Below, piece after piece: positions 1 to 64,000 of a stretch of 64,000 bases of DNA. A model generated the notes under the pieces. It was not told where the DNA came from and searched no databases. It worked only from the letters and a program-made list of their open reading frames with translations. The stretch is from a virus. A program made the translations under genes and the position numbers. The number at the start of each line of letters is the position of its first letter. Within the stretch, counting starts at the first letter, position 1. Location: IMG/VR virus record IMGVR_UViG_3300045988_159959. One strand, given 5' to 3'.

Positions 1-939
1 AGGTTTGCTTTTGCCATCTTTTGAAATACTCCATTCAATAGAAGTAACTTTGGTTGTATATCTTTCTTGCCAATCCGGGTTTTTATAAGCAATAGCGTAA
101 CGCGGGTTCCCATTAGGAAGTCTGCCTAAAGTATTACGAATGTTTTTGTTGTCCACTTCAATTACAAGACCGTCACATTTGAAATTTTTGGTAAGTTCAA
201 ACAGTTCATTCAAGTAATTGAAAGCGGATTTTTCATCATCAAAAACAGAAGCGGAAGTCACCCAATACTGCGTAGCATACGGTTCGTAAGCATTGTAAAG
301 CACTGCAAGCTGCATAGACTTATCTCTATCCAAGTCCATAATACCGTACCGGATATAAGCGGTGTTCCCTAAAACCTGCGGGTTTATTTCATCCGCATTG
401 AAAGCTCCTGCCACAGAATTTCTTGCACTTTTGTAACCAAGTGGTTTTACGTTTTTCAAAAACATACCTACCGGGATAATGGCTTCACCGAAAGTAAACT
501 TGTTCAAACGGTCAATCGGTCTACCAGAGTTGATATACTTATAATGCTCATTGCTTTTCTGTCCTTCTATTCCGTCACCCCTTGTCCAACAATCACCTAT
601 GATTTCATCCACCAAAAGAGAAATACCGTCATATTTAGGTGTAATGACAATTTTATCATTTGGGTGAAGTTCCCACACATCTTTAACCCATCTTCTGATC
701 TCACTGATTGTTTTTACCTTTTCCAAAGAAAACATAGGATACGGCAATCTTTCCATCCGATTACCCTTTTTGTTTTCTTCAATGATAGGCTTTGTCAGGA
801 TTTCGCTATCAGGATATTCTTTTTTCAACTGGTCGATCAAAAGATCATACTCCTTATCACTCATAATAGGAGCACCTTCTCTGTATTTTTGGTTGGCTTC
901 TATGATTTTGCCTTCCAATTCTTTTTGCTTCTTTGTCAT
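1..939 (-). CDS. ligA: NAD+-dependent DNA ligase (LigA type), N-terminal ~313 codons; the 3' end runs off the window
   Basis: My own minus-strand translation from the ATG at 937-939 (absent from the ORF track because no stop lies in the window): MTKKQKELEGKIIEANQKYREGAPIMSDKEYDLLIDQLKKEYP... It contains adenylation motif I KYDGIS (Lys codon 634-636), CDGLVIEVD and GNPRYAIAYK. It stays open down to position 1. Confidence 0.8.
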   Translation of the reverse strand, partial: MTKKQKELEGKIIEANQKYREGAPIMSDKEYDLLIDQLKKEYPDSEILTKPIIEENKKGNRMERLPYPMFSLEKVKTISEIRRWVKDVWELHPNDKIVITPKYDGISLLVDEIIGDCWTRGDGIEGQKSNEHYKYINSGRPIDRLNKFTFGEAIIPVGMFLKNVKPLGYKSARNSVAGAFNADEINPQVLGNTAYIRYGIMDLDRDKSMQLAVLYNAYEPYATQYWVTSASVFDDEKSAFNYLNELFELTKNFKCDGLVIEVDNKNIRNTLGRLPNGNPRYAIAYKNPDWQERYTTKVTSIEWSISKDGKSKP

Positions 940-943
940 GTTT

Positions 944-1498
944 TTATTTGTCTAAGGATGAAAGAAATGCTCTGGTATTCTCTACAGAATCACACTTGTT
1001 TTCTTCTTTTTGTTTGCCCCTGATTTCTATCAAAATCTTATAGGCTTCCGGGAAGTTGTCTTGCAATTGCTTTTCTGTGTTGATATAGTCAAGAGCACAG
1101 GCAACCCTGTTTCTGGTTTCGTTTTCCAGTCTTCTAAATTCATACGCTTTCTTGCTCCATTCCAAAATATCTTTTTCAAAAAAGCATTTAAAATCGTCCA
1201 GATATTCACCATAAAACATTTTAGGCATCCCTATTCCATCCAAAGGAATGGGTTCATAGATACGAGCATCCTTTGTTGTTTTTAAAAGTTCATCCGTAGA
1301 GATGTGACTATAAAACAAAAGTGGTTTCATGGACGGGTATCTGTCTACAATGGATTTTATTTCTGGCGGCAGAATAGCATCCACTCTATTTTGCAATTGT
1401 GTTCCAATTCCCTCCAAATAATCACTTAATTTCTTTCTTGCTTTTTGGGCAAATTGATTTCTAATCATTTCTTTGTCCGCTACTAATAGTTTAGCCAT
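944..1498 (-). CDS. hypothetical protein (184 aa)
   Basis: Track ORF; co-directional; its stop lies 4 nt upstream of the ligase ATG. No motif recognised. Confidence 0.6.
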   Translation of the reverse strand: MAKLLVADKEMIRNQFAQKARKKLSDYLEGIGTQLQNRVDAILPPEIKSIVDRYPSMKPLLFYSHISTDELLKTTKDARIYEPIPLDGIGMPKMFYGEYLDDFKCFFEKDILEWSKKAYEFRRLENETRNRVACALDYINTEKQLQDNFPEAYKILIEIRGKQKEENKCDSVENTRAFLSSLDK

Positions 1499-1502
1499 AA
1501 TC

Positions 1503-1985
1503 TTAAATTCTTTTCGTTATTTTTAGTAATATGAATAATGCAATCAAAACTGTAAAAGCACCTATCCCCATACCTCCCATAAAAGAAAGCAATCTATTAG
1601 GAGCCGCCTTTACTTCTTCTTTCAAGTTTTCGTTTTCTTTGCTTACTTTAGACAGCTTTTCTTTGAGGCTTTTTACAACCAATTCCAGACTATCGCAAGA
1701 AGCTACTATAACAATAGTGTCACCTTTCTTTTGAACTGAAAGGTTAGCTTGTCCTTTACTTGTTTCCCTTTTTTCTCCATCTTCCATTTTTTGAGGATTG
1801 ATAGTGAGATTTACAATTGAATAGGGAATCTTTACAAGCGTATCTGCTAACTCTCTTTCCCAGAATAGGGAATCTTTTAGTGTGAAGTTATAGTCTGTCT
1901 TTTGGGAAGGACGGGATTTGCACCCGCCCAAACCAATAAAACAACAAAATAACAAACAAAAAGCAATTACCGAATTTCTTTTCAT
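1503..1985 (-). CDS. putative lipoprotein with a C-terminal transmembrane anchor (u-spanin-like topology)
   Basis: N-terminal signal plus lipobox FIGLGG-C (Cys22); charged coiled-coil-like stretch KEKLSKVSKENENLKEEVK; C-terminal hydrophobic helix GGMGIGAFTVLIALFILL followed by KITKRI. Confidence 0.55.
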   Translation of the reverse strand: MKRNSVIAFCLLFCCFIGLGGCKSRPSQKTDYNFTLKDSLFWERELADTLVKIPYSIVNLTINPQKMEDGEKRETSKGQANLSVQKKGDTIVIVASCDSLELVVKSLKEKLSKVSKENENLKEEVKAAPNRLLSFMGGMGIGAFTVLIALFILLKITKRI

Positions 1986-2191
1986 ATACTTTCTTTTATG
2001 ATCGCTGACTTTAAAAATCCTGTTATTCCCATCCGAAAGGATTTCAATTTTCCGTTCCGAATAACATCCAGCTCAATGTTTCTAAAATCCCTTGCCACCC
2101 TCACACCTTTGATTGTAGCTTCTCCTATTCCGGGAAGTTCTATCGTCTTATCTCTTAATCTGTTTAGGATACAGTTATTCTTCGAGTTCAT
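1982..2191 (-). CDS. hypothetical protein (69 aa)
   Basis: Track ORF with a 4-nt overlap with the downstream gene (translational-coupling pattern). Confidence 0.45.
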   Translation of the reverse strand: MNSKNNCILNRLRDKTIELPGIGEATIKGVRVARDFRNIELDVIRNGKLKSFRMGITGFLKSAIIKESI

Positions 2192-2495
2192 GCGGTTTTA
2201 GAACGCTTTTGTAAATCACGAAGTTATCATGCCCGAAACCGATAGAGACAGAATCGCATTCCTTTATCCACCCCCTTATTGTCCCTTCCGAATAATTAGA
2301 AAGATTGGCTTTCAAAACAATGCTTGTAACGTCTTGTCCAATTGCTTCATTTTGATAGAAGTCCCTTGTCTTTCCGTTGAAATTATCCAAAAGGATAGTT
2401 CTTTCCATCTTTCCGTCTGCCGACATAATAGCAAGAACAGGCTTCTTTCCTATTCGTTGCATGTGGCTAATAGCCATATAAAGAATATGTTCCAT
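2175..2495 (-). CDS. hypothetical protein (106 aa)
   Basis: Track ORF, co-directional, tightly packed. Confidence 0.5.
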   Translation of the reverse strand: MEHILYMAISHMQRIGKKPVLAIMSADGKMERTILLDNFNGKTRDFYQNEAIGQDVTSIVLKANLSNYSEGTIRGWIKECDSVSIGFGHDNFVIYKSVLKPHELEE

Positions 2496-2501
2496 GATTA
2501 A

Positions 2502-2831
2502 TTACTTATAATTCAACATGTTCTTAATCGCTTTTTCTTGATAGAAGCGTTTCTTGTCTTCGCCTCCATCTTTCTTAGAAAAGTTGTTCGCCCTTTTCTT
2601 CAATATCTTTGCCTTGCTTTCGGTAGACATCATCTTAAATTCTCCTATAGAAATGTCGGGAACCTTTTCGTTCTTTTCTTCTTCATAAGAGACTTGCTTA
2701 CCGCATACCGGACATTTGGGAAGATTGGAAGGAACAAGTTTATTGTAACGAAAGACGAACTTTGCATTTGTCATGGGAGACTTTATCCCAAACCTTTCGC
2801 AATTTTCATTGCCACAATATATTCTTATCAT
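2502..2831 (-). CDS. zinc-ribbon protein (109 aa)
   Basis: Cys pairs CGNENC ... CPVCGK separated by about 35 aa; basic C-terminus. Confidence 0.5.
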   Translation of the reverse strand: MIRIYCGNENCERFGIKSPMTNAKFVFRYNKLVPSNLPKCPVCGKQVSYEEEKNEKVPDISIGEFKMMSTESKAKILKKRANNFSKKDGGEDKKRFYQEKAIKNMLNYK

Positions 2832-3000
2832 TCTGAATCTGTTTGATTTTATCCTTCAAAAGAAAAAGTTGCTTTTCCGCTTCTTCCAATCTTGAAGGGT
2901 CGTTTACATTGTTTTTGAGGTAGGAAAGATCGTGTTCAATACTTTCCAGTCTGTCCAAGAAAGACAAGACAAAAATGTTCAAATACTTATTACTCGCCAT
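2806..3000 (-). CDS. hypothetical small protein (64 aa)
   Basis: Track ORF, first gene after a 104-nt intergenic gap. Helical/charged composition. Confidence 0.4.
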   Translation of the reverse strand: MASNKYLNIFVLSFLDRLESIEHDLSYLKNNVNDPSRLEEAEKQLFLLKDKIKQIQNDKNILWQ

Positions 3001-3035
3001 AGTCTAAATTATTTGTTTGTTACTTATAACGGACG

Positions 3036-3060
3036 CAAATGTAACAATATACTGTTACAT
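3036..3060 (-). promoter_or_regulatory. candidate Bacteroidota-type -7 box overlapping an 8-bp-arm palindrome (operator-like)
   Basis: The minus strand reads TACATTTG (plus 3036-3043), matching TAnnTTTG about 35 nt upstream of the ATG at 3000. The palindrome is ATGTAACA-N6-TGTTACAT at 3039-3060. No clean -33 TTTG at the right spacing. Confidence 0.3.
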
Positions 3061-3104
3061 CTCCAAGTAATTTTGTACATTTTTGTCTTGAAATTGTCAG
3101 ATTT

Positions 3105-3617
3105 CTAAATCAGCCCTTTTCGTCTTGCATATTCGGCAATCAAAATACCATCCCTATCCGGGTGTTTTATAAGTACTTCCGGGAACAACCTTTTCCCTAT
3201 ATCCAAAGAAGCCTTTTTAAGCTCTGGTGCACCTGTAATCCCCTTTGGTAATAGCTCTCTTTGCCATTCCTTAGAATCCACAAAAATGTATGGCACTTGG
3301 TAAAGCTCCAGTACGGTTAATTCTGCCTCCAATGCACGCATAGCAGAACAAGTCGCTTCAAAGCGTGCAGGATTCTTCATGGGACGTTCAACGATCGCAA
3401 CGCATGGTGCGTGTTCTTGTAGGTCTGCAATAATTTCCGCCAACACCTTTACATCCACACGAGAGATATTTTTCTTTGTTTTTGTATAATCCTGACCGGA
3501 AATAACAGGTGTTTTTACCATATTGTAATAGGTGAGGTCTTTCCCTACTGTTCCGATCGAACCGGTTACACCGTTGTCTATCCCAATGTAAAATTTCAAT
3601 TCTGTTTCTTTACTCAT
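3105..3617 (-). CDS. RuvC-like Holliday junction resolvase (170 aa)
   Basis: FYIGIDNGVTGSIG (RuvC motif-I-like Asp), VAIVERPM (Glu), C-terminal DRDGILIAEYARRKG (Asp). Adjacent to the recombination genes; 4-nt overlap with the upstream gene. Confidence 0.5.
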   Translation of the reverse strand: MSKETELKFYIGIDNGVTGSIGTVGKDLTYYNMVKTPVISGQDYTKTKKNISRVDVKVLAEIIADLQEHAPCVAIVERPMKNPARFEATCSAMRALEAELTVLELYQVPYIFVDSKEWQRELLPKGITGAPELKKASLDIGKRLFPEVLIKHPDRDGILIAEYARRKGLI

Positions 3618-6025
3618 TGTTCAATACGGCTTATACCGTTCTCCTTTATTATTTTAAGTGTTTTACACTTAGCGTTTTCATTCGAAATATGGGTAGTAAC
3701 CAAAATAGGATACTGAATAAATTCCAATGCTTCGATCACATCATACAGACTTTCTTTCGATAACCCTTCTGTGATTTCATCAATGGATAGGAATTGTAAG
3801 CCTCCCCATCTGTTTGTTTCGTTTATCATATTCTGGATAGCGATAATAAGAGCTATTTCTACCCTTGCACGCTCGCCACCACTGTAGTACCAAAAGTTTT
3901 CTGCTTCGTCCCGGACGACATACGGAGTTATTTCTTCTTTGATATCTCCGTCCGCTTTTGTCTTAAATCCTTCTATTAAGATACGAAGGTCGCTATTTTC
4001 TGCTTTCAGGATATTGTTCGCTCTTGATTGAATATTTTTCAACTGTTCCAACGCAAGGTACATTTTGAAAGACTTAAACCTACCGATCCATTCTTTTTTC
4101 TTGAATAGAAGGGCATCCAAATCGGAAAGCTCTTTGTCGTATCCGGCAATCGAAAGCATAGTGTCCTCTATTTGTTTTTCTTGTGAAGACACATCCACTT
4201 TCGTAGCTTTTTCTTTCTTGATTTCCTTTATCTGCTTTTCATTGTCTTTGATATCGACCAAGTTGGATTCAACCTTTTCAGACAAAGATTTCTTTTTTCT
4301 TTCCAAAAAAGAAATGGTACTTTTAGTCTGTTCAATATCATCATTGATCTTGTAAAGAGAAGTATTGATTTCTTGTGCCGACTGACGAATCTTGTCGATT
4401 TCATCTTCTTGTTCGTTTTTCAATTGAATGAAAGAAGAAATAAGTTCTTCATATTCTTTCAAAGATTCGTCCAAGGATTCCATCTCGGTAACAACTTCCT
4501 TCTCCTGTTTTCCTATTTTCACCTTCTTCTTTTCTTCCTGTTCCAGTGTAGTGTCTTTCAGTGTAAGGAATTTGTGCTTACATTTTGGGCAAGTAATCGC
4601 ACCGGATAAGTTTACAAGGACTTTTCTAAGGGACACTTTCAGTTCATCATGAATTTTTGAAAGTTCTTCTTTCATTTCCAACACTTCATTCTGATTTGCT
4701 TTTGTTTCCCCCAATTCCTTTTTAACAGATTCAATCACTTCCTGAATTTCTTTGGTAGAAGGAAGTTGGTTTTTCTTCTTTTCTTCTTCTTTTAAAAGAG
4801 CTTCCAGTTCTTCCAAAGTGGAATTATTTTCCTTGATGCTTTTGTCTGCACGACCAATTTCATACCGGAAAGAATCAATTTCTTCTTTCAGAGATTTTAT
4901 CATACCTTCTCTTTTTTCGATACGAAATAGTTTGTCGGCTTCAAAGTCAAAATTGGCAGCATCTTCTATTACCTGTTTTAGTGCCTCTATACTACCTTCC
5001 GCACGATCCTTTTTGCTTTGAATAGCAAGTTTTTGAGAAGATAAAGTATCCAGTTCTTTTTGAATGATATCTTTTGTTCCGTCCAAAAAGTCGTAATTAA
5101 TAAACCGGCTGATAAGAGCCAACTTATCCGTATTGGAGCTTTTAAAGAACGATTTGTAGTATTCCTTACAAATAAGGAAATAGCTTTTCAAATCTTCCGG
5201 AGAAATAGCGATCCAAGAAAGGATATAGTTATTCCCATCTTTTACGGTAGCAAGTTCTACCGGTTTACCGTTCAAAGACACATTTAGTTTACTGCTTCCT
5301 TTTAAGGGCAAAATGCGCTCGATAGAGAGAGTTTCTTTTCTTATTGGACACTCTATATCTAAAGAAACTTTTGCTTCCTTCTCACCCCTTCTAATGAGCT
5401 TTTTATCCACACTGCTTCGGTAATTGTTCCCGGTAACGGCAAAATAGACAGCTTGCTGCATGGATGAATTATGGGTAGGAATGTAGTTGTTTGTAACAAA
5501 CATACCGTCTTCACTGGAAACAGTTATGCACTGTTGTTCTTCCGCACCCAAACAAGTGAAGGCAATCATCTTTCGGGAAGGTTTACTCAAGCATTCCGGC
5601 ACTTCAAAAAAGACTTCTTCGTCTTTCGATCTTTTCATGATTTCTTCAAGCGAGATTACATACCAGTCTTCGCCTTTATGCAAACGTACTTTCCATAAGT
5701 GACTTCTGTTGCATTTGACTTCCGTCCCGTCAGAAAATGTAATCTTATAGGCAATGTCAATGTCATGGAAAGGAATAGCTCTTACCACTTGATACGCACC
5801 GGAAGGATGAAGGATAACATCTCCTACCTTTATTTCTCTCATTTTTACAAACCCATTAGGAGTAAGGATGTCTGCATCCATTGTTAAGGCTTTCCCGCTA
5901 CCATTACTTCCTTGATTGTCGTCTGTTTTATTTAACCCTACAAGTGCAGTTACCCCATCTTGAAATTCGTATTTAAAGTGTTCAAATGACACGAAATTTG
6001 TTGCTTCAATTCTAATCGGCTTCAT
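3614..6025 (-). CDS. Rad50/SbcC/T4 gp46-like recombination ATPase, interrupted by a mini-intein in the Walker A loop
   Basis: Walker A GSNGSGK / S is split by the insert. Long coiled coil with a CPKC zinc hook (AITCPKCKHKF), signature YSGGERARV, Walker B LQFLSIDEITEG, H-loop VTTHIS. I chose the start at ATG 6023-6025 (MKPIRIEATNF); the longer track ORF start at 6100 overlaps the recA-like gene. Confidence 0.8.
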   Translation of the reverse strand: MKPIRIEATNFVSFEHFKYEFQDGVTALVGLNKTDDNQGSNGSGKALTMDADILTPNGFVKMREIKVGDVILHPSGAYQVVRAIPFHDIDIAYKITFSDGTEVKCNRSHLWKVRLHKGEDWYVISLEEIMKRSKDEEVFFEVPECLSKPSRKMIAFTCLGAEEQQCITVSSEDGMFVTNNYIPTHNSSMQQAVYFAVTGNNYRSSVDKKLIRRGEKEAKVSLDIECPIRKETLSIERILPLKGSSKLNVSLNGKPVELATVKDGNNYILSWIAISPEDLKSYFLICKEYYKSFFKSSNTDKLALISRFINYDFLDGTKDIIQKELDTLSSQKLAIQSKKDRAEGSIEALKQVIEDAANFDFEADKLFRIEKREGMIKSLKEEIDSFRYEIGRADKSIKENNSTLEELEALLKEEEKKKNQLPSTKEIQEVIESVKKELGETKANQNEVLEMKEELSKIHDELKVSLRKVLVNLSGAITCPKCKHKFLTLKDTTLEQEEKKKVKIGKQEKEVVTEMESLDESLKEYEELISSFIQLKNEQEDEIDKIRQSAQEINTSLYKINDDIEQTKSTISFLERKKKSLSEKVESNLVDIKDNEKQIKEIKKEKATKVDVSSQEKQIEDTMLSIAGYDKELSDLDALLFKKKEWIGRFKSFKMYLALEQLKNIQSRANNILKAENSDLRILIEGFKTKADGDIKEEITPYVVRDEAENFWYYSGGERARVEIALIIAIQNMINETNRWGGLQFLSIDEITEGLSKESLYDVIEALEFIQYPILVTTHISNENAKCKTLKIIKENGISRIEQ
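5468..5890 (-). mobile_element. class 3 mini-intein (141 aa, no endonuclease domain) in the Rad50-like P-loop
   Basis: The insert ALTMDADILTPNG...IPTHN lies between NGSGK and S. Ala at position 1; block B SHLW (Trp two residues after His); block F QQCITV (Cys in place of the usual Asp); block G THN then Ser+1. Together this is the WCT triplet of class 3 inteins. Confidence 0.7.
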
Positions 6026-7094
6026 TTTCTTCTTCCTTGTTTTCAAATGTTGTTTCTTTCTTTCTGAACGTATCAAGAACGTCCTTTTTGATCTTTTCAA
6101 ACAGTTTTGTGTCTTCCAAAAGGCGTTTTCTTGCTTTCGGGAACCCGAATCCTATTTTTTCTTCCCCATAATAGATGTAGGTTCCCTTTTTGGAAAGCAC
6201 ACTCAAATCAAGTCCCATATTTACAATTTCCATCACCTTGTCAATACCTACCCCAAACCGGATAATGATTTGACAAGTTTTAAAAGGCGGTGCAACCTTA
6301 TTCTTTTTACAGGTTATTTTCACCTTATTGGAAACTTGCGTTTCCCCTTCCTTTTCCGATCCCACACGAGCAAGTTCAATTCTCTGACTTGCATAGAAAG
6401 GGATAGCAAAACCTCCCGGTGTTGTGGTGGCTGCGCCATATCCACCTATATTAGATCGGATTTGATTGATACAAAAAAGAATACATCCGGTCTGCTTACA
6501 GATATTTTTCAAAATATTTACCTGGGAACTTAAAAGGCGTGCCGTAAGCCCTATATGTGCGTCCCCTGCTTCTCCATTCAAAAGAGCGGTAGGAACAAGA
6601 CCGGCAATAGAATCAATCACAACAAGACCAATAGATTCTTCATTGCACATTTCCTTTGCTATTTCAAGCACTTCTTCTGCGGTAGAAGGTTGGGAAAGGA
6701 TAAACTTGTCAGGGGACAAATCAATTCCTATTGCTTGCATGTATTTTGGGTCAACAGCGTTTTCCGTATCAAGATACCCTACTGCTTTCCCTGATTTCTG
6801 CATTTCTGTTACCAAGTGAAAAGCAATGCTTGTCTTGCCGGAAGAAAAACCTCCATAGGCTTCCACAACACGACCTTTTGCCCATCCTCCACCAAGTATT
6901 TCATCCAGCAAATAAGAACCGGAATGAACAAACTCAACATCTTGCCTTCTTCCGGCTATAGCATCCTTACCAAAACGATCTTCTATTCTTGAAATAAGAT
7001 CGCCCAAACGATTAGGTTTTTTGACTTCTACAGGTTGTTCTTCTGTTACCGTCTGGACTTCTTCTACCTTTTTAGTTTCCTTCTTTTTCGACAT
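6012..7094 (-). CDS. recA: RecA-family recombinase
   Basis: GGWAKGRVVEAYGGFSSGKTSIAFH (RecA Walker A context) and GLVVIDSIAGLVP (Walker B); 360 aa. Confidence 0.8.
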   Translation of the reverse strand: MSKKKETKKVEEVQTVTEEQPVEVKKPNRLGDLISRIEDRFGKDAIAGRRQDVEFVHSGSYLLDEILGGGWAKGRVVEAYGGFSSGKTSIAFHLVTEMQKSGKAVGYLDTENAVDPKYMQAIGIDLSPDKFILSQPSTAEEVLEIAKEMCNEESIGLVVIDSIAGLVPTALLNGEAGDAHIGLTARLLSSQVNILKNICKQTGCILFCINQIRSNIGGYGAATTTPGGFAIPFYASQRIELARVGSEKEGETQVSNKVKITCKKNKVAPPFKTCQIIIRFGVGIDKVMEIVNMGLDLSVLSKKGTYIYYGEEKIGFGFPKARKRLLEDTKLFEKIKKDVLDTFRKKETTFENKEEENEAD

Positions 7095-8127
7095 ACAGCA
7101 ATTTGTTTAAAATTTCCTTTCCCTCTTTTTCGTCATATCCGTTTTCTTTACAGAAAGACGAAAATCTATCTTCTATGTCCTTTGTTTCCAAAGTCTTCAC
7201 TTCTACAGTAGGAGCAAGGACTTCCTTTATTTCAATTTCCTTGAATTTCTTTTTGATATCCACACCTTCTTTTGTAAAAGCATCTTTATCAAAAGCATCA
7301 AGTGAAGATTGCTCTCCCCAAACCTCTACCCTTACACGAGCGGTAGGGTTTTCTTTCTTGAACTTGTTAATAAGTGCCACCGCTTGCTTGTGTGGTGTTT
7401 CTTCTAAGTCAATTTCCAGTTTTTTGAATACTGTCCCTTTTGTGGAAGGGATAAGATCGACTTCCAAATCAGAATCCAGAAGCCAAAAACCCTTCTTTTC
7501 ATCTTCCCCAAAATTGTTCTGTTGGACACTTCCCAAATGGTAAATGTTACTACCTACGCGTTGGTAATTATGATAGTGTCCTAAATACACTTTTTTGAAC
7601 ATCTCAAACATGGAAGGCTTTAGTTCACTTTTTACTTCTGTTCCGTCCATGTTTTTACTACCGGTTACAGCAAAATGCCCAAATAGGATATTCTTCTTTC
7701 TCTTGTCCCCGATTTCTGCCAATTCGTCAAGTAAAATGTCATCAGTGAAAAATGGCAGGAAAAAGCAATAAACCCCTTCTATCTGCATACCGTCCAATTC
7801 TTCCACCAAAGTAAAAGAAGGATGATGTTTAAAGGCTGTAAGAAATGACTTTTGACTTGAATAGGATGTTTTGTCATGATTACCGGGAATACAAACTATT
7901 TGATGTCCGTTTTCATCATACGCTTCCAGTATTTCATGAAGTGTAGAAAGGCATACTTCCCTTTGAGATACCCTGTTGTCAAAAACATCACCCAGCCAGA
8001 TATGAGTTTTAATACCCTTTTTGTCGGCTATATCCATTTCTTCCAATAAAATATCTTTTATGGTAGAAGCGTTTCCCTCTGACAGATGATGGTCGGTTGA
8101 GATTATAGCTAAATATTTTTTGCTCAT
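7072..8127 (-). CDS. sbcD: Mre11/SbcD/T4 gp47-like nuclease
   Basis: Calcineurin-type phosphoesterase motifs STDHH, LGDVFD, IPGNHD, GHFAV, GHYH. Overlaps the recA-like start by 23 nt. Confidence 0.75.
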   Translation of the reverse strand: MSKKYLAIISTDHHLSEGNASTIKDILLEEMDIADKKGIKTHIWLGDVFDNRVSQREVCLSTLHEILEAYDENGHQIVCIPGNHDKTSYSSQKSFLTAFKHHPSFTLVEELDGMQIEGVYCFFLPFFTDDILLDELAEIGDKRKKNILFGHFAVTGSKNMDGTEVKSELKPSMFEMFKKVYLGHYHNYQRVGSNIYHLGSVQQNNFGEDEKKGFWLLDSDLEVDLIPSTKGTVFKKLEIDLEETPHKQAVALINKFKKENPTARVRVEVWGEQSSLDAFDKDAFTKEGVDIKKKFKEIEIKEVLAPTVEVKTLETKDIEDRFSSFCKENGYDEKEGKEILNKLLYVEKEGN

Positions 8128-8148
8128 GTTTGTTTTGTTAGAAAGGAA

Positions 8149-8170
8149 GGGGACTGTATTTCAAGTCCCC
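8149..8170 (-). terminator. hairpin terminator candidate after the SSB gene
   Basis: GGGGAC-N10-GTCCCC stem-loop; on the minus strand it is followed by TTCCTTTCT. Confidence 0.4.
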
Positions 8171-8209
8171 AACCAAATTAGAAAAATATGAAAAACTAAA
8201 AAGAAGAAA

Positions 8210-9643
8210 TTATTTCTTTTTCATTCTGGCTTTCAGAGCTTGCAATCTTGCTTTAGCCTTTGAAAGTTCTTCGTCCTTATCCGTAGCATCTTCATCGACC
8301 GGGGATTCTTCTTTTGATTCTTCCTCGTTTTCCGGTTCATCGTCCGACTCCGAATCGGCTGCCGTTTCCGTAGGAGCTTCATGAAGGGTAGAATCCATGT
8401 CTTCTTCTTCCGGGAAAGGAAGTGCCTCGCCAGCTTGTGCCAGATCATACCAAGAACGAACCTCTGCTATTGTCAGATCGTCCGGCAATTCAGCTTCCGG
8501 GTATTCTTCTCCAATATAATCTTCCAAGAACTTTTTCATCTTTGAAAGAGGTGGATAAGAAGCTACTTTTGCTGCTTTTTCTTTTGCCGGTGCACTTGCC
8601 GGATTCTTTCTCGGAGCAGATTTTTCTTCTTCCTCATCTTCGTTTTCCGGTTCTTCCGCTTTCTTTGACTTAGAAGTGGATTTTGTCTTTTTGGGAGCTT
8701 CATCTTCCCCCTCATCGTCTTTGCTACCCTCTTCCGGGATCAATGCAGCCATCTCCTCTATTTCAGTAAGGAAGCCATCATCAGCAAAAATATCGTATCC
8801 GTTTTCTTCGTCAAAACGCTTCAACCCGTCAAGAGCCATATTGAAATCTTTCTGTGAATAAACGTCCTTGTAGATTTCTTCCAGCGTAGGAACTTCATTC
8901 AAGAAATATTCCATGTCTTCGTCAGGAATAGCAGTTTCTTCAAAGAAATCATCCCAAGTTTGTCCTTTTTTTGGAATACCGGCAGACAAAGAGTAAGTTT
9001 TCTTTCCTTTGTCGTCTTCCCCCATTGTGATCACAAGCGGGTATGCTCCTTCCAATTGTGAGAAGATATCGAAAGAAACCGTTTCATCGTCTGACATCTC
9101 AACCGAGATTTCTTTTATGCGCTTCATCCATGTTCCATACAACTGCAAACGGGCAAAGTCTTTCGAGCCTTGATATACGTAGCAAACATACGCCAAAGTA
9201 GGATTAATACCCCACACAAACTTGTTTCCTTTCTTGTACCCCATGATAGGATTGAGGAACTTTCTGCGCTCTGCATCATCCTGATATTCTTCGGAAGCCT
9301 TTTTCCTCACATAGTCGCAGTACAGAACAATAGGGTCTTTCCCTTTCAAAAGACTATTTCCATGAATGTCGGCACAGAAAACATTCTTGTCTTTTACCTC
9401 CTTACCGGTCACTTTACCATTCTCGTCATAAGTAGGCACTTCTACACGTAATTTGGACATTTTGCAAGCTACATAAGCCTTGCCCATTGCCGGAACAACA
9501 CGGAATACGTTCTTTCCTTTCTGGACAGTCGCAAAGCCTGTATAGCTCTTATTGCCTTTGTACATTGTTTTTTCAGCCTGCTTTACTTCCGCTTCTACAT
9601 CTTCAATTGATTGCTTCTTGAATTTCGATTTGTCAAATTTCAT
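8210..9643 (-). CDS. gp32-like ssDNA-binding protein with a long acidic low-complexity tail
   Basis: Segments are collinear with T4 gp32 as I recall it (GKNVFRVVPA ~ GQAVIRFLPS; FARLQLYGTWMKRIKE ~ VFKYRFGKKIWDKINA; FFEETAIPDEDMEYF ~ FLNQSAIPNIDDESF). C-terminal ~170 aa are D/E/K-rich. Confidence 0.55.
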   Translation of the reverse strand: MKFDKSKFKKQSIEDVEAEVKQAEKTMYKGNKSYTGFATVQKGKNVFRVVPAMGKAYVACKMSKLRVEVPTYDENGKVTGKEVKDKNVFCADIHGNSLLKGKDPIVLYCDYVRKKASEEYQDDAERRKFLNPIMGYKKGNKFVWGINPTLAYVCYVYQGSKDFARLQLYGTWMKRIKEISVEMSDDETVSFDIFSQLEGAYPLVITMGEDDKGKKTYSLSAGIPKKGQTWDDFFEETAIPDEDMEYFLNEVPTLEEIYKDVYSQKDFNMALDGLKRFDEENGYDIFADDGFLTEIEEMAALIPEEGSKDDEGEDEAPKKTKSTSKSKKAEEPENEDEEEEKSAPRKNPASAPAKEKAAKVASYPPLSKMKKFLEDYIGEEYPEAELPDDLTIAEVRSWYDLAQAGEALPFPEEEDMDSTLHEAPTETAADSESDDEPENEEESKEESPVDEDATDKDEELSKAKARLQALKARMKKK

Positions 9644-9679
9644 GATTCTTTTTAATTTAATTGATTGATAAATAAATCG

Positions 9680-10210
9680 TTATTTCTCTTTTATGATTAA
9701 AAATGTGTTGATCTCACCTTCTACCAGATTGTCCAGAAATTCTTCCGGTGTCACCTTCGGAACCAACCCTGTCAATTTCTTGTCCTTTGACTGTAAAGCC
9801 CAATAGAGACTGTCTATTTCCGCCAAATGCTTTTTCTTTTTGACCAAATCCTTTTGCATGGCATGTAGTTCCGGGTTGATTGTCAAAATATCGTCCAAAG
9901 AACTTTCCGTAAGTTTCACAAGTCCTATGTCTTCTACCTTCACCTTTCCACCGTTTACAATAGATTCACGTCTTATCTGTGTGGCAAGTTGCGCTTTATA
10001 GACATTAAATTCCACTTTTGCAGATTCATATTCCGATTCTGCTTGTGACCTAAGAAGCCCTACTTTATTCAGTAAGACGGAACAAGTAGCGATTTCTCCA
10101 TATAAATTAGCGTGATCTATGGAAGTTACTGCGTCCATGTCCAATTCGTTTTTCAAATCATTGGAGAGTAAAACTATTGCTTTATCTCCTATATTTCTTA
10201 CCAATTTCAT
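9680..10210 (-). CDS. hypothetical protein (176 aa)
   Basis: Track ORF with a 4-nt overlap with the upstream DnaE-C ORF. Confidence 0.55.
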   Translation of the reverse strand: MKLVRNIGDKAIVLLSNDLKNELDMDAVTSIDHANLYGEIATCSVLLNKVGLLRSQAESEYESAKVEFNVYKAQLATQIRRESIVNGGKVKVEDIGLVKLTESSLDDILTINPELHAMQKDLVKKKKHLAEIDSLYWALQSKDKKLTGLVPKVTPEEFLDNLVEGEINTFLIIKEK

Positions 10211-13101
10211 ACCCCAAGTTTTATGAATTTACTATTACTGTTTACTTGCAATACATATTCTTCTTTGAACTTGTCAAAGTTAGCCTTTCCGCTTAATAGG
10301 AGAAGGTTTTTCTTTGTGGACTGAAAGAACTCTGCGTTTTCCTCATAATCGTCCGGGAAAATGACTACACGAAGGAACTTGTAATTGCTTTCAAGCAAAA
10401 GATTGGCAAACCGTCCTTTCTTTCCTTCTCTTTCTTCCACTTCTAAAACGTAACCGCCTACCATAACCATTTCATAGGTTGATCCGTCATAGTTCTGCAA
10501 ATCTTCCACATTGTAGAAAACCCCATTTTTGACTTTTGGTTTTAAATATTCTCTTACCAGCTCTTCATAGTCGAAGAAAGCAAATCCGGACTTGTTCTTT
10601 TGCTGCAATAGCCACCACCAATCCTTACCAATCTTTTTCTTTTCAAAGGCAAGAAAATATTCATCCTTTTCTTTATCAATTTTGATCTTATTCTTTTCTC
10701 GGCACTTTCCAAGCATGAACTCCCTTGCAGAAAAGATATTGGAAAATTCCCTTGTTTCATCCATCATATCGAACGCACCAGAATAGATAAGATTTTCAAT
10801 AACGGATTTATTCACTGCCGATCCTTTGAACGTATGACGATCAATAAATTCAGCCAAAGAAAAATACTCCCCATTTTTAGAGCGTTCTTCCATAATCTGA
10901 TTCTGTGCCTTTTCTCCTACTTGTTTTGTTGCATTGATTGCCCAATAGATACTATTATCTTTTTTGTCAGCCACAATGTTTATATCAGACTTGTTGATAT
11001 TTACAGGTTTGATTTCGATCCCTTCTGTCTGCTGCATTTCATTGACGTATTGAGGAAAGTCATCTTCACTTGCACGGGACAGAGCAACCGACCAAAATTC
11101 CAAAGGATAATGCACTTTCAGCCATAAAGAATTGTAAGCATTAATAGCGTAACTTGCTGAATGACTGTTACATGTTATAATCCCTTGATCTGTACAATAA
11201 TTATGATTCGGATCATCTATTTCCACATCGTAAACATTTTCTATTTTATCCAGTTCAATACTTACTATTTTCGATAAAGCAGATGGATATCCTTTCTCAC
11301 CTCTTTTCATCCTGCCAAATTCACGATAATGAATTTTCTTGTGACAAGAAGGACAGATAGCAATAAGATTTTCATCTTCATTATTTCTCCTGTTCCCGTC
11401 TCTATGGTGAATTTCCAATCTGCCTTCTTTCCCACAATTTTTACAAACTCCAAATCCACCATTTTTCTCTCTGAAAGATCCAAACTTAGAAGATTCTCCA
11501 TTTGTTTTTACAAAACCCATGTGTCCTTTTTTAGAGTTTAAAGATTCCGGATTGTATTTACTCCAATTTTTACCCCTCATATCGGTAAAATTGTATCGCT
11601 GACTATCCGTTTTCTCATACGGCATTTGCACATACAGATTATCTTCTCCTACTCTCAAATCTTTGCACATAACTTTACCTCTTTGAGTAGGGAATTTATG
11701 GTTGTCTGTTACAGATACAAAACGACCGTCCTCTAAAGTTATTTTATAAGTTTGCCTTACCCCAGCAAACCTAATATCTTTAATTTTTCGATCTCTTATA
11801 CGTCCATCTTCACACATAGTAAGACAAGTTCCATAGCCAACTCTCAAATATTTACTCCTAAGAGGAGTCCAATTGTTTGCTTTTGCAAATGCAAGATCGT
11901 TCTTAATCAAATACATTTCTTCGATAGTAGGTTGTCTTTTGTTTTTGGGACAAGAGTTTCTTAAAATTCTGTAACTGCCTGATATACAGCGGTTAAAAGC
12001 ATACAAACCAAATTTTTCCATCTGTTTCCAGAGTGCTTCTGCGCTTTCTTTCGTTACCCCTTTTGAAGCAAATCTCTTTACATACCCATCCACAAATTTA
12101 GGATGAATTTTCTCTACTTTGTCCTTCTTTTTTTTTGCAATTGCAGCACGAGCAACATCTGCTTCTTCTTCCGAAAAACCAGCAAGAACTTGCACCATTT
12201 TAACGATCTGTTCTTGGTATACTTGCACAGAATAAGTATTTTTCAGAATTTCTTCCGCTCCAATAGGGTATTCCGGCTCTTTTTCTCCGTTTTTCAAAGC
12301 AATGTAGTCCATGTGAAAACCATTTTCCATTGGCCCGGGACGGAACAAGGAAAGTGCTGCCACTACATCATCCATGTTTTTAGGCTTCAATTTTTGAGTA
12401 TAAGCGCACAATCCTTTTGCTGAAAACTGAAATATATCGCTAAGCCAACCGTTTGCAAAATATCTGTAAACCTCTGGATCATCATATTCTATATCAGAAT
12501 AGAGATTGATTTTCCTACCCGTATTCTTTTCAATCAGATTCAGAATATCAGTGAATTTGTCCAATTGCTCAATACCAAGAATATCTTCTTTCAAAAAACC
12601 GGCTTCGTCCATTTCTCCACCTTCCCATTCACTGACAATTAAATCGCCTGATTTTCTAACCGGACACCACTCATACATTGTCTTTTCTTTTGGAAAGATC
12701 ATCATAGCACAAGCATGAATAGAAGCTGCCTTTTGTTGTCCAAGAAGAAGAAAAACAATATTCATCATTTCTGGATATTTATTCAGAAATTGATTTACTT
12801 CTGACTTCTTGCAAGCAAGTTTCAAAAAATCTTCTTCTGTCTTTACATCTTCTATCATTTTAGTAAGCCTCCTAAGAGTAGGAATTGAGACTCCATAGAG
12901 CTTTCCTACATCGTTTATAGCCTGTTTTATCTGTAAAGTGGTATATGTACCCACAGAACAAACTTGCGAAGCTCCAAAACGATTTTCCATATATTGTTTT
13001 ACTGCCGGTCGGTATTCTCCCGGCACATCTGTATCAATGTCTAACGCTCCCCCTTGTCCGAAAACAAGGGGGAAATTGATCGGGGAGCGATCCCGGTACA
13101 A
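10207..13101 (-). CDS. dnaE: DNA polymerase III alpha (DnaE-type), C-terminal piece (palm/fingers/OB), carrying an HNH intein
   Basis: Palm catalytic DIDTD (aa 21-25), LFRPGPM, VYQEQIV; FN-R / intein / SHSASYAINAYNSLWLKVHYPLEFW. The start codon is TTG (13099-13101), 7 nt downstream of a GAGGTG SD-like motif, with an in-frame TAG at 13114-13116. The first in-frame ATG is codon 38, after the catalytic motif. Confidence 0.85.
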   Translation of the reverse strand: MYRDRSPINFPLVFGQGGALDIDTDVPGEYRPAVKQYMENRFGASQVCSVGTYTTLQIKQAINDVGKLYGVSIPTLRRLTKMIEDVKTEEDFLKLACKKSEVNQFLNKYPEMMNIVFLLLGQQKAASIHACAMMIFPKEKTMYEWCPVRKSGDLIVSEWEGGEMDEAGFLKEDILGIEQLDKFTDILNLIEKNTGRKINLYSDIEYDDPEVYRYFANGWLSDIFQFSAKGLCAYTQKLKPKNMDDVVAALSLFRPGPMENGFHMDYIALKNGEKEPEYPIGAEEILKNTYSVQVYQEQIVKMVQVLAGFSEEEADVARAAIAKKKKDKVEKIHPKFVDGYVKRFASKGVTKESAEALWKQMEKFGLYAFNRCISGSYRILRNSCPKNKRQPTIEEMYLIKNDLAFAKANNWTPLRSKYLRVGYGTCLTMCEDGRIRDRKIKDIRFAGVRQTYKITLEDGRFVSVTDNHKFPTQRGKVMCKDLRVGEDNLYVQMPYEKTDSQRYNFTDMRGKNWSKYNPESLNSKKGHMGFVKTNGESSKFGSFREKNGGFGVCKNCGKEGRLEIHHRDGNRRNNEDENLIAICPSCHKKIHYREFGRMKRGEKGYPSALSKIVSIELDKIENVYDVEIDDPNHNYCTDQGIITCNSHSASYAINAYNSLWLKVHYPLEFWSVALSRASEDDFPQYVNEMQQTEGIEIKPVNINKSDINIVADKKDNSIYWAINATKQVGEKAQNQIMEERSKNGEYFSLAEFIDRHTFKGSAVNKSVIENLIYSGAFDMMDETREFSNIFSAREFMLGKCREKNKIKIDKEKDEYFLAFEKKKIGKDWWWLLQQKNKSGFAFFDYEELVREYLKPKVKNGVFYNVEDLQNYDGSTYEMVMVGGYVLEVEEREGKKGRFANLLLESNYKFLRVVIFPDDYEENAEFFQSTKKNLLLLSGKANFDKFKEEYVLQVNSNSKFIKLGV
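11167..11988 (-). mobile_element. intein (274 aa) with an HNH endonuclease domain in DnaE
   Basis: Starts CISGSYRIL directly after FNR; block B VTDNHKF; HNH CKNCGKEGRLEIHHRDGNRRNNEDENLIAICPSCHKKIH; ends VYDVEIDD..GIITCN followed by S(HSASY). Removing it restores the conserved FN(K/R)SHSA motif. Confidence 0.8.
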
Positions 13102-13170
13102 ATCGCTCCACCTCTATTTCTTTAATTTTTTCTATTTTCATATACCAAAATATATTAAAATTAATAAAAA

Positions 13171-14400
13171 CTATTCATTTTCTTTAATACACATAGGATG
13201 TCTCTTCCCTCTGCATAATTTGATTTTCCTATACGAAGCATCTTTTGGATTATTCCCTTCGATATCCCGGATATTGAAACTACCTGTTTTTCTTCTACCA
13301 TATATAAACATTATTTTATTGTTATATAATACTTTATCAAATAAACGAAATCCAAAAACCTCAAATGGAGATTGATTCATACGTTTCAATCCTCCCTTCT
13401 GAATCTTTATTTTATGAATCTGGCGATTATGTCTTCTAATCAATTTTATCCTATAAAGGCAATTAATTCTATCAGCTTCGAAGTTCTTGGATATAATAAA
13501 AGCATCAGATGCATGAGATTTCTTTATGTTATGAATTATACGGTTGTGTTTCGTTACATAACCGTATGTCATGAATACGTTTGGATACAAACCTTTTAAA
13601 CAATCACACAACCTCCATCTCATTATCCCCATTACGGCAGCGTCGCGAAGCGACTTGCCTCTCCGTATCTTCAAGTCTATCTTACCTTTATGATAATCAT
13701 CATGACATGTCTCACATAAGGTTATTAAATTGGATGGAGAATCACCACCGGTTTTCCTTGATTCAATATGATGAACGTTAAGGACCTTGTTTTTTGACTT
13801 ACCCTTGCAATGACAGCATTTGTGACCATCACGGTATAAGACATATTCCCTTACGTTCCAAAAACCAAGTTGTTCTCCTTCTTGATATAATTTACCCTCT
13901 ATGTCAGGATTCTTGATCTTTTGTGTATCAAATTGAGCTACTTCAATAACGAGGCGAGTAATTGGCAAAATAGAATACACATTTTGAATAACGCGAATAT
14001 GAGCGTCTATCTTGTTCTGCACCGAAGGTGCTAACCATCCTTCACGTTTTGATTTTATCCTATTATCAAAACGAGGTTTTCTATACCTCAATCTTGACCG
14101 CCTTGTCCGTCTTAGCTCTCTCCTTGTAGACAAAAGATCTACCATATCACTTCTCAGAGTCACTTCACTCGCATAAAGCTCTTTGCTTTTCGTCGTTGCT
14201 GACAAACCAACATGTTTGGTTCCGGCATCAACGCCTAACGTAATTTCTTGTTTGTAACTATCGGATATGTACGTCAATCGGATGGTAAACGGACATAGGT
14301 TTACAACGACCGCCTGTTTTGTTTTAAGCAGTCTCCTAACCTTTCCATGCCTTGTTGTTGGCATAAGCGGTTTACCTTCTATGTTCTGTACATACACCAT
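13171..14400 (-). CDS. iscB: IscB RNA-guided nuclease (409 aa; PLMP-RuvC-bridge helix-HNH-RuvC)
   Basis: GKPLMPT (PLMP domain), LGVDAGTKHVGLS (RuvC-I, D58), RRELRRTRRSRLRYRKPRF (Arg-rich bridge helix), LVIEVAQFD (RuvC-II, E153), CCHC..NVHHIESRK..SNLITLCETCHDDYH (HNH), KSHASDAF (RuvC-III). C-terminal FEVFGFRLFDKVLYNNKIMFIYGRRKTGSFNIRD resembles a target-interaction domain. Confidence 0.88.
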   Translation of the reverse strand: MVYVQNIEGKPLMPTTRHGKVRRLLKTKQAVVVNLCPFTIRLTYISDSYKQEITLGVDAGTKHVGLSATTKSKELYASEVTLRSDMVDLLSTRRELRRTRRSRLRYRKPRFDNRIKSKREGWLAPSVQNKIDAHIRVIQNVYSILPITRLVIEVAQFDTQKIKNPDIEGKLYQEGEQLGFWNVREYVLYRDGHKCCHCKGKSKNKVLNVHHIESRKTGGDSPSNLITLCETCHDDYHKGKIDLKIRRGKSLRDAAVMGIMRWRLCDCLKGLYPNVFMTYGYVTKHNRIIHNIKKSHASDAFIISKNFEADRINCLYRIKLIRRHNRQIHKIKIQKGGLKRMNQSPFEVFGFRLFDKVLYNNKIMFIYGRRKTGSFNIRDIEGNNPKDASYRKIKLCRGKRHPMCIKENE

Positions 14401-14709
14401 TATTCACAAACAACATAATGTTTATTCAACATAAGTCAGGATAAAAATCCTGTTAGTACCCATCGCCAATGTTATCAAAGGTTTGTTGTAAGCAACACTG
14501 TTTCCCAAATACAAAAACTGTTTAATCACTTACCTTAGAACTACAGACTTGGGCAAATATCCGTAGGTAACTATCTATTCTTTAATAACGTAGTTCTTGT
14601 TTCAGAACTTAGGCTAATAACCAGATCCGATTTTACGGATGTATTAAAATGGGATAATGATTTTATCTGATTTTAATACTATTTGCGGTTATATTCTTGT
14701 TACTTGATA
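14401..14709 (-). ncRNA. candidate IscB omega-RNA (guide plus scaffold)
   Basis: A 309-nt ORF-free region immediately 5' of iscB, where IscB loci encode the omega-RNA. Several helices are visible: 14641-14650/14670-14679 (10 bp, perfect), 14625-14629/14636-14640, 14590-14597 pairing with either 14604-14609 or 14537-14544, 14484-14488/14493-14497, and 14437-14442/14447-14452. Exact ends were not determined. Confidence 0.55.
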
Positions 14710-16263
14710 TTAGACTAAAATGTCATCTCCTACTTTCAACGCTTTAGTTGTTATATTGATAGGAAGGATTTTCTTTTTCCCGTCTGCAAGAGTTACCTCA
14801 TACATCTTTTTCTTTTCAAAATGTCCTAATCGTCCTCTTGTCAAAAATCTTTCAAAAAGTAAGTTAAACTTCAAAGGATGTGTATTTATGATACCAAAAA
14901 GATAAGAAATTAAAGAACCGCTTGCACTTCCGCGACCCGCACCTAACAAAATGTTATTCTTTTTACACCAATTGACAATATCACGCAAAATCAAAAAGTA
15001 ATCCACAACATCACCAAACTTAATAATCTTAGATTCTCTTTCGATCCTTTCCACAAGCACATCTTCCGAGTAATCTTCCAAAAGTTCCGGTTTGTTCTCC
15101 AACCCTTCATAAATCAAAGAATCAAACATATCTTCATTGGAAGTGTATTTTTTCTTTTCTTCTTTTGTCATTTCATAACGGGGAAGATGTCGACTGTCAG
15201 TAGGAATTTCAAAGTTGCAATTTTCCGCAATCATATCAGCGTTAGTCCTTGCTACCATATAAAATTCCTCCCCTCTTTCACTATCCCCGAACAAAGAAAG
15301 AAGTTCTTCCATGTAAGTCGCTTCATCTTTGAAATACTGATTGCCGGATTTGTAGTTTACTTTCCCGTCAATCTTATTTACGACTTCCCGAAGTATGGCA
15401 TATTCCGGCTCAATATAATAAGCATCACAAATAGCTACGGGCTTCATTTTGGACTTATAGAACTGTTCAAAGTTCATCAAATAGAAGGTATCCCTATCGT
15501 TCTTTGTGTATTTCACGGTATCTACTTGCCAAAACACATTGGGTTTGTTTCTCAAAAGGATAGGAACATCTTCAAGCTGTATTGTTTTTGGATCGAATAC
15601 AATGTACACATCTGAAACATGTTCCGACATGTCTTTTGGAGAAACGAATTTTCCATTATCACCACAGTTCAAAATCTTGTTTAATGCAAGCAAATGCTGC
15701 CAGCCCTTTTCATTCTTTGCATAGACTTTGTAAGTATAGACAATATCCTTCTTTTCATCCTTTACCGGGACTTCCAGACCAAACACAGGGATGATTCCTT
15801 CTGCCTTGCAAGCGTTTTGAAATTTGAGCGCACCTGCCAAAGTTGCTTTTTCAACAATCCCCAATCTTTCTATTCCTAAGAATTTGGCTTTCTTTACCCA
15901 ATCCGGGTACAATCCCGTACCATTCAAAAGTTCAAACGATCCATGTACTCCCAAAAAATTAGTGGAAAGACCTGCCATTTCACTTTGTCCTCTCCATTTT
16001 ACCCGGTTAAGTTTAGGCTCGTTTTCCTTCCCTTTGTCCAATGTGTACCATACACCACCAAGACGAAAGATGTAACCATCTTCTTCGGTGCGTTCACAAT
16101 CCCAACGAAAATCCTCTGAAAAGAAATATCCATCTTCGTTAGGCTCAAAAACTTCGTATGATTTTCCCTCAAAGAAAACAGTGTAATTTTCTTTGTCGAG
16201 AGAGTATTGTATGGTATTGGAAGAAAGGTATTCTTCCAACTCATTTAAAAGTCGATCCATCAT
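14710..16263 (-). CDS. dnaE: DNA polymerase III alpha (DnaE-type), N-terminal piece (PHP domain and start of palm)
   Basis: PHP-like FLGVHGSFELLNG..AKFLGIERLGIVEKATLAG..IIPVFGLEV; GAGRGSASGSLISYLFGI; LLFERFL, followed by a 39-aa non-DnaE tail and a TAA stop. Confidence 0.85.
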   Translation of the reverse strand: MMDRLLNELEEYLSSNTIQYSLDKENYTVFFEGKSYEVFEPNEDGYFFSEDFRWDCERTEEDGYIFRLGGVWYTLDKGKENEPKLNRVKWRGQSEMAGLSTNFLGVHGSFELLNGTGLYPDWVKKAKFLGIERLGIVEKATLAGALKFQNACKAEGIIPVFGLEVPVKDEKKDIVYTYKVYAKNEKGWQHLLALNKILNCGDNGKFVSPKDMSEHVSDVYIVFDPKTIQLEDVPILLRNKPNVFWQVDTVKYTKNDRDTFYLMNFEQFYKSKMKPVAICDAYYIEPEYAILREVVNKIDGKVNYKSGNQYFKDEATYMEELLSLFGDSERGEEFYMVARTNADMIAENCNFEIPTDSRHLPRYEMTKEEKKKYTSNEDMFDSLIYEGLENKPELLEDYSEDVLVERIERESKIIKFGDVVDYFLILRDIVNWCKKNNILLGAGRGSASGSLISYLFGIINTHPLKFNLLFERFLTRGRLGHFEKKKMYEVTLADGKKKILPINITTKALKVGDDILV

Positions 16264-16288
16264 GTTTTCTTCTTTTCGTTTTCACAAG

Positions 16289-16318
16289 CAAACATACAAC
16301 TTTTGTATGCAATCATTG
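16289..16318 (-). promoter_or_regulatory. candidate promoter/operator upstream of DnaE-N
   Basis: The minus strand reads TATGTTTG (plus 16289-16296, matching TAnnTTTG) 25 nt upstream of the ATG at 16263. It overlaps the palindrome CATACAA-AAG-TTGTATG. A ~30-nt near copy lies at 26058-26087 in the opposite orientation. Confidence 0.35.
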
Positions 16319-16345
16319 TATGTTTTTACAATCCTTAACCCTGTT

Positions 16346-16894
16346 TTAACCTAAGTTCATTCTTGTGCTAAGTACACTTTTTATAAACTTCAATCGATTA
16401 AAAGGAGTGTCATTTGGTACTACTTCATAAGATAATCTTCTTTCCATCAAAAACTTTCTTATTTCTGCATCCCAACATTTTCTTCTTTCTGCGTCCGCCA
16501 TTCTTTCCCCATCACTCTCTACTTCCCAATAAATAGGGAAATAAAAGATAACAGGAAGGAAATATTCACTAACGTTTATAAAATCCAATTGTCTTTTCAG
16601 TTCTACATCTCTTTGAATAGAAGCAGGTATTGTTTTTGTAAACGTATGCACATCTATTATACCTCTATCGGAAACATAGCAATCTGTGTTCAGTAGTTCC
16701 GCATACTTGTCAAAAATCAGTTTTTGATTTTGGACAGAAGTAAAGGAAGGTTCTATCTTCCCTTCCTTTACCAACTGTCTTGTTATGCTATCTATTTTGT
16801 CGAACCGGTCAAATGATCTGTCTTTCTTTAAAAGCTCAAACACAGAAGTTTTTCCAACACACGAAGCTCCCAAAAAAGTTATAGCCCTAACCAT
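16346..16894 (-). CDS. P-loop NTPase / small-molecule kinase-like protein (182 aa)
   Basis: Walker A FLGASCVGKTS near the N-terminus; size and layout resemble nucleotide or nucleoside kinases. Substrate unknown. Confidence 0.4.
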   Translation of the reverse strand: MVRAITFLGASCVGKTSVFELLKKDRSFDRFDKIDSITRQLVKEGKIEPSFTSVQNQKLIFDKYAELLNTDCYVSDRGIIDVHTFTKTIPASIQRDVELKRQLDFINVSEYFLPVIFYFPIYWEVESDGERMADAERRKCWDAEIRKFLMERRLSYEVVPNDTPFNRLKFIKSVLSTRMNLG

Positions 16895-17448
16895 TACCGA
16901 TTATCTCCGTCACCATGAATTTTGTTTTCTGCCTTTCTCTTTGCCAGCTTTTCTACATTCTGCTTTGCAATGGATACCAAAGACTGATCTTGTTCCTTCC
17001 CTTCAATGAAAGTAACAAGATTCTGTAATCCTACAAGAATCTGTTCCAACGCCATATGACAAAGTTCTTTTCTCTTTTCAGGGAAAGGTTTACTGTAATC
17101 ATCGTCCCGGAAGTATTTCTTCACCTGTCCGTTAATGATACCTACTTGTTGAAGCAAATAGGACGGGTCTGCCCTGCGAATATCTTCACCATCCAATCTG
17201 TCTATTCCAATGTGTAATTCTTTGGGGAACTCAACCGGCGGCAATTGCAATTCCTGTCTTGTCATAGCGACATACCAAAGGACGTCTCCTATTTCCTTCA
17301 TGATCTCCTTTGCTTCGGCAGCGTTATCTACCTTTTCATAAACTTCTGCCAATTCATTGGTAAGTCCCATTATCACATACGGGATAGCTACCTCTTTTGC
17401 ATAACACGCTGTTGAAGCCGCGTGCGCTTCATACTCTTTAAAAGTCAT
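16894..17448 (-). CDS. MazG-like nucleotide pyrophosphohydrolase
   Basis: LTNELAEVYEKV ... KEIGDVLWYV helix pair typical of the all-alpha MazG family. 1-nt overlap with the downstream gene. Confidence 0.6.
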   Translation of the reverse strand: MTFKEYEAHAASTACYAKEVAIPYVIMGLTNELAEVYEKVDNAAEAKEIMKEIGDVLWYVAMTRQELQLPPVEFPKELHIGIDRLDGEDIRRADPSYLLQQVGIINGQVKKYFRDDDYSKPFPEKRKELCHMALEQILVGLQNLVTFIEGKEQDQSLVSIAKQNVEKLAKRKAENKIHGDGDNR

Positions 17449-17471
17449 AATACGAATTTAAATTAATTGAT

Positions 17472-17960
17472 TTACAACAACTTACCATCAAAACACATGA
17501 TAAGCCTTTTTATTTTGATGTTTGAATATTCCACATCTTTTTTCTTTCCGTTTACTTTGATAGTGACCGTTTGATTCTTTATATCGTTCTTCAAAATCCG
17601 ATACTCCTTGTCGTCATAAATGACAATCTGATCCTTCCCAAGTAAATAGATCATATCCCAAAACCACTGTGAGTTTCTTTTCTGCTCATTGGTGGAATAC
17701 TGGAAATTAGGAATACCAGTAGGGTTCAAAAATTCTTTCTCATAGAAAGAAAAGTATTCTTCTACTGAAAAGAAAATAGACCGTTTGAAATGTTTCTTTG
17801 CCAACAATTCAATCCGTTCTTTCTTAAATTCTGCAATATCATTTGCCATCTTGATAAATTCCGGCTTATCAAAGATAAGGCTCCTTACCTTATGGGTAAA
17901 GTATTCCAATTGGAGCACTTTCAAATATTCGTCTATCGACAATTCTCTGCTTCTATCCAT
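17472..17960 (-). CDS. hypothetical protein (162 aa)
   Basis: Track ORF, co-directional. Confidence 0.55.
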   Translation of the reverse strand: MDRSRELSIDEYLKVLQLEYFTHKVRSLIFDKPEFIKMANDIAEFKKERIELLAKKHFKRSIFFSVEEYFSFYEKEFLNPTGIPNFQYSTNEQKRNSQWFWDMIYLLGKDQIVIYDDKEYRILKNDIKNQTVTIKVNGKKKDVEYSNIKIKRLIMCFDGKLL

Positions 17961-18002
17961 CTGATCTTATGATTTGTAGTTTTCAACAAAAGTAGGAATA
18001 AC

Positions 18003-19007
18003 CTACCACATTTTCTTGATTTTAGAGACGTAAAAATTAATAGGATCATACAAGTTACTTAACACATCGTCCAGATAATCCATATCCATATCTCCCGGAT
18101 CAATACCGGGCTTATAAAGATAAGCTATCTTAGTGTTGAATGTTTTTGCAAGCATTAGTCCTGCACTTTTGGATTCTTCAACAGTTGCATCATCATACAT
18201 CAAGATCACATTCTCTACTCCTTTTCTTTCCAAATAGGATATTTGTTCCTTGCTTATACTGTTTCCAAAAGTAAACACACACTTCAAATCCCTGCAATCC
18301 CAAAGTTTTAAAAGATTATCTATACCTACCTTGTCAAACAATCCTTCTACTATTATCACATCTTTTACAGCAGGAGAAAGCTCATTGTAACCACCTAATA
18401 TTTTTGTAAAGTTCGTGCCTATACTGTTTTCGTACCGTAAATGCGGCTTAGTTCCGGTTTCTTTTGCCCTCTCCAAGTCTCTTTTATGCCACTCTTTAGA
18501 ATGCCTGCTTCTACCGAGCCACCCTACCAACTTATCATCCATTTTCATTTTAAAAATGATGTAGTTTTTCAAATCCTTCTCTAAAATAGATTTGGTTTCA
18601 GAAGGTTCAAAAAGTGCATAATGATACGCCCTAAACCCTCTTTCGTCCAAATAAGGGTCAGATTTCAGTCTTTCAAGACGAAGGGGAAGTTTTACTTCCG
18701 GCAGTTCTTCGGACACATCTTCGTCCTCATCATCTTTCAAAGGTGTAAGTTTTACACTTAATGAATTTTGATATTCCATTCGTATAAGGTCTTTCCTTCC
18801 TATCTTGTCCAGAAAATCCTTCAATGGTTTTTTGCTACCACATTTCCAACAATGAAATACTCCCCCGTGAGGATTTAAAAGAATCCCCCATTTCTTCGAC
18901 TTCCCACAATAGGGACAATCCATGTTTTTATTGGAGAGCCACCCTTGCGAACCAAACAACCGAAGTCCAATCGCTGCTTTTACTTCTTCTTCGTCTATCC
19001 GTATCAT
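18003..19007 (-). CDS. DnaG-like primase (zinc finger + TOPRIM)
   Basis: CPYCGKSKKWG..FHCWKCGSK zinc ribbon; TOPRIM-like IIVEGLFD and ILMYDDA acidic motifs. Directly downstream of the helicase. Confidence 0.65.
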   Translation of the reverse strand: MIRIDEEEVKAAIGLRLFGSQGWLSNKNMDCPYCGKSKKWGILLNPHGGVFHCWKCGSKKPLKDFLDKIGRKDLIRMEYQNSLSVKLTPLKDDEDEDVSEELPEVKLPLRLERLKSDPYLDERGFRAYHYALFEPSETKSILEKDLKNYIIFKMKMDDKLVGWLGRSRHSKEWHKRDLERAKETGTKPHLRYENSIGTNFTKILGGYNELSPAVKDVIIVEGLFDKVGIDNLLKLWDCRDLKCVFTFGNSISKEQISYLERKGVENVILMYDDATVEESKSAGLMLAKTFNTKIAYLYKPGIDPGDMDMDYLDDVLSNLYDPINFYVSKIKKMW

Positions 19008-19011
19008 AAAC

Positions 19012-20445
19012 CTAAATGCTTTCCATTTTCTCTGCTTCCGCCTTTTTCTTACGTGCCTGTTTTTTTACCTCTTTCCTTTCGGAAATTTGATTGTACATTT
19101 CCATCGTCCGCCCTCTGTGATAGAATCGTCTTTTGTCATAATTGGTAGCAATTGTAATCACTTCTTGACTTTCCTTGTAATCACGGAGCTTATCGACATA
19201 AATACGGGCTGTTGCATTTTCCTTTTCTTCTATTGTCATGTTCAAAGTAAACACAAAAGAAAAAGGCTTTACAAGCGTTTTGTCACCCTCCGTATAAGAA
19301 CGGTCAATTACCTTATCTGGATTGTTCCATACTTCAAACGGAACATCACTTGTCTGTGTGGCCGTAATAATAGGAGCACCTATTTCATCAGCCAAGTTCT
19401 TTAATAACTGGGCACAAGTCTGTAACTTTTCTTTCTTGTGGTCGGGATCGGAATCTATCTTTTTGGATATACCGGTCTTTACCAAATCCAGAGAATCGAG
19501 TATTACCAATCCGGGGAACTTGCCATGTGTATTAAAATAGTCATAACAAAGTTGCCGGACATCCCCCATAGAAGCCTGTCCGAACTTTTTAAATCCATAC
19601 ACTTCAATATCAGAACTAAGTTCCTTTACTTCTTTGATAGCCTGTTCTATCTTCTTTCTGTCCTTTGGACTGATATTGCCGGATTTAATATCGGAATAGG
19701 ATTGGGCAGACCATAATTGATCGTATATTTGCATACAGGCTTTAACGCCTCCTTCCAATTGAATATGAAGAACCGGTACACCTCTAATAGCAGCAGAATA
19801 CCCATGCCATTTTAATACACTGCTCTTACCAACTCCGCTTCGAGCAATCCAAAGAGATGTATCTCCTATTTCCATCCCACCAAAAGAAACATCATCCAAC
19901 CTATCTATTCCAAAAGGCACTTTTACGGGCTTTTCAGAGGCAATATCTCCTTCCATGCGTCTTTCTACCATCCGTTCATGAAAACCTCCAAAAACAGACT
20001 GAAAACCACCTGATTTGGAACGAAACGACATTTCCAATATCCTTTGGGATTCTTCGGCATTGACACGTATTGCTTCTTCCTTCTTTCCTTCTTCGTACAA
20101 GTCATGCACTTTTCTTGAAAGAAGTTCAAATTCTGTTTCCTTGACAAAAGACTGCAATTGGTCTATTGCAATTTCCCTATCTATCAAAGCCGCCTTCTTT
20201 ATTTCCTTTGCCGCATCTTGTACGACATCTTCATCAGCAAATTTCTGACAAATAGCACCAATAGAAGGTAACTTATTCTTTTCTGTATATTGTATGATCG
20301 CTTCCCTAAGAATGAATTTATAGCCCGACCATTCTTTAGGAATCAATTCATATTTCAAATATTCCGAAGCTATACGCATTATGACTTCATCAGAAAACAT
20401 CAATTTAAAGATTTCTGCCATGAAGCCGGGATTCAGTTTGCCCAT
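19012..20445 (-). CDS. dnaB: DnaB-family replicative helicase
   Basis: Walker A WIARSGVGKSSVL, Walker B LVILDSLDL, N-terminal helical domain; 477 aa. Confidence 0.7.
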   Translation of the reverse strand: MGKLNPGFMAEIFKLMFSDEVIMRIASEYLKYELIPKEWSGYKFILREAIIQYTEKNKLPSIGAICQKFADEDVVQDAAKEIKKAALIDREIAIDQLQSFVKETEFELLSRKVHDLYEEGKKEEAIRVNAEESQRILEMSFRSKSGGFQSVFGGFHERMVERRMEGDIASEKPVKVPFGIDRLDDVSFGGMEIGDTSLWIARSGVGKSSVLKWHGYSAAIRGVPVLHIQLEGGVKACMQIYDQLWSAQSYSDIKSGNISPKDRKKIEQAIKEVKELSSDIEVYGFKKFGQASMGDVRQLCYDYFNTHGKFPGLVILDSLDLVKTGISKKIDSDPDHKKEKLQTCAQLLKNLADEIGAPIITATQTSDVPFEVWNNPDKVIDRSYTEGDKTLVKPFSFVFTLNMTIEEKENATARIYVDKLRDYKESQEVITIATNYDKRRFYHRGRTMEMYNQISERKEVKKQARKKKAEAEKMESI

Positions 20446-20458
20446 TTCCTATATTGTT

Positions 20459-23248
20459 TTACACCATGTTTATGCTAAAACTATTGCCTGATCCGTTTTC
20501 TTCACGAAGGGTATGTATAGATAAAAAGTTTGACATCACAATGTCGTCATGTCCTGAACTCGCTTCCAATTTCCCTTTATCGCTTCTGAAAGTAACGGAT
20601 GCAAACTCACTAAACATCAACTCTATTTTTTGTCTTGTCTCCCCTTCCTTGTAAGGAACTTTAATCTGCCCTCTTTCAAACATAGCAGATAAGGATGGTA
20701 GACCGGAATAGAGGTCTTTCTTATTTCCTTCTGTTGTTGTAAACTGCTCGATATTGGAAAGCCCCCTTTCCCTTGCAAGTGCAGACAAAATTCCCTGAAA
20801 ACCATTTGATTCACATACTATTTTATCCGGTTTGTATAAGCGGTTAAAAAGAACAATCTTATCTACCTGTTCGTTATGAGACATTCCTTTCGCACGAAAA
20901 TAGTTTATCAAATAAAAATTATTCGAATAGTCGATACCCCAAACAGAATAAACAGTGTAGTCCGCACCAATATTACCGGATACAGCAAAGTCACATCCTA
21001 CCACTACTCTTTGAAGCTCAAACGGGAAAAATTCTATACTGTCAGCAAAAGAAACCTTGTCCATTCCCACAGTTGACCTTCTTAAATACTCATAAGGGAA
21101 AATGGTTGAGTTATCAGAAATAGGGATAACCAAATACTCACGAGCAAATACAATAGAACCAAGTTCTATTCTTTTTGTCTTTATATCTTCAAAGGTGTAC
21201 CTATCCGGTGCAAGTGGTCTGCCATCCGGGAAAACAATAGGATATTCAAACGAATAGAAGCGTTTATCACCTTTTATCACATTGTACAATTCATTCGGAG
21301 CAGTTGAGTAAGGTGTACCGGATACAATTAAATATCCGTATGGTTCTACAATAGGTGTAATCGTACCTCTAAAAACTTCTTTTAGTTTTTCCCTTTGCTC
21401 GTCACTATACAAAGAACTCTCGTCCGGCATATCGTCTATAATCGCCGCGCCAACGTGAAGCCCACGAATAAACCCATCCTTACCGCGAACATGAAGAATG
21501 GCTCCGTTCTCACCTTCTATCGCTGTTTCACCCAGCTTTGCTTTCCCATTCGGATCAATCTTTTCCTTTAGAATATCGTTAGTAGTGATTTCTTCTATGA
21601 TCTTGTTCACATGCACTTTTGCAAGTGTCATAGTGTTTGTGATCATAGCCGTCTCTTTCCGGTTCTTATTGTCAACCGTATCACCTCCATATAACATAGG
21701 ACGTGTGTAGGAATACAAACGCCACAAGGGGAAAGAGTAGCACCACATATAGCTGTTATGAACTACTGTACCGTCTGCAAGCAGAAACTTATGATCTCCA
21801 TCACAGGTAAAACCGTAATAGTCGTCATCACCAACTGGCGTTACCGTTAAAGATGAAACCTGCGTATCTTGAACTTGTTCTATAAATTCTACTTGCTTTC
21901 TTTTGATCTTTGTTGGCACGTTATGTAGCTTTCCAGAAATATGCAATCTATAAAAAACATAATCTTTCAAAACATATTCGCCTCTTTTTTCTGTTTTTAC
22001 TTTAATATCCTTTCTTTCTTCCGTTACGGTTTTACACCTTAAACCAAGTGACCATGCTAATTGCTGAACCTGATAAGCCAAAATTTTACTTTTAGAAGAA
22101 TATTCAAAACTTCTATTTGTTTTATTAAGTCCTTTCCTTTTGGCTCTGTCGGCATCACAACTTCCATCTGTATCTAATATTCCTGCCAATAGCTCCATTC
22201 TTTGCTGATAAGAAGCTCGCATATAAATATCCGGGATATGCTTGTTTTTTATAAGATCAAGTTCTTTCAACTCTTTGTTAAGATTGATATTTCCTTCGTG
22301 AATGGAAATAGACATCTTACTTGCTCTCGTCCCATCTTTCCAGCTTTTCACATATCCTCCAATCCTATCTGCATATCCTTTTATATATTCATATATTTCA
22401 TCATCTGGATTACAAATAACAGAATTGTCCGAATACCCATCACCCAGCCAAATTCCCAAAAAATAAGGCTCAATGGGAAGGCTCTGCTCTGGAAGTTCCC
22501 ATCCGTTTACTCTATACCCCAATACCTTCTTTTGAGAATACCCAACGTGTGTTGGTATCTTTTCAACAGGAATATCTTCATATTCAATAACGGTATGGCT
22601 ACGATATGGCTTAACTCCTTTTACTCTTTTTGTGTACCTTACTCTTGCGCAAACCAAATGACCTTCGTTTACTGTATAGGACATTGCGTAAGATTGATCT
22701 ACCCGATACATAGGTGCTCTACCTCTATGTAACTGCAATACCGTTCTTGGAGTTGAATCAACCCCCATCACCTTGTCCCCAACTTTAATATTTTGGATTT
22801 TCTCTATCGAACCATCCGCCATAACTATCGGAGTATCAATAAGATTGCACTTACCGGCTCCGCGCGCGCACAAATAACTACTCCACGGAAAGAGTTGTGT
22901 AAGGTTCCCCCATTCCAAATTTCTCCATCCTAAATTAAAATTAGAAAGGACAGTCGCATTGAAATAGTTATATGAAAGGATTCTTAGGTTTTCATCCATT
23001 GAAGCAAACAAATTATCCACATATCCCAATTTTTCAGTATCGAGAGATCGTCCAAAATTCATTGCATACTCTGTCTGATCTATAATAGTTTCAAGCATCT
23101 TGTCCATATCCCTTTTATATCCCCCTGAAAAGAGTTGAGATATAGTAGGAGAAGGAAGCCTGTCTATTATATCGTCCACAGTAGTAAACAACCTCTTTGC
23201 TTGCAAATCGGTCAGAATCCCACCTTTTGAATTATATACTATCGCCAT
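20459..23248 (-). CDS. terL: terminase large subunit, interrupted by a LAGLIDADG intein in the Walker A loop
   Basis: CARGAGK / intein / SYMW; downstream Walker B-like AAIIDDMPDE; RNase-H-like nuclease region VVGCDFAVSG..DYTV..HDDIVMS. Confidence 0.85.
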   Translation of the reverse strand: MAIVYNSKGGILTDLQAKRLFTTVDDIIDRLPSPTISQLFSGGYKRDMDKMLETIIDQTEYAMNFGRSLDTEKLGYVDNLFASMDENLRILSYNYFNATVLSNFNLGWRNLEWGNLTQLFPWSSYLCARGAGKCNLIDTPIVMADGSIEKIQNIKVGDKVMGVDSTPRTVLQLHRGRAPMYRVDQSYAMSYTVNEGHLVCARVRYTKRVKGVKPYRSHTVIEYEDIPVEKIPTHVGYSQKKVLGYRVNGWELPEQSLPIEPYFLGIWLGDGYSDNSVICNPDDEIYEYIKGYADRIGGYVKSWKDGTRASKMSISIHEGNINLNKELKELDLIKNKHIPDIYMRASYQQRMELLAGILDTDGSCDADRAKRKGLNKTNRSFEYSSKSKILAYQVQQLAWSLGLRCKTVTEERKDIKVKTEKRGEYVLKDYVFYRLHISGKLHNVPTKIKRKQVEFIEQVQDTQVSSLTVTPVGDDDYYGFTCDGDHKFLLADGTVVHNSYMWCYSFPLWRLYSYTRPMLYGGDTVDNKNRKETAMITNTMTLAKVHVNKIIEEITTNDILKEKIDPNGKAKLGETAIEGENGAILHVRGKDGFIRGLHVGAAIIDDMPDESSLYSDEQREKLKEVFRGTITPIVEPYGYLIVSGTPYSTAPNELYNVIKGDKRFYSFEYPIVFPDGRPLAPDRYTFEDIKTKRIELGSIVFAREYLVIPISDNSTIFPYEYLRRSTVGMDKVSFADSIEFFPFELQRVVVGCDFAVSGNIGADYTVYSVWGIDYSNNFYLINYFRAKGMSHNEQVDKIVLFNRLYKPDKIVCESNGFQGILSALARERGLSNIEQFTTTEGNKKDLYSGLPSLSAMFERGQIKVPYKEGETRQKIELMFSEFASVTFRSDKGKLEASSGHDDIVMSNFLSIHTLREENGSGNSFSINMV
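21755..22849 (-). mobile_element. intein (365 aa) with a LAGLIDADG homing endonuclease in the TerL P-loop
   Basis: Starts CNLIDTPIVMADG directly after GAGK. Two LAGLIDADG motifs (YFLGIWLGDGY, ELLAGILDTDGS). Ends DGTVVHN followed by Ser+1. Confidence 0.85.
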
Positions 23249-23251
23249 GCT

Positions 23252-23908
23252 TTACAAAGCAAATTTTTCTCGGAAAGGATTCTTGACCGTCATACCAGCT
23301 TGTTCGGTAGCTGTTCCTTCTCCTCGAAGTTTCTTTACGAAATTTATCATAAGTAGTGCGTTTGCATAGGTATCGTCACCGGCGCGGTGAGCATGAACCA
23401 AATCAATGCCTTCTTTGTCACAAATGGTATGTAGTTGATAGTTTTCCGATTCTGTATAAGCCATGTGAGACAATTGCATCGTATCTACCGAAAACTTTAC
23501 ATACTTGCTTAGATCGTCTCCCATGAACTTGAAAAAGTTCTCCAAAAAAGCATTATCAAACCCTACTATATTGTGTCCACAAAGCGTACATAATTGACGC
23601 GGGTTTTTGTACCTTTTAAAAATCTCCAGACACTTTTTGTAAGCCTCTTTTAACGAAATTGCCTTTTCATTCTGGATAGATTCAGTAATGCCATGTATTA
23701 CTTCCGCTTCTGCGCTATAAACCAACCCTTCTTTATAGTCATGTGGCAAAATCATAGACACTTCTTCACATATCTCCAGTTTTTCCATATCTATGACCAC
23801 AAACGCAATTTCTATAAGTGCAATCGTATCAAAAGCCAGCCTATCCTTTGAAGGTAGACCTCCAGTCTCCACGTCATAACATATCAAATACTTACTCGAA
23901 CTTTTCAT
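23252..23908 (-). CDS. DnaQ/DEDDh-type 3'-5' exonuclease
   Basis: Exo I ICYDVETGG, Exo II GHNIVGFDNAFL, Exo III HRAGDDTYA. Confidence 0.75.
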   Translation of the reverse strand: MKSSSKYLICYDVETGGLPSKDRLAFDTIALIEIAFVVIDMEKLEICEEVSMILPHDYKEGLVYSAEAEVIHGITESIQNEKAISLKEAYKKCLEIFKRYKNPRQLCTLCGHNIVGFDNAFLENFFKFMGDDLSKYVKFSVDTMQLSHMAYTESENYQLHTICDKEGIDLVHAHRAGDDTYANALLMINFVKKLRGEGTATEQAGMTVKNPFREKFAL

Positions 23909-23921
23909 TTTCTTCTCCTTT

Positions 23922-24149
23922 CTATTTTGTTTCTTTCACAAGTTTCCACAACCTTACATTGCTACCTGCCGGTACACAAGGAACAATACTCAACCCTTCT
24001 CCCAAATAGGAAGGGACTTTGCCCGTTGCCGCATAAGCCCTGATATTCCAGTATGAAAACTTTCCACCATCTTTCTTTTTATAATGCTCATTGAAATAGT
24101 CTGTCATTCCAACGAGATTCAAATTTTTTACTATAATTTCCGTTGCCAT
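23922..24149 (-). CDS. hypothetical protein (75 aa)
   Basis: Track ORF, co-directional. Confidence 0.45.
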   Translation of the reverse strand: MATEIIVKNLNLVGMTDYFNEHYKKKDGGKFSYWNIRAYAATGKVPSYLGEGLSIVPCVPAGSNVRLWKLVKETK

Positions 24150-24155
24150 TAATTG

Positions 24156-24560
24156 TTAATTCAACACTAATTTCAGTCTATCGAAATCACGAGAACAAGT
24201 TTCCTCGCTTTCATACCGGACATGAATGTTTTTGTAAGGATTATCCTTTAACGTTACATCGTCCGGCATTCTATTTATGATTATTTCCGGTACACCTTCA
24301 TCTGTATAATCCATTTCTGCGGAAACAATAAATATCCTTGTCAGTGCCAATTTCCCATCAGAGAACACAAACATACGCTGTTTTTTTGTATAGTCTCTTT
24401 CTGACCACTTAATACATTCTTCGGTAAAGTCAACAATACTTTCCGTATCTTGAAGTACTATCACATCTTCCAGCTTTCCTTTCAGAACGTTTAACTTCAA
24501 ATCCCCAAATAAATTTGCAATGGATTGAAGTAATACCTCTATGTTTTCATCTATTCGCAT
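24156..24560 (-). CDS. hypothetical protein (134 aa)
   Basis: Track ORF, co-directional. Confidence 0.55.
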   Translation of the reverse strand: MRIDENIEVLLQSIANLFGDLKLNVLKGKLEDVIVLQDTESIVDFTEECIKWSERDYTKKQRMFVFSDGKLALTRIFIVSAEMDYTDEGVPEIIINRMPDDVTLKDNPYKNIHVRYESEETCSRDFDRLKLVLN

Positions 24561-24715
24561 ACATCCAATTCAATTAAATGTTCATATTCTCTAAGGACTT
24601 CCCTTGTTCTCCCATTCTGTACTTTCACTACCAGCATAGTACCATCTTCCGTTTGATAGGAATCGGCTACCTCACCTTCAAAGTAGTAACATCCTTCTGT
24701 CCAACATACTGTCAT
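24551..24715 (-). CDS. possible small ORF (54 aa), below the track cutoff
   Basis: My own translation: MTVCWTEGCYYFEGEVADSYQTEDGTMLVVKVQNGRTREVLREYEHLIELDVCE. It fills an otherwise empty 175-nt gap, and its stop overlaps the next ATG. Confidence 0.3.
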   Translation of the reverse strand: MTVCWTEGCYYFEGEVADSYQTEDGTMLVVKVQNGRTREVLREYEHLIELDVCE

Positions 24716-24735
24716 GATATTTTTTAATTTAAAAG

Positions 24736-25080
24736 TTATACAATCTCTCTTTCGTTAAATTCATGTAATCTGTGGCAAGCGGAACAAAGAAGTTCAATAT
24801 TGTTCTTGTCCATCTTCAAATCCGGTCTTGCACCTCTTGATCTGATATGAGAAAAGAAAATAGCTTTCGGTTCGTCCCCTAAAGGCTTTCCACATTTTAC
24901 ACAAACATGTGGTCTTTCTTCCCATATCTCCATAAATAGGGATTGAAGATCGCCCCTGCGTTCTTTGGTTGTTTCCGTATCGCATTCCTTACAGAGCCAC
25001 TTCATCCTATTGTAGATATAATGGTTTTCACCACATCTTTTACAAGGACGATACTGCCATTTCTCTTTTTTTTTCAACAT
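24736..25080 (-). CDS. small HNH-type endonuclease (114 aa)
   Basis: Cys pairs CKRCG / CKEC / CVKCG; FSHIRSRGARPDLKMDKNNIELLCSACH (His...Asn...His pattern). Confidence 0.55.
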   Translation of the reverse strand: MLKKKEKWQYRPCKRCGENHYIYNRMKWLCKECDTETTKERRGDLQSLFMEIWEERPHVCVKCGKPLGDEPKAIFFSHIRSRGARPDLKMDKNNIELLCSACHRLHEFNEREIV

Positions 25081-25081
25081 A

Positions 25082-25309
25082 TCACCAATTCCCCATTAAC
25101 TTACCATCTTTCACAAAAGCCCAAAAACCTACCGGTTCCTCCTTTGTCCGTAAAGGAATAAACAGTATATCGCCAGAAGTATTCCCTCTACATAAGACTT
25201 TCTTTCCATTATTAGCAGGAACGTATCCCCACATACCCCTTTCCAACTTTTCTTCTTCCGACAAAGAATCCAGGAATCTCTGTCTTGCTTTACGTTTTCT
25301 CTTTCCCAT
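25082..25309 (-). CDS. hypothetical protein (75 aa)
   Basis: Track ORF; 1-nt gaps to its neighbours. Confidence 0.45.
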   Translation of the reverse strand: MGKRKRKARQRFLDSLSEEEKLERGMWGYVPANNGKKVLCRGNTSGDILFIPLRTKEEPVGFWAFVKDGKLMGNW

Positions 25310-25310
25310 A

Positions 25311-25532
25311 CTATCTGTTTTTGTTTTGTATTCTGTTAAACCTTTCTACAATTTTGCATACATAATCCAGCTTTGCTTCACTTTCTTTGCTTGAAAAATA
25401 GATGAATCCGTAACTTTTGATCCACAATGTATTTCCAAAGCAAGCGTACCTTACAACAAACAATTCAGCTCTTTTCGTATCATAAAAACAAGGAACGATC
25501 CTTACTTCCAATTCTTTTCCTTTCTTTCCCAT
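25311..25532 (-). CDS. hypothetical protein (73 aa)
   Basis: Track ORF, co-directional. Confidence 0.45.
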   Translation of the reverse strand: MGKKGKELEVRIVPCFYDTKRAELFVVRYACFGNTLWIKSYGFIYFSSKESEAKLDYVCKIVERFNRIQNKNR

Positions 25533-25537
25533 ATTCT

Positions 25538-26035
25538 TTAGTTTTTGTACTTTTCTTCACACAGCTTTATATACCGACATCCCTTACATTTTTCGTCATG
25601 ATATAAAAAACCATCGTAGCTTTCACAAAGGATATAGCCTCTCGGAGAATTGAAATAAAGGCATCTTTCTTTGTCCAAATAGGATTCTGTGATACATTCT
25701 TCTTTCTTGATAGGATTGCAAAGATCATGCTCCATTACAAATTTAGAAACAAACCACATATCTCTTTGCGTTCGGTTTCTCCATCTTTCAATAGCTGCCT
25801 TTCCTATTACATTTGCAAGAGGAACCATGCTCAACTTTGACACTGACAAAAGAAAAACTTGTCTGTGGAATTGAAAGGTAAGATAGTTCCACAAATCGCC
25901 CACTATCTCGTTTTCAAGAAAATTACTTATCTTTTCCTTGTCTTTTCTTTTCATACGAAACTCGTACATAGGGTTGTTTGTCAGTTTCCCTTGTAAGTAT
26001 TCGTAAATCTCCTTAAATTCTTCTTTTCTTGTCAT
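25538..26035 (-). CDS. hypothetical protein (165 aa), Cys-rich C-terminus
   Basis: Track ORF. C-terminal CESYDGFLYHDEKCKGCRYIKLC. Confidence 0.55.
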   Translation of the reverse strand: MTRKEEFKEIYEYLQGKLTNNPMYEFRMKRKDKEKISNFLENEIVGDLWNYLTFQFHRQVFLLSVSKLSMVPLANVIGKAAIERWRNRTQRDMWFVSKFVMEHDLCNPIKKEECITESYLDKERCLYFNSPRGYILCESYDGFLYHDEKCKGCRYIKLCEEKYKN

Positions 26036-26100
26036 TGCTATCGAAATTAGATTTATACAATCATTGCATACAAAAGTTGCATGTTTTAAGTGATAAAAGA

Positions 26101-26121
26101 AGGGGAAGTTTTTGTTCCCCT
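26101..26121 (-). terminator. hairpin terminator candidate
   Basis: AGGGGAA-N7-TTCCCCT. On the minus strand it is followed by TTCTTTTATC, downstream of gene 26152-26718. Confidence 0.45.
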
Positions 26122-26151
26122 ATCTCGTCAGCAAAACTACAACTTTTGTAA

Positions 26152-26718
26152 TTATTCCCAAACCAAATTAATGTTAAAAATCTCGTCAGTCTCTTTTTCA
26201 ACCTTCTTGTAGCGGTTTTGAGTGTTCGTATCTCTCTCTGCCACATTGTTATAATCTTCTCGGATAATTTTTCCGTCAAGCACCCGTGAAAACCACAAAC
26301 AAATTTCAGCGTCCGGTTCAAAATCACCCAATGTAACCTTATCTTCTTCTGTAGCATCATAGAGTTGAATCCAATAGGGCTTCTCGTAAATAGAAGACGT
26401 TCTTGGTGTAACAGGATTGTCGTTTTCATCCTTGTTCATCTCTATTGCTCCTACCATGATTTTTCCATACGGATTCTCTGTTACAGCAGAAAACCACATA
26501 TTGACGTTTTTAAGCGTTTCTGTGCCCTCATTTTTCAAAATGACAGCAATGTATTGATCGCGAGGATTCGCTGCCAAATTAAGGCTTATTTCATCAAATA
26601 AATTACTGAACATATCGTTAGGCACAGGGGTGGATGATTTGTACCCACCCAAAGAATCAGAAATCTTAGTCTGCTGATTATTGTACCCTGCGCTTGTTGT
26701 ATAATAAAACTTCAACAT
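26152..26718 (-). CDS. hypothetical protein (188 aa), end of the structural/fibre block
   Basis: Track ORF. The overlapping ORF 26061-26429 was rejected. Confidence 0.55.
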   Translation of the reverse strand: MLKFYYTTSAGYNNQQTKISDSLGGYKSSTPVPNDMFSNLFDEISLNLAANPRDQYIAVILKNEGTETLKNVNMWFSAVTENPYGKIMVGAIEMNKDENDNPVTPRTSSIYEKPYWIQLYDATEEDKVTLGDFEPDAEICLWFSRVLDGKIIREDYNNVAERDTNTQNRYKKVEKETDEIFNINLVWE

Positions 26719-26724
26719 AGTCCT

Positions 26725-27576
26725 TTAGCTTTTAGGAGTTGACATAAAGATGTTTCCCAGTGACCAATATTCACTTTTTACTTCATTGGAAACGGAAACT
26801 GTACCACCGGAATTTTGAACACGGGCAATATAATATTCATCCGCTTCTTTTTCAGGTGGTGTAGAAACACTTACTTCCGGCACTAAAGAAATAACATAAT
26901 CGTCATAGGTGTATAGCCCATTTCTTTGTTCAGAAGTTAAAACACCACCCAAAGGAAGTGTACCCAATACAATTACTCGAAGATTGGATTCTGCAACAAA
27001 AGTAGAAGCAGATGTAAGCAACAAGTTCTGATTGTCAATTACATTTACGATTTGATAAACCCCATTATTAATAGGAACGGAGCCATCTTGTTTTTCAAAC
27101 CGGATAGAAACGGGCGTTGATGAAGATTGTCCCCTTACCTTGCCTGAAAAGTTTACAGAACCCGAAACAACACCTTGTGAGTTGACACTCACGTAACCCT
27201 TTTCGTAATTGCGTGTTTGATATCCTATTTTAACCCAATAGAAGTTGCTGTCATTTGGAACAGCAATATTGTCCTCTACACCAATATCAATAAATTCTCC
27301 TTGACTTGTAAGAGCCATACCGGGAAGAATTTTAATTGTCCCGGAGTTCGTACCGGTTTCCACTTTGAAAGGATCAACCAAATTATCTTCATTCGTCGGC
27401 TTATTGACCGTATTCGGGCTAATCTTTGAAGGATCATTTGTTATCATCCCAAAAGAATAAGAAGCCTGTAGCACCGCCTTCATTAGCGGTGCTGTAGCAA
27501 AGAAAGACAACATATTCGTCAATTCCTCTCTTTCCAAAAACACATTTCTGCTGATGTTAATCTTACTCATTTTCAA
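26725..27576 (-). CDS. hypothetical structural protein (283 aa)
   Basis: Track ORF immediately downstream of the 2014-aa fibre. Beta-rich composition. Confidence 0.55.
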   Translation of the reverse strand: MKMSKINISRNVFLEREELTNMLSFFATAPLMKAVLQASYSFGMITNDPSKISPNTVNKPTNEDNLVDPFKVETGTNSGTIKILPGMALTSQGEFIDIGVEDNIAVPNDSNFYWVKIGYQTRNYEKGYVSVNSQGVVSGSVNFSGKVRGQSSSTPVSIRFEKQDGSVPINNGVYQIVNVIDNQNLLLTSASTFVAESNLRVIVLGTLPLGGVLTSEQRNGLYTYDDYVISLVPEVSVSTPPEKEADEYYIARVQNSGGTVSVSNEVKSEYWSLGNIFMSTPKS

Positions 27577-27599
27577 TATCTTTTAAAAATTAATACTTA

Positions 27600-30500
27600 C
27601 TATTTCCAACCACTTGGTACATTCTCACAATTTGTACCATAGAATGTTTGTGAATGACTTGTCACACTACTATCCGTACTGTCTGTTATCAATCTATAGT
27701 TAGGCGAACCACTTGATAATTCGTAAACCGGTACAGTAGCCAATTTTGAACAATTATAAAACATTCTGTCCATATTCACTTTTCCTACGCCCGGTGCAGA
27801 AGCTCTTGCGAATAAAGAAGTATAAGATATCGCATAAGCACTTTGTGTTCCAAGTGAAAGATTGGTACAACCGGAGAACATTTCTGTACAATCCAATGTG
27901 TTACCTAAAATATCCATAGGTGTATTCTCAAACTGATTACCTCTGTCCACATTAATAGGTCTCATTGTTGTAGAAGGCATCCCCACATAATTCCCTGTTC
28001 TTCCAAAAGAAGTCAAAGAAGTACAACTTGCAAAACATCTTCTAAGGTTAGTGAGTGTTGTCATTCCGTTAAAGAAATTTGCCGGAACCTGCTGCACTCC
28101 TGATCCTTCAAACATACTTGCAGCATTTTGTAGCTTTCCATTCTTCATATTAAAAGAAGTAATGTCAGCTACACTCTTACAATTAGCAAACATTCTTGAA
28201 GCGTTTGTTACGCTTGACGGAAGTGCTTCTCCATACGGAATTGAAAGATATGTACAGTTCTCAAAAAGAGACTGCATGTTAGTTGCTTTCGTATTAAAAG
28301 CAAACATGGCAGTAGACCATAAATCAACAAGACTTGTACAACCCACAAAACATCCCACAAATGAAACGATATTCGTACAATTCCTAAACCATATAACAGG
28401 AAGCGAGCTTATCTTTGTACAGCCTTGAAACGTATATTGCATATACTTAGCGTTCGTAGCATTGCTAAATGGTGAAGATGTAGCAGAAAGCCCACCTGTA
28501 TTTGTCAAAGCTGTACAATCTGCAAATACTGCATGAAAATCATCTACTCCACCCCCTCGTCCAAAAGTGCCACTTCCAACACAAGAAGCCAAACTTTTAC
28601 ATTCCCGGAACATAGAAGAATGGTATATACAAGAAAGGGGAACAAGTTGCCCACCCGGAAGTGATGTTACTCCACTACCATAAAAAGCACCGGCGCAAGA
28701 ATTTCCTGTCATTTTAGTAAACAACCCTGACGGAATTGATTTCAAAGACGTACAGCCTCTAAACCAACTTATAACACCTCCTGAAATAGAAGGAATTGCA
28801 TTTGTAGCAATGGAAGAAAGACTTGTACAACCCATAAAAGCACCGGGGTTTCCACCTGTAGCATCAATATTAAATGTACCCGTACTTCCTTGAATAGAAA
28901 AAGATTCAGGCCACTGCTTGATTGCTGTAGCTCTTGTATGGTTTTTGAAATTGGCACGAACTGTACCGGGACTATTTGTATTTCTACTTCCAGCTTGTAC
29001 CCTCACTTCACTTCCTACAATTTCATACACACCACTTGAAACAGAAGGTGTCTGTGGTGAACCACTATAAGTAACAATAAGGGCTTTCCATAAATAGAGG
29101 TAAATACTGCTACCGCCTGCATCCGTAATTTCTTCCCCTGTACTCACACATTGAGAATCGGAAGCAGAAGCATATACATATCCGCCGGAAGGAGAAGAAA
29201 CAGTTACCCTACCACTACCATTTGTTTGTTCTGTAGTGTTAGAATAGGTTGATCCGTCCGGCGCAGTAGTTCTTACACTAACAGAAGTATAAGCCTGTAA
29301 TACATTTTCTTTTCTTAAATAAATGTAAGTGGTTACAAGATCGTAATCCAACACAAAATCAATGTACACGTCAGAACCGGACATCGCCACATTATACTTT
29401 GTCTGCGATTGATAATTGGTAGCCGTACAAGTTGCATCGTATGTACCTGATTGAATACCTGTAAGTGTAAGTAAACCGGATGAATTTGTGTAACCACTCT
29501 TTCCTCCATAAGTTACATACGCCCTATTGATATTGTAACCATTTCTTGATTTTACAGTAATATGTGCATTGTATGTCTTATTCGATATACCAACCCTTTG
29601 CTGCGGCATGGATTCTTGATTGACCGTTACCGAATAGGTTGTTGTCTGATAATCGTAAACAGACACTTCACACACATACGTTTTCCCCATTTGCATGGTA
29701 AAGGTAGTTGTACCATCCGATCCGGTATTCTGTGTACTTAACCCTTCGGGCTTAATAGAAGCACCAGACACCGGAAGTCCCGTGTCCGAATTGTAAACAT
29801 AGAATTGCACCCTTACTTCTTTTCGCGGCATTGCAACATATACCGTTTTTGGAAGATCGTTCGGTTGCACCACTCCTACTTGATTTTCAAAATATTGTTT
29901 ACTTGCGACCCAATTGTACAGATTTCTTGGAACTTTAAAAACAACTTGTCCATTATTCGTCAAACCTTCCTGTTCACCACTGTTCAAACTGATTTTTGTT
30001 CCATTTGAAACAGAACTATTATCTTCTGTTACCACAAAAATAAGGTTGTATAAAATTTGAGACATATCAATAGTGACAGTCTGCGCGGCTCTATTTACAG
30101 TAAAAGACTGCTCCTTGTCGTTGTATTCTTCATAAGAAGCTACCGCCTTATATGTACCATTTGGAAGGTCTAATACAATTCCAGAAGAATCTTTTTGAGT
30201 ATAGGTATGCGTTTCATCCACTACAACAGTAGCACCCGTCAAAGCTACACCACCTGCTCCGATCACTTTAATAGTGGTTTTGTATGTCAGCCTTGCCAAA
30301 TCAATAGTCAAATTAGCATCCCCATAAAACTCATAGTTCTCTACAGTTACTCTTTGATAGTCATTCGTATAGCGAATATCATAAGTATATTTACCACCTA
30401 AAACGCCTTCAAAAAGAGCCTGACCGCTATCGTCCGTTACCTTCGTAAGTCCGGCAAAAGAAACTGTAACACCCTGTAAAGGAACTTTTTCACCAGTAAA

Positions 30501-33500
30501 GGTGTTGTAGTCATTTACAGTAAACACCATGTTGTAAGTAGGCATAGGATTAAAGTCAATAGCTACTTCTTTGTCACTATCCAAAGTAAGATTTCCATTT
30601 ACAGGAATCCAATTCTGTTTTTCAACCAAATAAGAGTAACTACCACCTAACAAATCATTAAAAACAGCCTTACCGTCTGTTCCTGTTCTTCTACTTTGTG
30701 AAACTACCAATGCGTTTTCATCCGATCTTTCGTTTGACACCAAAGTAACGTTTGCACCTTCTACTGCACCGGTAGAAGCATTTGTTACTGTAAATGTTAA
30801 ATCATAAAGCGGAATCAAAATCATTTCAACCGGTTCAGATTGGTCGTCCTGTACATTGATATTCTTGTTTATGGTATAATATCCATCTTTTGTGACAGTG
30901 TAAGGATAAAGACCGGGAAAAGCATAAAACACCGCATTACCATAAGAATCCGTATTTTTAAACTCTCCATTAAAAACTATCTGTGCACCGGAAATAGGAA
31001 GTCCTTGTCCATTCCTTACAATGAAAGTGATTTTTCTTTCGTAAATATCGCCTTGCAGCAAGATATATTCGATTTGAGTATCTTCTTCATCTTCCAAAAC
31101 CGATAAAAGATTATCTTTTATCGGTAAGAACAAGTTTTTCTCCACATCAACAGAATAATCACCAGGGAACAAAACTATATCAGCCTCCCCGTTTCTATTG
31201 GTTGTAAGAACATCTTCCAGAATAGAAATTTTTGCTCCCTCGATATAAGAGCCCCTATCAGAAATAACCTTGAAAATAACTTTCTTTTGAACCAAAGGAC
31301 GTATTTCATTATCTCCTATTATGTTTTTATAAGCAACCAAATAGGTTTCCATAAAGTCTTTCACACCTTCATTGCTTACCAAAGAGTTGTTTTTATAATA
31401 GGCGGCTATCACATCCTTTTCTCCCAAATGCCCTTGATAAAACGGCAAGAAAATAGGTTTTATCTTGATATCATAGATATAAACACTACTTGATGCTTGC
31501 GATCTGTCTTGGGTGAGAGAAAGCGACAAATAAGAAGTTCCTTCTTTCATTTGAAGTCCTCTGCCGTATAGGAAGTTCAAATCTACAGGACTTGCATAAG
31601 CTCTGTCTTTTCTTGACAAAATACCTCTACATTCGTAATAAACACCCGCAAATGGCAATCTTAAAATACCGTCCGTTACAGGAGCCTGTGAAGTTGTAAT
31701 TTTACTTACTTCATTTATATTCAGAACCCAACTATCATAATTGCTTGTAGAAGCAGACGTAACTTCAATATATTCCATAAATACCATACCGGCAGGTATG
31801 TCATATTTTGTATCGTACAAAGTCATTTCTACAGGCATATTTCCAGCTTCAATCGTTACAGCTTCGATCGTTGTTTCTTGTGTTTGGAACCTTACCTTTC
31901 TTGTTAATGTAATAGGATATTTAAAACTGGGAATCCAAAAAGAATAAGTTACGGGCATCGGTTCAGCGGTAGAAGCTATCATCTCTGGCGGAAGACCTTC
32001 TTCTGTAATGTTAGCAAGAACTCTCATAAGGATTCCGTCAATAATAGTTCCTTCTGTGTTTCGTTTATATTCTAACGAAGCAAAATCCCTTATCATTGGC
32101 GAATAAACTTCAACAGTTTGCCCATCTTTTGGAGAGCCTAAAGCATCTGACAATAAATTGCCCGGAGTGTTCGCACTTCCTGTATAAAATTCATTCATTA
32201 TAATAGGAAGTGAAGATTCCGAATCCGCAACAACTGACAAAGTAGCTGTAGTTGGAAATGTCGTAATCGTATCAGGTTTTTTGGTATAAAAACCAATCAA
32301 AATATCTCCTGTAAAATTAGGTAAATCCAAAGAAAAAGGATTAGAATCAATATAATAAATATACTGACTTCCTGACGCAGAAATTATAAATAATATCGCT
32401 CCATAATTACTTGAATCAAATCCACCCAACTGAAAAACACCTTTAGGGCTAATAACATGACTTGCATCCTTATTAGTAAAGATAATCGTAGGTAAACTTT
32501 GAGTAGCTTGTTCTTTGCTGGCAATAGGAAATGGCGATCCTCCCATAGAAAGACTAAAATTCTCTATTTTCAATTCATGATCTGTAGCTGTAAAATCCCC
32601 AGTTACAACAATCTGCTCCATCTCTTCCCCTCCAATAGGAGTTCCATCTTGTTGAAAAAAGAAAAACATATTGTTAAATCCGTATCCATCTCCACCATTC
32701 AAAGTAGGATTCTCAATATTGGGAAATTGTTCTATCAAATCCGTACTGAAAGAATAATCATATTGAGGTTCGTCACCTCCTTCCGGTATGAAATTAGTGC
32801 TTTCTACATTTCCATAAGATTCTTTACAAACTATCCCCTGTTTATCTTTGTTAAAAACTTCAACACCAAACTTCAAATTTTGATTATTAACAGAAGATGA
32901 TTTTACCTTAAAAGAAAGCTGATAAGTCAAATTTTCAGATACAGGAAGTAGCTTTGATTTGTCCTCTGCCGAAGATATACCCACCAAACTATTCCCTACA
33001 AAAGTCATAGCTTGAATAGGGTTTCCATCATTGTCAATATCGCTTACCACAACCACGCCGGTAGGATTGACCAAAGGATAAGCATTCAAATCAGTTATGC
33101 TTTCTGTTGTCTCATATCCTTTGGTAACGTTTAAAACAGTGTCGGTTCTGTTCCATGTAGGAGAACTGTATCCCATTGTCCAGCCCGTATCACGTGCCAT
33201 CAAAAGGGCAAAAATAAATTCTTCTTCCGTTTTGTACCGGATAAGACGAAGAAGCTCACCGAGTATTGTGCCTTCTTTATTTACAATATCAATTGTTCCT
33301 CTTTTCCGGTATTCCCTTACATAGTTATCGAACAGATATTGCATCTGTTCAAGCGTATCAACTTCATCCGTCACAAGTCCTCTGTTTTCAATAAACAATT
33401 CAAACAGAATCTTATTTGTATCAATCTCATTGTATTGCTTTGCATACAATACAACAAGGGCAAATATGTGACAGACTGTTTCCCAATATGCCTTAAAATC

Positions 33501-33644
33501 CTCACCGTCTTTCTTTATGAAAGTAGGAAGAATGCCGGGCGAAGATACTTTTTCAAGTACATTCTCCGCCCATTCCATTACGGCAGGATCGTTTTCTTCA
33601 AAGAACCGTTTGAATACGGTTTTATTGTAGATTTCCTGTGACAT
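27600..33644 (-). CDS. giant tail fibre (2014 aa): tandem CarboxypepD_reg-like beta-sandwich modules plus a C-terminal BspA-type leucine-rich repeat domain
   Basis: Repeated ~75-85-aa units of the form (V/I)xFxVxxxxGxPxxGAxV....TDxxGxAxF....G.Y.Y.V.K.GY across roughly nt 28960-31300. The last ~410 aa (roughly 27720-28840) carry at least 12 F-x-x-C-(T/K)-x-L motifs (FMGCTSLSSI, FRGCTSLKSIP, FRECKSLASC, FADCTALTNT, FQGCTKISSLP, FRNCTNIVSF, FVGCTSLVDL, FENCTYLS, FANCKSVADI, FASCTSLTSF, FSGCTNLS, FYNCSKLATVP). Confidence 0.8.
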   Translation of the reverse strand: MSQEIYNKTVFKRFFEENDPAVMEWAENVLEKVSSPGILPTFIKKDGEDFKAYWETVCHIFALVVLYAKQYNEIDTNKILFELFIENRGLVTDEVDTLEQMQYLFDNYVREYRKRGTIDIVNKEGTILGELLRLIRYKTEEEFIFALLMARDTGWTMGYSSPTWNRTDTVLNVTKGYETTESITDLNAYPLVNPTGVVVVSDIDNDGNPIQAMTFVGNSLVGISSAEDKSKLLPVSENLTYQLSFKVKSSSVNNQNLKFGVEVFNKDKQGIVCKESYGNVESTNFIPEGGDEPQYDYSFSTDLIEQFPNIENPTLNGGDGYGFNNMFFFFQQDGTPIGGEEMEQIVVTGDFTATDHELKIENFSLSMGGSPFPIASKEQATQSLPTIIFTNKDASHVISPKGVFQLGGFDSSNYGAILFIISASGSQYIYYIDSNPFSLDLPNFTGDILIGFYTKKPDTITTFPTTATLSVVADSESSLPIIMNEFYTGSANTPGNLLSDALGSPKDGQTVEVYSPMIRDFASLEYKRNTEGTIIDGILMRVLANITEEGLPPEMIASTAEPMPVTYSFWIPSFKYPITLTRKVRFQTQETTIEAVTIEAGNMPVEMTLYDTKYDIPAGMVFMEYIEVTSASTSNYDSWVLNINEVSKITTSQAPVTDGILRLPFAGVYYECRGILSRKDRAYASPVDLNFLYGRGLQMKEGTSYLSLSLTQDRSQASSSVYIYDIKIKPIFLPFYQGHLGEKDVIAAYYKNNSLVSNEGVKDFMETYLVAYKNIIGDNEIRPLVQKKVIFKVISDRGSYIEGAKISILEDVLTTNRNGEADIVLFPGDYSVDVEKNLFLPIKDNLLSVLEDEEDTQIEYILLQGDIYERKITFIVRNGQGLPISGAQIVFNGEFKNTDSYGNAVFYAFPGLYPYTVTKDGYYTINKNINVQDDQSEPVEMILIPLYDLTFTVTNASTGAVEGANVTLVSNERSDENALVVSQSRRTGTDGKAVFNDLLGGSYSYLVEKQNWIPVNGNLTLDSDKEVAIDFNPMPTYNMVFTVNDYNTFTGEKVPLQGVTVSFAGLTKVTDDSGQALFEGVLGGKYTYDIRYTNDYQRVTVENYEFYGDANLTIDLARLTYKTTIKVIGAGGVALTGATVVVDETHTYTQKDSSGIVLDLPNGTYKAVASYEEYNDKEQSFTVNRAAQTVTIDMSQILYNLIFVVTEDNSSVSNGTKISLNSGEQEGLTNNGQVVFKVPRNLYNWVASKQYFENQVGVVQPNDLPKTVYVAMPRKEVRVQFYVYNSDTGLPVSGASIKPEGLSTQNTGSDGTTTFTMQMGKTYVCEVSVYDYQTTTYSVTVNQESMPQQRVGISNKTYNAHITVKSRNGYNINRAYVTYGGKSGYTNSSGLLTLTGIQSGTYDATCTATNYQSQTKYNVAMSGSDVYIDFVLDYDLVTTYIYLRKENVLQAYTSVSVRTTAPDGSTYSNTTEQTNGSGRVTVSSPSGGYVYASASDSQCVSTGEEITDAGGSSIYLYLWKALIVTYSGSPQTPSVSSGVYEIVGSEVRVQAGSRNTNSPGTVRANFKNHTRATAIKQWPESFSIQGSTGTFNIDATGGNPGAFMGCTSLSSIATNAIPSISGGVISWFRGCTSLKSIPSGLFTKMTGNSCAGAFYGSGVTSLPGGQLVPLSCIYHSSMFRECKSLASCVGSGTFGRGGGVDDFHAVFADCTALTNTGGLSATSSPFSNATNAKYMQYTFQGCTKISSLPVIWFRNCTNIVSFVGCFVGCTSLVDLWSTAMFAFNTKATNMQSLFENCTYLSIPYGEALPSSVTNASRMFANCKSVADITSFNMKNGKLQNAASMFEGSGVQQVPANFFNGMTTLTNLRRCFASCTSLTSFGRTGNYVGMPSTTMRPINVDRGNQFENTPMDILGNTLDCTEMFSGCTNLSLGTQSAYAISYTSLFARASAPGVGKVNMDRMFYNCSKLATVPVYELSSGSPNYRLITDSTDSSVTSHSQTFYGTNCENVPSGWK

Positions 33645-33669
33645 TCTAAAAATTTTTGAATTGTTTTTG

Positions 33670-33795
33670 TTATACCGTTTCTACATACGTCCCCACAAGG
33701 TCTTTTAAATCATGTGAGAGCGGTGTTCCGCTATCGCGAGTACATTTGTACTTCACGCCGTCTTGCGTGTAAAATTTGCCATTAAAAAGCTCCAT
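33670..33795 (-). CDS. possible small ORF (41 aa), below the track cutoff
   Basis: My own translation: MELFNGKFYTQDGVKYKCTRDSGTPLSHDLKDLVGTYVETV. It lies in the 223-nt gap between two fibre genes. Weak call. Confidence 0.25.
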   Translation of the reverse strand: MELFNGKFYTQDGVKYKCTRDSGTPLSHDLKDLVGTYVETV

Positions 33796-33867
33796 AGGCG
33801 GTGTATAAGGAATAGGATCATCCTCTGTACCTTCGTGATTATTTTCTCTAATTATTTTATTTCGAAA

Positions 33868-35565
33868 TTATTTAGCTTTTAATGTTTGCAAGTAAATGTA
33901 AGCCTTAATACAGTCTTCTTTTGAAAGAACTTTAGGGAAGATAGCTAAGTTCTTGAAAGCTATTTTTGTATAATTTGTACCATTATGCCCTATCATTAAC
34001 ATTTGTCCAAAATCAACTGTATCTCCCGGCGTTACCTTTTGTAAAGAATTAAAATCTAAATAAACTGAACCCTTAGAGGTAACGGCTTTTATAGAATTTC
34101 CAACAACATTAGTTCCTAACTCTGCATTAATATACACATTCATTCTACCGGTTAATGAATAATTATAAAATCTAAATGAACCAAACTTAGCAATACCGGC
34201 AATTTTTATTGCATCTTCTTTCAGAAACTCCCATTCGCCAACAGTTGTCCAATCCTTGCCAACTGTAAATGCGGAACTCTGAATCTTATCATCCACACCA
34301 TCTGTTACCAGATAGCCCGCATATTCCCCTTCTTCATTGTAGCCACTCCCTTCTGCAAAACCAAAATTAGACAGCACAAGATTATTACCATTGCCCGTTA
34401 TGTTAGCTATGGTAGCCCTGTCGGTATCTTCGTTGGTTTTCCCGACTACTGTCCATGCTTGGTCGGGGAATAGCCAGGGGTATTCTTGTTTGTAGTAGTT
34501 TAGTACCTTTTCATCATCTTCGTCTGTTGAGAAATACCCATTACAGATTGTTTGACCGGCGATAGCAGCTCTGGCAAGAAAAGTGGCATACACATTTCTC
34601 CACAAGTAATACAATCCGGGATTAGCTATAAATTCTTTTGAGCTAAGTGACCGTGATTCACCTGTAAATAAATTAATTATAGTTGTAATATCTTTATTTC
34701 TTTTACAGACTAATAGCATGAATTGATTAATGCGAGGAACAAGGTTAACCCCAGTTGATGGTTGAAAATTTATGTGAGTACCACTGTAATTAATAGAAAA
34801 GTCTTTAGTTTCATTTTTCCCACACAAAATCATATTCCTTGCCGGATCATCCTGAAATGGAATAAACGCCGTGTACACCGTGTAAGTATCCTCGAAGTTA
34901 AGCTCCTTCTCTGTTACTGCAAAGTCGTCTACTCCGTCACCGAGGATGAAGCCGGGGTATGAGGGGAGTTGCTCGATGATTATATTAAGATCAATTGCTT
35001 TTGGATTAGATATCCAGATATAAATTCGAGATTGATCCCATCCGGCTTCAAAAGGTTGATATATCTTATAAATACCATCCTTTTCTATTCGTTCAATATC
35101 CTCACCGAAACCCCCTTTTGTTACCCTCAATAGTGCACCATCTTTCAGTCCCATCACTTTTAAGGTGAAATCATAGATATCTCCTTCTTTAGCTACACTT
35201 GTAGCATTTGAATAGATATTTGTATTTTTGACTGTAGAAGGTATGTTCAAATTCATTTTAGAAGAAGTATGAGTTTGTGTGCCACCAATACCAGTTAAGT
35301 TCCCGTACCCCCAACCATTAAAATTTTGATTGTATCCACCAACTCCAGACATCCCTGCCCAACCAAAGTTCTTCATCTGTAAATCATGCCCATTACCTGT
35401 AAGGTCTTTCCATACAGGATTAGTAGACATATCTTCATTGGTTAATCCTTTGGCAGACCATCTTGCAATCATACCAGGGATGTTTGGGAAGGGTGTACCG
35501 CCACCTCCCCCAAACCTTCTTCTAAAAGGAATTGCGTTTATGTTTCCTAATAGCATCATAATCAT
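33868..35565 (-). CDS. tail fibre / receptor-binding-type protein with two LamG (concanavalin-like) style modules (565 aa)
   Basis: Internal duplication: DLTGNGHDLQMKNFGWAGMSG...ILGDGVDDFAV versus NITGNGNNLVLSNFGFAEGSG...LVTDGVDDKIQ. Located in the fibre gene block. Confidence 0.45.
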   Translation of the reverse strand: MIMMLLGNINAIPFRRRFGGGGGTPFPNIPGMIARWSAKGLTNEDMSTNPVWKDLTGNGHDLQMKNFGWAGMSGVGGYNQNFNGWGYGNLTGIGGTQTHTSSKMNLNIPSTVKNTNIYSNATSVAKEGDIYDFTLKVMGLKDGALLRVTKGGFGEDIERIEKDGIYKIYQPFEAGWDQSRIYIWISNPKAIDLNIIIEQLPSYPGFILGDGVDDFAVTEKELNFEDTYTVYTAFIPFQDDPARNMILCGKNETKDFSINYSGTHINFQPSTGVNLVPRINQFMLLVCKRNKDITTIINLFTGESRSLSSKEFIANPGLYYLWRNVYATFLARAAIAGQTICNGYFSTDEDDEKVLNYYKQEYPWLFPDQAWTVVGKTNEDTDRATIANITGNGNNLVLSNFGFAEGSGYNEEGEYAGYLVTDGVDDKIQSSAFTVGKDWTTVGEWEFLKEDAIKIAGIAKFGSFRFYNYSLTGRMNVYINAELGTNVVGNSIKAVTSKGSVYLDFNSLQKVTPGDTVDFGQMLMIGHNGTNYTKIAFKNLAIFPKVLSKEDCIKAYIYLQTLKAK

Positions 35566-35574
35566 ATAATTATA

Positions 35575-35949
35575 TTAAATCCCAATACTCAAAGAAGAAA
35601 CAGTCGTACCCTCTTTCACAATTTTCTGAACCATGTACATAAGAGGATTGCCGATATTTGCATTCACTTCGGCTTCTGAAATAGTATATTCCATACCACC
35701 GGCAAGAATCACTTTAATTGTACCTGCCGCAAGAGGAATGATAACAAAAGAAACCGGTTGACCGTTTTGGTCGATAAGTGTTATATCTTCATCAATAGAA
35801 GCAAAGTTCCATGCACTGCTGATTAAAGAAGGTGCTGCATCACCATTATTAGTTATCAGCTTATTGGAGTTAGCTGTTACTGTTCTTTTTATGATATCCA
35901 TTGCAATGATTTTTAAATTGTTTGTTTTATCTAAGTAATTACTTGACAC
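35575..35949 (-). CDS. hypothetical protein (124 aa); GTG start
   Basis: Track ORF; its start codon is GTG (35947-35949). Immediately downstream of the invertible segment. No recombinase motifs. Confidence 0.45.
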   Translation of the reverse strand: MSSNYLDKTNNLKIIAMDIIKRTVTANSNKLITNNGDAAPSLISSAWNFASIDEDITLIDQNGQPVSFVIIPLAAGTIKVILAGGMEYTISEAEVNANIGNPLMYMVQKIVKEGTTVSSLSIGI

Positions 35950-36002
35950 AAAAATAACCTTTCTTTTTGAGAAAATACAAACTTACCCTCTTTTCTTTTT
36001 CT

Positions 36003-36050
36003 ACACCTCTTACAAATACATTTCCCTTCTTTTAGTAGGGAGAGGGGGAG
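36003..36050. repeat. left 48-bp inverted repeat (IR-L)
   Basis: ACACCTCTTACAAATACATTTCCCTTCTTTTAGTAGGGAGAGGGGGAG is the exact reverse complement of 37606-37653. Checked base by base; identity stops on both sides. Confidence 0.95.
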
Positions 36051-36055
36051 GAAGA

Positions 36056-36823
36056 ATGCTGAATTGGCAAAGTTGGAGTAATTTTGTTTTGGAAGGAGGG
36101 ACAACGGGAAACATATTGTACCTTCCTAACGTTAAAATGGCTGATATTGAAGGTAATAAATTTGATTACATTGGTTTTAGTCCTAACTACAATGTAAACG
36201 GAAGCTATACGGAAGGCACAGAGGTTGGATTGAGCATACAAGAAACGACAACAGATTTATTAGCTTATAACGGACAAAAAAGTCCGGCACATGATGATAA
36301 TGTGAAAGGAGTGGTAATTTTGCCGGGAGGATATACTGTTTATTATGGCAAATCTTCCGGTGGATTTGCTGCACATGGTGCGGGTAATTATTATTGTTCT
36401 GGAAGCTATGGTAGCCAAAATGCAAGTGAATTAACTGGAAGTCAAGCAGACCAATATATGCAACCCGCAGGCGCACCGGGTGGAGACGGTACTTTTGGTT
36501 TTAAATGCTCTTATGAGGTAAATTTTGCATCGCCTCGAACCAACCCTATCACCTCTACAAAGACTATCCCTATCTCATCTATTTTTGGAGGAACCTCTAA
36601 AGGAAAAGCAGGGTATATAAATACTAATGGCGGACAAAGAACCGGTGCAAGTGTTTATGGCGGAGCCGGATATGGCGATTCATGGGAAGGAGTAGTAGAA
36701 GGTGTGAGGAAAGCTGGTTATGGAAGTGGACAAATGTCTTCTCCGGCAGATGAAGATGCAGGAAATCTGATCTTACCCGGTGACGGTATTGTCTGCTTAT
36801 ATTATCATAATGAACCAATCTAA
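36056..36823 (+). CDS. alternative (silent) fibre C-terminal cassette, glycine-rich tip; the only plus-strand gene in the window
   Basis: The reading frame is open and continuous from IR-L (36005...) through GG-GR-M(36056)LNWQSW... to ...GDGIVCLYYHNEPI. It is homologous to the present fibre C-terminus (...GAGIVCIYYHNNPI; IPISSIFGG vs IPIQSVFGG; GGAGYG vs GGGGYG). Confidence 0.7.
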   Translation: MLNWQSWSNFVLEGGTTGNILYLPNVKMADIEGNKFDYIGFSPNYNVNGSYTEGTEVGLSIQETTTDLLAYNGQKSPAHDDNVKGVVILPGGYTVYYGKSSGGFAAHGAGNYYCSGSYGSQNASELTGSQADQYMQPAGAPGGDGTFGFKCSYEVNFASPRTNPITSTKTIPISSIFGGTSKGKAGYINTNGGQRTGASVYGGAGYGDSWEGVVEGVRKAGYGSGQMSSPADEDAGNLILPGDGIVCLYYHNEPI

Positions 36824-36833
36824 AAACAAAATA

Positions 36834-36855
36834 GGGAGAGCTTAAATACTCTCCC
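36834..36855. terminator. bidirectional hairpin terminator between the two convergent tip cassettes
   Basis: GGGAGAG-CTTAAATA-CTCTCCC (7-bp perfect stem) with T-rich runs on both strands (CTTTAATTTG on plus, TATTTTGTTTTT on minus). Confidence 0.6.
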
Positions 36856-36880
36856 CTTTAATTTGTTGATATTCAGTTAT

Positions 36881-39800
36881 TTAAATAGGATTGTTGTGGT
36901 AATAGATACAAACGATACCTGCACCTTCGTTGTAATCATTTGTTCCACTTCCTATTTTAAAACAAGTTCCACCGGCTCCATATCCTGCCGATCCATTTGG
37001 ATTTGCTTCTCCATAACCACCTCCACCACTGGCTTTACAGTTCGTAGTAGAAATGAAGTAGCTTAATCCACCGGTTCCTATACCGCCAAACACAGACTGA
37101 ATAGGAATGGTTTCGCTTGCTCTAATTCCGGTATTGTAGTCTGGACCTTGTGTTCCAAGTCTTCCGTCGCCACCTTCTCCGCCTTGCATAGTTGTAGCGG
37201 TAGATGTAGTTTGCTCGCCATTTCCATAGCTACCACCACTACCGGCTGTTAGAACAGAAGTTGCAAGACCGCCTTCTGTTCTTCCATAAACGAAAAGACC
37301 ACTATCTGTTTCTCCATTTAAAGCAAATTCCCAATAATCCTGTCTGTGATCCTGTCCGTTGGACATGTCGCCTAAAAAGGCGGTTATTTCATTTCCTAAA
37401 CTTTGATTGTAACGAACATATAAACCGGGAGAAGATGAACCGGACATACTGTGTCTAAAGTCTATTTGAGTAATCCAACCTATACCACCAACACCGTCAC
37501 TGGAAGTTATTATGTTCTTTTTGTAAGCGATCATACCGCCATCTCCACCCATACAACCACCAATCCATTGAGGTGCATTAGGAGCGTTGTCAGTATTTTT
37601 ACCGACTCCCCCTCTCCCTACTAAAAGAAGGGAAATGTATTTGTAAGAGGTGTCAAGTATGTAGTTCTTTTGGTCTGATGTGATTTGTACCAACTTATTA
37701 GGTTTGGTTAAAGTGTATTCCAAAGAGAAAGATTGCCCGAATATCACATCAAATACACCGTTCGTTGTAAACGTATCGTACCCTTCGGACGTGATTGTGA
37801 TCGAATAGTTTCCGGCAGGTACTTTTGGAATACTTGCCGTATAAGTTGCCGGCACTGCCGATCCTTGATGTGACTTTCCATCCGAATCCACCAATGTAAT
37901 TTGTCCACCGGCAGGCAGTACCTTTATATGTACATAATAAAGCGGTGTAACGTTTAGCTGAACCTGCATACCGTTACTTGTCACATTAATTCTTTGTGTT
38001 ATCTCTTTAGAATAATCTCCTTCCGGCATGTACAAATCGTAAGTTCCGTAAGTAACGTTATTAAACGTTGCCGTCCCGGTAGATGTACTTGCAGTTTGAA
38101 GAGCAATAGTTTCACCCGGGTTTCTAGGCTGGATTTCGCTTGGAACATATCCACTTATAGAACCGGCTCTTTTTATCTGTACTTCAAAATAGGAAAAGAT
38201 TTCCTCCATATATACCTCGTACTTATTACCGTCACCCTCACTAATGGTTACCGTACCTTCTTTCGATACATATCCATCTTTTTGTACTGTTATTTTAAAT
38301 GTTCCTGTCGGAAGATATAAAATCAAAGCTCCACTTGCAGGCGTTGTACCGGTTGCGTAAACTTGTTCTGTAGTCTGATCGGACACAACCACTTGAACGC
38401 CTGATATAATGTCGCCAAACAAATTATTTTTATGAATAGTAATGTTCAATTCATTACCCGGCTGTAATGCTACCTCAATTGTTTTAGCCTCTGTTACCGT
38501 ACCGGCATTTCCTGTAGCCGTCAAATATGTATCAGCAGAAACCTCATAGTTGTAACTCTGATTAAGTTCAACCGACAAAACAGCTTCACCTTCATCGTTT
38601 GTAGTTCCTGTTACTGTACCGGCAATAGAAGTCATTTTGACAAGTGCACCGAAAATAGGTGTTGAAATGATATTGCGGACACGAGCAAAAGCACGGGCAT
38701 AACGTTGAGAGGCTTTTGTGTCGTAAATTGCGCCCCCAGTATTAGCTGCCATAGTCCAAGCATTGTTTTCATCTCTTTGTGTTGAACTCCAAAGACGAAA
38801 AGTTCCAAACACCGTTCTCCCACCGATTTTTGTCATACATGCTTCAATCTGATCTTTGTAATAGTATGCTAATGTAAGCTCACCCAAAGAAGGTAAATAT
38901 CCCGTATATCCTTCTGGAAACAAATCGGTTGTAGTACGACAAGAATATGCAGCAGGAGCGTTACTTCCTAATTGTTCTACGAGCTTGTCAGTATTACTTT
39001 CTCCCGCAAAATCTTCCATTGCAATACTTCTTGCAGTGGTGGTAACAATCCCATCAATAAGTCCACCTGAATTAGCCCACTCTATGTTAGCGAAATTAGC
39101 AGCTTTACTTATCACAAATTGGCTACCAGAAACCATTACAGCAACACCTACAGTATCGTCAATAGTACTGGAATACTGATCCTTTTCATATAGCTTGTTG
39201 TTTTTGCCAAGAATGTACACTCCTTCTTCCATACCACCTTTAAAGGGAAATGGGAAGAAAGGTAAAACATTACCAGCTGTATTTCTAATCTGAACTTCTC
39301 TTGTGCCAGCTTCTACATTTGAATAATAAGCAGAATCAGTGCCTTCTACTATTGAAGTCCACATTTTACTCGCCGGTATAGCAGCAGTAGCGTCTATTAA
39401 CTCTAAAGCAGTATTTACGGCCGATAAATTATCATGAAGCACATCTGCTTCTCCAGTAGAAGGTAAGTATCCTGAACCTTTCGGGAAACCGGGAGCAACT
39501 ACATCCTTACAATAACGAGCGGCACTACTACTATCCAGCAAAGACACCATATAATCTGTATAGGCTTTACCATGAAAAAGTTGAGGCAAATAAGCTATAA
39601 AATTAGGGCCATCAAAAGGAGAGTCCAAATCAGTATCACTTCCCCAAGTTTGAGTATTCTGCAAATAAGTAGAAGATATCATAAATGCTGCATTGTCAGT
39701 AGCAACACCTACGCCAATAGCCTCGCTGGATGATTTTCCTGAACTTACCCATTCTTCTGTTGTGTAACGATTACCAGAGTAATCACAGATATATACTCCG

Positions 39801-42800
39801 TTAGGAATTGGGTTGTATTCGTATGTACAGAAAGGGCGTGAAGGATAACTGTTACTAATTTTCCCTACAGTACCAACAGCATTGCTATCCCAAGCAAAAT
39901 AATAAGCATTTGCTGCACCATTTTGCGAACTTGTCCAATAATCATCTTCTTGAATAGGTGAACCTGCTGTTTTATTCATTGCAGCCGTTATTACAGATTT
40001 ATTGTAATACGCCACTTTCCATTGTCCAGTAGAAGGCAAATACCAAGAACCTACTCCAAAACCTTCTGTAGAATAGTTATTGCATTTACCTGCCGCAATA
40101 TCATTTGCACTCGATTGAAAAGAAACGATAGCCTCTGTATTTGTCTTCCCACTAAAATCAATTAAAGCAACTCTCCATAATGGGTTTACAAAAGCACCTG
40201 CAATAATCTCAGCAGTAGTTGACCAAGGAGCTTCAACAAGATTATTTAGTGCCATAAAATCAAAATCTCTGCTTCTTACATCTGTAATAACACCCACACA
40301 AGTCTTTGATGAATCCAATTCAGTAGACCAAGTTTTATCTCCATATACAAAATCACCTACTTTTGGACGAAATACAAAAGGTATCTCCTTTTGTTCAGTT
40401 ACCTTAAATGTTACTTCTGTGTTATTTGAAACCAAAAGTTCTTTATTGATAGCAGGGGTATTTACATTCAACACACCGGACTGCGCTTCATAAGGTGAAG
40501 GCGGTGTCATTGTGTAGTTGTAATTTCCATACAGAACTTTGTTTTCCGGCACTTCCGTACTTGTAAACTTCTTTCCATAGAAAGAAATAGTTATGTTAAG
40601 GCTCTTTATATCGTCTGTAGACAAAGAGCCTTCATCTGCCGAGGCAAGATTTAAACTAAAAGCAGTGCTTTTGAACAATTCTTCCGCATCAAAAATAAGA
40701 TCGGAAAGCTGGATTCTTTGAATGGTATCGTTTGTTAAAGGTAGTGTATTTGGACTTTCTACACTTCCCCAATTAGCAACAATTTTTAAATTTTCGGGAA
40801 CACCAGAAACTTTTACACCAAAGTCCAAGGGCTTATTGTAATTTATATCTACAATGGGCCCTATCATTATTATACTCAAAATATTAAATACAAATCCTGC
40901 ATCGACATTAAAAACAACATAATCATTTGTAACAGTCGTTCCTTCCTCTTTCTTTACTCCTGTAAGCGTAAAATTCCTTTTCTTTGCATCCCAACTTCCA
41001 TTCCATCCATCTATCCTATTTCGATTCAAAACATTGGCTGCGTTCATATTACTTGAACTGCCTGCATTATATTCTGTTATAGGAGAAAAAACCACACCAT
41101 TGGGAAAGTATGTCTTCATCTGATCTCCTGGCACACCAGCTTCCGGTATGGTATATGTTTCATTTTCAGGTAAGACAAACGTACCTGAATAATCTGCATC
41201 ATCATCCTGTGACCATTCAAAATCCCCACCAGCAAAATTCATAGTGGCAACACCATTTGTACCTGTCGTACCTTTGTATTTATTAGACGGATCAAGTCGA
41301 TCTACCATTTCCACAACGGCATTCTGAATAGGAGAACTGTCAATTTCTTTTTTTACCGTAAACGTAACAGTAGAAACCTGCTGCATATTAAGTGTAACAG
41401 TTTGCGCACCGTCATTTACAGAAAAACTTCCGGACAAATCAACATAACCGGTTTTTGTTGCCGTATAGGTGTAATTCCCATTTCTATTTTGGAACTCAAC
41501 CACACCACTATCATTTGTACTTCCTGTGTCAACCTGCACGTTTTCTCTTTTAAGTGTAATATTTACACCACTAACACTTGGTATGGTCTGAAATTTAATT
41601 GTATATTTCAAATAATCTGACAAGTCAAGTTCCAAAGTTTTAACTTCTGTGCCCACTTGGAAAGTTCCATCCGGCACATCAATCAAATCGGTATTATCCG
41701 TTTCACTTGTAGGGATAGAATAGACATAATTTCCCGAAGGTAAACTTATCGTAGCAATACCTTGTTGATTGGTAACGATCGTTTCCGGAAGTGCCCTTAC
41801 TTTTGCTTTACCTGCTTTTGTAGCTTGGCTTATCACAATCTTTACATTTGCCAAATTACCGCTTTTGGCAGTTGTATGAAAAGTGACAACAGCACCGGCA
41901 TTAATTGTAATATCTACACTTTTTTCTGCTTCTTCAATCTGTACCGTACCACTGCCACCAACATACCCATCTTTTGAATAGGTGTATGTATGTGTACCGG
42001 TAGAAAGATTGGTTGCTGCAATACCTCCATTTGCGGTCGTAAGCGTTTCCGAACCGTCAATAACAATCTGAACGCCATCCACAGGAGAACCCAAATTATC
42101 CTTTACCGTAAATGTTGTTTCAAAGCCATACGTTAATTCAACTTCCTTTATTTCGTCAGCATCATTAATGCTTCCTACACCTTCTTCCGGAGAGTAACCC
42201 GTAAGCGAAGCGTTCCAATCATAAGCACCATTTACAACCTGTACCGGATCAGTCGTGCCATCTTCCTTTGTTGTAAGTATAGTAGAACCATCCACAAGAG
42301 CCTCACCACTTACGTTAATAGTAACACCTTGTAAAACCGTTTTTTCAGCCGCACTAACTTTGAAAGACAAATTCCAGATTTTCTTTAATATCTGGGTAAA
42401 GGTTTCTTCACCAGAAACTTCAAGAGATAATTCTTCACCTTTGTAACCACCCTTTGCAAAAGTAGCGATATAACTTCCTGCTTTCAAGCTAACCGTAGCT
42501 TCACCACTTGCGTTTGTTGTAAGAGCATCTTCTCTACCGGATATCTGAATTTCAACATCCTGCAAAAGATTAGGAGAAGCCATATTGTCCTTTACAACAA
42601 ACGTAACATCATAAGACATTGCTGTAACTGTAACTGCTACGTTCTTGTCTGCGTTTGCTACAGTAACACTTCCTTCCTGCTGTACATATCCAGCTTTAGT
42701 AACTATATAAGAGTATGTGCCATTAGAAAGCGGAACCGTTACCAAACCACCCTGTGAAGTCTGATAATCATTATCATTTACATGAAGATTTGCATTACCA

Positions 42801-45460
42801 ACCGCAACACCTTCATCTGTTGTTACAGCAAAAGTAATGTTATACTTTCTATATTCCATATCCACCGTAACCAACGGTATATCTGCGCTTGCTACCGTCA
42901 AATCATCAGAATAATCATCCATTCCGGTAGCTGTAATGGTAAATGGATATGTACCGTTCTTTAACTGCAAAGATACTTGCCCGTTTGATTGTGTCTGATA
43001 AGTGTTATTATTGATAGTTACCGTAGCGTTTTCAATAGGCTGTCGCTCCGGGTCTCTTACAGACAAGATTACATTATACAATCTTGCTTGTAAATTGACA
43101 ACCGAACTATTATCACTATCCAAAACAGTAACCGAAGAATTACCATCGTAATAACCGGATTTTGTAACAGTGTAAGGATACGTGCCGTTTTGCAAACTTA
43201 CAGTAACCTGACCTTTATCGTTGGTAGGGTAGGAACTGCTATTAATATTTACTGCCGCGCCCTGAACCGGTTCGTTGCTATCACTATCCAAAACAGTAAT
43301 AACAACATTGTAATGTTTCAAATCAAGCGTTCTTTCGATATTAACATTCTGTCCCTGTACATTAAACGAACCGGTCAAATCATCATACCCTCTTTTTGTA
43401 ATAGTATAATTATATTCACCGTTCTTCAATTTTGTAGTTGCCTGCCCTAAACTGTTTACAGGTAGTGCAGACGGTTGTCCTTGTATTGTTACAAGTGCGC
43501 CTTCTGCCGGCGTACCTTGATTTACTTGATAAACATTAAACAAAACATCGTACAAGAAATAATCCAACTCAAATGTCACATCTGCATTTGAATTATTAAC
43601 TGTAATTGATCCATTCAATGTATCATATCCGGTTTTTTCAATCGTCACAGGGTATTGACCGTTTACAAGCGGAATCTCCACTTCTCCTTGTTGATTGGTA
43701 GGATATTGACCGTTATTTACTTTAACAACAGCGTTAGCGATAGGATCGTTCTCTGCGTCTTTTACAATAACTGTAATCGTCCATACGGTAAACTCCATTT
43801 CTACATTTACCTGTGCATTGCCATCCTGCACGACTACATTGTTGGAATAATCATCGTATCCCAACTTTGAAATCAAATAAGGATAATTCCCATTTCTCGC
43901 CGACAAAGTAGCAACACCCTCTATATTGGTAGTGGTTGTTCTATTGTCCATTGTCACATTTGCGTAAGGCACTGCCGCGCCTCTTTCATCCCGTACGCGG
44001 AAAGTAACTGTATAAGGTGCTCTAACCATTTCCACATCAATAGAAACACCGCCATTCAGAACAACAAACGTTCCTTCTACCGGAATATATCCTTGCAAAG
44101 AAGCAATATATGAGTATTGTCCGTTTGCAAGCTGCAAAGAAGCCTGTCCCTGTTCATTTGTTGAAATGCCATTGTTGCCAATAGAAATATTTACACCTTC
44201 TACCGGGTTCCCATCTGAATCTTTTACATTGAAAAATGCTGTCTGATAAAGATTCAGAGAACTGTCATTAATACCGACAAACAAATCTTCTGATTCCGCC
44301 GGATAGAACAAAGGTGAAAGATTGCTATCAGAATCATACAAGATATTGCCATCCTGATCCCGCATAATAAATCCTCTGATACGCGGCAATTGATTCGCCG
44401 GGACTTGCTGATCGTAATACGGGAAAAAGTATTCATCCGGCACATATTTCACACCTTCTGTCTTTTTCACAATATCCAATAAATCGTCCCATTCAACAAC
44501 ATCACCCGGTGTCCAAAAACGGAAATCCAAATACTTAGTAAGGTTTACTTGGATATTCTGGCGCACTGTAGCTACATCGTAATCCGGCTGTAATTGCACA
44601 CGGAAATCCAATCCTCTTTCAGAACCAACATAAAACCAATCTATGTTTTTAAGAGAAATTCCTACGGCTTTTCCCTCTATATTCAAATCCGAAAGACTGA
44701 AATACCCTTGTACCTGTTCAAGCAATGTTCCTAATTCATCCTCCGTAAAGAAAATACCATTCTGTGATACGATATAAAGGTTATAAATGCCTTGTTCGTT
44801 TAATCCAGCAGCCATCACCTTTAAAACACGATCATCAATACCGTTCAATACTTGTGTCCAGTATTCTACAGTATTCTTACTTAGAACATTCAGATTGTTT
44901 TTGATACGAATACGAAAAGTTTCATCGTCTTCGCTATCCCGTCCGCCAATAGCATAATACTCATTCGTACATTCGATATGCCCTTGTGGTTGTGGATTGA
45001 CATTCGTAATACTATTAGGCGCAACATTGGTAGTATAGCCTGCATTCACGCTCCTTACCTTTACATAGCCATAACCGCTTTCACCCACTGTAAGAGATTC
45101 GTCCACCTGAAAACGAATACCATTCTTACTTACAAAAGTAACAGTGGTATCATATACAGTGCCCGGATCGGCAGACACCCTAATATAAGTAGAAGAACCG
45201 AGTGCTCCCTTTCGAGGACTTACCCCATACAAAGCAGCCGCCTTATCCAAATAAACGCCGGTTGCCGTGTCTGGGAATATCTGCGCTTCTTTTATGGCAA
45301 TATCTTTCATCGCCTTTTGAGCCACTTTAGCTACACCGAATGCAGTTGCGTTCACAACCGAACCGTCCGCCACATTACTTACTTTGGCAGTTTTATCCAA
45401 AAACATCTCTATAAAGAGATTTTTCAAATTGGTTATCGTTGCACTTGTTTTCGTTATCAT
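36881..45460 (-). CDS. giant baseplate-J-like / tail-fibre fusion protein (2859 aa)
   Basis: The N-terminal ~330 aa resemble baseplate J/gp6 (…AQIFPDTATGVYLDKAAALYGVSPRKGALGSSTYIRV…AIGGRDSEDDETFRIRIKN). They are followed by at least 12 tandem ~78-aa CarboxypepD_reg-like modules (roughly nt 41200-44240), three ~190-aa DUF1566-like modules (GSWYLPSTGQW / GSGYLPSTGEA / YTGYLPSLGEL; roughly 38690-40360), more beta-sandwich modules, then a glycine-rich tip. Confidence 0.8.
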   Translation of the reverse strand: MITKTSATITNLKNLFIEMFLDKTAKVSNVADGSVVNATAFGVAKVAQKAMKDIAIKEAQIFPDTATGVYLDKAAALYGVSPRKGALGSSTYIRVSADPGTVYDTTVTFVSKNGIRFQVDESLTVGESGYGYVKVRSVNAGYTTNVAPNSITNVNPQPQGHIECTNEYYAIGGRDSEDDETFRIRIKNNLNVLSKNTVEYWTQVLNGIDDRVLKVMAAGLNEQGIYNLYIVSQNGIFFTEDELGTLLEQVQGYFSLSDLNIEGKAVGISLKNIDWFYVGSERGLDFRVQLQPDYDVATVRQNIQVNLTKYLDFRFWTPGDVVEWDDLLDIVKKTEGVKYVPDEYFFPYYDQQVPANQLPRIRGFIMRDQDGNILYDSDSNLSPLFYPAESEDLFVGINDSSLNLYQTAFFNVKDSDGNPVEGVNISIGNNGISTNEQGQASLQLANGQYSYIASLQGYIPVEGTFVVLNGGVSIDVEMVRAPYTVTFRVRDERGAAVPYANVTMDNRTTTTNIEGVATLSARNGNYPYLISKLGYDDYSNNVVVQDGNAQVNVEMEFTVWTITVIVKDAENDPIANAVVKVNNGQYPTNQQGEVEIPLVNGQYPVTIEKTGYDTLNGSITVNNSNADVTFELDYFLYDVLFNVYQVNQGTPAEGALVTIQGQPSALPVNSLGQATTKLKNGEYNYTITKRGYDDLTGSFNVQGQNVNIERTLDLKHYNVVITVLDSDSNEPVQGAAVNINSSSYPTNDKGQVTVSLQNGTYPYTVTKSGYYDGNSSVTVLDSDNSSVVNLQARLYNVILSVRDPERQPIENATVTINNNTYQTQSNGQVSLQLKNGTYPFTITATGMDDYSDDLTVASADIPLVTVDMEYRKYNITFAVTTDEGVAVGNANLHVNDNDYQTSQGGLVTVPLSNGTYSYIVTKAGYVQQEGSVTVANADKNVAVTVTAMSYDVTFVVKDNMASPNLLQDVEIQISGREDALTTNASGEATVSLKAGSYIATFAKGGYKGEELSLEVSGEETFTQILKKIWNLSFKVSAAEKTVLQGVTINVSGEALVDGSTILTTKEDGTTDPVQVVNGAYDWNASLTGYSPEEGVGSINDADEIKEVELTYGFETTFTVKDNLGSPVDGVQIVIDGSETLTTANGGIAATNLSTGTHTYTYSKDGYVGGSGTVQIEEAEKSVDITINAGAVVTFHTTAKSGNLANVKIVISQATKAGKAKVRALPETIVTNQQGIATISLPSGNYVYSIPTSETDNTDLIDVPDGTFQVGTEVKTLELDLSDYLKYTIKFQTIPSVSGVNITLKRENVQVDTGSTNDSGVVEFQNRNGNYTYTATKTGYVDLSGSFSVNDGAQTVTLNMQQVSTVTFTVKKEIDSSPIQNAVVEMVDRLDPSNKYKGTTGTNGVATMNFAGGDFEWSQDDDADYSGTFVLPENETYTIPEAGVPGDQMKTYFPNGVVFSPITEYNAGSSSNMNAANVLNRNRIDGWNGSWDAKKRNFTLTGVKKEEGTTVTNDYVVFNVDAGFVFNILSIIMIGPIVDINYNKPLDFGVKVSGVPENLKIVANWGSVESPNTLPLTNDTIQRIQLSDLIFDAEELFKSTAFSLNLASADEGSLSTDDIKSLNITISFYGKKFTSTEVPENKVLYGNYNYTMTPPSPYEAQSGVLNVNTPAINKELLVSNNTEVTFKVTEQKEIPFVFRPKVGDFVYGDKTWSTELDSSKTCVGVITDVRSRDFDFMALNNLVEAPWSTTAEIIAGAFVNPLWRVALIDFSGKTNTEAIVSFQSSANDIAAGKCNNYSTEGFGVGSWYLPSTGQWKVAYYNKSVITAAMNKTAGSPIQEDDYWTSSQNGAANAYYFAWDSNAVGTVGKISNSYPSRPFCTYEYNPIPNGVYICDYSGNRYTTEEWVSSGKSSSEAIGVGVATDNAAFMISSTYLQNTQTWGSDTDLDSPFDGPNFIAYLPQLFHGKAYTDYMVSLLDSSSAARYCKDVVAPGFPKGSGYLPSTGEADVLHDNLSAVNTALELIDATAAIPASKMWTSIVEGTDSAYYSNVEAGTREVQIRNTAGNVLPFFPFPFKGGMEEGVYILGKNNKLYEKDQYSSTIDDTVGVAVMVSGSQFVISKAANFANIEWANSGGLIDGIVTTTARSIAMEDFAGESNTDKLVEQLGSNAPAAYSCRTTTDLFPEGYTGYLPSLGELTLAYYYKDQIEACMTKIGGRTVFGTFRLWSSTQRDENNAWTMAANTGGAIYDTKASQRYARAFARVRNIISTPIFGALVKMTSIAGTVTGTTNDEGEAVLSVELNQSYNYEVSADTYLTATGNAGTVTEAKTIEVALQPGNELNITIHKNNLFGDIISGVQVVVSDQTTEQVYATGTTPASGALILYLPTGTFKITVQKDGYVSKEGTVTISEGDGNKYEVYMEEIFSYFEVQIKRAGSISGYVPSEIQPRNPGETIALQTASTSTGTATFNNVTYGTYDLYMPEGDYSKEITQRINVTSNGMQVQLNVTPLYYVHIKVLPAGGQITLVDSDGKSHQGSAVPATYTASIPKVPAGNYSITITSEGYDTFTTNGVFDVIFGQSFSLEYTLTKPNKLVQITSDQKNYILDTSYKYISLLLVGRGGVGKNTDNAPNAPQWIGGCMGGDGGMIAYKKNIITSSDGVGGIGWITQIDFRHSMSGSSSPGLYVRYNQSLGNEITAFLGDMSNGQDHRQDYWEFALNGETDSGLFVYGRTEGGLATSVLTAGSGGSYGNGEQTTSTATTMQGGEGGDGRLGTQGPDYNTGIRASETIPIQSVFGGIGTGGLSYFISTTNCKASGGGGYGEANPNGSAGYGAGGTCFKIGSGTNDYNEGAGIVCIYYHNNPI
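37606..37653. repeat. right 48-bp inverted repeat (IR-R), inside the fibre ORF
   Basis: Exact reverse complement of 36003-36050. It encodes (D)TSYKYISLLLVGRGG of the 2859-aa protein. Confidence 0.95.
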
Positions 45461-45471
45461 CTGAATATCAA

Positions 45472-46422
45472 TTATATAGGAACATTAACTAAATAATCTT
45501 TCTTTGTTACGGTTTTACATTGCAAAGAAAGGAACACCGCATCATCCTCTCTTTTTACGTCCATAAGTTCCACAGAATCCCATCTCGAATCTCTTTGGAA
45601 CATATTCATAACGTTCTTAAAAATAGACGGATATTGAATGGCGTTTACTGTCGTGCCAATAAACTCATTCGCAATACCATAATCCTTAAATTCAGGTATT
45701 GCGCCCTTTTGTGCAGACAAAATGGCATCAAGAGCTTGCCGTATAGCATCATCTCCTACCACTATCTTCAAATCGTCATTTTCAAACACAAAATTAAGGT
45801 CAATATCCCGTCCCAATATATTGTCGCCTACCAATACGTCTACTACCGTGTCAAGATAATTGTTACCGATATTTTTAAGATTGACACAAAAAATGCCTCC
45901 ACCATCAGTAAATGAATAATCAGTTTCTTCTATATATTGAGGAATTGTAATATTCATCCAATCATCTTCCGGGTTTTCACTATTAAGTTGTCTTGCCACA
46001 TCTTCAAACCGCTCTCCCGTTCTCAAATGTTTTTCAAGCTGCAAAGTATTGTTTCTCTCCAAAGAAGAACTGCGGAGCCACCTTGCAGAACTCTTTATAG
46101 TAGAAAGTTTGGTTTGCGTTTCTGTAAAATTATCCAATATCTCCCACATGGAAATATCATCCAAAGTATTCTCATGTAAGATAAATAGAGGTTCAATCGT
46201 TTCGGATTCTCTTACCAGCTCAACCAAACGCAAAAAAGAATCCTTATCAAGCTCACCACCATTACTATAATAGTCAGCGATCAAAGGATAATCATTGGTG
46301 CAAAAATCCACAAACTTCTGAAAGTAGGATTTTATATCATACCCGGTTATTCTGAAAAATTTATCGAACATATCCTCAACCATTGCCCAATAATCCTTTT
46401 GAAAGTGAACTTGCAAACTCAT
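45472..46422 (-). CDS. baseplate wedge protein with a gp25/GpW-like C-terminal domain (316 aa; start uncertain)
   Basis: C-terminal ~100 aa (LSAQKGAIPEFKDYGI...IFKNVMNMFQRDSRWDSVELMDVKREDDAVFLSLQC) resemble gp25-like proteins. It lies immediately upstream of the J-like gene. The 47-nt overlap with the upstream ORF suggests a later ATG may be the real start. Confidence 0.4.
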   Translation of the reverse strand: MSLQVHFQKDYWAMVEDMFDKFFRITGYDIKSYFQKFVDFCTNDYPLIADYYSNGGELDKDSFLRLVELVRESETIEPLFILHENTLDDISMWEILDNFTETQTKLSTIKSSARWLRSSSLERNNTLQLEKHLRTGERFEDVARQLNSENPEDDWMNITIPQYIEETDYSFTDGGGIFCVNLKNIGNNYLDTVVDVLVGDNILGRDIDLNFVFENDDLKIVVGDDAIRQALDAILSAQKGAIPEFKDYGIANEFIGTTVNAIQYPSIFKNVMNMFQRDSRWDSVELMDVKREDDAVFLSLQCKTVTKKDYLVNVPI

Positions 46423-47158
46423 TTATCCCCTTTTGTATAACATTAGAAGAACACATTGATACAAGGGAACTCTTTGCTCCTTTCGTTGCGGAAACAGCCT
46501 CCAAAGGAGCTATAACCGTCATTTCAAGATTATATTCCCATATCATATTTTTAGAAATATTCTGACTGAACGTTACCCCTCTTGGCGGGATAGTAACCAA
46601 ATAGCTTTCTCCTAATGCCATATTATAAAAATACAACTTCATAGGAAAGCCCAATTCATCCACCCCGTTACTTTTGTCTATAATAGACTGCAATATCTTA
46701 ATACAACCATATCCGGTTTTTATACCGGTATTAAAAGAAGGCATTGTAAGTGAACTTGTACTTTTCCCTTGCAATTGGTAAAGATAACGTTTTCCTGCTG
46801 CTATACTGAAAGCCGCACCGGTTAAAGAAACGCTATCGGAACCGGATAAAAGAATCTTGAATGTTCGTCCAAAATTCCCTTTTATGGATATAGATTGCGG
46901 CATAAATACCGGAGAAGTCAAAACAGTAACGCCACCTGCCGTATTAACCACAGTCGTTCTTTTCGGCTCGCTCTTGTCAATACTTTCCGGGCTAATAGGA
47001 AAAGTGAAGACATCAATCGTATTATCCTTAGAATCTGCCAATTCCAAAGAGCACATATACACCTCAAAATCATTCGGGAATTGCGTTGCCATCATGGAAC
47101 GCCCCAAATTTTTAAGCGTCGACTTTGCTGTCTTTACTACTGAATCCAAAACTGCCAC
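46376..47158 (-). CDS. hypothetical baseplate-region protein (260 aa)
   Basis: Track ORF within the baseplate block. Confidence 0.5.
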   Translation of the reverse strand: MAVLDSVVKTAKSTLKNLGRSMMATQFPNDFEVYMCSLELADSKDNTIDVFTFPISPESIDKSEPKRTTVVNTAGGVTVLTSPVFMPQSISIKGNFGRTFKILLSGSDSVSLTGAAFSIAAGKRYLYQLQGKSTSSLTMPSFNTGIKTGYGCIKILQSIIDKSNGVDELGFPMKLYFYNMALGESYLVTIPPRGVTFSQNISKNMIWEYNLEMTVIAPLEAVSATKGAKSSLVSMCSSNVIQKGINEFASSLSKGLLGNG

Positions 47159-47210
47159 GGCTATAAGTGTTTAAATTATTCTCAAAAGTACAAACTTTTT
47201 TCATAACACA

Positions 47211-48215
47211 CTATCCCTGTGTTATTTTTTCGTTCTCATAATCAGAAGCATTAAAAGATTGTGCCGACTGCATAGGGGACGTAACGGGTACTGGAGCTGG
47301 ACTTGGTACGCCTGCCGTTGCTCCGACAAGGAAAGAGCCAGCCGGCACATTGTGGGTATGAGAATTGAAAGTATTCACAAACGCATTCAACTTGCTTGTA
47401 AGATTATCCAATTCAACCAAACCTTTCAGCCCTCCTCCATTGAACTCAATTATATCATTGTTCATTTTGAGTGTAGAAGCTCCTGTTTTCAAATCCAACT
47501 GTTCTTTAGTTATTATACTTTGTACATCATCCCCAATTTTAACCGACACGCCTGTATCGTCTACCTGTAAGGATTGTTCAAGTTCTTCTGTTTTCCAATG
47601 AAAAAAAACCTTTTCCAAATCCATAGAAACACGTCTCTCTTCTTCCTCCGGTTTTTCAGGATTAACAATTTTAGCTTCCATTTGGGTATAACTCTTTACA
47701 GAAATCATTTCACCACCCGTCACATTCACTTTACCGGTAGATTCAATATTCACCTCCGATTCAAAGGAACCGGTTGCTTTCACATTTACAGAAGCCTTTT
47801 CAGGGGAATTGATAGAAACAGAAATTGTATTATCAGTAGGGTCAACCATCAAAGAAGCTGTCACATTCCCTATTGTTTTTCTAAACCGGAAAGTATTCTC
47901 TTTCCACATAGGAGATTGATCGTTTCTGCAATAACTTCCTACTACAATAGGAATACCGTCATACGGATTAGTAGCTATTACCACTGCCGACCCTTGCTCA
48001 TTTTCTTTTGAAGGAAACTCTATATTCGCCAACACTTCGTTTGTGATATATATATCCCTAAAGAAAACACCGCCATTTCCCATAACAGAAACACGCCCGG
48101 TACGAAAGCAAGTCTCTACATACAAATCCCTGTCCACTCCGTTAGGAATGACTATAAACCCAAATGAAATAGGTTCAGAAGAACCGTTTAATTTTCTTAC
48201 CTTTCCCCCTGCCAT
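47211..48215 (-). CDS. putative central spike / baseplate assembly protein V-like (334 aa)
   Basis: Repetitive beta-helix-like segment (SVSINSPEKASVNVKATGSFESEVNIESTGKVNVTGG) and a C-terminal FNSHTHNVPAG (HxH apex-like motif). Confidence 0.4.
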   Translation of the reverse strand: MAGGKVRKLNGSSEPISFGFIVIPNGVDRDLYVETCFRTGRVSVMGNGGVFFRDIYITNEVLANIEFPSKENEQGSAVVIATNPYDGIPIVVGSYCRNDQSPMWKENTFRFRKTIGNVTASLMVDPTDNTISVSINSPEKASVNVKATGSFESEVNIESTGKVNVTGGEMISVKSYTQMEAKIVNPEKPEEEERRVSMDLEKVFFHWKTEELEQSLQVDDTGVSVKIGDDVQSIITKEQLDLKTGASTLKMNNDIIEFNGGGLKGLVELDNLTSKLNAFVNTFNSHTHNVPAGSFLVGATAGVPSPAPVPVTSPMQSAQSFNASDYENEKITQG

Positions 48216-48217
48216 AA

Positions 48218-50380
48218 TTAACTAAACATCTTACGATTCAAAAAATAATCAAACTGATCTTTATCCACTTTAGGCATGACAAGCGTTGTTATTTTATCCG
48301 CTTCTGCTTGCTTTGCTGCATTTCTTATTTCCGTCAAATCAATCAATTTGAAATAATCCGGTTTGACATCTTTACTTTCTTCTCCGGCATTGTCCTGCCG
48401 GTTCTTCACGTTCGAGAAAGAGTTAGAAAGAATCGGCATATACATACCTCTTTCTACTTGTAAAATCGTTTGTCTTTGCAAGTTGCCATCCAAGAACGAA
48501 ACATTGTTTACAACCGAGGAAACATAAAAGAACTCATTTGTCGGCTCAAAATAAATAAACGTCCCAACCTTTATTCTTCTATCCCCATTGATCGTAATAG
48601 TCCCTGTCCTTGTAAACGGCAAATAAGCTGTTGATTCCATAATGTAAATCAAATCGTTTGTTGCAGCCGCCTGAAAATTTGCAAGAGATCGGGTTGCCTC
48701 TGTACCTTCCAAATCCTTGTAATTCAAATATTGATCCGTAAAGGACATTTTCTTGTTACCAAAAACTTCCGCATACTCATTCAAATATACAATAGGAACA
48801 AAGGCAAGACTTGTTGTATTTGTCTGCCCGGCATGATTGCTCATAACTTTTAGCTGATACCACGAATAACTTCTTGTATCATAAGACAAATCATACCCGT
48901 GCATATTTTCAGACTTAACTGTAATGTATTGCCCATTCTTATACGCACCCAAAATAGCATCCTTGTTGAATGGTGGCTGTCTTACCACAAGGTCTATTGT
49001 ATTGACATAAGTATCAAAATAAAACTCAACCAAAGGGAATTGACAAACCCTATTCATATACTCCAAAAGTGTACCGTTCGGATTGGCAATAGAAGAATCT
49101 ATGAGCACCCTTTTTTCAAGGACATCTTCCACAAACACTTTAAATATTTGCCAAATTCCGTTTACAGATTGTTTTTCGTCTACGCCTATATCGTAACTTT
49201 CCGTTCTTTTATCTTGCCATGAATCAAACACACTATTCTTTGTTATACCTATGTTTGACATCACATTCACAATAAACCAAATACATTCCCGAATAGGCTT
49301 CATTTGATACGACCACAAAAGATTGGAGAATGCACCGGTAAGAACATTTCTTTTAAACCAAATACTGTCTTCGCTCATCTCATACCAATGAGAAAATGTA
49401 TCAGTTGCATTCAGCAAAGGGATAAAATAACAGCCATCATCTGAAAACAGTTTGTTTATATCTCGTCCTTCTATTGTAATGGATTTTACGTTTCCTTGTG
49501 CTTCGTAAGATGTGGTGCAAGTATCTACAAACCCTATCATATCCCAAATATTGTCCTTAGCTACTTTAGAAACAGGAATTTCCAAATCGACACGTTTGCC
49601 AAAATCCACATCTCCTTTATTGTTTTCTTTTTGTAAACGTTCAAACCGTATAAAGACAATATCGTTGTTTTGTATAAATTTCTCTTGGAAGGACTTGACT
49701 TGCGCACCGGTATTAGAAACTGTATTAAATTGTTCCAAAACAGAATCCCCAAACTTAAATGAGCTTCCATTAAAATAAAAAGGTGCTAACAAAATGCTAA
49801 ACTCTCCTGTTTGTTTAGATTTAGTTGTAACCGTCTGCAACACATAAGGAGATAGGTCGATCACTTTGTCAATTGATTTTATGTACATCCATACCCGGAT
49901 GTTCATAGATATTATTTTGGCATTTATCCCGGTTCCTTCCAATGCAGAAGTTACATTTGTATCAGGCAAATATTCAGAATCACTTATCAGTTCTTCATAG
50001 TTATCTCCCCAATATGCTTTAAAACTTCCCTGTGAAACAAACTGCCCTTCTTTTGCAGCTTTCACAAGAGAAATAGGTGTATCTCCTTTAGGACACCACA
50101 AAACCGTCCCCTGCTTTATATAAGGCAATGTGCCGGAATCATAGTCACTTTTGTATTTGACTTGTTCTTCCTTATCATACGTTCCCCAAATAATATCCAA
50201 ATTTGTGATACCCTTACCGTTTTCCACCTTCATCAATTCAGAGGGTGTAAATTTCTTTTTCCCAGACGGAAGAATTTTTTGCCAATAATTTATAAAGTCC
50301 TCCGGTTTTGCTTGTTGATAGCTTTCCAAAGGATAAATAGGTGGATTCTTTAATTCTTTGTTTTTTTCTTCTGTTGCCAT
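48218..50380 (-). CDS. hypothetical large tail/baseplate hub-region protein (720 aa)
   Basis: Track ORF directly downstream of the tape measure gene (3-nt gap). Confidence 0.55.
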   Translation of the reverse strand: MATEEKNKELKNPPIYPLESYQQAKPEDFINYWQKILPSGKKKFTPSELMKVENGKGITNLDIIWGTYDKEEQVKYKSDYDSGTLPYIKQGTVLWCPKGDTPISLVKAAKEGQFVSQGSFKAYWGDNYEELISDSEYLPDTNVTSALEGTGINAKIISMNIRVWMYIKSIDKVIDLSPYVLQTVTTKSKQTGEFSILLAPFYFNGSSFKFGDSVLEQFNTVSNTGAQVKSFQEKFIQNNDIVFIRFERLQKENNKGDVDFGKRVDLEIPVSKVAKDNIWDMIGFVDTCTTSYEAQGNVKSITIEGRDINKLFSDDGCYFIPLLNATDTFSHWYEMSEDSIWFKRNVLTGAFSNLLWSYQMKPIRECIWFIVNVMSNIGITKNSVFDSWQDKRTESYDIGVDEKQSVNGIWQIFKVFVEDVLEKRVLIDSSIANPNGTLLEYMNRVCQFPLVEFYFDTYVNTIDLVVRQPPFNKDAILGAYKNGQYITVKSENMHGYDLSYDTRSYSWYQLKVMSNHAGQTNTTSLAFVPIVYLNEYAEVFGNKKMSFTDQYLNYKDLEGTEATRSLANFQAAATNDLIYIMESTAYLPFTRTGTITINGDRRIKVGTFIYFEPTNEFFYVSSVVNNVSFLDGNLQRQTILQVERGMYMPILSNSFSNVKNRQDNAGEESKDVKPDYFKLIDLTEIRNAAKQAEADKITTLVMPKVDKDQFDYFLNRKMFS

Positions 50381-50383
50381 ATT

Positions 50384-52495
50384 TTATTCCTCCGCCGATC
50401 TACCACTAAAATATTGATATGCTTGCACTAAACCTTTCCAAATAAGGAATGGATTGCCAGAAGTAGAATAAGTTTGTCTCAATACATCTTGATTCTCCCC
50501 TTTCATAGGATTCATAAGAGAATCTACTATAGTGTCTCGAACTGATTTAGCTATTTCTTCTTTCGGTTGATTCAATTTATTGTACAAAGCGTTTAGAGCA
50601 TTCAAAATTTTACCCAATCTATCTATATTTGTTTCTCCTATACCAATCATCCTGTTCTCATAAGCCGACATCATTCTTTCACCGGCTGTAACAGTTCTTT
50701 CGGCAGCAGTAGGTTCATATCTATTTGTCGGGTCATTCTGTGCTTGGAGTGCCTGACTTGATTCTTTGACCATCTCAAATGTTTTCTCGTAATCCAGCGT
50801 TCCCGTTTCCGTAAGCGCATTAATGTCCGTATAGGTCAATTTCGTAAAAGCACCTCTCATCAAATGACGAAGTGTTTCCAGACTTCCGCCCGCCATTTGC
50901 GTTAAAGCATCGAGAAAACGCTTCATTACGTTTTCATCGCCTTTCCCTTTTGTCAAATCATCCAAAGCAGCAAGAATTTCAGAAGGAGTTGTCGAACCGG
51001 TAGCTTGCTGGGCTGCCCTAAACAAAAGTGTCTGCGTCACCTCGTCTTGTGAAATTCCTTGTCCCATAAAAGATTCCTGTACCCGTTCAAGTTGTCTACC
51101 TTCCATTCCTGTTTGCAGACGAACGGCACGCATGATAGCAGCTATGTTTGCCGCATCTATCTCACCTGTTCGAGAAAGGATATCATCAGCAGACCGAACA
51201 AAAGTAGTCATACTTTCATCCATAGTAGAAGCAATTTCACTAAGCGGAATTTGAAGTTGCTTCATAGTTTGTTCAAAAGACCGGATAATAGCAGATGAAG
51301 AAGCTGTTTGTCCTTCTTCTGTACGAGCGAAACGCATTGCTCCTTGCATTCCCATTACCGACTGATCGCTAAGCCCGTATAAACGCTGTACAGCCATCAA
51401 ACTTTGTGTTTCCGGTACAGGTGCTACAGTTGCTTCTTTTCCGCCGGCGGCACGAATAAGTTCAGCACGTCTTTGAATGTATTCACCTACATTCATTCCC
51501 AAAGCAGAAGAAGCGTAGCTACCCTCTCTGAAAGCCGTAGCCATAGATTGTCCGGCAGTTGTTCCCATTGTTTGAGAATAGGCTATAGTTCTTTTTTGAG
51601 CTTCCATAGCTTTTTCTACAGAAGTCGTAAAAATACCAGCAACCACATTTGCAATAGCCGTTGTAACTCCGCCTAAAAATCCTCCTACACCGGGGATTAA
51701 AGAAAGCCCTTCCCCTAAAATTCCGCCTAAAGAAGAAATAATCCCGCCACCCATAGCAGCCGGACTTTGGAAAGTGGCTCCTACGCCGGAAATAACCCTT
51801 GTTGCGATATTGGTAGCAGTGCTTCTATCGCTGCCTCTTTCCACATTTTCTTGTCTTTCCCTTGTAATAGTAGTTGGCTCTCTGTCTACCGGTGTCGGGG
51901 TGGGAACCGGAATAGGTTGTATTCCTGAACCTCCGCCAGATGTACCCCTTCCGTTGTACAAAGTTTCATCTATAGAAAAAATACCTTCCTGTATGGCTTC
52001 TAAAGCTCTTGTGCCGGCTTGTACTTGTTGAAGTATTTGTCCGGCTATACCGGAAATATCGCCATTCCCAGAAGCGATCGCCTCCACCACAGAAGCAAAA
52101 CCTTCTTTATTGATACCCAAAAGTGCATTCAAATCTATAGCCCTTGCACCACCGGTTTGATAAACGTCAAGTTGTCCTCTAAGACTATCTATTTCGTCTT
52201 GCTTCGTTCTTCTCTTTCTTCGAGTAGGAGTTGGTTGTTCTGTTTCTCCTTCTTCCGGTTGTGGGGTTGGTTGAGTGGGACGAACAGGAGAAACAGGTTG
52301 CCTTCCTCTTTCGGAATTTTGTCGTCCCAAAAGATTCAATTGTTCCCTAAGCTGATTGATAGCATCATTTTGCTGACGAAGAATATTGTCGTTGTTTTCA
52401 ACGATCCTTCGCTGAATACTTTCCATTTCCCCACCTATAGCCCTAAGTTGAGAAGTGTCTACCGAAACTCTAAGCCTTTTCTCCGCGTTCGCCAT
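50384..52495 (-). CDS. tail tape measure protein (703 aa)
   Basis: Position after the tube and chaperone-like ORFs; helical, coiled-coil-rich; Gly-rich hydrophobic segment GGIISSLGGILGEGLSLIPGVGGFLGGVTTAIANVVAGIF. Confidence 0.6.
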   Translation of the reverse strand: MANAEKRLRVSVDTSQLRAIGGEMESIQRRIVENNDNILRQQNDAINQLREQLNLLGRQNSERGRQPVSPVRPTQPTPQPEEGETEQPTPTRRKRRTKQDEIDSLRGQLDVYQTGGARAIDLNALLGINKEGFASVVEAIASGNGDISGIAGQILQQVQAGTRALEAIQEGIFSIDETLYNGRGTSGGGSGIQPIPVPTPTPVDREPTTITRERQENVERGSDRSTATNIATRVISGVGATFQSPAAMGGGIISSLGGILGEGLSLIPGVGGFLGGVTTAIANVVAGIFTTSVEKAMEAQKRTIAYSQTMGTTAGQSMATAFREGSYASSALGMNVGEYIQRRAELIRAAGGKEATVAPVPETQSLMAVQRLYGLSDQSVMGMQGAMRFARTEEGQTASSSAIIRSFEQTMKQLQIPLSEIASTMDESMTTFVRSADDILSRTGEIDAANIAAIMRAVRLQTGMEGRQLERVQESFMGQGISQDEVTQTLLFRAAQQATGSTTPSEILAALDDLTKGKGDENVMKRFLDALTQMAGGSLETLRHLMRGAFTKLTYTDINALTETGTLDYEKTFEMVKESSQALQAQNDPTNRYEPTAAERTVTAGERMMSAYENRMIGIGETNIDRLGKILNALNALYNKLNQPKEEIAKSVRDTIVDSLMNPMKGENQDVLRQTYSTSGNPFLIWKGLVQAYQYFSGRSAEE

Positions 52496-52829
52496 TTTCC
52501 TTTATCTCTTTTGCTTTCTGTTCAAACTCGATCATCTTAAACATCTGATCTTCATAGAAAGCAGTATCTTGTTCCGAAATTCCACCTTCCGGTGCTTTTA
52601 GCCAATCTCCAATATTAGGAATATATTCTTGTTTTTCTTTTTCTTCTTTTTCCTGTTGCAGTTCATAAAAAACTTTGTCTTCTTCAAATTCCATAAGTTC
52701 TGCAAAAAAATCACATTTCTTATGTTCTTCTGAAAGAAACGGGATTTTATGCTTGTTCCTATACCACCTATCAATAGGAAACATATTATCCCATCTTATG
52801 ACAAAGTTTTTATATTCTTCTCGGTTCAT
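52470..52829 (-). CDS. hypothetical protein (119 aa), tail-assembly-chaperone position
   Basis: Track ORF with a TGATG stop/start overlap with the upstream ORF and a 26-nt overlap with the tape measure gene. Confidence 0.4.
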   Translation of the reverse strand: MNREEYKNFVIRWDNMFPIDRWYRNKHKIPFLSEEHKKCDFFAELMEFEEDKVFYELQQEKEEKEKQEYIPNIGDWLKAPEGGISEQDTAFYEDQMFKMIEFEQKAKEIKENGERGEKA

Positions 52830-53167
52830 CAGTCTACAGATGAAAGGATTTTTTCGGCTTCCTTCAAGAACGGGAATACGTCTTGCATATAAATATCACA
52901 AATTTCTTTGTAATCTTTCAATCCCAGTTCAGAGAAACTTTTTACTTTCAAATCAGACATTAGTTGCGGACATAAAACAGAAATAGCAGCTTCCACATCT
53001 ATCATATCTAAAGCACGCTGTGCTGAAATAGTTGGGTTGCCAATCATGGAATTATAACTTCCTTTACCAAGTCTCTGTTTGTTTACCTCAATTTGGTAAT
53101 ACTGTCCAACGTTCGGGAAACTGATCTCATACTTTCTTCCTTTCACTGTAATCTCTTTGACATCCAT
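52829..53167 (-). CDS. hypothetical protein (112 aa), tail-assembly-chaperone position
   Basis: Track ORF upstream of the tape measure gene. No slippery heptamer recognised. Confidence 0.4.
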   Translation of the reverse strand: MDVKEITVKGRKYEISFPNVGQYYQIEVNKQRLGKGSYNSMIGNPTISAQRALDMIDVEAAISVLCPQLMSDLKVKSFSELGLKDYKEICDIYMQDVFPFLKEAEKILSSVD

Positions 53168-53221
53168 ACTATATGATTTTTAATTGATTGATACGCACAA
53201 ATATACATATAAAACAGAGAA

Positions 53222-53243
53222 AAGCGGAATTTTCATTCCGCTT
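53222..53243 (-). terminator. hairpin terminator after the accessory gene pair
   Basis: AAGCGGAAT-TTTC-ATTCCGCTT (9-bp perfect stem). On the minus strand it is followed by TTCTCTGTTTTAT. Confidence 0.55.
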
Positions 53244-53253
53244 TCTGAAAAAA

Positions 53254-54213
53254 TTACTCATCCCCTTTCTCTTTATTTGATTCAAAAGAAGTCCTTATGA
53301 TTTTGCTCATAGAAGAATCAAATTCATCACAAATTTCTTCTTTTGAATTTTCTTCAAATTCTGTCTGTAACTGAATAGGAGGTGTTTTGTATTTCAATTG
53401 GAACAGATCGTCAAATTGTTCTTTCGTTTGAGAAACAGACATCAATGTTGTAACTTCTATGATCTGCTTCTTCAAATGTTCTCTCCCTATTTCTGGCGTC
53501 AAAGATTGATGCCACTTATATTTCCAATTCCCCTTTGAAGTTTTGCCCGTTTTTTCTTTTATTCTATCTACAACACCCTGCGGAAGTAATTCATAAATAT
53601 ATTTATTTGTTAGTTTTCCAATAAAAGAAGGCTTGTTTCTAATATATTTAGGAATAAATGGCAACCCCCACAAACGATATATATTTTTATAAAAATCATC
53701 TGTAAAAGTAAGCTGCCATTTCAATATTTCGTCCGATATATAAGCATTGAGAATTTTTTGAAGTTCAAATCTCTCTCTGTCATATTGATAACCTGTTGCT
53801 TCATCTACCAAAGATATAATTCCAACCTTGGCAAAAGACCGAACCAAAATTTCACATTGATCCGCTATTATCTTTTGTCTGTTACTCAATTCAATACACT
53901 TTCTCGCTTCAAGCATCCCATCGCAAATATCCACCAACACAGTAGCTTCGTATCCATTGATTTTTTGTCCGCCATCATAGCATTCTAAAGGTTCAAAGTG
54001 TGCCGGGTCTAAATCTTTAAAAATAAAAGGTTTAAGTGTTGAGTTATTTAAAAAAACAGGGATTTTTGTGCCGGTGTTTTTATTCTCTACTATTTTTAAA
54101 ATTCCCTGCATTCCCCTCCCAGATAGCACTCTTGTTCCGTTTTCCAGCACATAGCAAGGGATTGAAAAATCGCCTAATTTCAATTCTCCTTTACACTCAA
54201 TCTTATTGATCAT
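53254..54213 (-). CDS. P63C-domain protein (319 aa)
   Basis: GYEATVLVDICDGMLEARK...ILVRSFAKVGIISLVDEATGYQYDRERFELQKIL...FYKNIYRLWGLPF...KWHQSLTPEIGREHLKKQI matches my recollection of the P63C family. Confidence 0.55.
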   Translation of the reverse strand: MINKIECKGELKLGDFSIPCYVLENGTRVLSGRGMQGILKIVENKNTGTKIPVFLNNSTLKPFIFKDLDPAHFEPLECYDGGQKINGYEATVLVDICDGMLEARKCIELSNRQKIIADQCEILVRSFAKVGIISLVDEATGYQYDRERFELQKILNAYISDEILKWQLTFTDDFYKNIYRLWGLPFIPKYIRNKPSFIGKLTNKYIYELLPQGVVDRIKEKTGKTSKGNWKYKWHQSLTPEIGREHLKKQIIEVTTLMSVSQTKEQFDDLFQLKYKTPPIQLQTEFEENSKEEICDEFDSSMSKIIRTSFESNKEKGDE

Positions 54214-54214
54214 A

Positions 54215-54592
54215 TCATTTACAATTTGAATTAGTTAAACAAAATTTTATTCGTCTCATCATCTCCCAAGCTGTTTTTTGAGTTACTTCCAATTTTCTGC
54301 CCATTTCAACAGAATTTATTGTATCATCATACAAAACCAGCCATAAAGCCTTAAACCACTTTATAAGTGGAATTGATGTCTTAAAAAAGATAGTTTTCGT
54401 TTTTACATCAAAAGCCTTATTTGTATCACAACAAATATACTCATTGCCACGAAGCCTAACTTTAGATTCTCTACTATAAGGAGAAATAGGATAAGAATCT
54501 TCCCATCTAAGGGCTTCCAAAAATCTTATACAACTTTCTTCTGTAGGGAAAGCAGCATCAAGATCATCTAAACTTTTAAATCTACTACTCAT
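54215..54592 (-). CDS. IS1595-type transposase N-terminal (zinc-ribbon/HTH) domain-only protein, no DDE domain
   Basis: FPTEESCIRFLEALRW...ICCDTNKAFDVKTKTIFFKTSIPLIKWFKALWLV...NSVEMGRKLEVTQKTAWEMMRRI follows the IS1595 N-terminal pattern, but the CPxCG pair is replaced (ISPYS). I chose the start at ATG 54590-54592; the track start at 54622 is a TTG. Confidence 0.5.
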   Translation of the reverse strand: MSSRFKSLDDLDAAFPTEESCIRFLEALRWEDSYPISPYSRESKVRLRGNEYICCDTNKAFDVKTKTIFFKTSIPLIKWFKALWLVLYDDTINSVEMGRKLEVTQKTAWEMMRRIKFCLTNSNCK

Positions 54593-54619
54593 AACAAATT
54601 GAATTTTTAATACACGCCA

Positions 54620-54650
54620 CAAAGATAGTAAAAATTATAATCCAAACAAA
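54620..54650 (-). promoter_or_regulatory. consensus Bacteroidota sigma-A-type promoter for the accessory pair
   Basis: The minus strand reads TTTG (54650-54647), a 19-nt spacer, then TATCTTTG (54627-54620). This is the -33 TTTG / -7 TAnnTTTG arrangement, 28 nt upstream of the ATG at 54592. Confidence 0.5.
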
Positions 54651-54677
54651 TATAATAATAATAATTTCTAAAAACAA

Positions 54678-54699
54678 AAGGTGGACAAACGTCCACCTT
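54678..54699 (-). terminator. rho-independent terminator after the tail tube gene
   Basis: AAGGTGGAC-AAAC-GTCCACCTT (9-bp perfect stem). On the minus strand it is followed by TTGTTTTTAG. Confidence 0.6.
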
Positions 54700-54835
54700 C
54701 CTTTATTATGAATAATAAGATTGAATGTAATTGCTTCACAGCAACGAAGCAAATATAGCAACTTATTTTATTCTTACAAAATCAATCCATAACCTTTATA
54801 TTAACAAATTTTACAACTTATCTTGTTAAATGTAG

Positions 54836-55318
54836 TTAATATTCAGCAGTTACAATCGGATTAAGATAACGTATGTTAACATTAAAACTTGAAACGGATT
54901 GCTCCTGCAACTGCCAATTCTGATTCTCAATGAAACAAGGTGTCAAAAGAGCAATTGTCTGTCCTGTCGGATCAACACTTGTTACCATCTTACGAGCATC
55001 ATCAAAGTTCTGTACCAATTTCTTATAGATCATGATAGAGAACCCTTGTTCTGCAAATGTAAGAGTGTCCAAAACCTCCTGCAAAGTCCCCAGACGGTGA
55101 ATCATCGCTTCCACTACCGGAGCCTTGAAAGACAAAAAGAACTGATCTACCGTTGCTGAACATCTATAAGAAACCGGCGGAATTTCCTGAATAGGCAAAC
55201 TACCCAATCCCTGTACATCCACACGGTTAATTTGTTCCTGTACGGTTATATTTCTAACAAAACCGGCTGTTTCGTTGCCGATCTTGATATATGCCATAGG
55301 TGCACTGAATGTCTGCAT
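54836..55318 (-). CDS. tail tube protein (160 aa)
   Basis: Immediately downstream of the sheath gene; size and beta-rich composition are typical. The call rests on position. Confidence 0.5.
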   Translation of the reverse strand: MQTFSAPMAYIKIGNETAGFVRNITVQEQINRVDVQGLGSLPIQEIPPVSYRCSATVDQFFLSFKAPVVEAMIHRLGTLQEVLDTLTFAEQGFSIMIYKKLVQNFDDARKMVTSVDPTGQTIALLTPCFIENQNWQLQEQSVSSFNVNIRYLNPIVTAEY

Positions 55319-55339
55319 AATATCTATGTTTTAGAATTA

Positions 55340-56983
55340 TTATCCGCGAATTAAGAAGCCTGTGAAGAACAACTTGTTGATTTCATTGTTCACAACGATC
55401 TTATAGGTTACAAACCAAGCATCTTCCTGTCTTGTAACAAGAACGTCTTTGAACGAAAGCAATAGGTTGTCCTGTGCCTCATTTGCCACTCTCGATTGCA
55501 AATAAGCAACCGTCCAGTCTTTCACCGCACCGGCAGACAATGTATTGACGTTTACACCGTTTTCCTGTCCCAACAAGTCAATAGAAGCGTTTACAACCAA
55601 TTCCTTGTTGATCTGGGCAACGATACGCATAAACTGAATACTGTGGCTCTGTCCGTTGGAATTGAACAACACTTTGTTGTCCTGCAAAGTGTTCACGCCC
55701 TGCAATACGACAAAGTTGTTCGTATAATCATTGTAAACCGTCACAAGCATACCAGCATTCAAAGCCTTTGTCTTTTCCGTATCGTTCAAAGTGTGCTTCA
55801 GTTTGTCAATACCGATTGTCTTGTTTGTAACCGGGATATAAGGCGGTTTTCCTGCCGTTCTACCCAAAATACAACACAAGTTATACATTACTCCCCACCA
55901 GCGTGTTTTGATACCTGTAATACCGGAAGTCATACCTGCACCACCATGTACCAACTGAACCAACTCACTGTTGAACCCTTTCGCCAAATCAAGTGATTTA
56001 GAGAAATTGGCGGCATCGTCATAACCTCCCACAAACAAGAAGTGGGTGTACTTAGCTTGACTATTCATATGAGCAATGTACTGTTTCTGCAATGCGGAAT
56101 CAGCATTTATACCGAACTGATCCATAAGAGCAAAGCTATAGTCCAAACCTGTAATTGCTTCCATAACTTTCGCCATGTTGTCAGTATTGTAAGTTTCAGT
56201 ACCGCCCTTTGCCAAGAAATAGGATTTACCAGCCAGTACAGTAGTAACGTCACTCTCAGATACCGTTCCTTCTCCTTGTACTTCCGCGTTTTCTGTCAAT
56301 ACAAACAGGTTAGCAAAATTAGAATCGGACTTAGCCCAATCAATCAAAGTGTTGATGTTATCAAATTCAGGTGACTGCAATACCAAAGTAGGTGCTGCTT
56401 GATCTTCCGGCGTTTCTCCAATAGGATAACCATCTTCTGCATATCCTGTGAAAGAACCGACATAGAATTTCATGATCCATTTTGCCGGATCATCTTCGCC
56501 CGTTACAATGGATGCACCATAACCGGTAATCAAATTGCCGGCTTCTGAAAGTTTACCGTTTGCACCCAAACCTTCATCCAACGTTTTTACTTCAAACGTA
56601 CCGCCGGAAGTGGTTGCAAAAGTAAGTGTTGCGGATGTAGTCTTTGCGGCTCTCACAAAAAGAAGCTGTGAAATACCAGTAGAAGCAGGGTTGGTATAAT
56701 CCGGTGTGAAAAGACCTTCTGCGATCTTCCAGAACATACCACCTTTCACGAAAGAACGGAACTCGGCAATAGTGTCAAACGTATAGACAGAATCCAATCC
56801 CTGAAAATTTTCTCCGTCTATACCTGAACCTCCACCCCAATTTGCACCATAAACACCCGTATCAATTATGATTGCCTTTCCGTAGTCCAGCGTACGAGAA
56901 GGGCTTGTTTCCGAGGTCGTAATTCTTGAATAAACACCCGGCAACGTAATTTGCTTATTATTGAAAATAAAAGATGTGGCCAT
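55340..56983 (-). CDS. contractile tail sheath protein (547 aa)
   Basis: N-terminal ...ITLPGVYSRI.. (sheath-like PGVY start). The size and the sheath-tube-chaperone-TMP gene order fit. Confidence 0.55.
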   Translation of the reverse strand: MATSFIFNNKQITLPGVYSRITTSETSPSRTLDYGKAIIIDTGVYGANWGGGSGIDGENFQGLDSVYTFDTIAEFRSFVKGGMFWKIAEGLFTPDYTNPASTGISQLLFVRAAKTTSATLTFATTSGGTFEVKTLDEGLGANGKLSEAGNLITGYGASIVTGEDDPAKWIMKFYVGSFTGYAEDGYPIGETPEDQAAPTLVLQSPEFDNINTLIDWAKSDSNFANLFVLTENAEVQGEGTVSESDVTTVLAGKSYFLAKGGTETYNTDNMAKVMEAITGLDYSFALMDQFGINADSALQKQYIAHMNSQAKYTHFLFVGGYDDAANFSKSLDLAKGFNSELVQLVHGGAGMTSGITGIKTRWWGVMYNLCCILGRTAGKPPYIPVTNKTIGIDKLKHTLNDTEKTKALNAGMLVTVYNDYTNNFVVLQGVNTLQDNKVLFNSNGQSHSIQFMRIVAQINKELVVNASIDLLGQENGVNVNTLSAGAVKDWTVAYLQSRVANEAQDNLLLSFKDVLVTRQEDAWFVTYKIVVNNEINKLFFTGFLIRG

Positions 56984-56996
56984 AATTTATTAATTA

Positions 56997-57971
56997 TCAA
57001 TTGTTTATATCGAATTTATGTAACTTTATTTTATTTATCCTCTCCAAATAGTCGGAAGGTAATGTTGACCTCTTTTCCATATTTTCATACTCCCACAATG
57101 GTTGAAGATTCAAATAATGGTTAGCAATAGACATACCTTCTTCTATATTGTCTCTATATTCTTGACAAAAATAAGACAAAGGTATGATATGGTCAATATT
57201 CCACTTCCCCTTTCCATTGCCTCTATTCTCCCAAGTCATACCATCTTTAAATTGAGACTCAATATGAATAATTAAGTCGGGAATAGAGCAACCAAGAAAA
57301 TCAAGATTTCTTTTCCATCCGTACAAGAAATATTCTCGAATAGAATCTCTTAATTTTTTCAAATATTTCTGCTTCGTTTTAAAAACAATATCTGTTTCTA
57401 ATTTATTTTGTTTCCATTGTTTCAAACGCCCACTAAGCCTATATTCTATATGCAGTTGCTTATAATAATCCTTTTTGTCTTTATAAGTCTCTTTTGCTTG
57501 TTTTGAACGGCATTCCTTACAAATACAGTCAAATCCCGTACTCGACGTTCTATGGACATAAAACTTACTTCTTTCCTTTTCTTCCCCACAAACAGAGCAT
57601 ACTATCTTGCCTTCATAAGAAAGTTCTCTATTTCTTTCTCTATTTTTATCTCTACTTTCAGCAGCACTTTTGTTAGCGCACTCCTTACAATACCCAGATC
57701 GTCCGTCTACATGAGTTTTGCTTTTTCCAAAATTATCAATAGAAAGCTCTCTACCACAACAAGAACAAACTTTAAACTCTTTAATTATCCTTTCTTCTAA
57801 AGGAATATTTTTTATGACAGACAATCTTTTGCTTTTCTTCAAGTCAGCACATTTCTTGCAATAGCAATTCAACCCATCCGGTTGGTTCTTTTTCTTATAG
57901 AACTCACTGATAGGCAATTCTTGTCGACAACAAGAACAAACTTTTGTCCCTTTTTGAAAGTCTGCTTTCAT
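56997..57971 (-). CDS. free-standing HNH endonuclease with three N-terminal zinc-ribbon repeats (324 aa)
   Basis: Three repeats of CSCC(R/G)xEL.I..F.K......G....CK(K/E)C. C-terminal KGKWNIDHIIPLSYF...NHYLNLQPLWEYENMEKRS (HNH/N pattern). Confidence 0.7.
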   Translation of the reverse strand: MKADFQKGTKVCSCCRQELPISEFYKKKNQPDGLNCYCKKCADLKKSKRLSVIKNIPLEERIIKEFKVCSCCGRELSIDNFGKSKTHVDGRSGYCKECANKSAAESRDKNRERNRELSYEGKIVCSVCGEEKERSKFYVHRTSSTGFDCICKECRSKQAKETYKDKKDYYKQLHIEYRLSGRLKQWKQNKLETDIVFKTKQKYLKKLRDSIREYFLYGWKRNLDFLGCSIPDLIIHIESQFKDGMTWENRGNGKGKWNIDHIIPLSYFCQEYRDNIEEGMSIANHYLNLQPLWEYENMEKRSTLPSDYLERINKIKLHKFDINN

Positions 57972-58020
57972 ATTGTACCAAAATTACACCTTCAAAGGTA
58001 ATCATTTTTCAATCAACGAA

Positions 58021-58719
58021 CTATCTGAACCCCACAATTTCTGATTCTACACCTGGAAGTCCGTCAATAGAAGTCGGGTCACCAAGAGCAATGCTATCCA
58101 CTTGATTCACTTTCCCAAAGATGATCTTTCCGAGTAAAGACGTATCCACCAATCCCGGTACTATTTCTTCTGACGATAAATCAAGTCCGATAGAACGAAT
58201 GAAAATAGGTGTCGGCATCAGATTGTTTTGCATCATAAGCTCCTTCATGGTAAATTCTATTTTAAGGAACTGTGAAGCTAAAGTATCCCAAGAGCCAAGT
58301 AGTAATGCGTACAGAATCTCTGACATCAGGATTGATTCATTCATGTTTACAGAAAAGCACATGATTTCCAATCCGTACTGCCTTGTGTCCCTATACATAG
58401 GAACGCCACCCATAAAAGATTCTATTTTACCTATAGAATTGGCGATACCACCTGTCTTTCCGGGTTCCCGAATAACGTATGCTGGCAATCCTGTTTTGTC
58501 TTTCGGATATTCCAAAACTACCTTTATATTGTTCGGGTTTGTTTCTTTTCTTAAAAAGATATTTTTTGCTTGTTCATAATAATTGAAAGAGCCGTCCTGT
58601 GTATCTCCCAATACTTTATACAAGAAAGAATCTTTTTCGTTTTCCTTGCTTTCGAAGTCCGTTTGTACATATTCCAAACAGGCTTCCACTATCTTTTTTA
58701 TTTTGACTATCTGTAACAT
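58021..58719 (-). CDS. hypothetical neck/head-completion region protein (232 aa)
   Basis: Track ORF between the capsid and sheath genes. Confidence 0.5.
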   Translation of the reverse strand: MLQIVKIKKIVEACLEYVQTDFESKENEKDSFLYKVLGDTQDGSFNYYEQAKNIFLRKETNPNNIKVVLEYPKDKTGLPAYVIREPGKTGGIANSIGKIESFMGGVPMYRDTRQYGLEIMCFSVNMNESILMSEILYALLLGSWDTLASQFLKIEFTMKELMMQNNLMPTPIFIRSIGLDLSSEEIVPGLVDTSLLGKIIFGKVNQVDSIALGDPTSIDGLPGVESEIVGFR

Positions 58720-58721
58720 CG

Positions 58722-59489
58722 TTACATCGCATTTAAAAATTGATCAATCACTTTATCTGCAACAACATCTATCTTTGCTTGTTCAAGAGCTTTGTCCATA
58801 AGTTTATATGGAACAATGCCACCATTCCACCAACTATTAGGATCAGAGTTTTCACTTACCCTTCTCCATGTAAAGTAACCGCTTCTCTTTTCTTTTTCAG
58901 TAGAAGCAATATTTACTTTAGTTAGACCCTGATAAATAGGAGCTTTGTGCATGTAAGCAGGTTTATTTACACCCAGCCTATTTATTGCTTTTCTTTGTCC
59001 TTTTTCAGAAAAACTTTCTGGTAAATTACCGCTTCCTAATCTTCCTGTCTTCTGAACTGCGTTATAAATTTGTTGCGGCATTATAGAAGCAAACAATCCC
59101 GAATCCGCTACAGCTTCCGGTGTTGCATGTCTAAAGGGAATATCTATATACCAACCTCCATCCTGCGCTGTTTTCTTTTTTGGGGAATTTCTAAAACCTT
59201 CCTTTTCATCAAAAGGCGGCTGTCCTTCTTCTATCATCAAAGGAATAGAAGAAGCCCTGTTTGTCAACCCGAATGTAACCGACAAAGGGGATTCTCTTTC
59301 AATGAAAACTCCCCTTTTATACTCATTTCTTGTAGTACGAAGTTCCCGGCTTATCAGATTTTCCCACCTAAGCTGATATTCAGTTATAACAGCATCTATA
59401 ATAGAAGCACCTAAAAACGTAGATTGATCCTGTGAAAGATCAAATTCTTCCACCAAATCACTTAAATCTATGTTGATAGGCACTATCAT
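58722..59489 (-). CDS. hypothetical neck/head-completion region protein (255 aa)
   Basis: Track ORF with a 2-nt gap to the downstream gene. Confidence 0.5.
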   Translation of the reverse strand: MIVPINIDLSDLVEEFDLSQDQSTFLGASIIDAVITEYQLRWENLISRELRTTRNEYKRGVFIERESPLSVTFGLTNRASSIPLMIEEGQPPFDEKEGFRNSPKKKTAQDGGWYIDIPFRHATPEAVADSGLFASIMPQQIYNAVQKTGRLGSGNLPESFSEKGQRKAINRLGVNKPAYMHKAPIYQGLTKVNIASTEKEKRSGYFTWRRVSENSDPNSWWNGGIVPYKLMDKALEQAKIDVVADKVIDQFLNAM

Positions 59490-60280
59490 TACTCACTCAC
59501 TTTCATCTGAATATTGTCGTTCAAAATAACTCCCGATCCATCAAAATTAGGTTTTTCAGACACAATCAAATGCGTTCTCCTTGCCACCGCTTGAATAGGG
59601 AGCCTTGTTCTTTCCAATTGTCCCGTTTCCTTGTTTTTCTTCCAAGAAGCCCGGACTTCATGAGGAAAGTCCAGTACATGAAATTCCAATTGATGTTGGT
59701 AATAAATACTTACAACCGGATTTAAGGACATATCAGCCGTCAAAATTACGCAATAAGGGTTTGTATCACTTATCTTATAATCTGCCGGAGAAAGCTGTCT
59801 CAAAGGCTCTGTAGACGATTCAAACACATGTATGCTATAAATGCTCAATGGTTTGTAAGTCGTAAACACAAAAAAGTTCTCCCCATCCGTTCTTACAGGC
59901 AAATTTTCGCTAAAATAAGAGAACTCTTTTAAAATTGTGATCCGGTCAAAATACCCTAAATTGGGTTTATCAACATCTGTTACTGTTATGTTAATTGTCC
60001 CTATCAGTTCTTCCGACCAACGTTTGTAACTATTATCCCCGTTTATGCCGGTTATAAGAGCATGAGTGTTTGTAGGGTTGATATAGAAATAACCTGTACC
60101 AAAACAATTCTGGCAATCCACTAAAGGCGCATCCGGTGCATTACAAGGACATCTTAACGCCTTTTCCAATATCACCTCATACCCTTTCAAATAAACGGCA
60201 GAATCAAACTCTGAACGTATAAATTCAGGACTTGCATTACTCAAAGGCGGAACCGGTGTTTGTAAAATGCTCTTTGACAT
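59489..60280 (-). CDS. hypothetical neck/head-completion region protein (263 aa)
   Basis: Track ORF with a 1-nt overlap with the downstream gene. Confidence 0.5.
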   Translation of the reverse strand: MSKSILQTPVPPLSNASPEFIRSEFDSAVYLKGYEVILEKALRCPCNAPDAPLVDCQNCFGTGYFYINPTNTHALITGINGDNSYKRWSEELIGTINITVTDVDKPNLGYFDRITILKEFSYFSENLPVRTDGENFFVFTTYKPLSIYSIHVFESSTEPLRQLSPADYKISDTNPYCVILTADMSLNPVVSIYYQHQLEFHVLDFPHEVRASWKKNKETGQLERTRLPIQAVARRTHLIVSEKPNFDGSGVILNDNIQMKVSE

Positions 60281-60291
60281 GATTCACCTCC

Positions 60292-61098
60292 TTATAATAC
60301 TAAAAGCCTAAATTCATCGTACACAAGTTTTATCCGCCCTACAGTTTCCTCTATTTCTTTTTGATACTGTTTCAAGCGTGCCCCGTAACCTGCATTTTCA
60401 GCAGAAGCGGTAGAGTTGATAGATTGTCTTAATCCATCTATTTCCAAGTGCATAGAAGCTATACCGGGTAAACTGAATATCATATCTCCGGCAATATTAA
60501 GCGGGCCAAATGAAGCAAGTTTACCAACAAGATTAATCAAATCGGCAGGCATTTTATCCAAATCAAAACCGGTTATATATTGAATGTCCCAATAGTCCGG
60601 TATGTTTGTAAACCGTTGAAAGCCTATCTGCGTAGTCATTCCGGTAAGGATAACATCTGCATTTGCATTAACCGAATTTGCACCGGTAGGAACGACACTC
60701 ATTCTTCGTTTCCCTATCCCGTCCATATCTTTCTCACAACTAAGCCAACCTTGCGGGTAAATAATCTGCTCCATCTTATTAAGCATACCTGTAAGTGCAA
60801 GCGGAACCCTTACCGGACAGTTAGTTTGAATGATAGGAAATTGCTGGAAATAATCTGTTCTGTAATAAGAATGCGTTTCCGATTCAACTAATTGCTTTAC
60901 AAATTTGAGATTAAAATAATTCTCGATCTCTCTCTGTGCAGCACTCAAATAAGTTCTAAGTGATTCATCAGAAAAAGAAGTCCCCGTACCGGCTTGTATA
61001 GCGATACCGTACAGGTAATTGTTCCACATCTCCGCAACGGAAATAACAGAACCCGTATTTTTCTTATACTTTACTGTAAAAATCAGTTGTCCCGGCAT
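60292..61098 (-). CDS. hypothetical neck/head-completion region protein (268 aa)
   Basis: Track ORF, co-directional. Confidence 0.5.
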   Translation of the reverse strand: MPGQLIFTVKYKKNTGSVISVAEMWNNYLYGIAIQAGTGTSFSDESLRTYLSAAQREIENYFNLKFVKQLVESETHSYYRTDYFQQFPIIQTNCPVRVPLALTGMLNKMEQIIYPQGWLSCEKDMDGIGKRRMSVVPTGANSVNANADVILTGMTTQIGFQRFTNIPDYWDIQYITGFDLDKMPADLINLVGKLASFGPLNIAGDMIFSLPGIASMHLEIDGLRQSINSTASAENAGYGARLKQYQKEIEETVGRIKLVYDEFRLLVL

Positions 61099-61113
61099 AG
61101 CTCAAATATCTTT

Positions 61114-61677
61114 TTACTTTTTGGGTAACGCAATTATAGCATCAATCAGTTCGTCTTTCTGATCTTCTTCTTTGAATCTTCCGGCTTTCTGCTTGCTCAT
61201 TCCGTTTTCAATAGCAAGTGCCTTCAAATCATCAAAAGTCATTTTAGACATATCTTCCTTTAAGGAAGCAATTTCTTCTTCGGTTGCTGTGTTTTCTCCG
61301 ACGGCGTCTTCCACAATTTCCTTCGGCTGTCCGCCATTAGACAATCTTTCAACCTCTTTTTTCCACACATTCAAAGACTGTTCCAACTGTTCAATCTTTT
61401 TGTTCTTGTCTTTGATGATACCGTTCAAACGAGCAATTTCAAACTCATATTCTTCTTTCAGAACTTTAAGAGCTTCATCGGTATCTTTTTCAGCTTCCGT
61501 TTTTTCTTTTTCAAGTTTTTCCGCTTCTTCTTCCAAAGCAATACCGGGGAAACCACCATTTTTGATGTATTCCCAAGTTTCATCCTTTACTTCGGCTTTC
61601 CCGTTTTCAAACTCCACAAGTTCATTCAAAAACTGAATGGTAGTGTTTTTATATACTGTTGATACAATCTTTTTCAT
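61114..61677 (-). CDS. hypothetical coiled-coil protein (187 aa)
   Basis: Track ORF. E/K-rich heptad-like middle (EEAEKLEKEKTEAEKDTDEALKVLKEEYEFEIARL). Confidence 0.5.
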   Translation of the reverse strand: MKKIVSTVYKNTTIQFLNELVEFENGKAEVKDETWEYIKNGGFPGIALEEEAEKLEKEKTEAEKDTDEALKVLKEEYEFEIARLNGIIKDKNKKIEQLEQSLNVWKKEVERLSNGGQPKEIVEDAVGENTATEEEIASLKEDMSKMTFDDLKALAIENGMSKQKAGRFKEEDQKDELIDAIIALPKK

Positions 61678-61706
61678 ACGAAATATAATTATTGATAAAT
61701 AAAATA

Positions 61707-61739
61707 GGGAAGGAAGGCGTTATAAAACCTTTCCTTCCC
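61707..61739 (-). terminator. terminator after the major capsid gene
   Basis: GGGAAGGAAGG...CCTTTCCTTCCC (11-12-bp stem with one bulge). On the minus strand it is followed by TATTTTATTTAT. Confidence 0.6.
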
Positions 61740-61765
61740 TTATTAATTTGCCAAGACAACTGTCT

Positions 61766-63301
61766 TTAAGCACCCAAACCTTCGTCACCGATATTGATAA
61801 TACGGCAAATCTTAGCCGGCTGATACAAACACGGCGTACCGTAGTTCAAGATAGCGAATCTACGAGACGGTGCAGTGATAGCAAAGTCAAGTTTGCGAGT
61901 GTCACCGAACTGCAAGTATTCGTTGATCTCACTGTCGTTGTAGTAAATCAAAGCAGACTTCGTACCTGCAATGATACGGTTACGGTCACGAACCTTACCG
62001 GCATCAGCACCATCATATCCAGCAGTCAACATAGAAGCCGGGATAGTGAAGATAGGATAGTATTCTGTCGTGTCGGTCAAAGCAGTTACTTCCTTGGTAC
62101 GATAGATAACGTAGCAAGTAGGAGCATAAGCACCACCAACCGGAGCGGTAAACTGCAAATCAACAGACTGATTAGCTGCAACTGCCAAAGCAGTATCCGT
62201 CAATTTCAAAGGAGCAGATTCACCATAACGGTTCTTAGCTGTTACCAAGTAGCCATAAGAGCCGGCATGTAATACGAAGTTGGTCTTTGCATCGGCAACA
62301 ACGGCAGACTTGGTAGCACCGGCAACAGGAACGCCCGGAGCCTTCGGAGAAGAAGCTGTAGCAGAAGCCTTGATCGGACGGCGAACATCAAAGAACTTGT
62401 CGCTCTTAACAGAAACCTTACCGAACTGCGTCATGATGTCGTTTACAGACTGTCCCATTGTTGCGCCTACAACGCTGTTAGACATACCGACAACAACACG
62501 TTTTGATTCATGGAATTTCTTCACATAGTTGTTGAATACAACCGGTGCAGAAACGATACGGTCAATATAACCGTTATAAACGTTTACAACGCGATCGGCA
62601 GCATCTTCAACCAAAACATCTGTCAAGATACCGTTCTGTGCGTCAATTACAGCCGGAGAGCCATAATAAGCATCCAAAATCTGTTCTGTGCTCATACCTT
62701 CCGTAGAACCACGGTCAGTAGAAGCTACACCCATCATGTGCTGACGGAAGATACCATCAAACTGTTCTGTAATACAAGTAGAATCAGCATCCGTCAAGCG
62801 AGTGTCAATCAAAGTCAAAAGCAAAGTGGTCTTGTTCTGTACCTCACGAGTGTACATATTCATACCACCAGCAAGTTTAGCAAGCATAGCCGGATCAGTT
62901 ACCTGACCTGTAACGCCCATAAACTTAGAGATGATTGATTTACGGATGTATTGAGTATCTGTTTCTTCCGGTGTTTCACCTTCAAGATTGAAGATACCAA
63001 TTTCTTCACCATATTTGTACAACTGGTTGTACTGGTGAACCGTATTTTCAATTCTCTGTTTCGGCATTTCGTTATAAACAACCAACTGGTTCAAACGGTT
63101 AGCCAAAACCTTAATGTAAGCATCCAAAGATTCAACTTTCAGACCACCACCATTGTTGATCTGATTGTCATATTGCATACCGGTCTGCAAACCGGCTTCC
63201 ATTGCTTTCAGCACATCAGCAGTATTGTCAGCACCACCAAAAGCAGCCAAATCGTTATAATTGTACAAATCCATTGTTCTATAATGTTTTATATTTTTCA
63301 A
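61766..63301 (-). CDS. major capsid protein (511 aa)
   Basis: A large ORF directly after the scaffold-like gene and followed by a strong terminator. The call is positional, with only weak recollected similarity to SU10-type capsid proteins. Confidence 0.5.
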   Translation of the reverse strand: MKNIKHYRTMDLYNYNDLAAFGGADNTADVLKAMEAGLQTGMQYDNQINNGGGLKVESLDAYIKVLANRLNQLVVYNEMPKQRIENTVHQYNQLYKYGEEIGIFNLEGETPEETDTQYIRKSIISKFMGVTGQVTDPAMLAKLAGGMNMYTREVQNKTTLLLTLIDTRLTDADSTCITEQFDGIFRQHMMGVASTDRGSTEGMSTEQILDAYYGSPAVIDAQNGILTDVLVEDAADRVVNVYNGYIDRIVSAPVVFNNYVKKFHESKRVVVGMSNSVVGATMGQSVNDIMTQFGKVSVKSDKFFDVRRPIKASATASSPKAPGVPVAGATKSAVVADAKTNFVLHAGSYGYLVTAKNRYGESAPLKLTDTALAVAANQSVDLQFTAPVGGAYAPTCYVIYRTKEVTALTDTTEYYPIFTIPASMLTAGYDGADAGKVRDRNRIIAGTKSALIYYNDSEINEYLQFGDTRKLDFAITAPSRRFAILNYGTPCLYQPAKICRIINIGDEGLGA

Positions 63302-63313
63302 TCGAAATATTCC

Positions 63314-64000
63314 TTACTTCTGGAGCTTGATATTGTACTTTTCGTACATGAATTTTGCCAAATCCTTACCTACCGTATCGGCTTCAGTATTTGCCAAGAA
63401 AACCAAAGCATCGTCACCGATTGACTTTTCAAGTTCCTCTCCGGCATTTTCAATAGCCTTGTTGATAGCAGCCATCACTAAAGGACGTTGTTTTGTAACA
63501 GAAAGAAGTGTCTTGCCTTCTTCGTCAACTTCCGGCTTCATTGCTTTTTCCAAAACAGCGGAAGTCTGAACGCCTTTGAAAGAAGGTGTCTGTGCGCCAA
63601 AAGATTCCAAAGATTTTTCAATGTTGCCAAAACGTTCGTTCATGACTTCTGTCATACCCTTAACGATGTTAGCAGCCAAAGAAGCACCGAAAGCCTTCAT
63701 ATCATCCATAGAGAAAGATTTCTCAACCTTATCCTCTTTTTCTTTGATATCTTCTTTCAAATCCTTCTTGTCTTTTTCATCTTCTTTTTCGTCCTTTTTC
63801 AAATCGTCAATGTGCTTTTTGTCATTTTCGATATTCTTATCCTCTTTCTTTTCAGATTCTTTCATATCGGCAACACTTTTCGATTTTTCAAAAGTCACAT
63901 CTCCGTTCGCTACCATAGTAGCGATATCTTCTGCACTGAAACCAGAATTTTCAAGTGCCTTGTATAACGGATCGTCTTTAAATTCTTTTACGTCTACCAT
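63314..64000 (-). CDS. scaffolding-like acidic coiled-coil protein (228 aa; its ATG is the last 3 nt of the window, so the 5' extent is uncertain)
   Basis: K/E/D-rich run KKEDKNIENDKKHIDDLKKDEKEDEKDKKDLKEDIKEKEDK. Immediately upstream of the capsid gene. Confidence 0.4.
   Translation of the reverse strand: MVDVKEFKDDPLYKALENSGFSAEDIATMVANGDVTFEKSKSVADMKESEKKEDKNIENDKKHIDDLKKDEKEDEKDKKDLKEDIKEKEDKVEKSFSMDDMKAFGASLAANIVKGMTEVMNERFGNIEKSLESFGAQTPSFKGVQTSAVLEKAMKPEVDEEGKTLLSVTKQRPLVMAAINKAIENAGEELEKSIGDDALVFLANTEADTVGKDLAKFMYEKYNIKLQK

Follow-up and report, generated by a model that had tools for sequence, protein, structure and literature searches.

Organization of the locus

The window analysed here is a 64,000-nucleotide stretch of a phage genome of ~108 kb (IMG/VR record IMGVR_UViG_3300045988_159959). 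On its minus strand the gene for DNA polymerase III alpha is carried as two halves, dnaE-N and dnaE-C, and between them lie iscB and, directly upstream of it on the same strand, a HEARO-type omega RNA (Table 1). The dnaE-N frame closes with a TAA stop codon at 14710-14712. The dnaE-C open reading frame (10207..13101, minus strand) matches DNA_pol3_alpha profile positions 103-260, and its translation from 13041 reads DIDTDVPGEYRP. A preliminary description of this DNA had listed several repair genes, of which a RecA gene (6012..7094) and an Mre11-like phosphoesterase (7072..8127) were recovered by Pfam, while Rad50, SSB and a RuvC-like enzyme were not confirmed by it. The inteins mentioned in the same description were found by Pfam, the terminase containing a LAGLIDADG intein and dnaE-C an HNH intein.

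Table 1. Features of the split dnaE locus and the IscB element (window coordinates)
Feature	Position	Strand	Basis or remark
dnaE-N, Pol III alpha N-terminal half (PHP and start of palm)	14710..16263	-	Pfam PHP, DNA_pol3_alpha positions 5-98
dnaE-N tail, 37 aa, non-DnaE	14713..14823	-	Missing from uninterrupted alleles
Predicted omega-RNA guide ATCAAGTAACAAGAAT, 16 nt	14693..14708	-	Directly 5' of the element boundary
Omega RNA (HEARO) scaffold, 5' end predicted	14452..14692	-	Rfam RF02033, RNAfold P1, L005 HEARO match, copy alignment
iscB: PLMP, split RuvC, HNH, C-terminal TAM-interacting region	13171..14400	-	Pfam, PDB matches, dN/dS
Element 3' end (left end in transposase orientation), ends ...TTTTGGTAT	13142..13170	-	Empty alleles, L083/L085
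TAM ATGAA (TTCAT on the other strand)	13137..13141	-	Empty site = guide + ATGAAAAT
dnaE-C head MKIEKIKEIEVERFVPGSLPD, ends SLPD	13079..13141	-	Translation
Coding gap, 37 nt, with 9-bp GC hairpin; not part of the IscB element	13042..13078	-	Split-allele comparison
dnaE-C remainder: palm, fingers, HhH, HNH-containing intein	10207..13041	-	DNA_pol3_alpha 103-260, DNA_pol3_finger, HHH_6, Intein_splicing, HNH

The IscB protein and its omega RNA

The iscB product (409 aa) has the features that define the class: a PLMP/RRXRR N-terminus, a split RuvC with an inserted HNH, and intact catalytic residues. Pfam matched it to RRXRR (E 1.7e-58) and HNH, and the solved IscB structures 7utn and 7xht were matched at E ~1e-39 to 1e-41. 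When aligned with OgeuIscB, the catalytic D58 (GVDAG), the Glu of IEVAQF, H210/H211 and the H and D of SHASDAF are all kept. Measured against copies of the element at other sites, iscB has a dN/dS of 0.21-0.29 and by this measure is under purifying selection. A search of bacterial reference genomes returned no close homologue, the best being only 54-59% identical, and hence gave no pointer to a host or to a source of TnpA.

The omega RNA was identified by its match to Rfam HEARO (RF02033) at 14452..14661 on the minus strand, with a score of 97.9 bits (E 7.7e-19; gathering score 83). The Rfam alignment is poor over the 5' part, and the 5' end of the scaffold is predicted to lie 31 nt upstream of the Rfam start. 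This placement draws on an alignment of the copies, on one copy (L005) whose HEARO match begins exactly at its own insertion boundary, and on an RNAfold P1 stem in which AUAACC (14692..14687) pairs with GGUUAU around two hairpins, in agreement with the HEARO architecture. Taking the Rfam start at 14661 as the scaffold start would give a guide, ATTAAAATCAGATAAA, inside the insertion; this was discarded in view of the empty alleles, the paralogous copies, L005 and the RNAfold structure. When 58 scaffolds were aligned with MAFFT, RNAalifold failed to find P1 owing to poor alignment of the 5' hairpins, and the covariation listed for P1 is only suggestive, since it comes from a search that required pairing.

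The preliminary description had allowed that the IscB might prove catalytically dead, and one could go further and regard the whole element as a decaying relic, immobile and with its nuclease inactive or unexpressed. The poor alignment at the RNA 5' end and the failure to find a transposase (see below) lean that way. Against this are the full-length reading frame with every catalytic residue conserved, the low dN/dS, an omega RNA above the Rfam threshold with P1 intact, and the indications of recent mobility described below. The enzyme looks catalytically competent, as a prediction, and decay is in our judgement very improbable.

Element boundaries, guide and TAM

The IscB element spans 14692..13142 on the minus strand, a total of 1,551 bp. 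Its boundaries were set by two independent sources, empty alleles among 75 related phage loci and copies of the element elsewhere. The empty alleles read ...CAAGAAT|ATGAAAAT... and homology with them resumes at 13141, while identity with the L083 and L085 copies stops at the 3' end of the element. That end has only a weak AT hairpin (fold z = 0.5). Strong hairpins are seen at the guide-side end (DNA fold z = -5.4), but the same bases make up the omega RNA structure.

The predicted guide belongs to the phage DNA that separates the dnaE-N stop codon from the element, which bears out the earlier proposal that the guide derives from flanking DNA. Within the window it has one perfect match only, its own site, and no second target; beside that match the occupied allele has ATAAC instead of a TAM. 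In the empty site the TAM follows the guide directly. The dnaE-C reading frame opens with the first three bases of this TAM (13141..13139) as its start codon, so that by our annotation the start of dnaE-C is the ATG at 13141, within the TAM. ATGAA also stands directly after the L083, L085 and L079 copies, and ATGAT after the L005 copy. All five sites, the window included, combine ...AT|AACC on one side with ATGA(A/T) on the opposite side, with no target-site duplication and a junction ambiguity of only 2-4 nt of AT. The TAM of GstIscB has been determined experimentally as TTCAT (PMC10055086); the window TAM is its reverse complement and, read on the other strand, is identical to it.

Origin of the split dnaE gene

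The preliminary description assumed that IscB had interrupted dnaE. This is refuted by the same split, with the same 37-aa tail, spacer and start codon of its own, occurring without IscB in 28 contigs of IMG/VR, in some of which a homing endonuclease gene fills the slot, and also in phages of only 37% identity. Moreover, taking out the 1,551-bp element gives back a split but empty allele, not an intact gene. Apart from the position of IscB between the two dnaE halves, little speaks for the original version, in which the insertion split an intact gene and the guide targets the uninterrupted allele; uninterrupted alleles contain no guide match, the target being the 17-nt spacer of an already split allele, and we consider this version close to untenable. 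In the explanation that we prefer, dnaE would already have been split by an older homing-endonuclease cassette before IscB arrived.

Both halves carry added tails. The tail of dnaE-N is kept in split alleles, with mostly synonymous changes. In uninterrupted DnaE, SLPD precedes IDTD and the alleles read SLPDIDTDV; in the window SLPD ends the dnaE-C head, and homologous heads, MKIVKIVESLKPKLVGGSLPDIDTDF, run on into DnaE-C in the related loci L075 and L076. A group I intron or a split intein was considered as the cause of the split and rejected, as the tail shows synonymous-site variation and no intein motifs. The split-intein blocks (Cys/Ser1, TxxH, HN then Cys/Ser/Thr) are missing from the tail and from the head (17 aa before SLPD), and both are too short. 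By analogy, the tail and head are closer to the interaction tails of Aeh1 NrdA (PMC3045599) than to an intein.

A coding gap in dnaE-C

The coding gap is flanked by Asp codons, GAT (13081..13079) and GAC (13041..13039), and its hairpin pairs 13072..13064 with 13057..13049 (fold z = -4.7). It was present in 29/29 split alleles examined, the window included, and is missing from uninterrupted and from distant split alleles; a 36-nt variant at two loci, 100% identical to each other, was counted as one observation. Skipping from GAT over the 37 nt to GAC or GAT restores SLPD-IDTD. A TAA follows the take-off codon in half of the tabulated alleles (14/28), hairpins stand on either side of the gap, and the landing codon has a GGAG 5 nt ahead of it. 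A search of IMG/VR for the 37-nt hairpin as a dispersed element found it solely at the dnaE locus. The gap may need a ribosomal hop like that of T4 gene 60, which would make the dnaE cassette a candidate second case of translational bypass in nature. Alternatively, translation may start at an in-frame TTG (13101) or pass through a +1 frameshift.

Copies at other sites and the missing transposase

Over 1,562 nt, the window element shares 95.4% identity with the L083 copy and 96.4% with the L085 copy, and the flanks are unrelated. The near-identical copies lie in unrelated phages with scarless, TAM-adjacent junctions, and each of the 95-96% identical copies has a new flank-derived guide and an ATGA TAM. 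Such close identity at other sites indicates recent mobility, and it contradicts the earlier statement that the element cannot transpose by the IS200/605 route. Several phage contigs carry two copies. Members of the family are usually followed, 17-50 nt on, by the ATG of an open reading frame in the same orientation, and their guides fit whichever spacer the element landed in, not particular essential genes. These distances were taken from downstream reading-frame starts, as boundaries from BLAST alignment ends over 82 family members were too noisy for a TAM logo. A guide of the L005 type was compared with the helicase/primase junction of the window and showed three mismatches, so that this is probably no target.

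No Y1_Tnp match was found by Pfam in 30 further open reading frames of the 64-kb window, and tblastn with IS608 and IS200 TnpA queries found nothing there. The element is thus non-autonomous, and on this point the preliminary description was right. Absence of tnpA is the usual state for iscB: tnpA lies near ~1.5% of iscB genes and ~98.5% of iscB loci are without it (PMC10055086). In 2.1 Mb of IscB-bearing phage loci, only one weak TnpA match was seen.

Empty and occupied alleles among related phages

The comparison of guide with empty site that the preliminary description had called for was run and gave a positive result. Ten of the 75 relatives match the guide at 16/16 positions in an empty dnaE spacer, nine followed by ATGAA and one by ATGGA; three further relatives have one guide mismatch, and every match sits at the dnaE spacer. 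The slot is polymorphic among close relatives, in which it is empty, occupied by IscB, or filled with a homing endonuclease gene of the free-standing kind (phrog_314; GIY-YIG-type). Both empty and occupied alleles come from human-gut phages. The IscB-occupied dnaE allele is so far represented by a single strain, since L088 and L089 do not differ from the window (100% identity), and none of the 28 other split dnaE alleles of IMG/VR carries IscB, so there is no sign yet of spread across backgrounds. A scan of a metagenome collection for the right junction gave no match, and the collection evidently lacks even the HMP contig L089.

The single-strain distribution fits a plain passenger insertion sequence, placed by a host TnpA, whose IscB only restores the element after TnpA excision on a sister copy and which hardly spreads between phages. 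The IS605 anatomy and TAM are canonical, and restoring of this kind has been shown for Geobacillus IscB and TnpB (PMC10055086). Yet TnpA was not found in the window and is almost absent from the IscB-bearing phage loci, and without excision there would be nothing to restore, even though iscB is under purifying selection. It should also be considered that susceptible empty alleles circulate in related gut phages, and that a TnpA-independent IS605 gene drive is reported on plasmids, as cited in PMC13565253. We therefore regard a mere passenger as unlikely.

The same alleles could be viewed as victims. IscB and its omega RNA might act mainly as a competition weapon that destroys co-infecting relatives through the essential dnaE locus (marker exclusion), copying being a by-product. 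The target does lie inside an essential replication gene cluster, and killing of competitors by homing endonuclease genes (HEGs) is known in phages (PMC13565253). But the cut would fall in the non-coding 17-nt spacer between homology arms that are 92-98% identical, ideal for repair and copying, and the lack of preference for essential genes in the family also argues against it; we hold this to be improbable, more so than a passenger.

Homing as the preferred explanation

The explanation that we favour, with a probability of roughly 0.7, is that a canonical non-autonomous IS200/IS605-type (ISC) element, consisting of only the omega RNA and iscB, lies between the dnaE-N stop codon and the dnaE-C ATG of a dnaE that was already split, and that it plausibly homes into co-infecting relatives. 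The omega RNA would be produced by read-through transcription out of dnaE-N, and IscB with this RNA would cut the unoccupied spacer in a relative infecting the same cell. Repair dependent on RecA, with the IscB-bearing genome as template, would then copy the element in, amounting to homing or gene drive. The carrier would be spared from its own cutting because insertion removes its TAM. Insertion at new sites would need Y1 TnpA in trans, probably supplied by the host, and there the guide would be re-programmed automatically because it lies outside the element.

Because the TAM and the start codon of the downstream gene overlap, that gene stays intact on insertion, which suggests why phages tolerate such elements. 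A wider view, tentative and in our estimate rather less than an even bet, is that this IscB clade is essentially phage-only and spreads by acting as a homing endonuclease guided by RNA, with the start codon of the following gene (ATGA) for its TAM, thereby slipping harmlessly into compact genomes. Here it would have moved into the slot belonging to an older cassette of GIY-YIG type, which split dnaE and left a 37-nt gap that ribosomes must hop, a second natural bypass without similarity to T4 gene 60.

Homing of OMEGA systems into co-infecting phages is a concept already published (PMC13565253); between co-resident replicons it has been shown for TnpB on plasmids and only proposed for phages. 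The locus described here offers a natural, well-defined test case in which the predicted guide, the TAM, and protected and susceptible alleles are all known, and in which protein-only homing endonucleases make use of the slot as well.

Comparison with known systems

The closest parallel is ISGst5 of Geobacillus stearothermophilus (Meers et al. 2023, PMC10055086), likewise an IS605-type element with no tnpA of its own, an omega RNA upstream of iscB, a guide outside the element end and the TAM TTCAT (ATGAA on the iscB strand). In both, the guide-end motif differs from the TAM at two positions, and the catalytic numbering is nearly the same (D58, H209/H210 in ISGst5; D58, H210/H211 in the window IscB). 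ISGst5 resides in a bacterial chromosome, whereas the window element is in a lytic-type gut phage with its activity predicted from sequence; its TAM coincides with a gene start codon, and neither its surroundings nor related phages yielded a compatible TnpA. OgeuIscB (PDB 7utn, 7xht) shares the domain order, the catalytic residues and a HEARO-type omega RNA. However, it is longer (496 aa vs 409 aa) and ~30-40% identical over the aligned parts, and the C-terminal TAM-reading region does not align; the TAM is not the same.

As in the intronless homing of free-standing phage HEGs (T4 Seg, Mob), the element sits between conserved phage genes, is present or absent among close relatives, and is predicted to cleave the allele from which it is missing, in a slot that holds GIY-YIG-type HEGs in relatives. 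In contrast to these, the target would be read by a 16-nt RNA guide and a TAM, not by protein. What separates self from non-self would be the insertion, as it is in intron homing, and not differences in sequence; new sites could also be reached with automatic re-targeting. The IS605 TnpB gene drive in plasmid populations, experimental and TnpA-independent (Mears et al. 2025, as cited in PMC13565253), together with "transposon non-restorative homing", is alike in the cut of an orthologous empty site on a co-resident replicon and in repair that copies the element, with no TnpA needed. It differs in being TnpB on plasmids and established by experiment, whereas the present case is IscB in a phage and is drawn from sequence only.

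For the dnaE context, as distinct from IscB, the likeness is to the T4 mobA/gene 60 cassette, the mobE-split nrdA of Aeh1 and fractured genes (PMC2677866, PMC3045599, bioRxiv 10.1101/2022.08.31.505936). There too an essential gene is cut in two by a HEG cassette, with new tails on both halves, a slot that is HEG-filled or empty, and a short non-coding insert just inside the downstream half. The dnaE cassette differs in its gene, in its GIY-YIG type of HEG and in tails without intein catalytic residues. Compared with the 50-nt bypass cassette of T4 gene 60, the candidate dnaE gap is 37 nt, has Asp and not Gly codons, and shows no sequence similarity.

Results

The iscB gene that the preliminary description placed between two pieces of dnaE, the phage Pol III alpha gene, is real, as Pfam, structure matches, the Rfam match to HEARO (RF02033, the IscB omega RNA) and the positions of dnaE-N and dnaE-C all attest; every gene of this region lies on the minus strand. 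Its product aligns with solved IscB structures (7utn, 7xht and others, E about 1e-39), keeping the RuvC residues (Asp D58, the Glu in IEVAQF and the RuvC-III H/D in SHASDAF) and the HNH His pair H210/H211. HEARO is the sole Rfam family above threshold across the whole window, and a dN/dS of 0.21-0.29 between copies at different sites indicates purifying selection on IscB. Judged by sequence, the IscB-omega RNA element is genuine, of a known kind and probably active.

Features of the window and of homing endonuclease genes in related loci
Feature	Location	Position	Strand	Remarks
RecA	window	6012..7094		Pfam scan
Mre11-like phosphoesterase	window	7072..8127		Pfam scan
dnaE-C	window	ORF 10207..13101	minus	Pol III alpha piece on other side of iscB
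dnaE-C start region with 37-nt insert	window	13042-13141	minus	SLPD (GAT, 13081..13079), insert, GAC
DnaE-C head, 17 aa	window	13091-13141	minus	absent from uninterrupted DnaE
TAM, first bases of right flank	window	13141..13137	minus	ATGAA
Element	window	14692..13142	minus	1,551 bp
iscB ORF	window	13171..14400	minus	409 aa; Pfam RRXRR (E 1.7e-58) + HNH
HEARO match	window	14452..14661	minus	Rfam 97.9 bits, gathering score 83
Scaffold	window	14692..14452	minus	starts AUAACC
Guide	window	14708..14693	minus	ATCAAGTAACAAGAAT
dnaE-N	window	14710..16263	minus	Pol III alpha piece on one side of iscB
DnaE-N tail, 37 aa	window	14713-14823	minus	absent from uninterrupted DnaE
Large terminase subunit with Hint + LAGLIDADG intein	window	20459-23248	minus	Pfam Hom_end_hint 8e-22
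Free-standing homing endonuclease genes in dnaE slot	L001; L013; L070; L076	8520-9392; 7561-8433; 4567-5412; 6066-6695		phrog_314

Comparison was made with at least 75 IMG/VR loci (L-numbers) from related gut phages, each about 100 kb long, in which dnaE has four alleles: one uninterrupted and three split, with the 17-nt spacer left empty, occupied by a 290-aa ORF or occupied by IscB, the last in the window's single strain alone (L088 and L089 are 100% identical to it). The sequence of the empty allele is GTC TAA T ATCAAGTAACAAGAAT ATGAAAATAG..., and the window is the same on both sides save for 1,551 bp between ...AAGAAT and ATGAAAAT, with a junction ambiguity of 2-4 nt of AT. Further copies (L083, L085) with 95.4% and 96.4% identity over 1,562 nt lie in unrelated phage contexts, and their similarity to the window begins and ends at the same two boundary points. 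Another copy, in L005 (78% identity), sits between a helicase stop and a primase ATG, where the start of the HEARO match, AUAACC, coincides exactly with the insertion boundary. RNAfold pairs the window's AUAACC (14692..14687) with GGUUAU to close a stem around two hairpins, as in the HEARO architecture. The 5' start given by cmscan for the window was rejected against the empty sites, the copies, L005 and this fold, its divergent 5' part being misplaced. In the L005 element (1703-3260) an additional 17-19 nt (AGTTACCACAAATAATT) separate the ATG from the point where the element usually ends; the equivalent window site (about 19005-19030) is empty and 3 positions off the L005 guide.

These comparisons establish the anatomy of the element and its guide-target-TAM relation, the TAM being the motif adjoining the guide match. 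The guide matches the empty spacer at 16/16 positions in 10 of 75 relatives, followed by ATGAA in nine and ATGGA in one, which bears out the central prediction that guide and reconstructed empty site would correspond, with a TAM alongside. Three more relatives have a single-mismatch site; no match was found in uninterrupted, more divergent split (L029 type) or homing endonuclease-occupied alleles of the 75, nor a second target in the window. The proposal of homing into dnaE thus passed its guide test, but with a changed target: the spacer, still empty, of a gene that was split beforehand. Read on the opposite strand, ATGAA is TTCAT, which experiment identified as the TAM of Geobacillus IscB (PMC10055086). 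In the occupied allele ATAAC directly follows the guide match, and the carrier should therefore be immune; a protected occupied allele and susceptible alleles in the population are both evident at this level. A 17-nt insertion in L010 (about 7540-7560; TTTTTTATTCCCCTTTA), at the extreme end of the DnaE-N tail, alters its C-terminus and leaves the IscB target downstream intact.

That IscB caused the split had to be abandoned, as the same split, 37-aa tail, spacer and downstream start codon occur without it in 28 IMG/VR contigs; all four features recur in phages only 37-38% identical (L075, L076), again without IscB. Slot ORFs in relatives match the PHROG "homing endonuclease" family phrog_314, including one of 290 aa (6.9e-13) and one of 209 aa with a clear GIY-YIG motif (1e-30), and the L075 slot holds a 79-aa ORF without known function. 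Within dnaE-C, an HNH intein (window ~11167-11814, minus) is polymorphic among relatives: it is common to L008, L009, L035 and L041, residues 380-645 are absent in many others, and some have a different, smaller intein. There are also inserts of about 1 kb between DnaE-N residues 445 and 446 (L057 2107-3109, L058 7333-8335) and of about 1.1 kb near DnaE-C residue 299 (L013- and L019-type loci), which brings the insertion hot spots of dnaE in these phages to at least four.

The conserved 3' motif of the window's omega RNA occurs in >120 IMG/VR phage contigs, some with two copies. In most full copies a co-oriented ORF begins with ATG within 17-50 nt after the IscB stop codon; it spans at least 50 codons and as a rule extends as far as the extracted segment does (about 100 codons or more). 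The ATG contexts are ATGAA (17), ATGGA (7), ATGTA (6) and ATGTT (6); thus the clade's TAM overlaps start codons. Insertion in this way spares the downstream ORF and its ATG, which may explain tolerance in compact phage genomes. Two motif copies on one contig (L094/L162, L117/L154, L102) suggest transposition within a genome.

No Pfam match to a Y1 transposase was found among the 30 other window ORFs, and tblastn with IS608 and IS200 TnpA sequences found none in the window. The same search of 2.1 Mb of related, IscB-bearing phage DNA gave one weak match, a lone Y1-like signal (L148 2476-2583, E 1e-4) with an omega RNA about 1.7 kb away, at the locus edge; no source of TnpA was found in the material so covered. 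The Pfam scan confirmed a DnaB-like helicase in the window.

Split alleles have a further peculiarity at the start of dnaE-C. Uninterrupted alleles read ...FERFLNKGRVKV-SLPD-IDTDVPGEYRP, and the split-allele ORF from ATG 13141, inside the TAM, translates as MKIEKIKEIEVERFVPGSLPD. A homologous head in L075 and L076 is continuous into DIDTDF, so ATG 13141, not TTG 13101, appears to be the ancestral dnaE-C start. In the window's lineage the 37-nt insert after SLPD holds a strong 9-bp GC hairpin, found nowhere else in IMG/VR, and is followed in the +1 frame by GAC ATT GAT ACA GAT (DIDTD). It is present in 29/29 split alleles examined, the window among them (a 36-nt variant is a single observation), with TAA right after GAT in 14 of 28 alleles tabulated, a second hairpin stopping 2 nt short of GAT, and GGAG 5 nt upstream of the landing codon. 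We tentatively regard the gap as a candidate gene-60-like translational bypass, at a little under even odds; alternatively, translation could start internally at TTG 13101, or a +1 frameshift could reach the DIDTD frame.

Discussion

The IscB-omega RNA element sits in an informative place, and would carry greater weight if start-codon targeting and the coding gap hold true. The earlier statement that, having no tnpA, it cannot transpose is contradicted by its near-identical copies, which lie at unrelated sites, adjoin a TAM without any scar and each have a guide identical to the DNA beside them. Copies of this kind are the hallmark of IS200/IS605 transposition with the transposase acting in trans. 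The sequences also show recent mobility of the element. The recombination gene recA is present. tnpA lies near iscB in only about 1.5% of iscB genes (PMC10055086). Close IscB homologues (>= 75% identity) were seen in phage-sized contigs only, and bacterial reference genomes gave nothing closer than 54-59% identity.

We envisage that transcription from dnaE-N would supply the omega RNA, that IscB-omega RNA would cut the spacer of a co-infecting phage of L004 type (split dnaE with an empty spacer matching the guide), and that the element would be copied in by repair from the IscB+ genome over arms 92-98% identical; moves to new sites would need TnpA in trans. OMEGA homing as an idea has been published before: the concept of "transposon non-restorative homing" covers entry into co-infecting phages or plasmids, and a TnpB gene drive that works independently of TnpA has been reported on plasmids (PMC13565253).

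Protein-level conservation of the DnaE-N tail and the DnaE-C head extends to phages only 37% identical (L075, L076), and intein catalytic residues are absent from both. They recall the mobE-split nrdA of phage Aeh1 (PMC3045599) and, by analogy with its NrdA, may be interaction tails. The arrangement of the dnaE-C gap resembles the T4 mobA/gene 60 cassette; known homologues of that cassette are confined to topoisomerase genes (bioRxiv 10.1101/2022.08.31.505936).

Follow-up and report, generated by a model that had tools for sequence, protein, structure and literature searches.

A probable invertible fibre-tip switch in a family of gut phages, with identical inverted repeats and no invertase found in the phage

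The 64-kb stretch of viral DNA analysed here, to which we refer in its whole length as the window, carries on its minus strand a 2859-aa ORF (36881-45460) for a giant fibre or baseplate protein. The constant body of this protein (37654-45460, minus strand) begins with a Baseplate_J domain at its N-terminus and continues with many Ig-like repeats of the CarboxypepD_reg/PEGA kind, and is 65% identical across 2090 aa to the fibre of a cassette-less relative, MT835500. Fused to the body, and hence expressed here, is tip A (36881-37606, minus strand), a glycine-rich domain of 241 aa after the residues GRGG. Facing it on the plus strand lies tip B (36050-36823), of 257 aa after GRGG, which is silent in the window. 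All other credible genes of the window lie on the opposite, minus strand, in agreement with an earlier reading of this DNA (the original prediction), which had the tip B ORF alone on the plus strand and gave B its 257 aa correctly, and A one residue too few (240 aa). The two tips can be aligned only across the C-terminal ~90 aa (37% identity, E 7e-10), a region that includes IPI(S/Q)S(I/V)FGG and GIVC(I/L)YYHN(N/E)PI, so that the homology and shared C-terminal motifs claimed for them are borne out. Neither tip, nor the neighbouring ORFs of 108 and 565 aa, has a match in Pfam, PHROG or PDB sequences, and an AlphaFold2 model of tip B from a 12-sequence alignment was unusable (pLDDT 35).

The tips are enclosed by two inverted arms, IR-L (36003-36050) and IR-R (37606-37653), which a repeat search of the 64-kb window returned as 48 nt long, 100% complementary and 1555 nt apart, and whose identity breaks off abruptly at either side on inspection. 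Perfect inverted repeats of at least 48 nt are expected by chance ~4e-19 times in 64 kb of the window's composition and the runner-up in the window is 17 nt; the exact, sharply bounded 48/48 repeats of the original prediction are thus confirmed. IR-R lies within the fibre gene at the junction of body and tip, where the minus strand encodes TSYKYISLLLVGRGG preceded by D, and IR-L encodes TSYKYISLLLVGRGG on the plus strand, in frame with the silent tip B. Translation upheld the prediction that IR-R sits inside the 2859-aa ORF and that IR-L shares its codon phase: the plus-strand frame runs from IR-L without a stop into ...GRGG-GR-MLNWQSW... and ends at the stop at 36821-36823. The ATG at 36056 within this frame is incidental, as it is not conserved in relatives, in which the frame runs on from the arm. 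Inverting the segment between the arms (36051-37605) in silico yields an uninterrupted fibre of 2875 aa, in which the 241-aa tip A of the 2859-aa fibre is replaced by the 257-aa tip B. Between the convergent tips a hairpin (36833-36856) has a terminator-like score on either strand, as expected of the bidirectional terminator that the original prediction proposed. There are only two arms per genome, in the window as in its relatives.

Outside IR-L lies a non-coding flank (35902-36002). On its minus strand are two -7 motifs of the Bacteroidetes type (TAnnTTTG; starts at 35985 and 35956), which precede the next gene and may act as its promoter. A motif scan of the plus strand of this flank gave no such -7 motif, and a sigma-70 promoter scan gave no signal above chance. 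The next gene, just downstream, is the 108-aa ORF (35575-35901, minus strand, ATG at 35901), which has no Pfam or PHROG match, occurs in 54 IMG/VR loci with or without the cassette, and is not the recombinase. The original prediction was right that this neighbour shows no recombinase match; its length of 124 aa is probably wrong, as the gene callers favour 108 aa.

The exact 48-mer had 0 matches in IMG/VR, and a degenerate, codon-aware pattern was used instead. Of 52 informative related loci in IMG/VR, 19 have the cassette, as do several ENA contigs, with homologous arms of 38-68 nt at the same location (67-68 nt in L003, L004 and L005, which have the same cassette). In at least three lineage pairs the segment is reverse-complemented between colinear flanks, with breakpoints exactly in the repeats. 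The window and L011 have colinear flanks that are 87-90% identical and a segment that is inverted at 85% identity; L003 and L009 are 92-94% identical in the flanks, yet 99.2% identical in the inverted segment; and L005 and L015 have the segment in opposite orientation between colinear flanks. L003 differs in orientation from L189 and L192 although dS is ~0 for both tips. Relatives in the opposite orientation to the window have tip B at the end of the fibre body, with tip A silent: the body carries a B-type tip in L009, L011, L181-L233, L237 and L238, and A is expressed in the window/L002, L003, L004 (a k127 contig), L005, L235, L236 and L240, assembled by at least four pipelines. All 19 IMG/VR cassettes have B expressed and an orthologous A silent, a uniformity that is not to be expected of fast unbiased switching, except where the majority state is fixed by host selection.

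Some further searches bear on orientation. The exact 2875-aa fibre inverted in silico had no match in the protein collection, and Logan contigs are uninformative on orientation because they break at repeats longer than 31 nt. Contigs of ~1.6 kb with P0007 were considered as a sign of mixed orientation and set aside as fragments of low coverage that also contain the 108-aa ORF.

Silent-silent A pairs (62 pairs) had a median dN/dS of 0.30, expressed B tips one of 0.32 and the body one of 0.38, and of 21 silent cassettes checked 19 were full-length; that of L186 ends after 24 aa and that of L187 is 16 aa shorter. By this measure of coding sequence silent tips are under purifying selection like expressed tips. 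In the 39-nt junction, 15 columns are polymorphic and 13 haplotypes occur among 23 genomes. Arms from the same genome differ on average by 1.39 nt as compared to 6.73 nt under random pairing, where 2000 shuffles gave no value below 3.87. Over their inner 25 nt the arms have ~10 sites that differ between lineages and agree within each genome, and where the arms end on the outer side also varies among lineages (38-68 nt); arms of this length are short for RecA-type recombination, which counts against a homology mechanism. As judged from their sequences, the arms evolve in concert and are kept near-identical by gene conversion: only conversion from arm to arm explains the homogeneity within genomes, which site-specific exchange at a fixed core cannot.

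Within the arms, a block of 18-26 nt, TACAAATACGTTTCCCTT, is common to all, including those of five genomes with 4-5 mismatches in the inner half; its part TCnTACAAATACrTyTC is invariant across all arms. The block might serve a recombinase as its site, which would count against a homology mechanism, but phages with a single tip conserve it to the same degree. One of the five genomes with mismatched arms (L186) is the one with the broken silent cassette, a weak hint from a single case. The junction region is mosaic among relatives, and mosaic tips are seen.

As to what might flip the segment, no Pfam match to a serine or tyrosine recombinase (Resolvase, Phage_integrase) was obtained in the 64-kb window, as the original prediction had found of Gin/Hin-type and tyrosine invertases, nor in scaffold positions 5392-86125 (74% of the scaffold), nor in relatives covering the rest. 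This survey is a composite, in which 86-108 kb and 1-5.4 kb of the scaffold are represented by relatives only, one stretch of them by a cassette-less relative, and many ORFs are unannotated. No serine invertase gene (Resolvase plus HTH) was found next to the segment, and in an association test the ORF cluster associated with the cassette was the silent cassette alone (18/18 vs 0/34). Checks by eye against the consensus sequences, a weak test, gave no gix/cix/hix-like AAACCnnGGTTT dyad in the arms and no Mpi core ARACGTWCGT (best partial ATACGTTTCC, 6/10; class I arms lower). TnpB (IS605 OrfB) was considered as the invertase and rejected: it is frequent in relatives but absent from the window's Pfam matches, its position varies and it has no association with the cassette. 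A diversity-generating retroelement was likewise rejected, there being no reverse-transcriptase Pfam match and the repeats being inverted and identical. What the window does hold is a minus-strand cluster of phage recombination genes (3614-8127), namely SbcC-like (3614-6025; PHROG 1.3e-37), UvsX/RecA-like (6012-7094; Pfam RecA 5.7e-70, PHROG UvsX-like 6.9e-66) and SbcD-like (7072-8127; PHROG 2.2e-49), which we regard as candidate inversion machinery.

Taken together, these comparisons of sequence indicate that the locus is very probably a genuine invertible fibre-tip switch. The constant body of ~2600 aa ends in a conserved junction peptide, DTSYKY(I/V)S(L/M)L(L/I)VGRGG, whose DNA recurs as an inverted duplicate 1.6 kb downstream, and the copies enclose convergent, presumably promoter-less cassettes A and B with one common bidirectional terminator. 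Recombination between the arms would then flip the segment and place the body in frame with A, as in the window, or with B, and this exchange of tips presumably alters the receptor bound by the phage. As no dedicated invertase was found, the flip itself is in our view most likely the work of homologous recombination and gene conversion between the identical 38-68-bp arms. Its candidate catalysts are the phage UvsX/RecA-SbcCD or the RecA of the host, and not an invertase of the Gin/Hin or tyrosine type. The change in receptor and host range, homologous recombination as catalyst and the switching rate are matters that we infer. To the statement as a whole, a tip switch by DNA inversion flipped by homology-dependent recombination, we give about even odds (a probability of roughly 0.5); that the phage's own UvsX/SbcCD flips the tip at a useful rate, as a recombinase-free, homology-only device for phase variation, we hold tentatively, at somewhat under an even chance.

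The serious rival is that the same switch is flipped in trans by a site-specific invertase that recognises the conserved stretch within the arms; this invertase might be a serine (Mpi-like) or tyrosine (Tsr-like) enzyme of a Bacteroidales host or an unrecognised phage protein. It is established that all classical fibre switches and shufflons use a dedicated invertase (reviews cited in PMC9881135 and 10.64898/2026.02.14.705889); the likely hosts, to judge from BACON-domain proteins, are Bacteroidales, which possess invertases that act in trans; the invariant TCnTACAAATACrTyTC would offer such an enzyme its site; and the many phage ORFs without annotation leave it room. However, that block is just as conserved in phages with a single tip, the arms show to the eye neither the Mpi core nor a gix/hix-like dyad, no Resolvase or Phage_integrase match was seen across window, scaffold part and relatives surveyed, and no gene co-occurs with the cassette. 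Moreover, an inner 25 nt that varies between lineages and is identical within genomes, together with a variable outer boundary, is something that a fixed site neither needs nor explains. We consider an invertase in trans a possible explanation, though less likely than not.

Homology-dependent flipping of a true switch has also to be set against two readings in which no such switch exists. The inverted duplication might be a by-product of tip swapping between phages, inversions being rare accidents and the silent cassette a reservoir for recombination. The single orientation of all 19 IMG/VR cassettes, the strong mosaicism at the junction motif (as in L003 and L009, with their disparity between flanks and segment) and genomes of the L184 type with mismatched arms are all to be expected on this account, which we nevertheless find improbable, given silent cassettes that are selected as strongly as expressed ones and are mostly intact, at least three independent changes of orientation among close relatives, one of them at dS ~0, and the retention across diverged lineages of frame-preserving arms, convergent cassettes without a promoter and a single terminator. 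Alternatively, the plus-strand ORF might be a separate gene, expressed independently, or the differences in orientation might be errors of assembly at repeats, by which assemblers can be confused; a purine-rich GGAGG does precede ATG 36056 in the window. We think this very improbable indeed, since the ATG is missing in relatives and the frame is continuous from the arm, the plus strand has no Bacteroidetes -7 motif, the arms are shorter than reads, L004 is a k=127 contig, and both orientations come from several pipelines.

Several known systems invite comparison. Mu G and P1/P7 C are inverted by the serine invertases Gin and Cin, with e14 Pin and p15B Min as further cases. As in Mu G and P1 C, the repeats here lie within the fibre gene, a constant N-terminus is in frame with one of two C-termini, a single tip is expressed at a time, and the presumed role is host-range bet-hedging. 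The original prediction likened the locus to these segments, and with regard to the in-frame swap of C-termini it was right, both fusion states being present in relatives; with regard to mechanism the likeness probably fails. Unlike Mu G and P1 C, no invertase was found here, adjacent or elsewhere in the phage, the arms are not gix/cix-like, the segment holds two tips and a terminator only, with no assembly genes of the U/U' type, arm length and sequence vary between lineages yet are homogenised within genomes, and the phage looks non-temperate. The prediction had also supposed that a failure to find a recombinase in phage or host would count against inversion; this does not hold, since none was found in the phage and yet repeated inversion is evident, and the mechanism is therefore probably unlike that of Mu and P1.

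Adhesins of T-even phages change by swapping gp37/gp38 at short conserved His-box and glycine-rich motifs. The present fibre likewise has mosaic tips and a short junction motif between constant fibre and variable glycine-rich tip as a recombination linker; unlike the T-even exchange, which is between genomes and irreversible, the alternative tip here is on board, inverted. In Campylobacter fetus the sap S-layer cassettes undergo programmed inversion that depends on RecA. With this system, and with the isomerisation of herpesvirus, plastid and cyanophage genomes (for instance the repeat-mediated 30-kb isomers of a cyanophage, 10.64898/2026.02.14.705889), the present locus has in common inverted repeats whose identity is kept by gene conversion and, as far as the phage was surveyed, inversion without a dedicated recombinase; unlike those repeats of hundreds of bp, the arms here are 38-68 bp and lie in frame inside a structural gene, and a dependence on RecA/UvsX is here presumed. 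The R64 Rci/PilV shufflon, the Rin shufflon of a Bifidobacterium prophage (PMC6109161) and the intragenic invertons of Bacteroidales (PMC10028968, PMC9881135) are alike in switching a C-terminal domain by inversion inside a coding sequence, in gut organisms, and unlike in that a tyrosine or serine recombinase is encoded next to them and that their sites are short, conserved and usually several in number. An Rci-type shufflon has at least three sfx-like repeats and an adjacent tyrosine recombinase, whereas here there are two arms and no Phage_integrase match. Our literature searches found no description of the present system.

The phage has Baseplate_J, a sheath initiator, a tube initiator, DnaE and RecA, and thus a contractile tail. 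A crAss-like identity, suggested by cr55_1 and cr1_1 matches, was rejected, as these extend over no more than a portion of the 565-aa ORF next to the fibre locus and the gene set is that of a contractile tail instead. The phage fits 'Gratiaviridae' as described in PMC8008677, of which it may be a member, and belongs to a widespread family of ~100-kb human-gut phages whose probable hosts are Bacteroidales. GTDB representative genomes held no homologue of the junction motif or tips and yielded neither host nor prophage. With no integrase found in the phage and no copy in those genomes, it looks non-temperate.

Invertible fibre segments are textbook knowledge for temperate enterobacterial phages, in which an invertase of the Gin type accompanies them. 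The present ~100-kb gut phages follow the same logic of fibre switching, in about one third of the genomes sampled, with no invertase found. If general recombination does the flipping, searches for recombinase genes miss programmed inversions, and short in-frame inverted duplications in receptor-binding genes merit a systematic search. The conserved junction motif is, in addition, a natural frame-preserving splice point for the engineering of tips. If true, the switch would give an abundant, apparently virulent phage of Bacteroidales a reversible change of host range that matches the phase-variable surfaces of its hosts; it would be the phage-side counterpart of the capsules and surface proteins that Bacteroides varies by phase, and it may help to account for the way in which phage and host persist side by side in the gut over long periods.

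The inverted arms reappeared in a repeat search of the window as perfect complements (48/48), the left arm (IR-L) at 36003-36050 and the right arm (IR-R) at 37606-37653, spaced 1555 nt apart, and their identity stops sharply on both sides, as originally predicted. At the window's composition, perfect inverted repeats at least 48 nt long have an expected number of about 4e-19 in 64 kb, and the second-longest in the window, at 17 nt, is at chance level. IR-R lies within the minus-strand fibre ORF 36881-45460 (2859 aa), where it encodes (D)TSYKYISLLLVGRGG; translation upheld the claim that IR-L, read on the plus strand, is in the same codon phase and continues stop-free into GRGG-GR-MLNWQSW..., up to a stop at 36821-36823. 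Reverse-complementing 36051-37605 in silico yields an unbroken 2875-aa fibre, as expected of a tip swap by inversion; the silent alternative (tip B) has the predicted 257 aa, while the tip now fused to the fibre body (tip A) has 241 aa and not 240. The predicted homology of the two tips is real (37% identity, E 7e-10), but it is recognisable over the final ~90 aa only. The bidirectional terminator proposed between them corresponds to a hairpin at 36833-36856 that scores as terminator-like on both strands.

Using a hypothetical fusion of fibre body and tip B as query, we found B-tip homologues of two sorts: stand-alone ORFs of ~255-290 aa on 98-105-kb contigs, several of which open with the junction peptide, and others fused to fibre bodies. 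The loci that carry the stand-alone ORFs (L003, L004 and L005) share the window's layout of fibre, arm, tip A, tip B, arm and 108-aa ORF, with arms of 67-68 nt, and a codon-degenerate junction pattern run on IMG/VR recovered additional copies, in several of which tip A is silent, tip B being the one joined to the long body. Pairwise blastn was decisive, placing the segment in opposite orientations in close relatives. Between the window and L011 (IMGVR_UViG_3300000293_000009) the flanks are colinear at 87-90% identity, and window 36005-37652 is reverse-complemented at 85%; between L003 and L009 the flanks are 92-94% identical and the segment is inverted at 99.2% identity; between L005 and L015 the body flank is colinear at 94%, the other flank lies past the end of L015, and the segment is inverted at 97%. 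In all three pairs the breakpoints fall within the arms. A census anchored on the 108-aa ORF gave 52 informative IMG/VR loci, 19 with the two-tip cassette and 33 with a single B tip and no repeat; tip B is expressed, that is, in frame with the body, in 19/19 of these cassettes, a single orientation. The A-expressed arrangement occurs in window/L002, L003, L004 (a k=127 contig), L005, L235, L236 and L240, from several assemblers, and L237, L238 and L239/L241 add to the B-expressed copies. Since the nearest neighbour of every A-expressed genome is a B-expressed one, at least three independent inversions must have occurred; orientation is opposite in L003 and L189/L192, even with dS at ~0 for both tips. 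The exact inverted fibre of the window's own strain had no match in the protein collection. The observation is thus confirmed, and its interpretation as an invertible tip following the logic of the Mu G and P1 C segments is supported by both orientations in close relatives and by breakpoints within the arms.

Full length is retained in 19 of the 21 silent cassettes examined, the exceptions being L186, which ends after 24 aa, and L187, which is 16 aa shorter. Median dN/dS is 0.30 for silent-silent A pairs (62 pairs), 0.32 for expressed B tips and 0.38 for the fibre body. No start codon is conserved in the silent copy; its ATG at 36056 is confined to this lineage, and in other lineages the frame just runs on out of the arm. 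A motif scan found no Bacteroidetes-type -7 motif on the silent tip's strand, in line with the predicted lack of a promoter for the plus-strand ORF. Taken together, purifying selection, intactness and the lack of an own start or promoter imply that the silent tip is expressed, via inversion, often enough for selection to act. Two such -7 motifs, TAAGTTTG and TATTTTTG, do occur at 35949-35985 on the minus strand, within the 100 nt that separate IR-L from the 108-aa ORF; both point away from the silent tip and toward that ORF, which fits transcription re-initiating after the in-cassette terminator.

Structure prediction of the tip failed (pLDDT 35), so a receptor-binding role is argued from position, glycine-rich composition and evolutionary pattern. 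Among near-identical strains (L003 and L005 versus L187/L189/L192/L211/L213) changes in the expressed A tip are lineage-specific and non-synonymous, with almost no synonymous ones; all 6 substitutions separating expressed A of L003 from silent A of L189/L192 are non-synonymous, and the L005 A tip has a GRY insertion. This pattern suggests diversifying selection on tip A while it is expressed. Separately, a 793-aa protein on a 9.3-kb ENA contig (P0013) has a mostly A-like tip (75% identity to L003 A) whose last ~130 aa are nearer to B tips (69%), apparently an A/B chimera formed by recombination in the homologous C-terminal glycine-rich part.

Pfam places a Baseplate_J domain at the N-terminus of the 2859-aa protein and numerous CarboxypepD_reg/PEGA-type Ig-like repeats after it; its gene neighbours match sheath-initiator and tail-tube-initiator families. 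An HMP sample of the human gut yielded a scaffold of 108,491 bp, on which the window occupies positions 14449-78448. The genome encodes portal, terminase and BACON-domain proteins, DnaB, ligase, SF1 and SF2 helicases, and a DnaE (DNA polymerase III alpha; region ~8210-14400) with an intein carrying Hint and LAGLIDADG domains; that polymerase occupies more than one ORF in the window (964 aa called) versus one 1295-aa ORF in L017. Three HNH ORFs, one RRXRR ORF and one ORF with a NinG/Rap match are also present. These features agree with how the Bacteroides-infecting 'Gratiaviridae' have been described (PMC8008677), and the phage may be a member. A crAss-like affiliation was rejected, the early megablast matches being confined to part of the neighbouring 565-aa ORF (33868-35565). 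There, ~1.1 kb (34287-35417) has 87% nucleotide identity to a hypothetical-protein gene of crAss-like cr55_1 and cr1_1 and partly matches a 'pentaxin family protein' of phage csAssE-Sib, which suggests that unrelated families of gut Bacteroidales phages have recently exchanged what is probably an adhesin module. Downstream of the cassette, a second giant ORF (27600-33644, 2014 aa; weak CarboxypepD_reg and DUF285 matches) ranges from 1648 to 2014 aa among relatives and so is another variable fibre-like protein. Many IMG/VR contigs of the family (L024, L033, L035, L037, L044, L045, L053-L055 and others) have one end ~50-280 bp upstream of portal, which may reflect a favoured genome end or a point where assemblies repeatedly break.

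The arms themselves evolve in concert. On its inner side the repeat always ends directly after the GRGG codons; its outer limit shifts from genome to genome, giving exact runs of 38-68 nt. Over the 39 nt before the inner boundary, 23 genomes have 15 polymorphic columns and 13 haplotypes. Within a genome the two arms differ by a mean of 1.39 nt (mostly 0, or 1 at the boundary base), against 6.73 nt for arms paired randomly between genomes (minimum 3.87 over 2000 shuffles), and the window's lineage has three arm haplotypes, each found in both arms. Gene conversion during homologous recombination can copy substitutions from arm to arm in this way; fixed-core site-specific exchange cannot. In five genomes (L184, L185, L186, L190 and L194) the inner halves of the two arms mismatch at 4-5 positions, and the arms share only 18-26 nt. 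L184-L186 and L190 look like recipients of a body arm and B tip from single-tip phages by tip replacement; L186 is also the carrier of the truncated silent A cassette, and the switches of all five may be locked or decaying.

We consider it about an even bet (roughly 0.5) that the cassette is a Mu-G-like tip switch flipped by homology-driven recombination. On this model, recombination between the two arms, which are short and identical, would invert the segment, either within one molecule or from one replicating copy to another, and accompanying gene conversion would keep the arms identical; the common terminator would stop whichever tip is read, and a promoter in the flank would re-initiate transcription of downstream genes. 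In T4 efficient recombination needs ~50 bp of homology, and the arms are in that range. A contiguous cluster of SbcC-like, UvsX/RecA-like and SbcD-like genes lies at 3614-8127, and UvsX/SbcCD or RecA would presumably be the catalyst.

The main alternative, in which an invertase supplied in trans by the host, or an unrecognised one of the phage itself, acts on a conserved arm block, is in our view less likely but a serious rival. Many phage ORFs lack annotation and could conceal such an enzyme. Every arm contains the block in question, TACAAATAC..., yet single-tip phages conserve it equally well, and protein sequence and codon usage therefore explain it; nor could fixed-core exchange account for the concerted arms. 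As predicted, the window contains no recognisable invertase: neither the cassette neighbours nor 45 other window ORFs match Resolvase or Phage_integrase in Pfam. The wider phage-side search that the original prediction proposed gave the same answer, both families being absent from precomputed Pfam calls at scaffold positions 5392-86125. The remaining ~28 kb were surveyed via relatives only (L027, L043 and L061 for the 10 kb upstream of portal; L079, L090 and L095 beyond the DUF5675 gene; cassette-less L159 between), whose regions hold TnpB, PAPS reductase, BACON, holin and Bro/Rha proteins and no recombinase. Against a cryptic phage enzyme, clustering of 2738 ORFs from 18 cassette-bearing and 34 single-tip contigs left the silent A tip as the sole cassette-associated cluster (18 vs 0), with no other close. 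TnpB genes (IS605 OrfB/Cas12f-like) occur in one to several copies at varying positions in relatives (L003 6725-7909; L005 1-529; L027 776-1984 and 4173-5396; L043 2380-3591; L095 10758-11960), one of them near the fibre cassette; Pfam detected none in the window, and ORF clustering gave no association with the cassette.

The cassette shares the logic of Mu G and P1 C but differs from them: Pfam shows no serine invertase beside it, its arms contain nothing evidently gix-like, and assembly genes are missing from the segment. Nor is it organised as a shufflon, and its arms do not resemble Mpi sites. Campylobacter fetus sap cassettes undergo RecA-dependent inversion; these and repeat-mediated genome isomerisation would be closer in mechanism to a homology-driven flip, but the arms here are very short and lie in frame within a structural gene. 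Full-text literature searches found no description of a gut-phage system of this sort. The two tips probably bind different receptors and the switching rate is presumably biologically useful, and the cassette raises a question of mechanism that is both interesting and testable.
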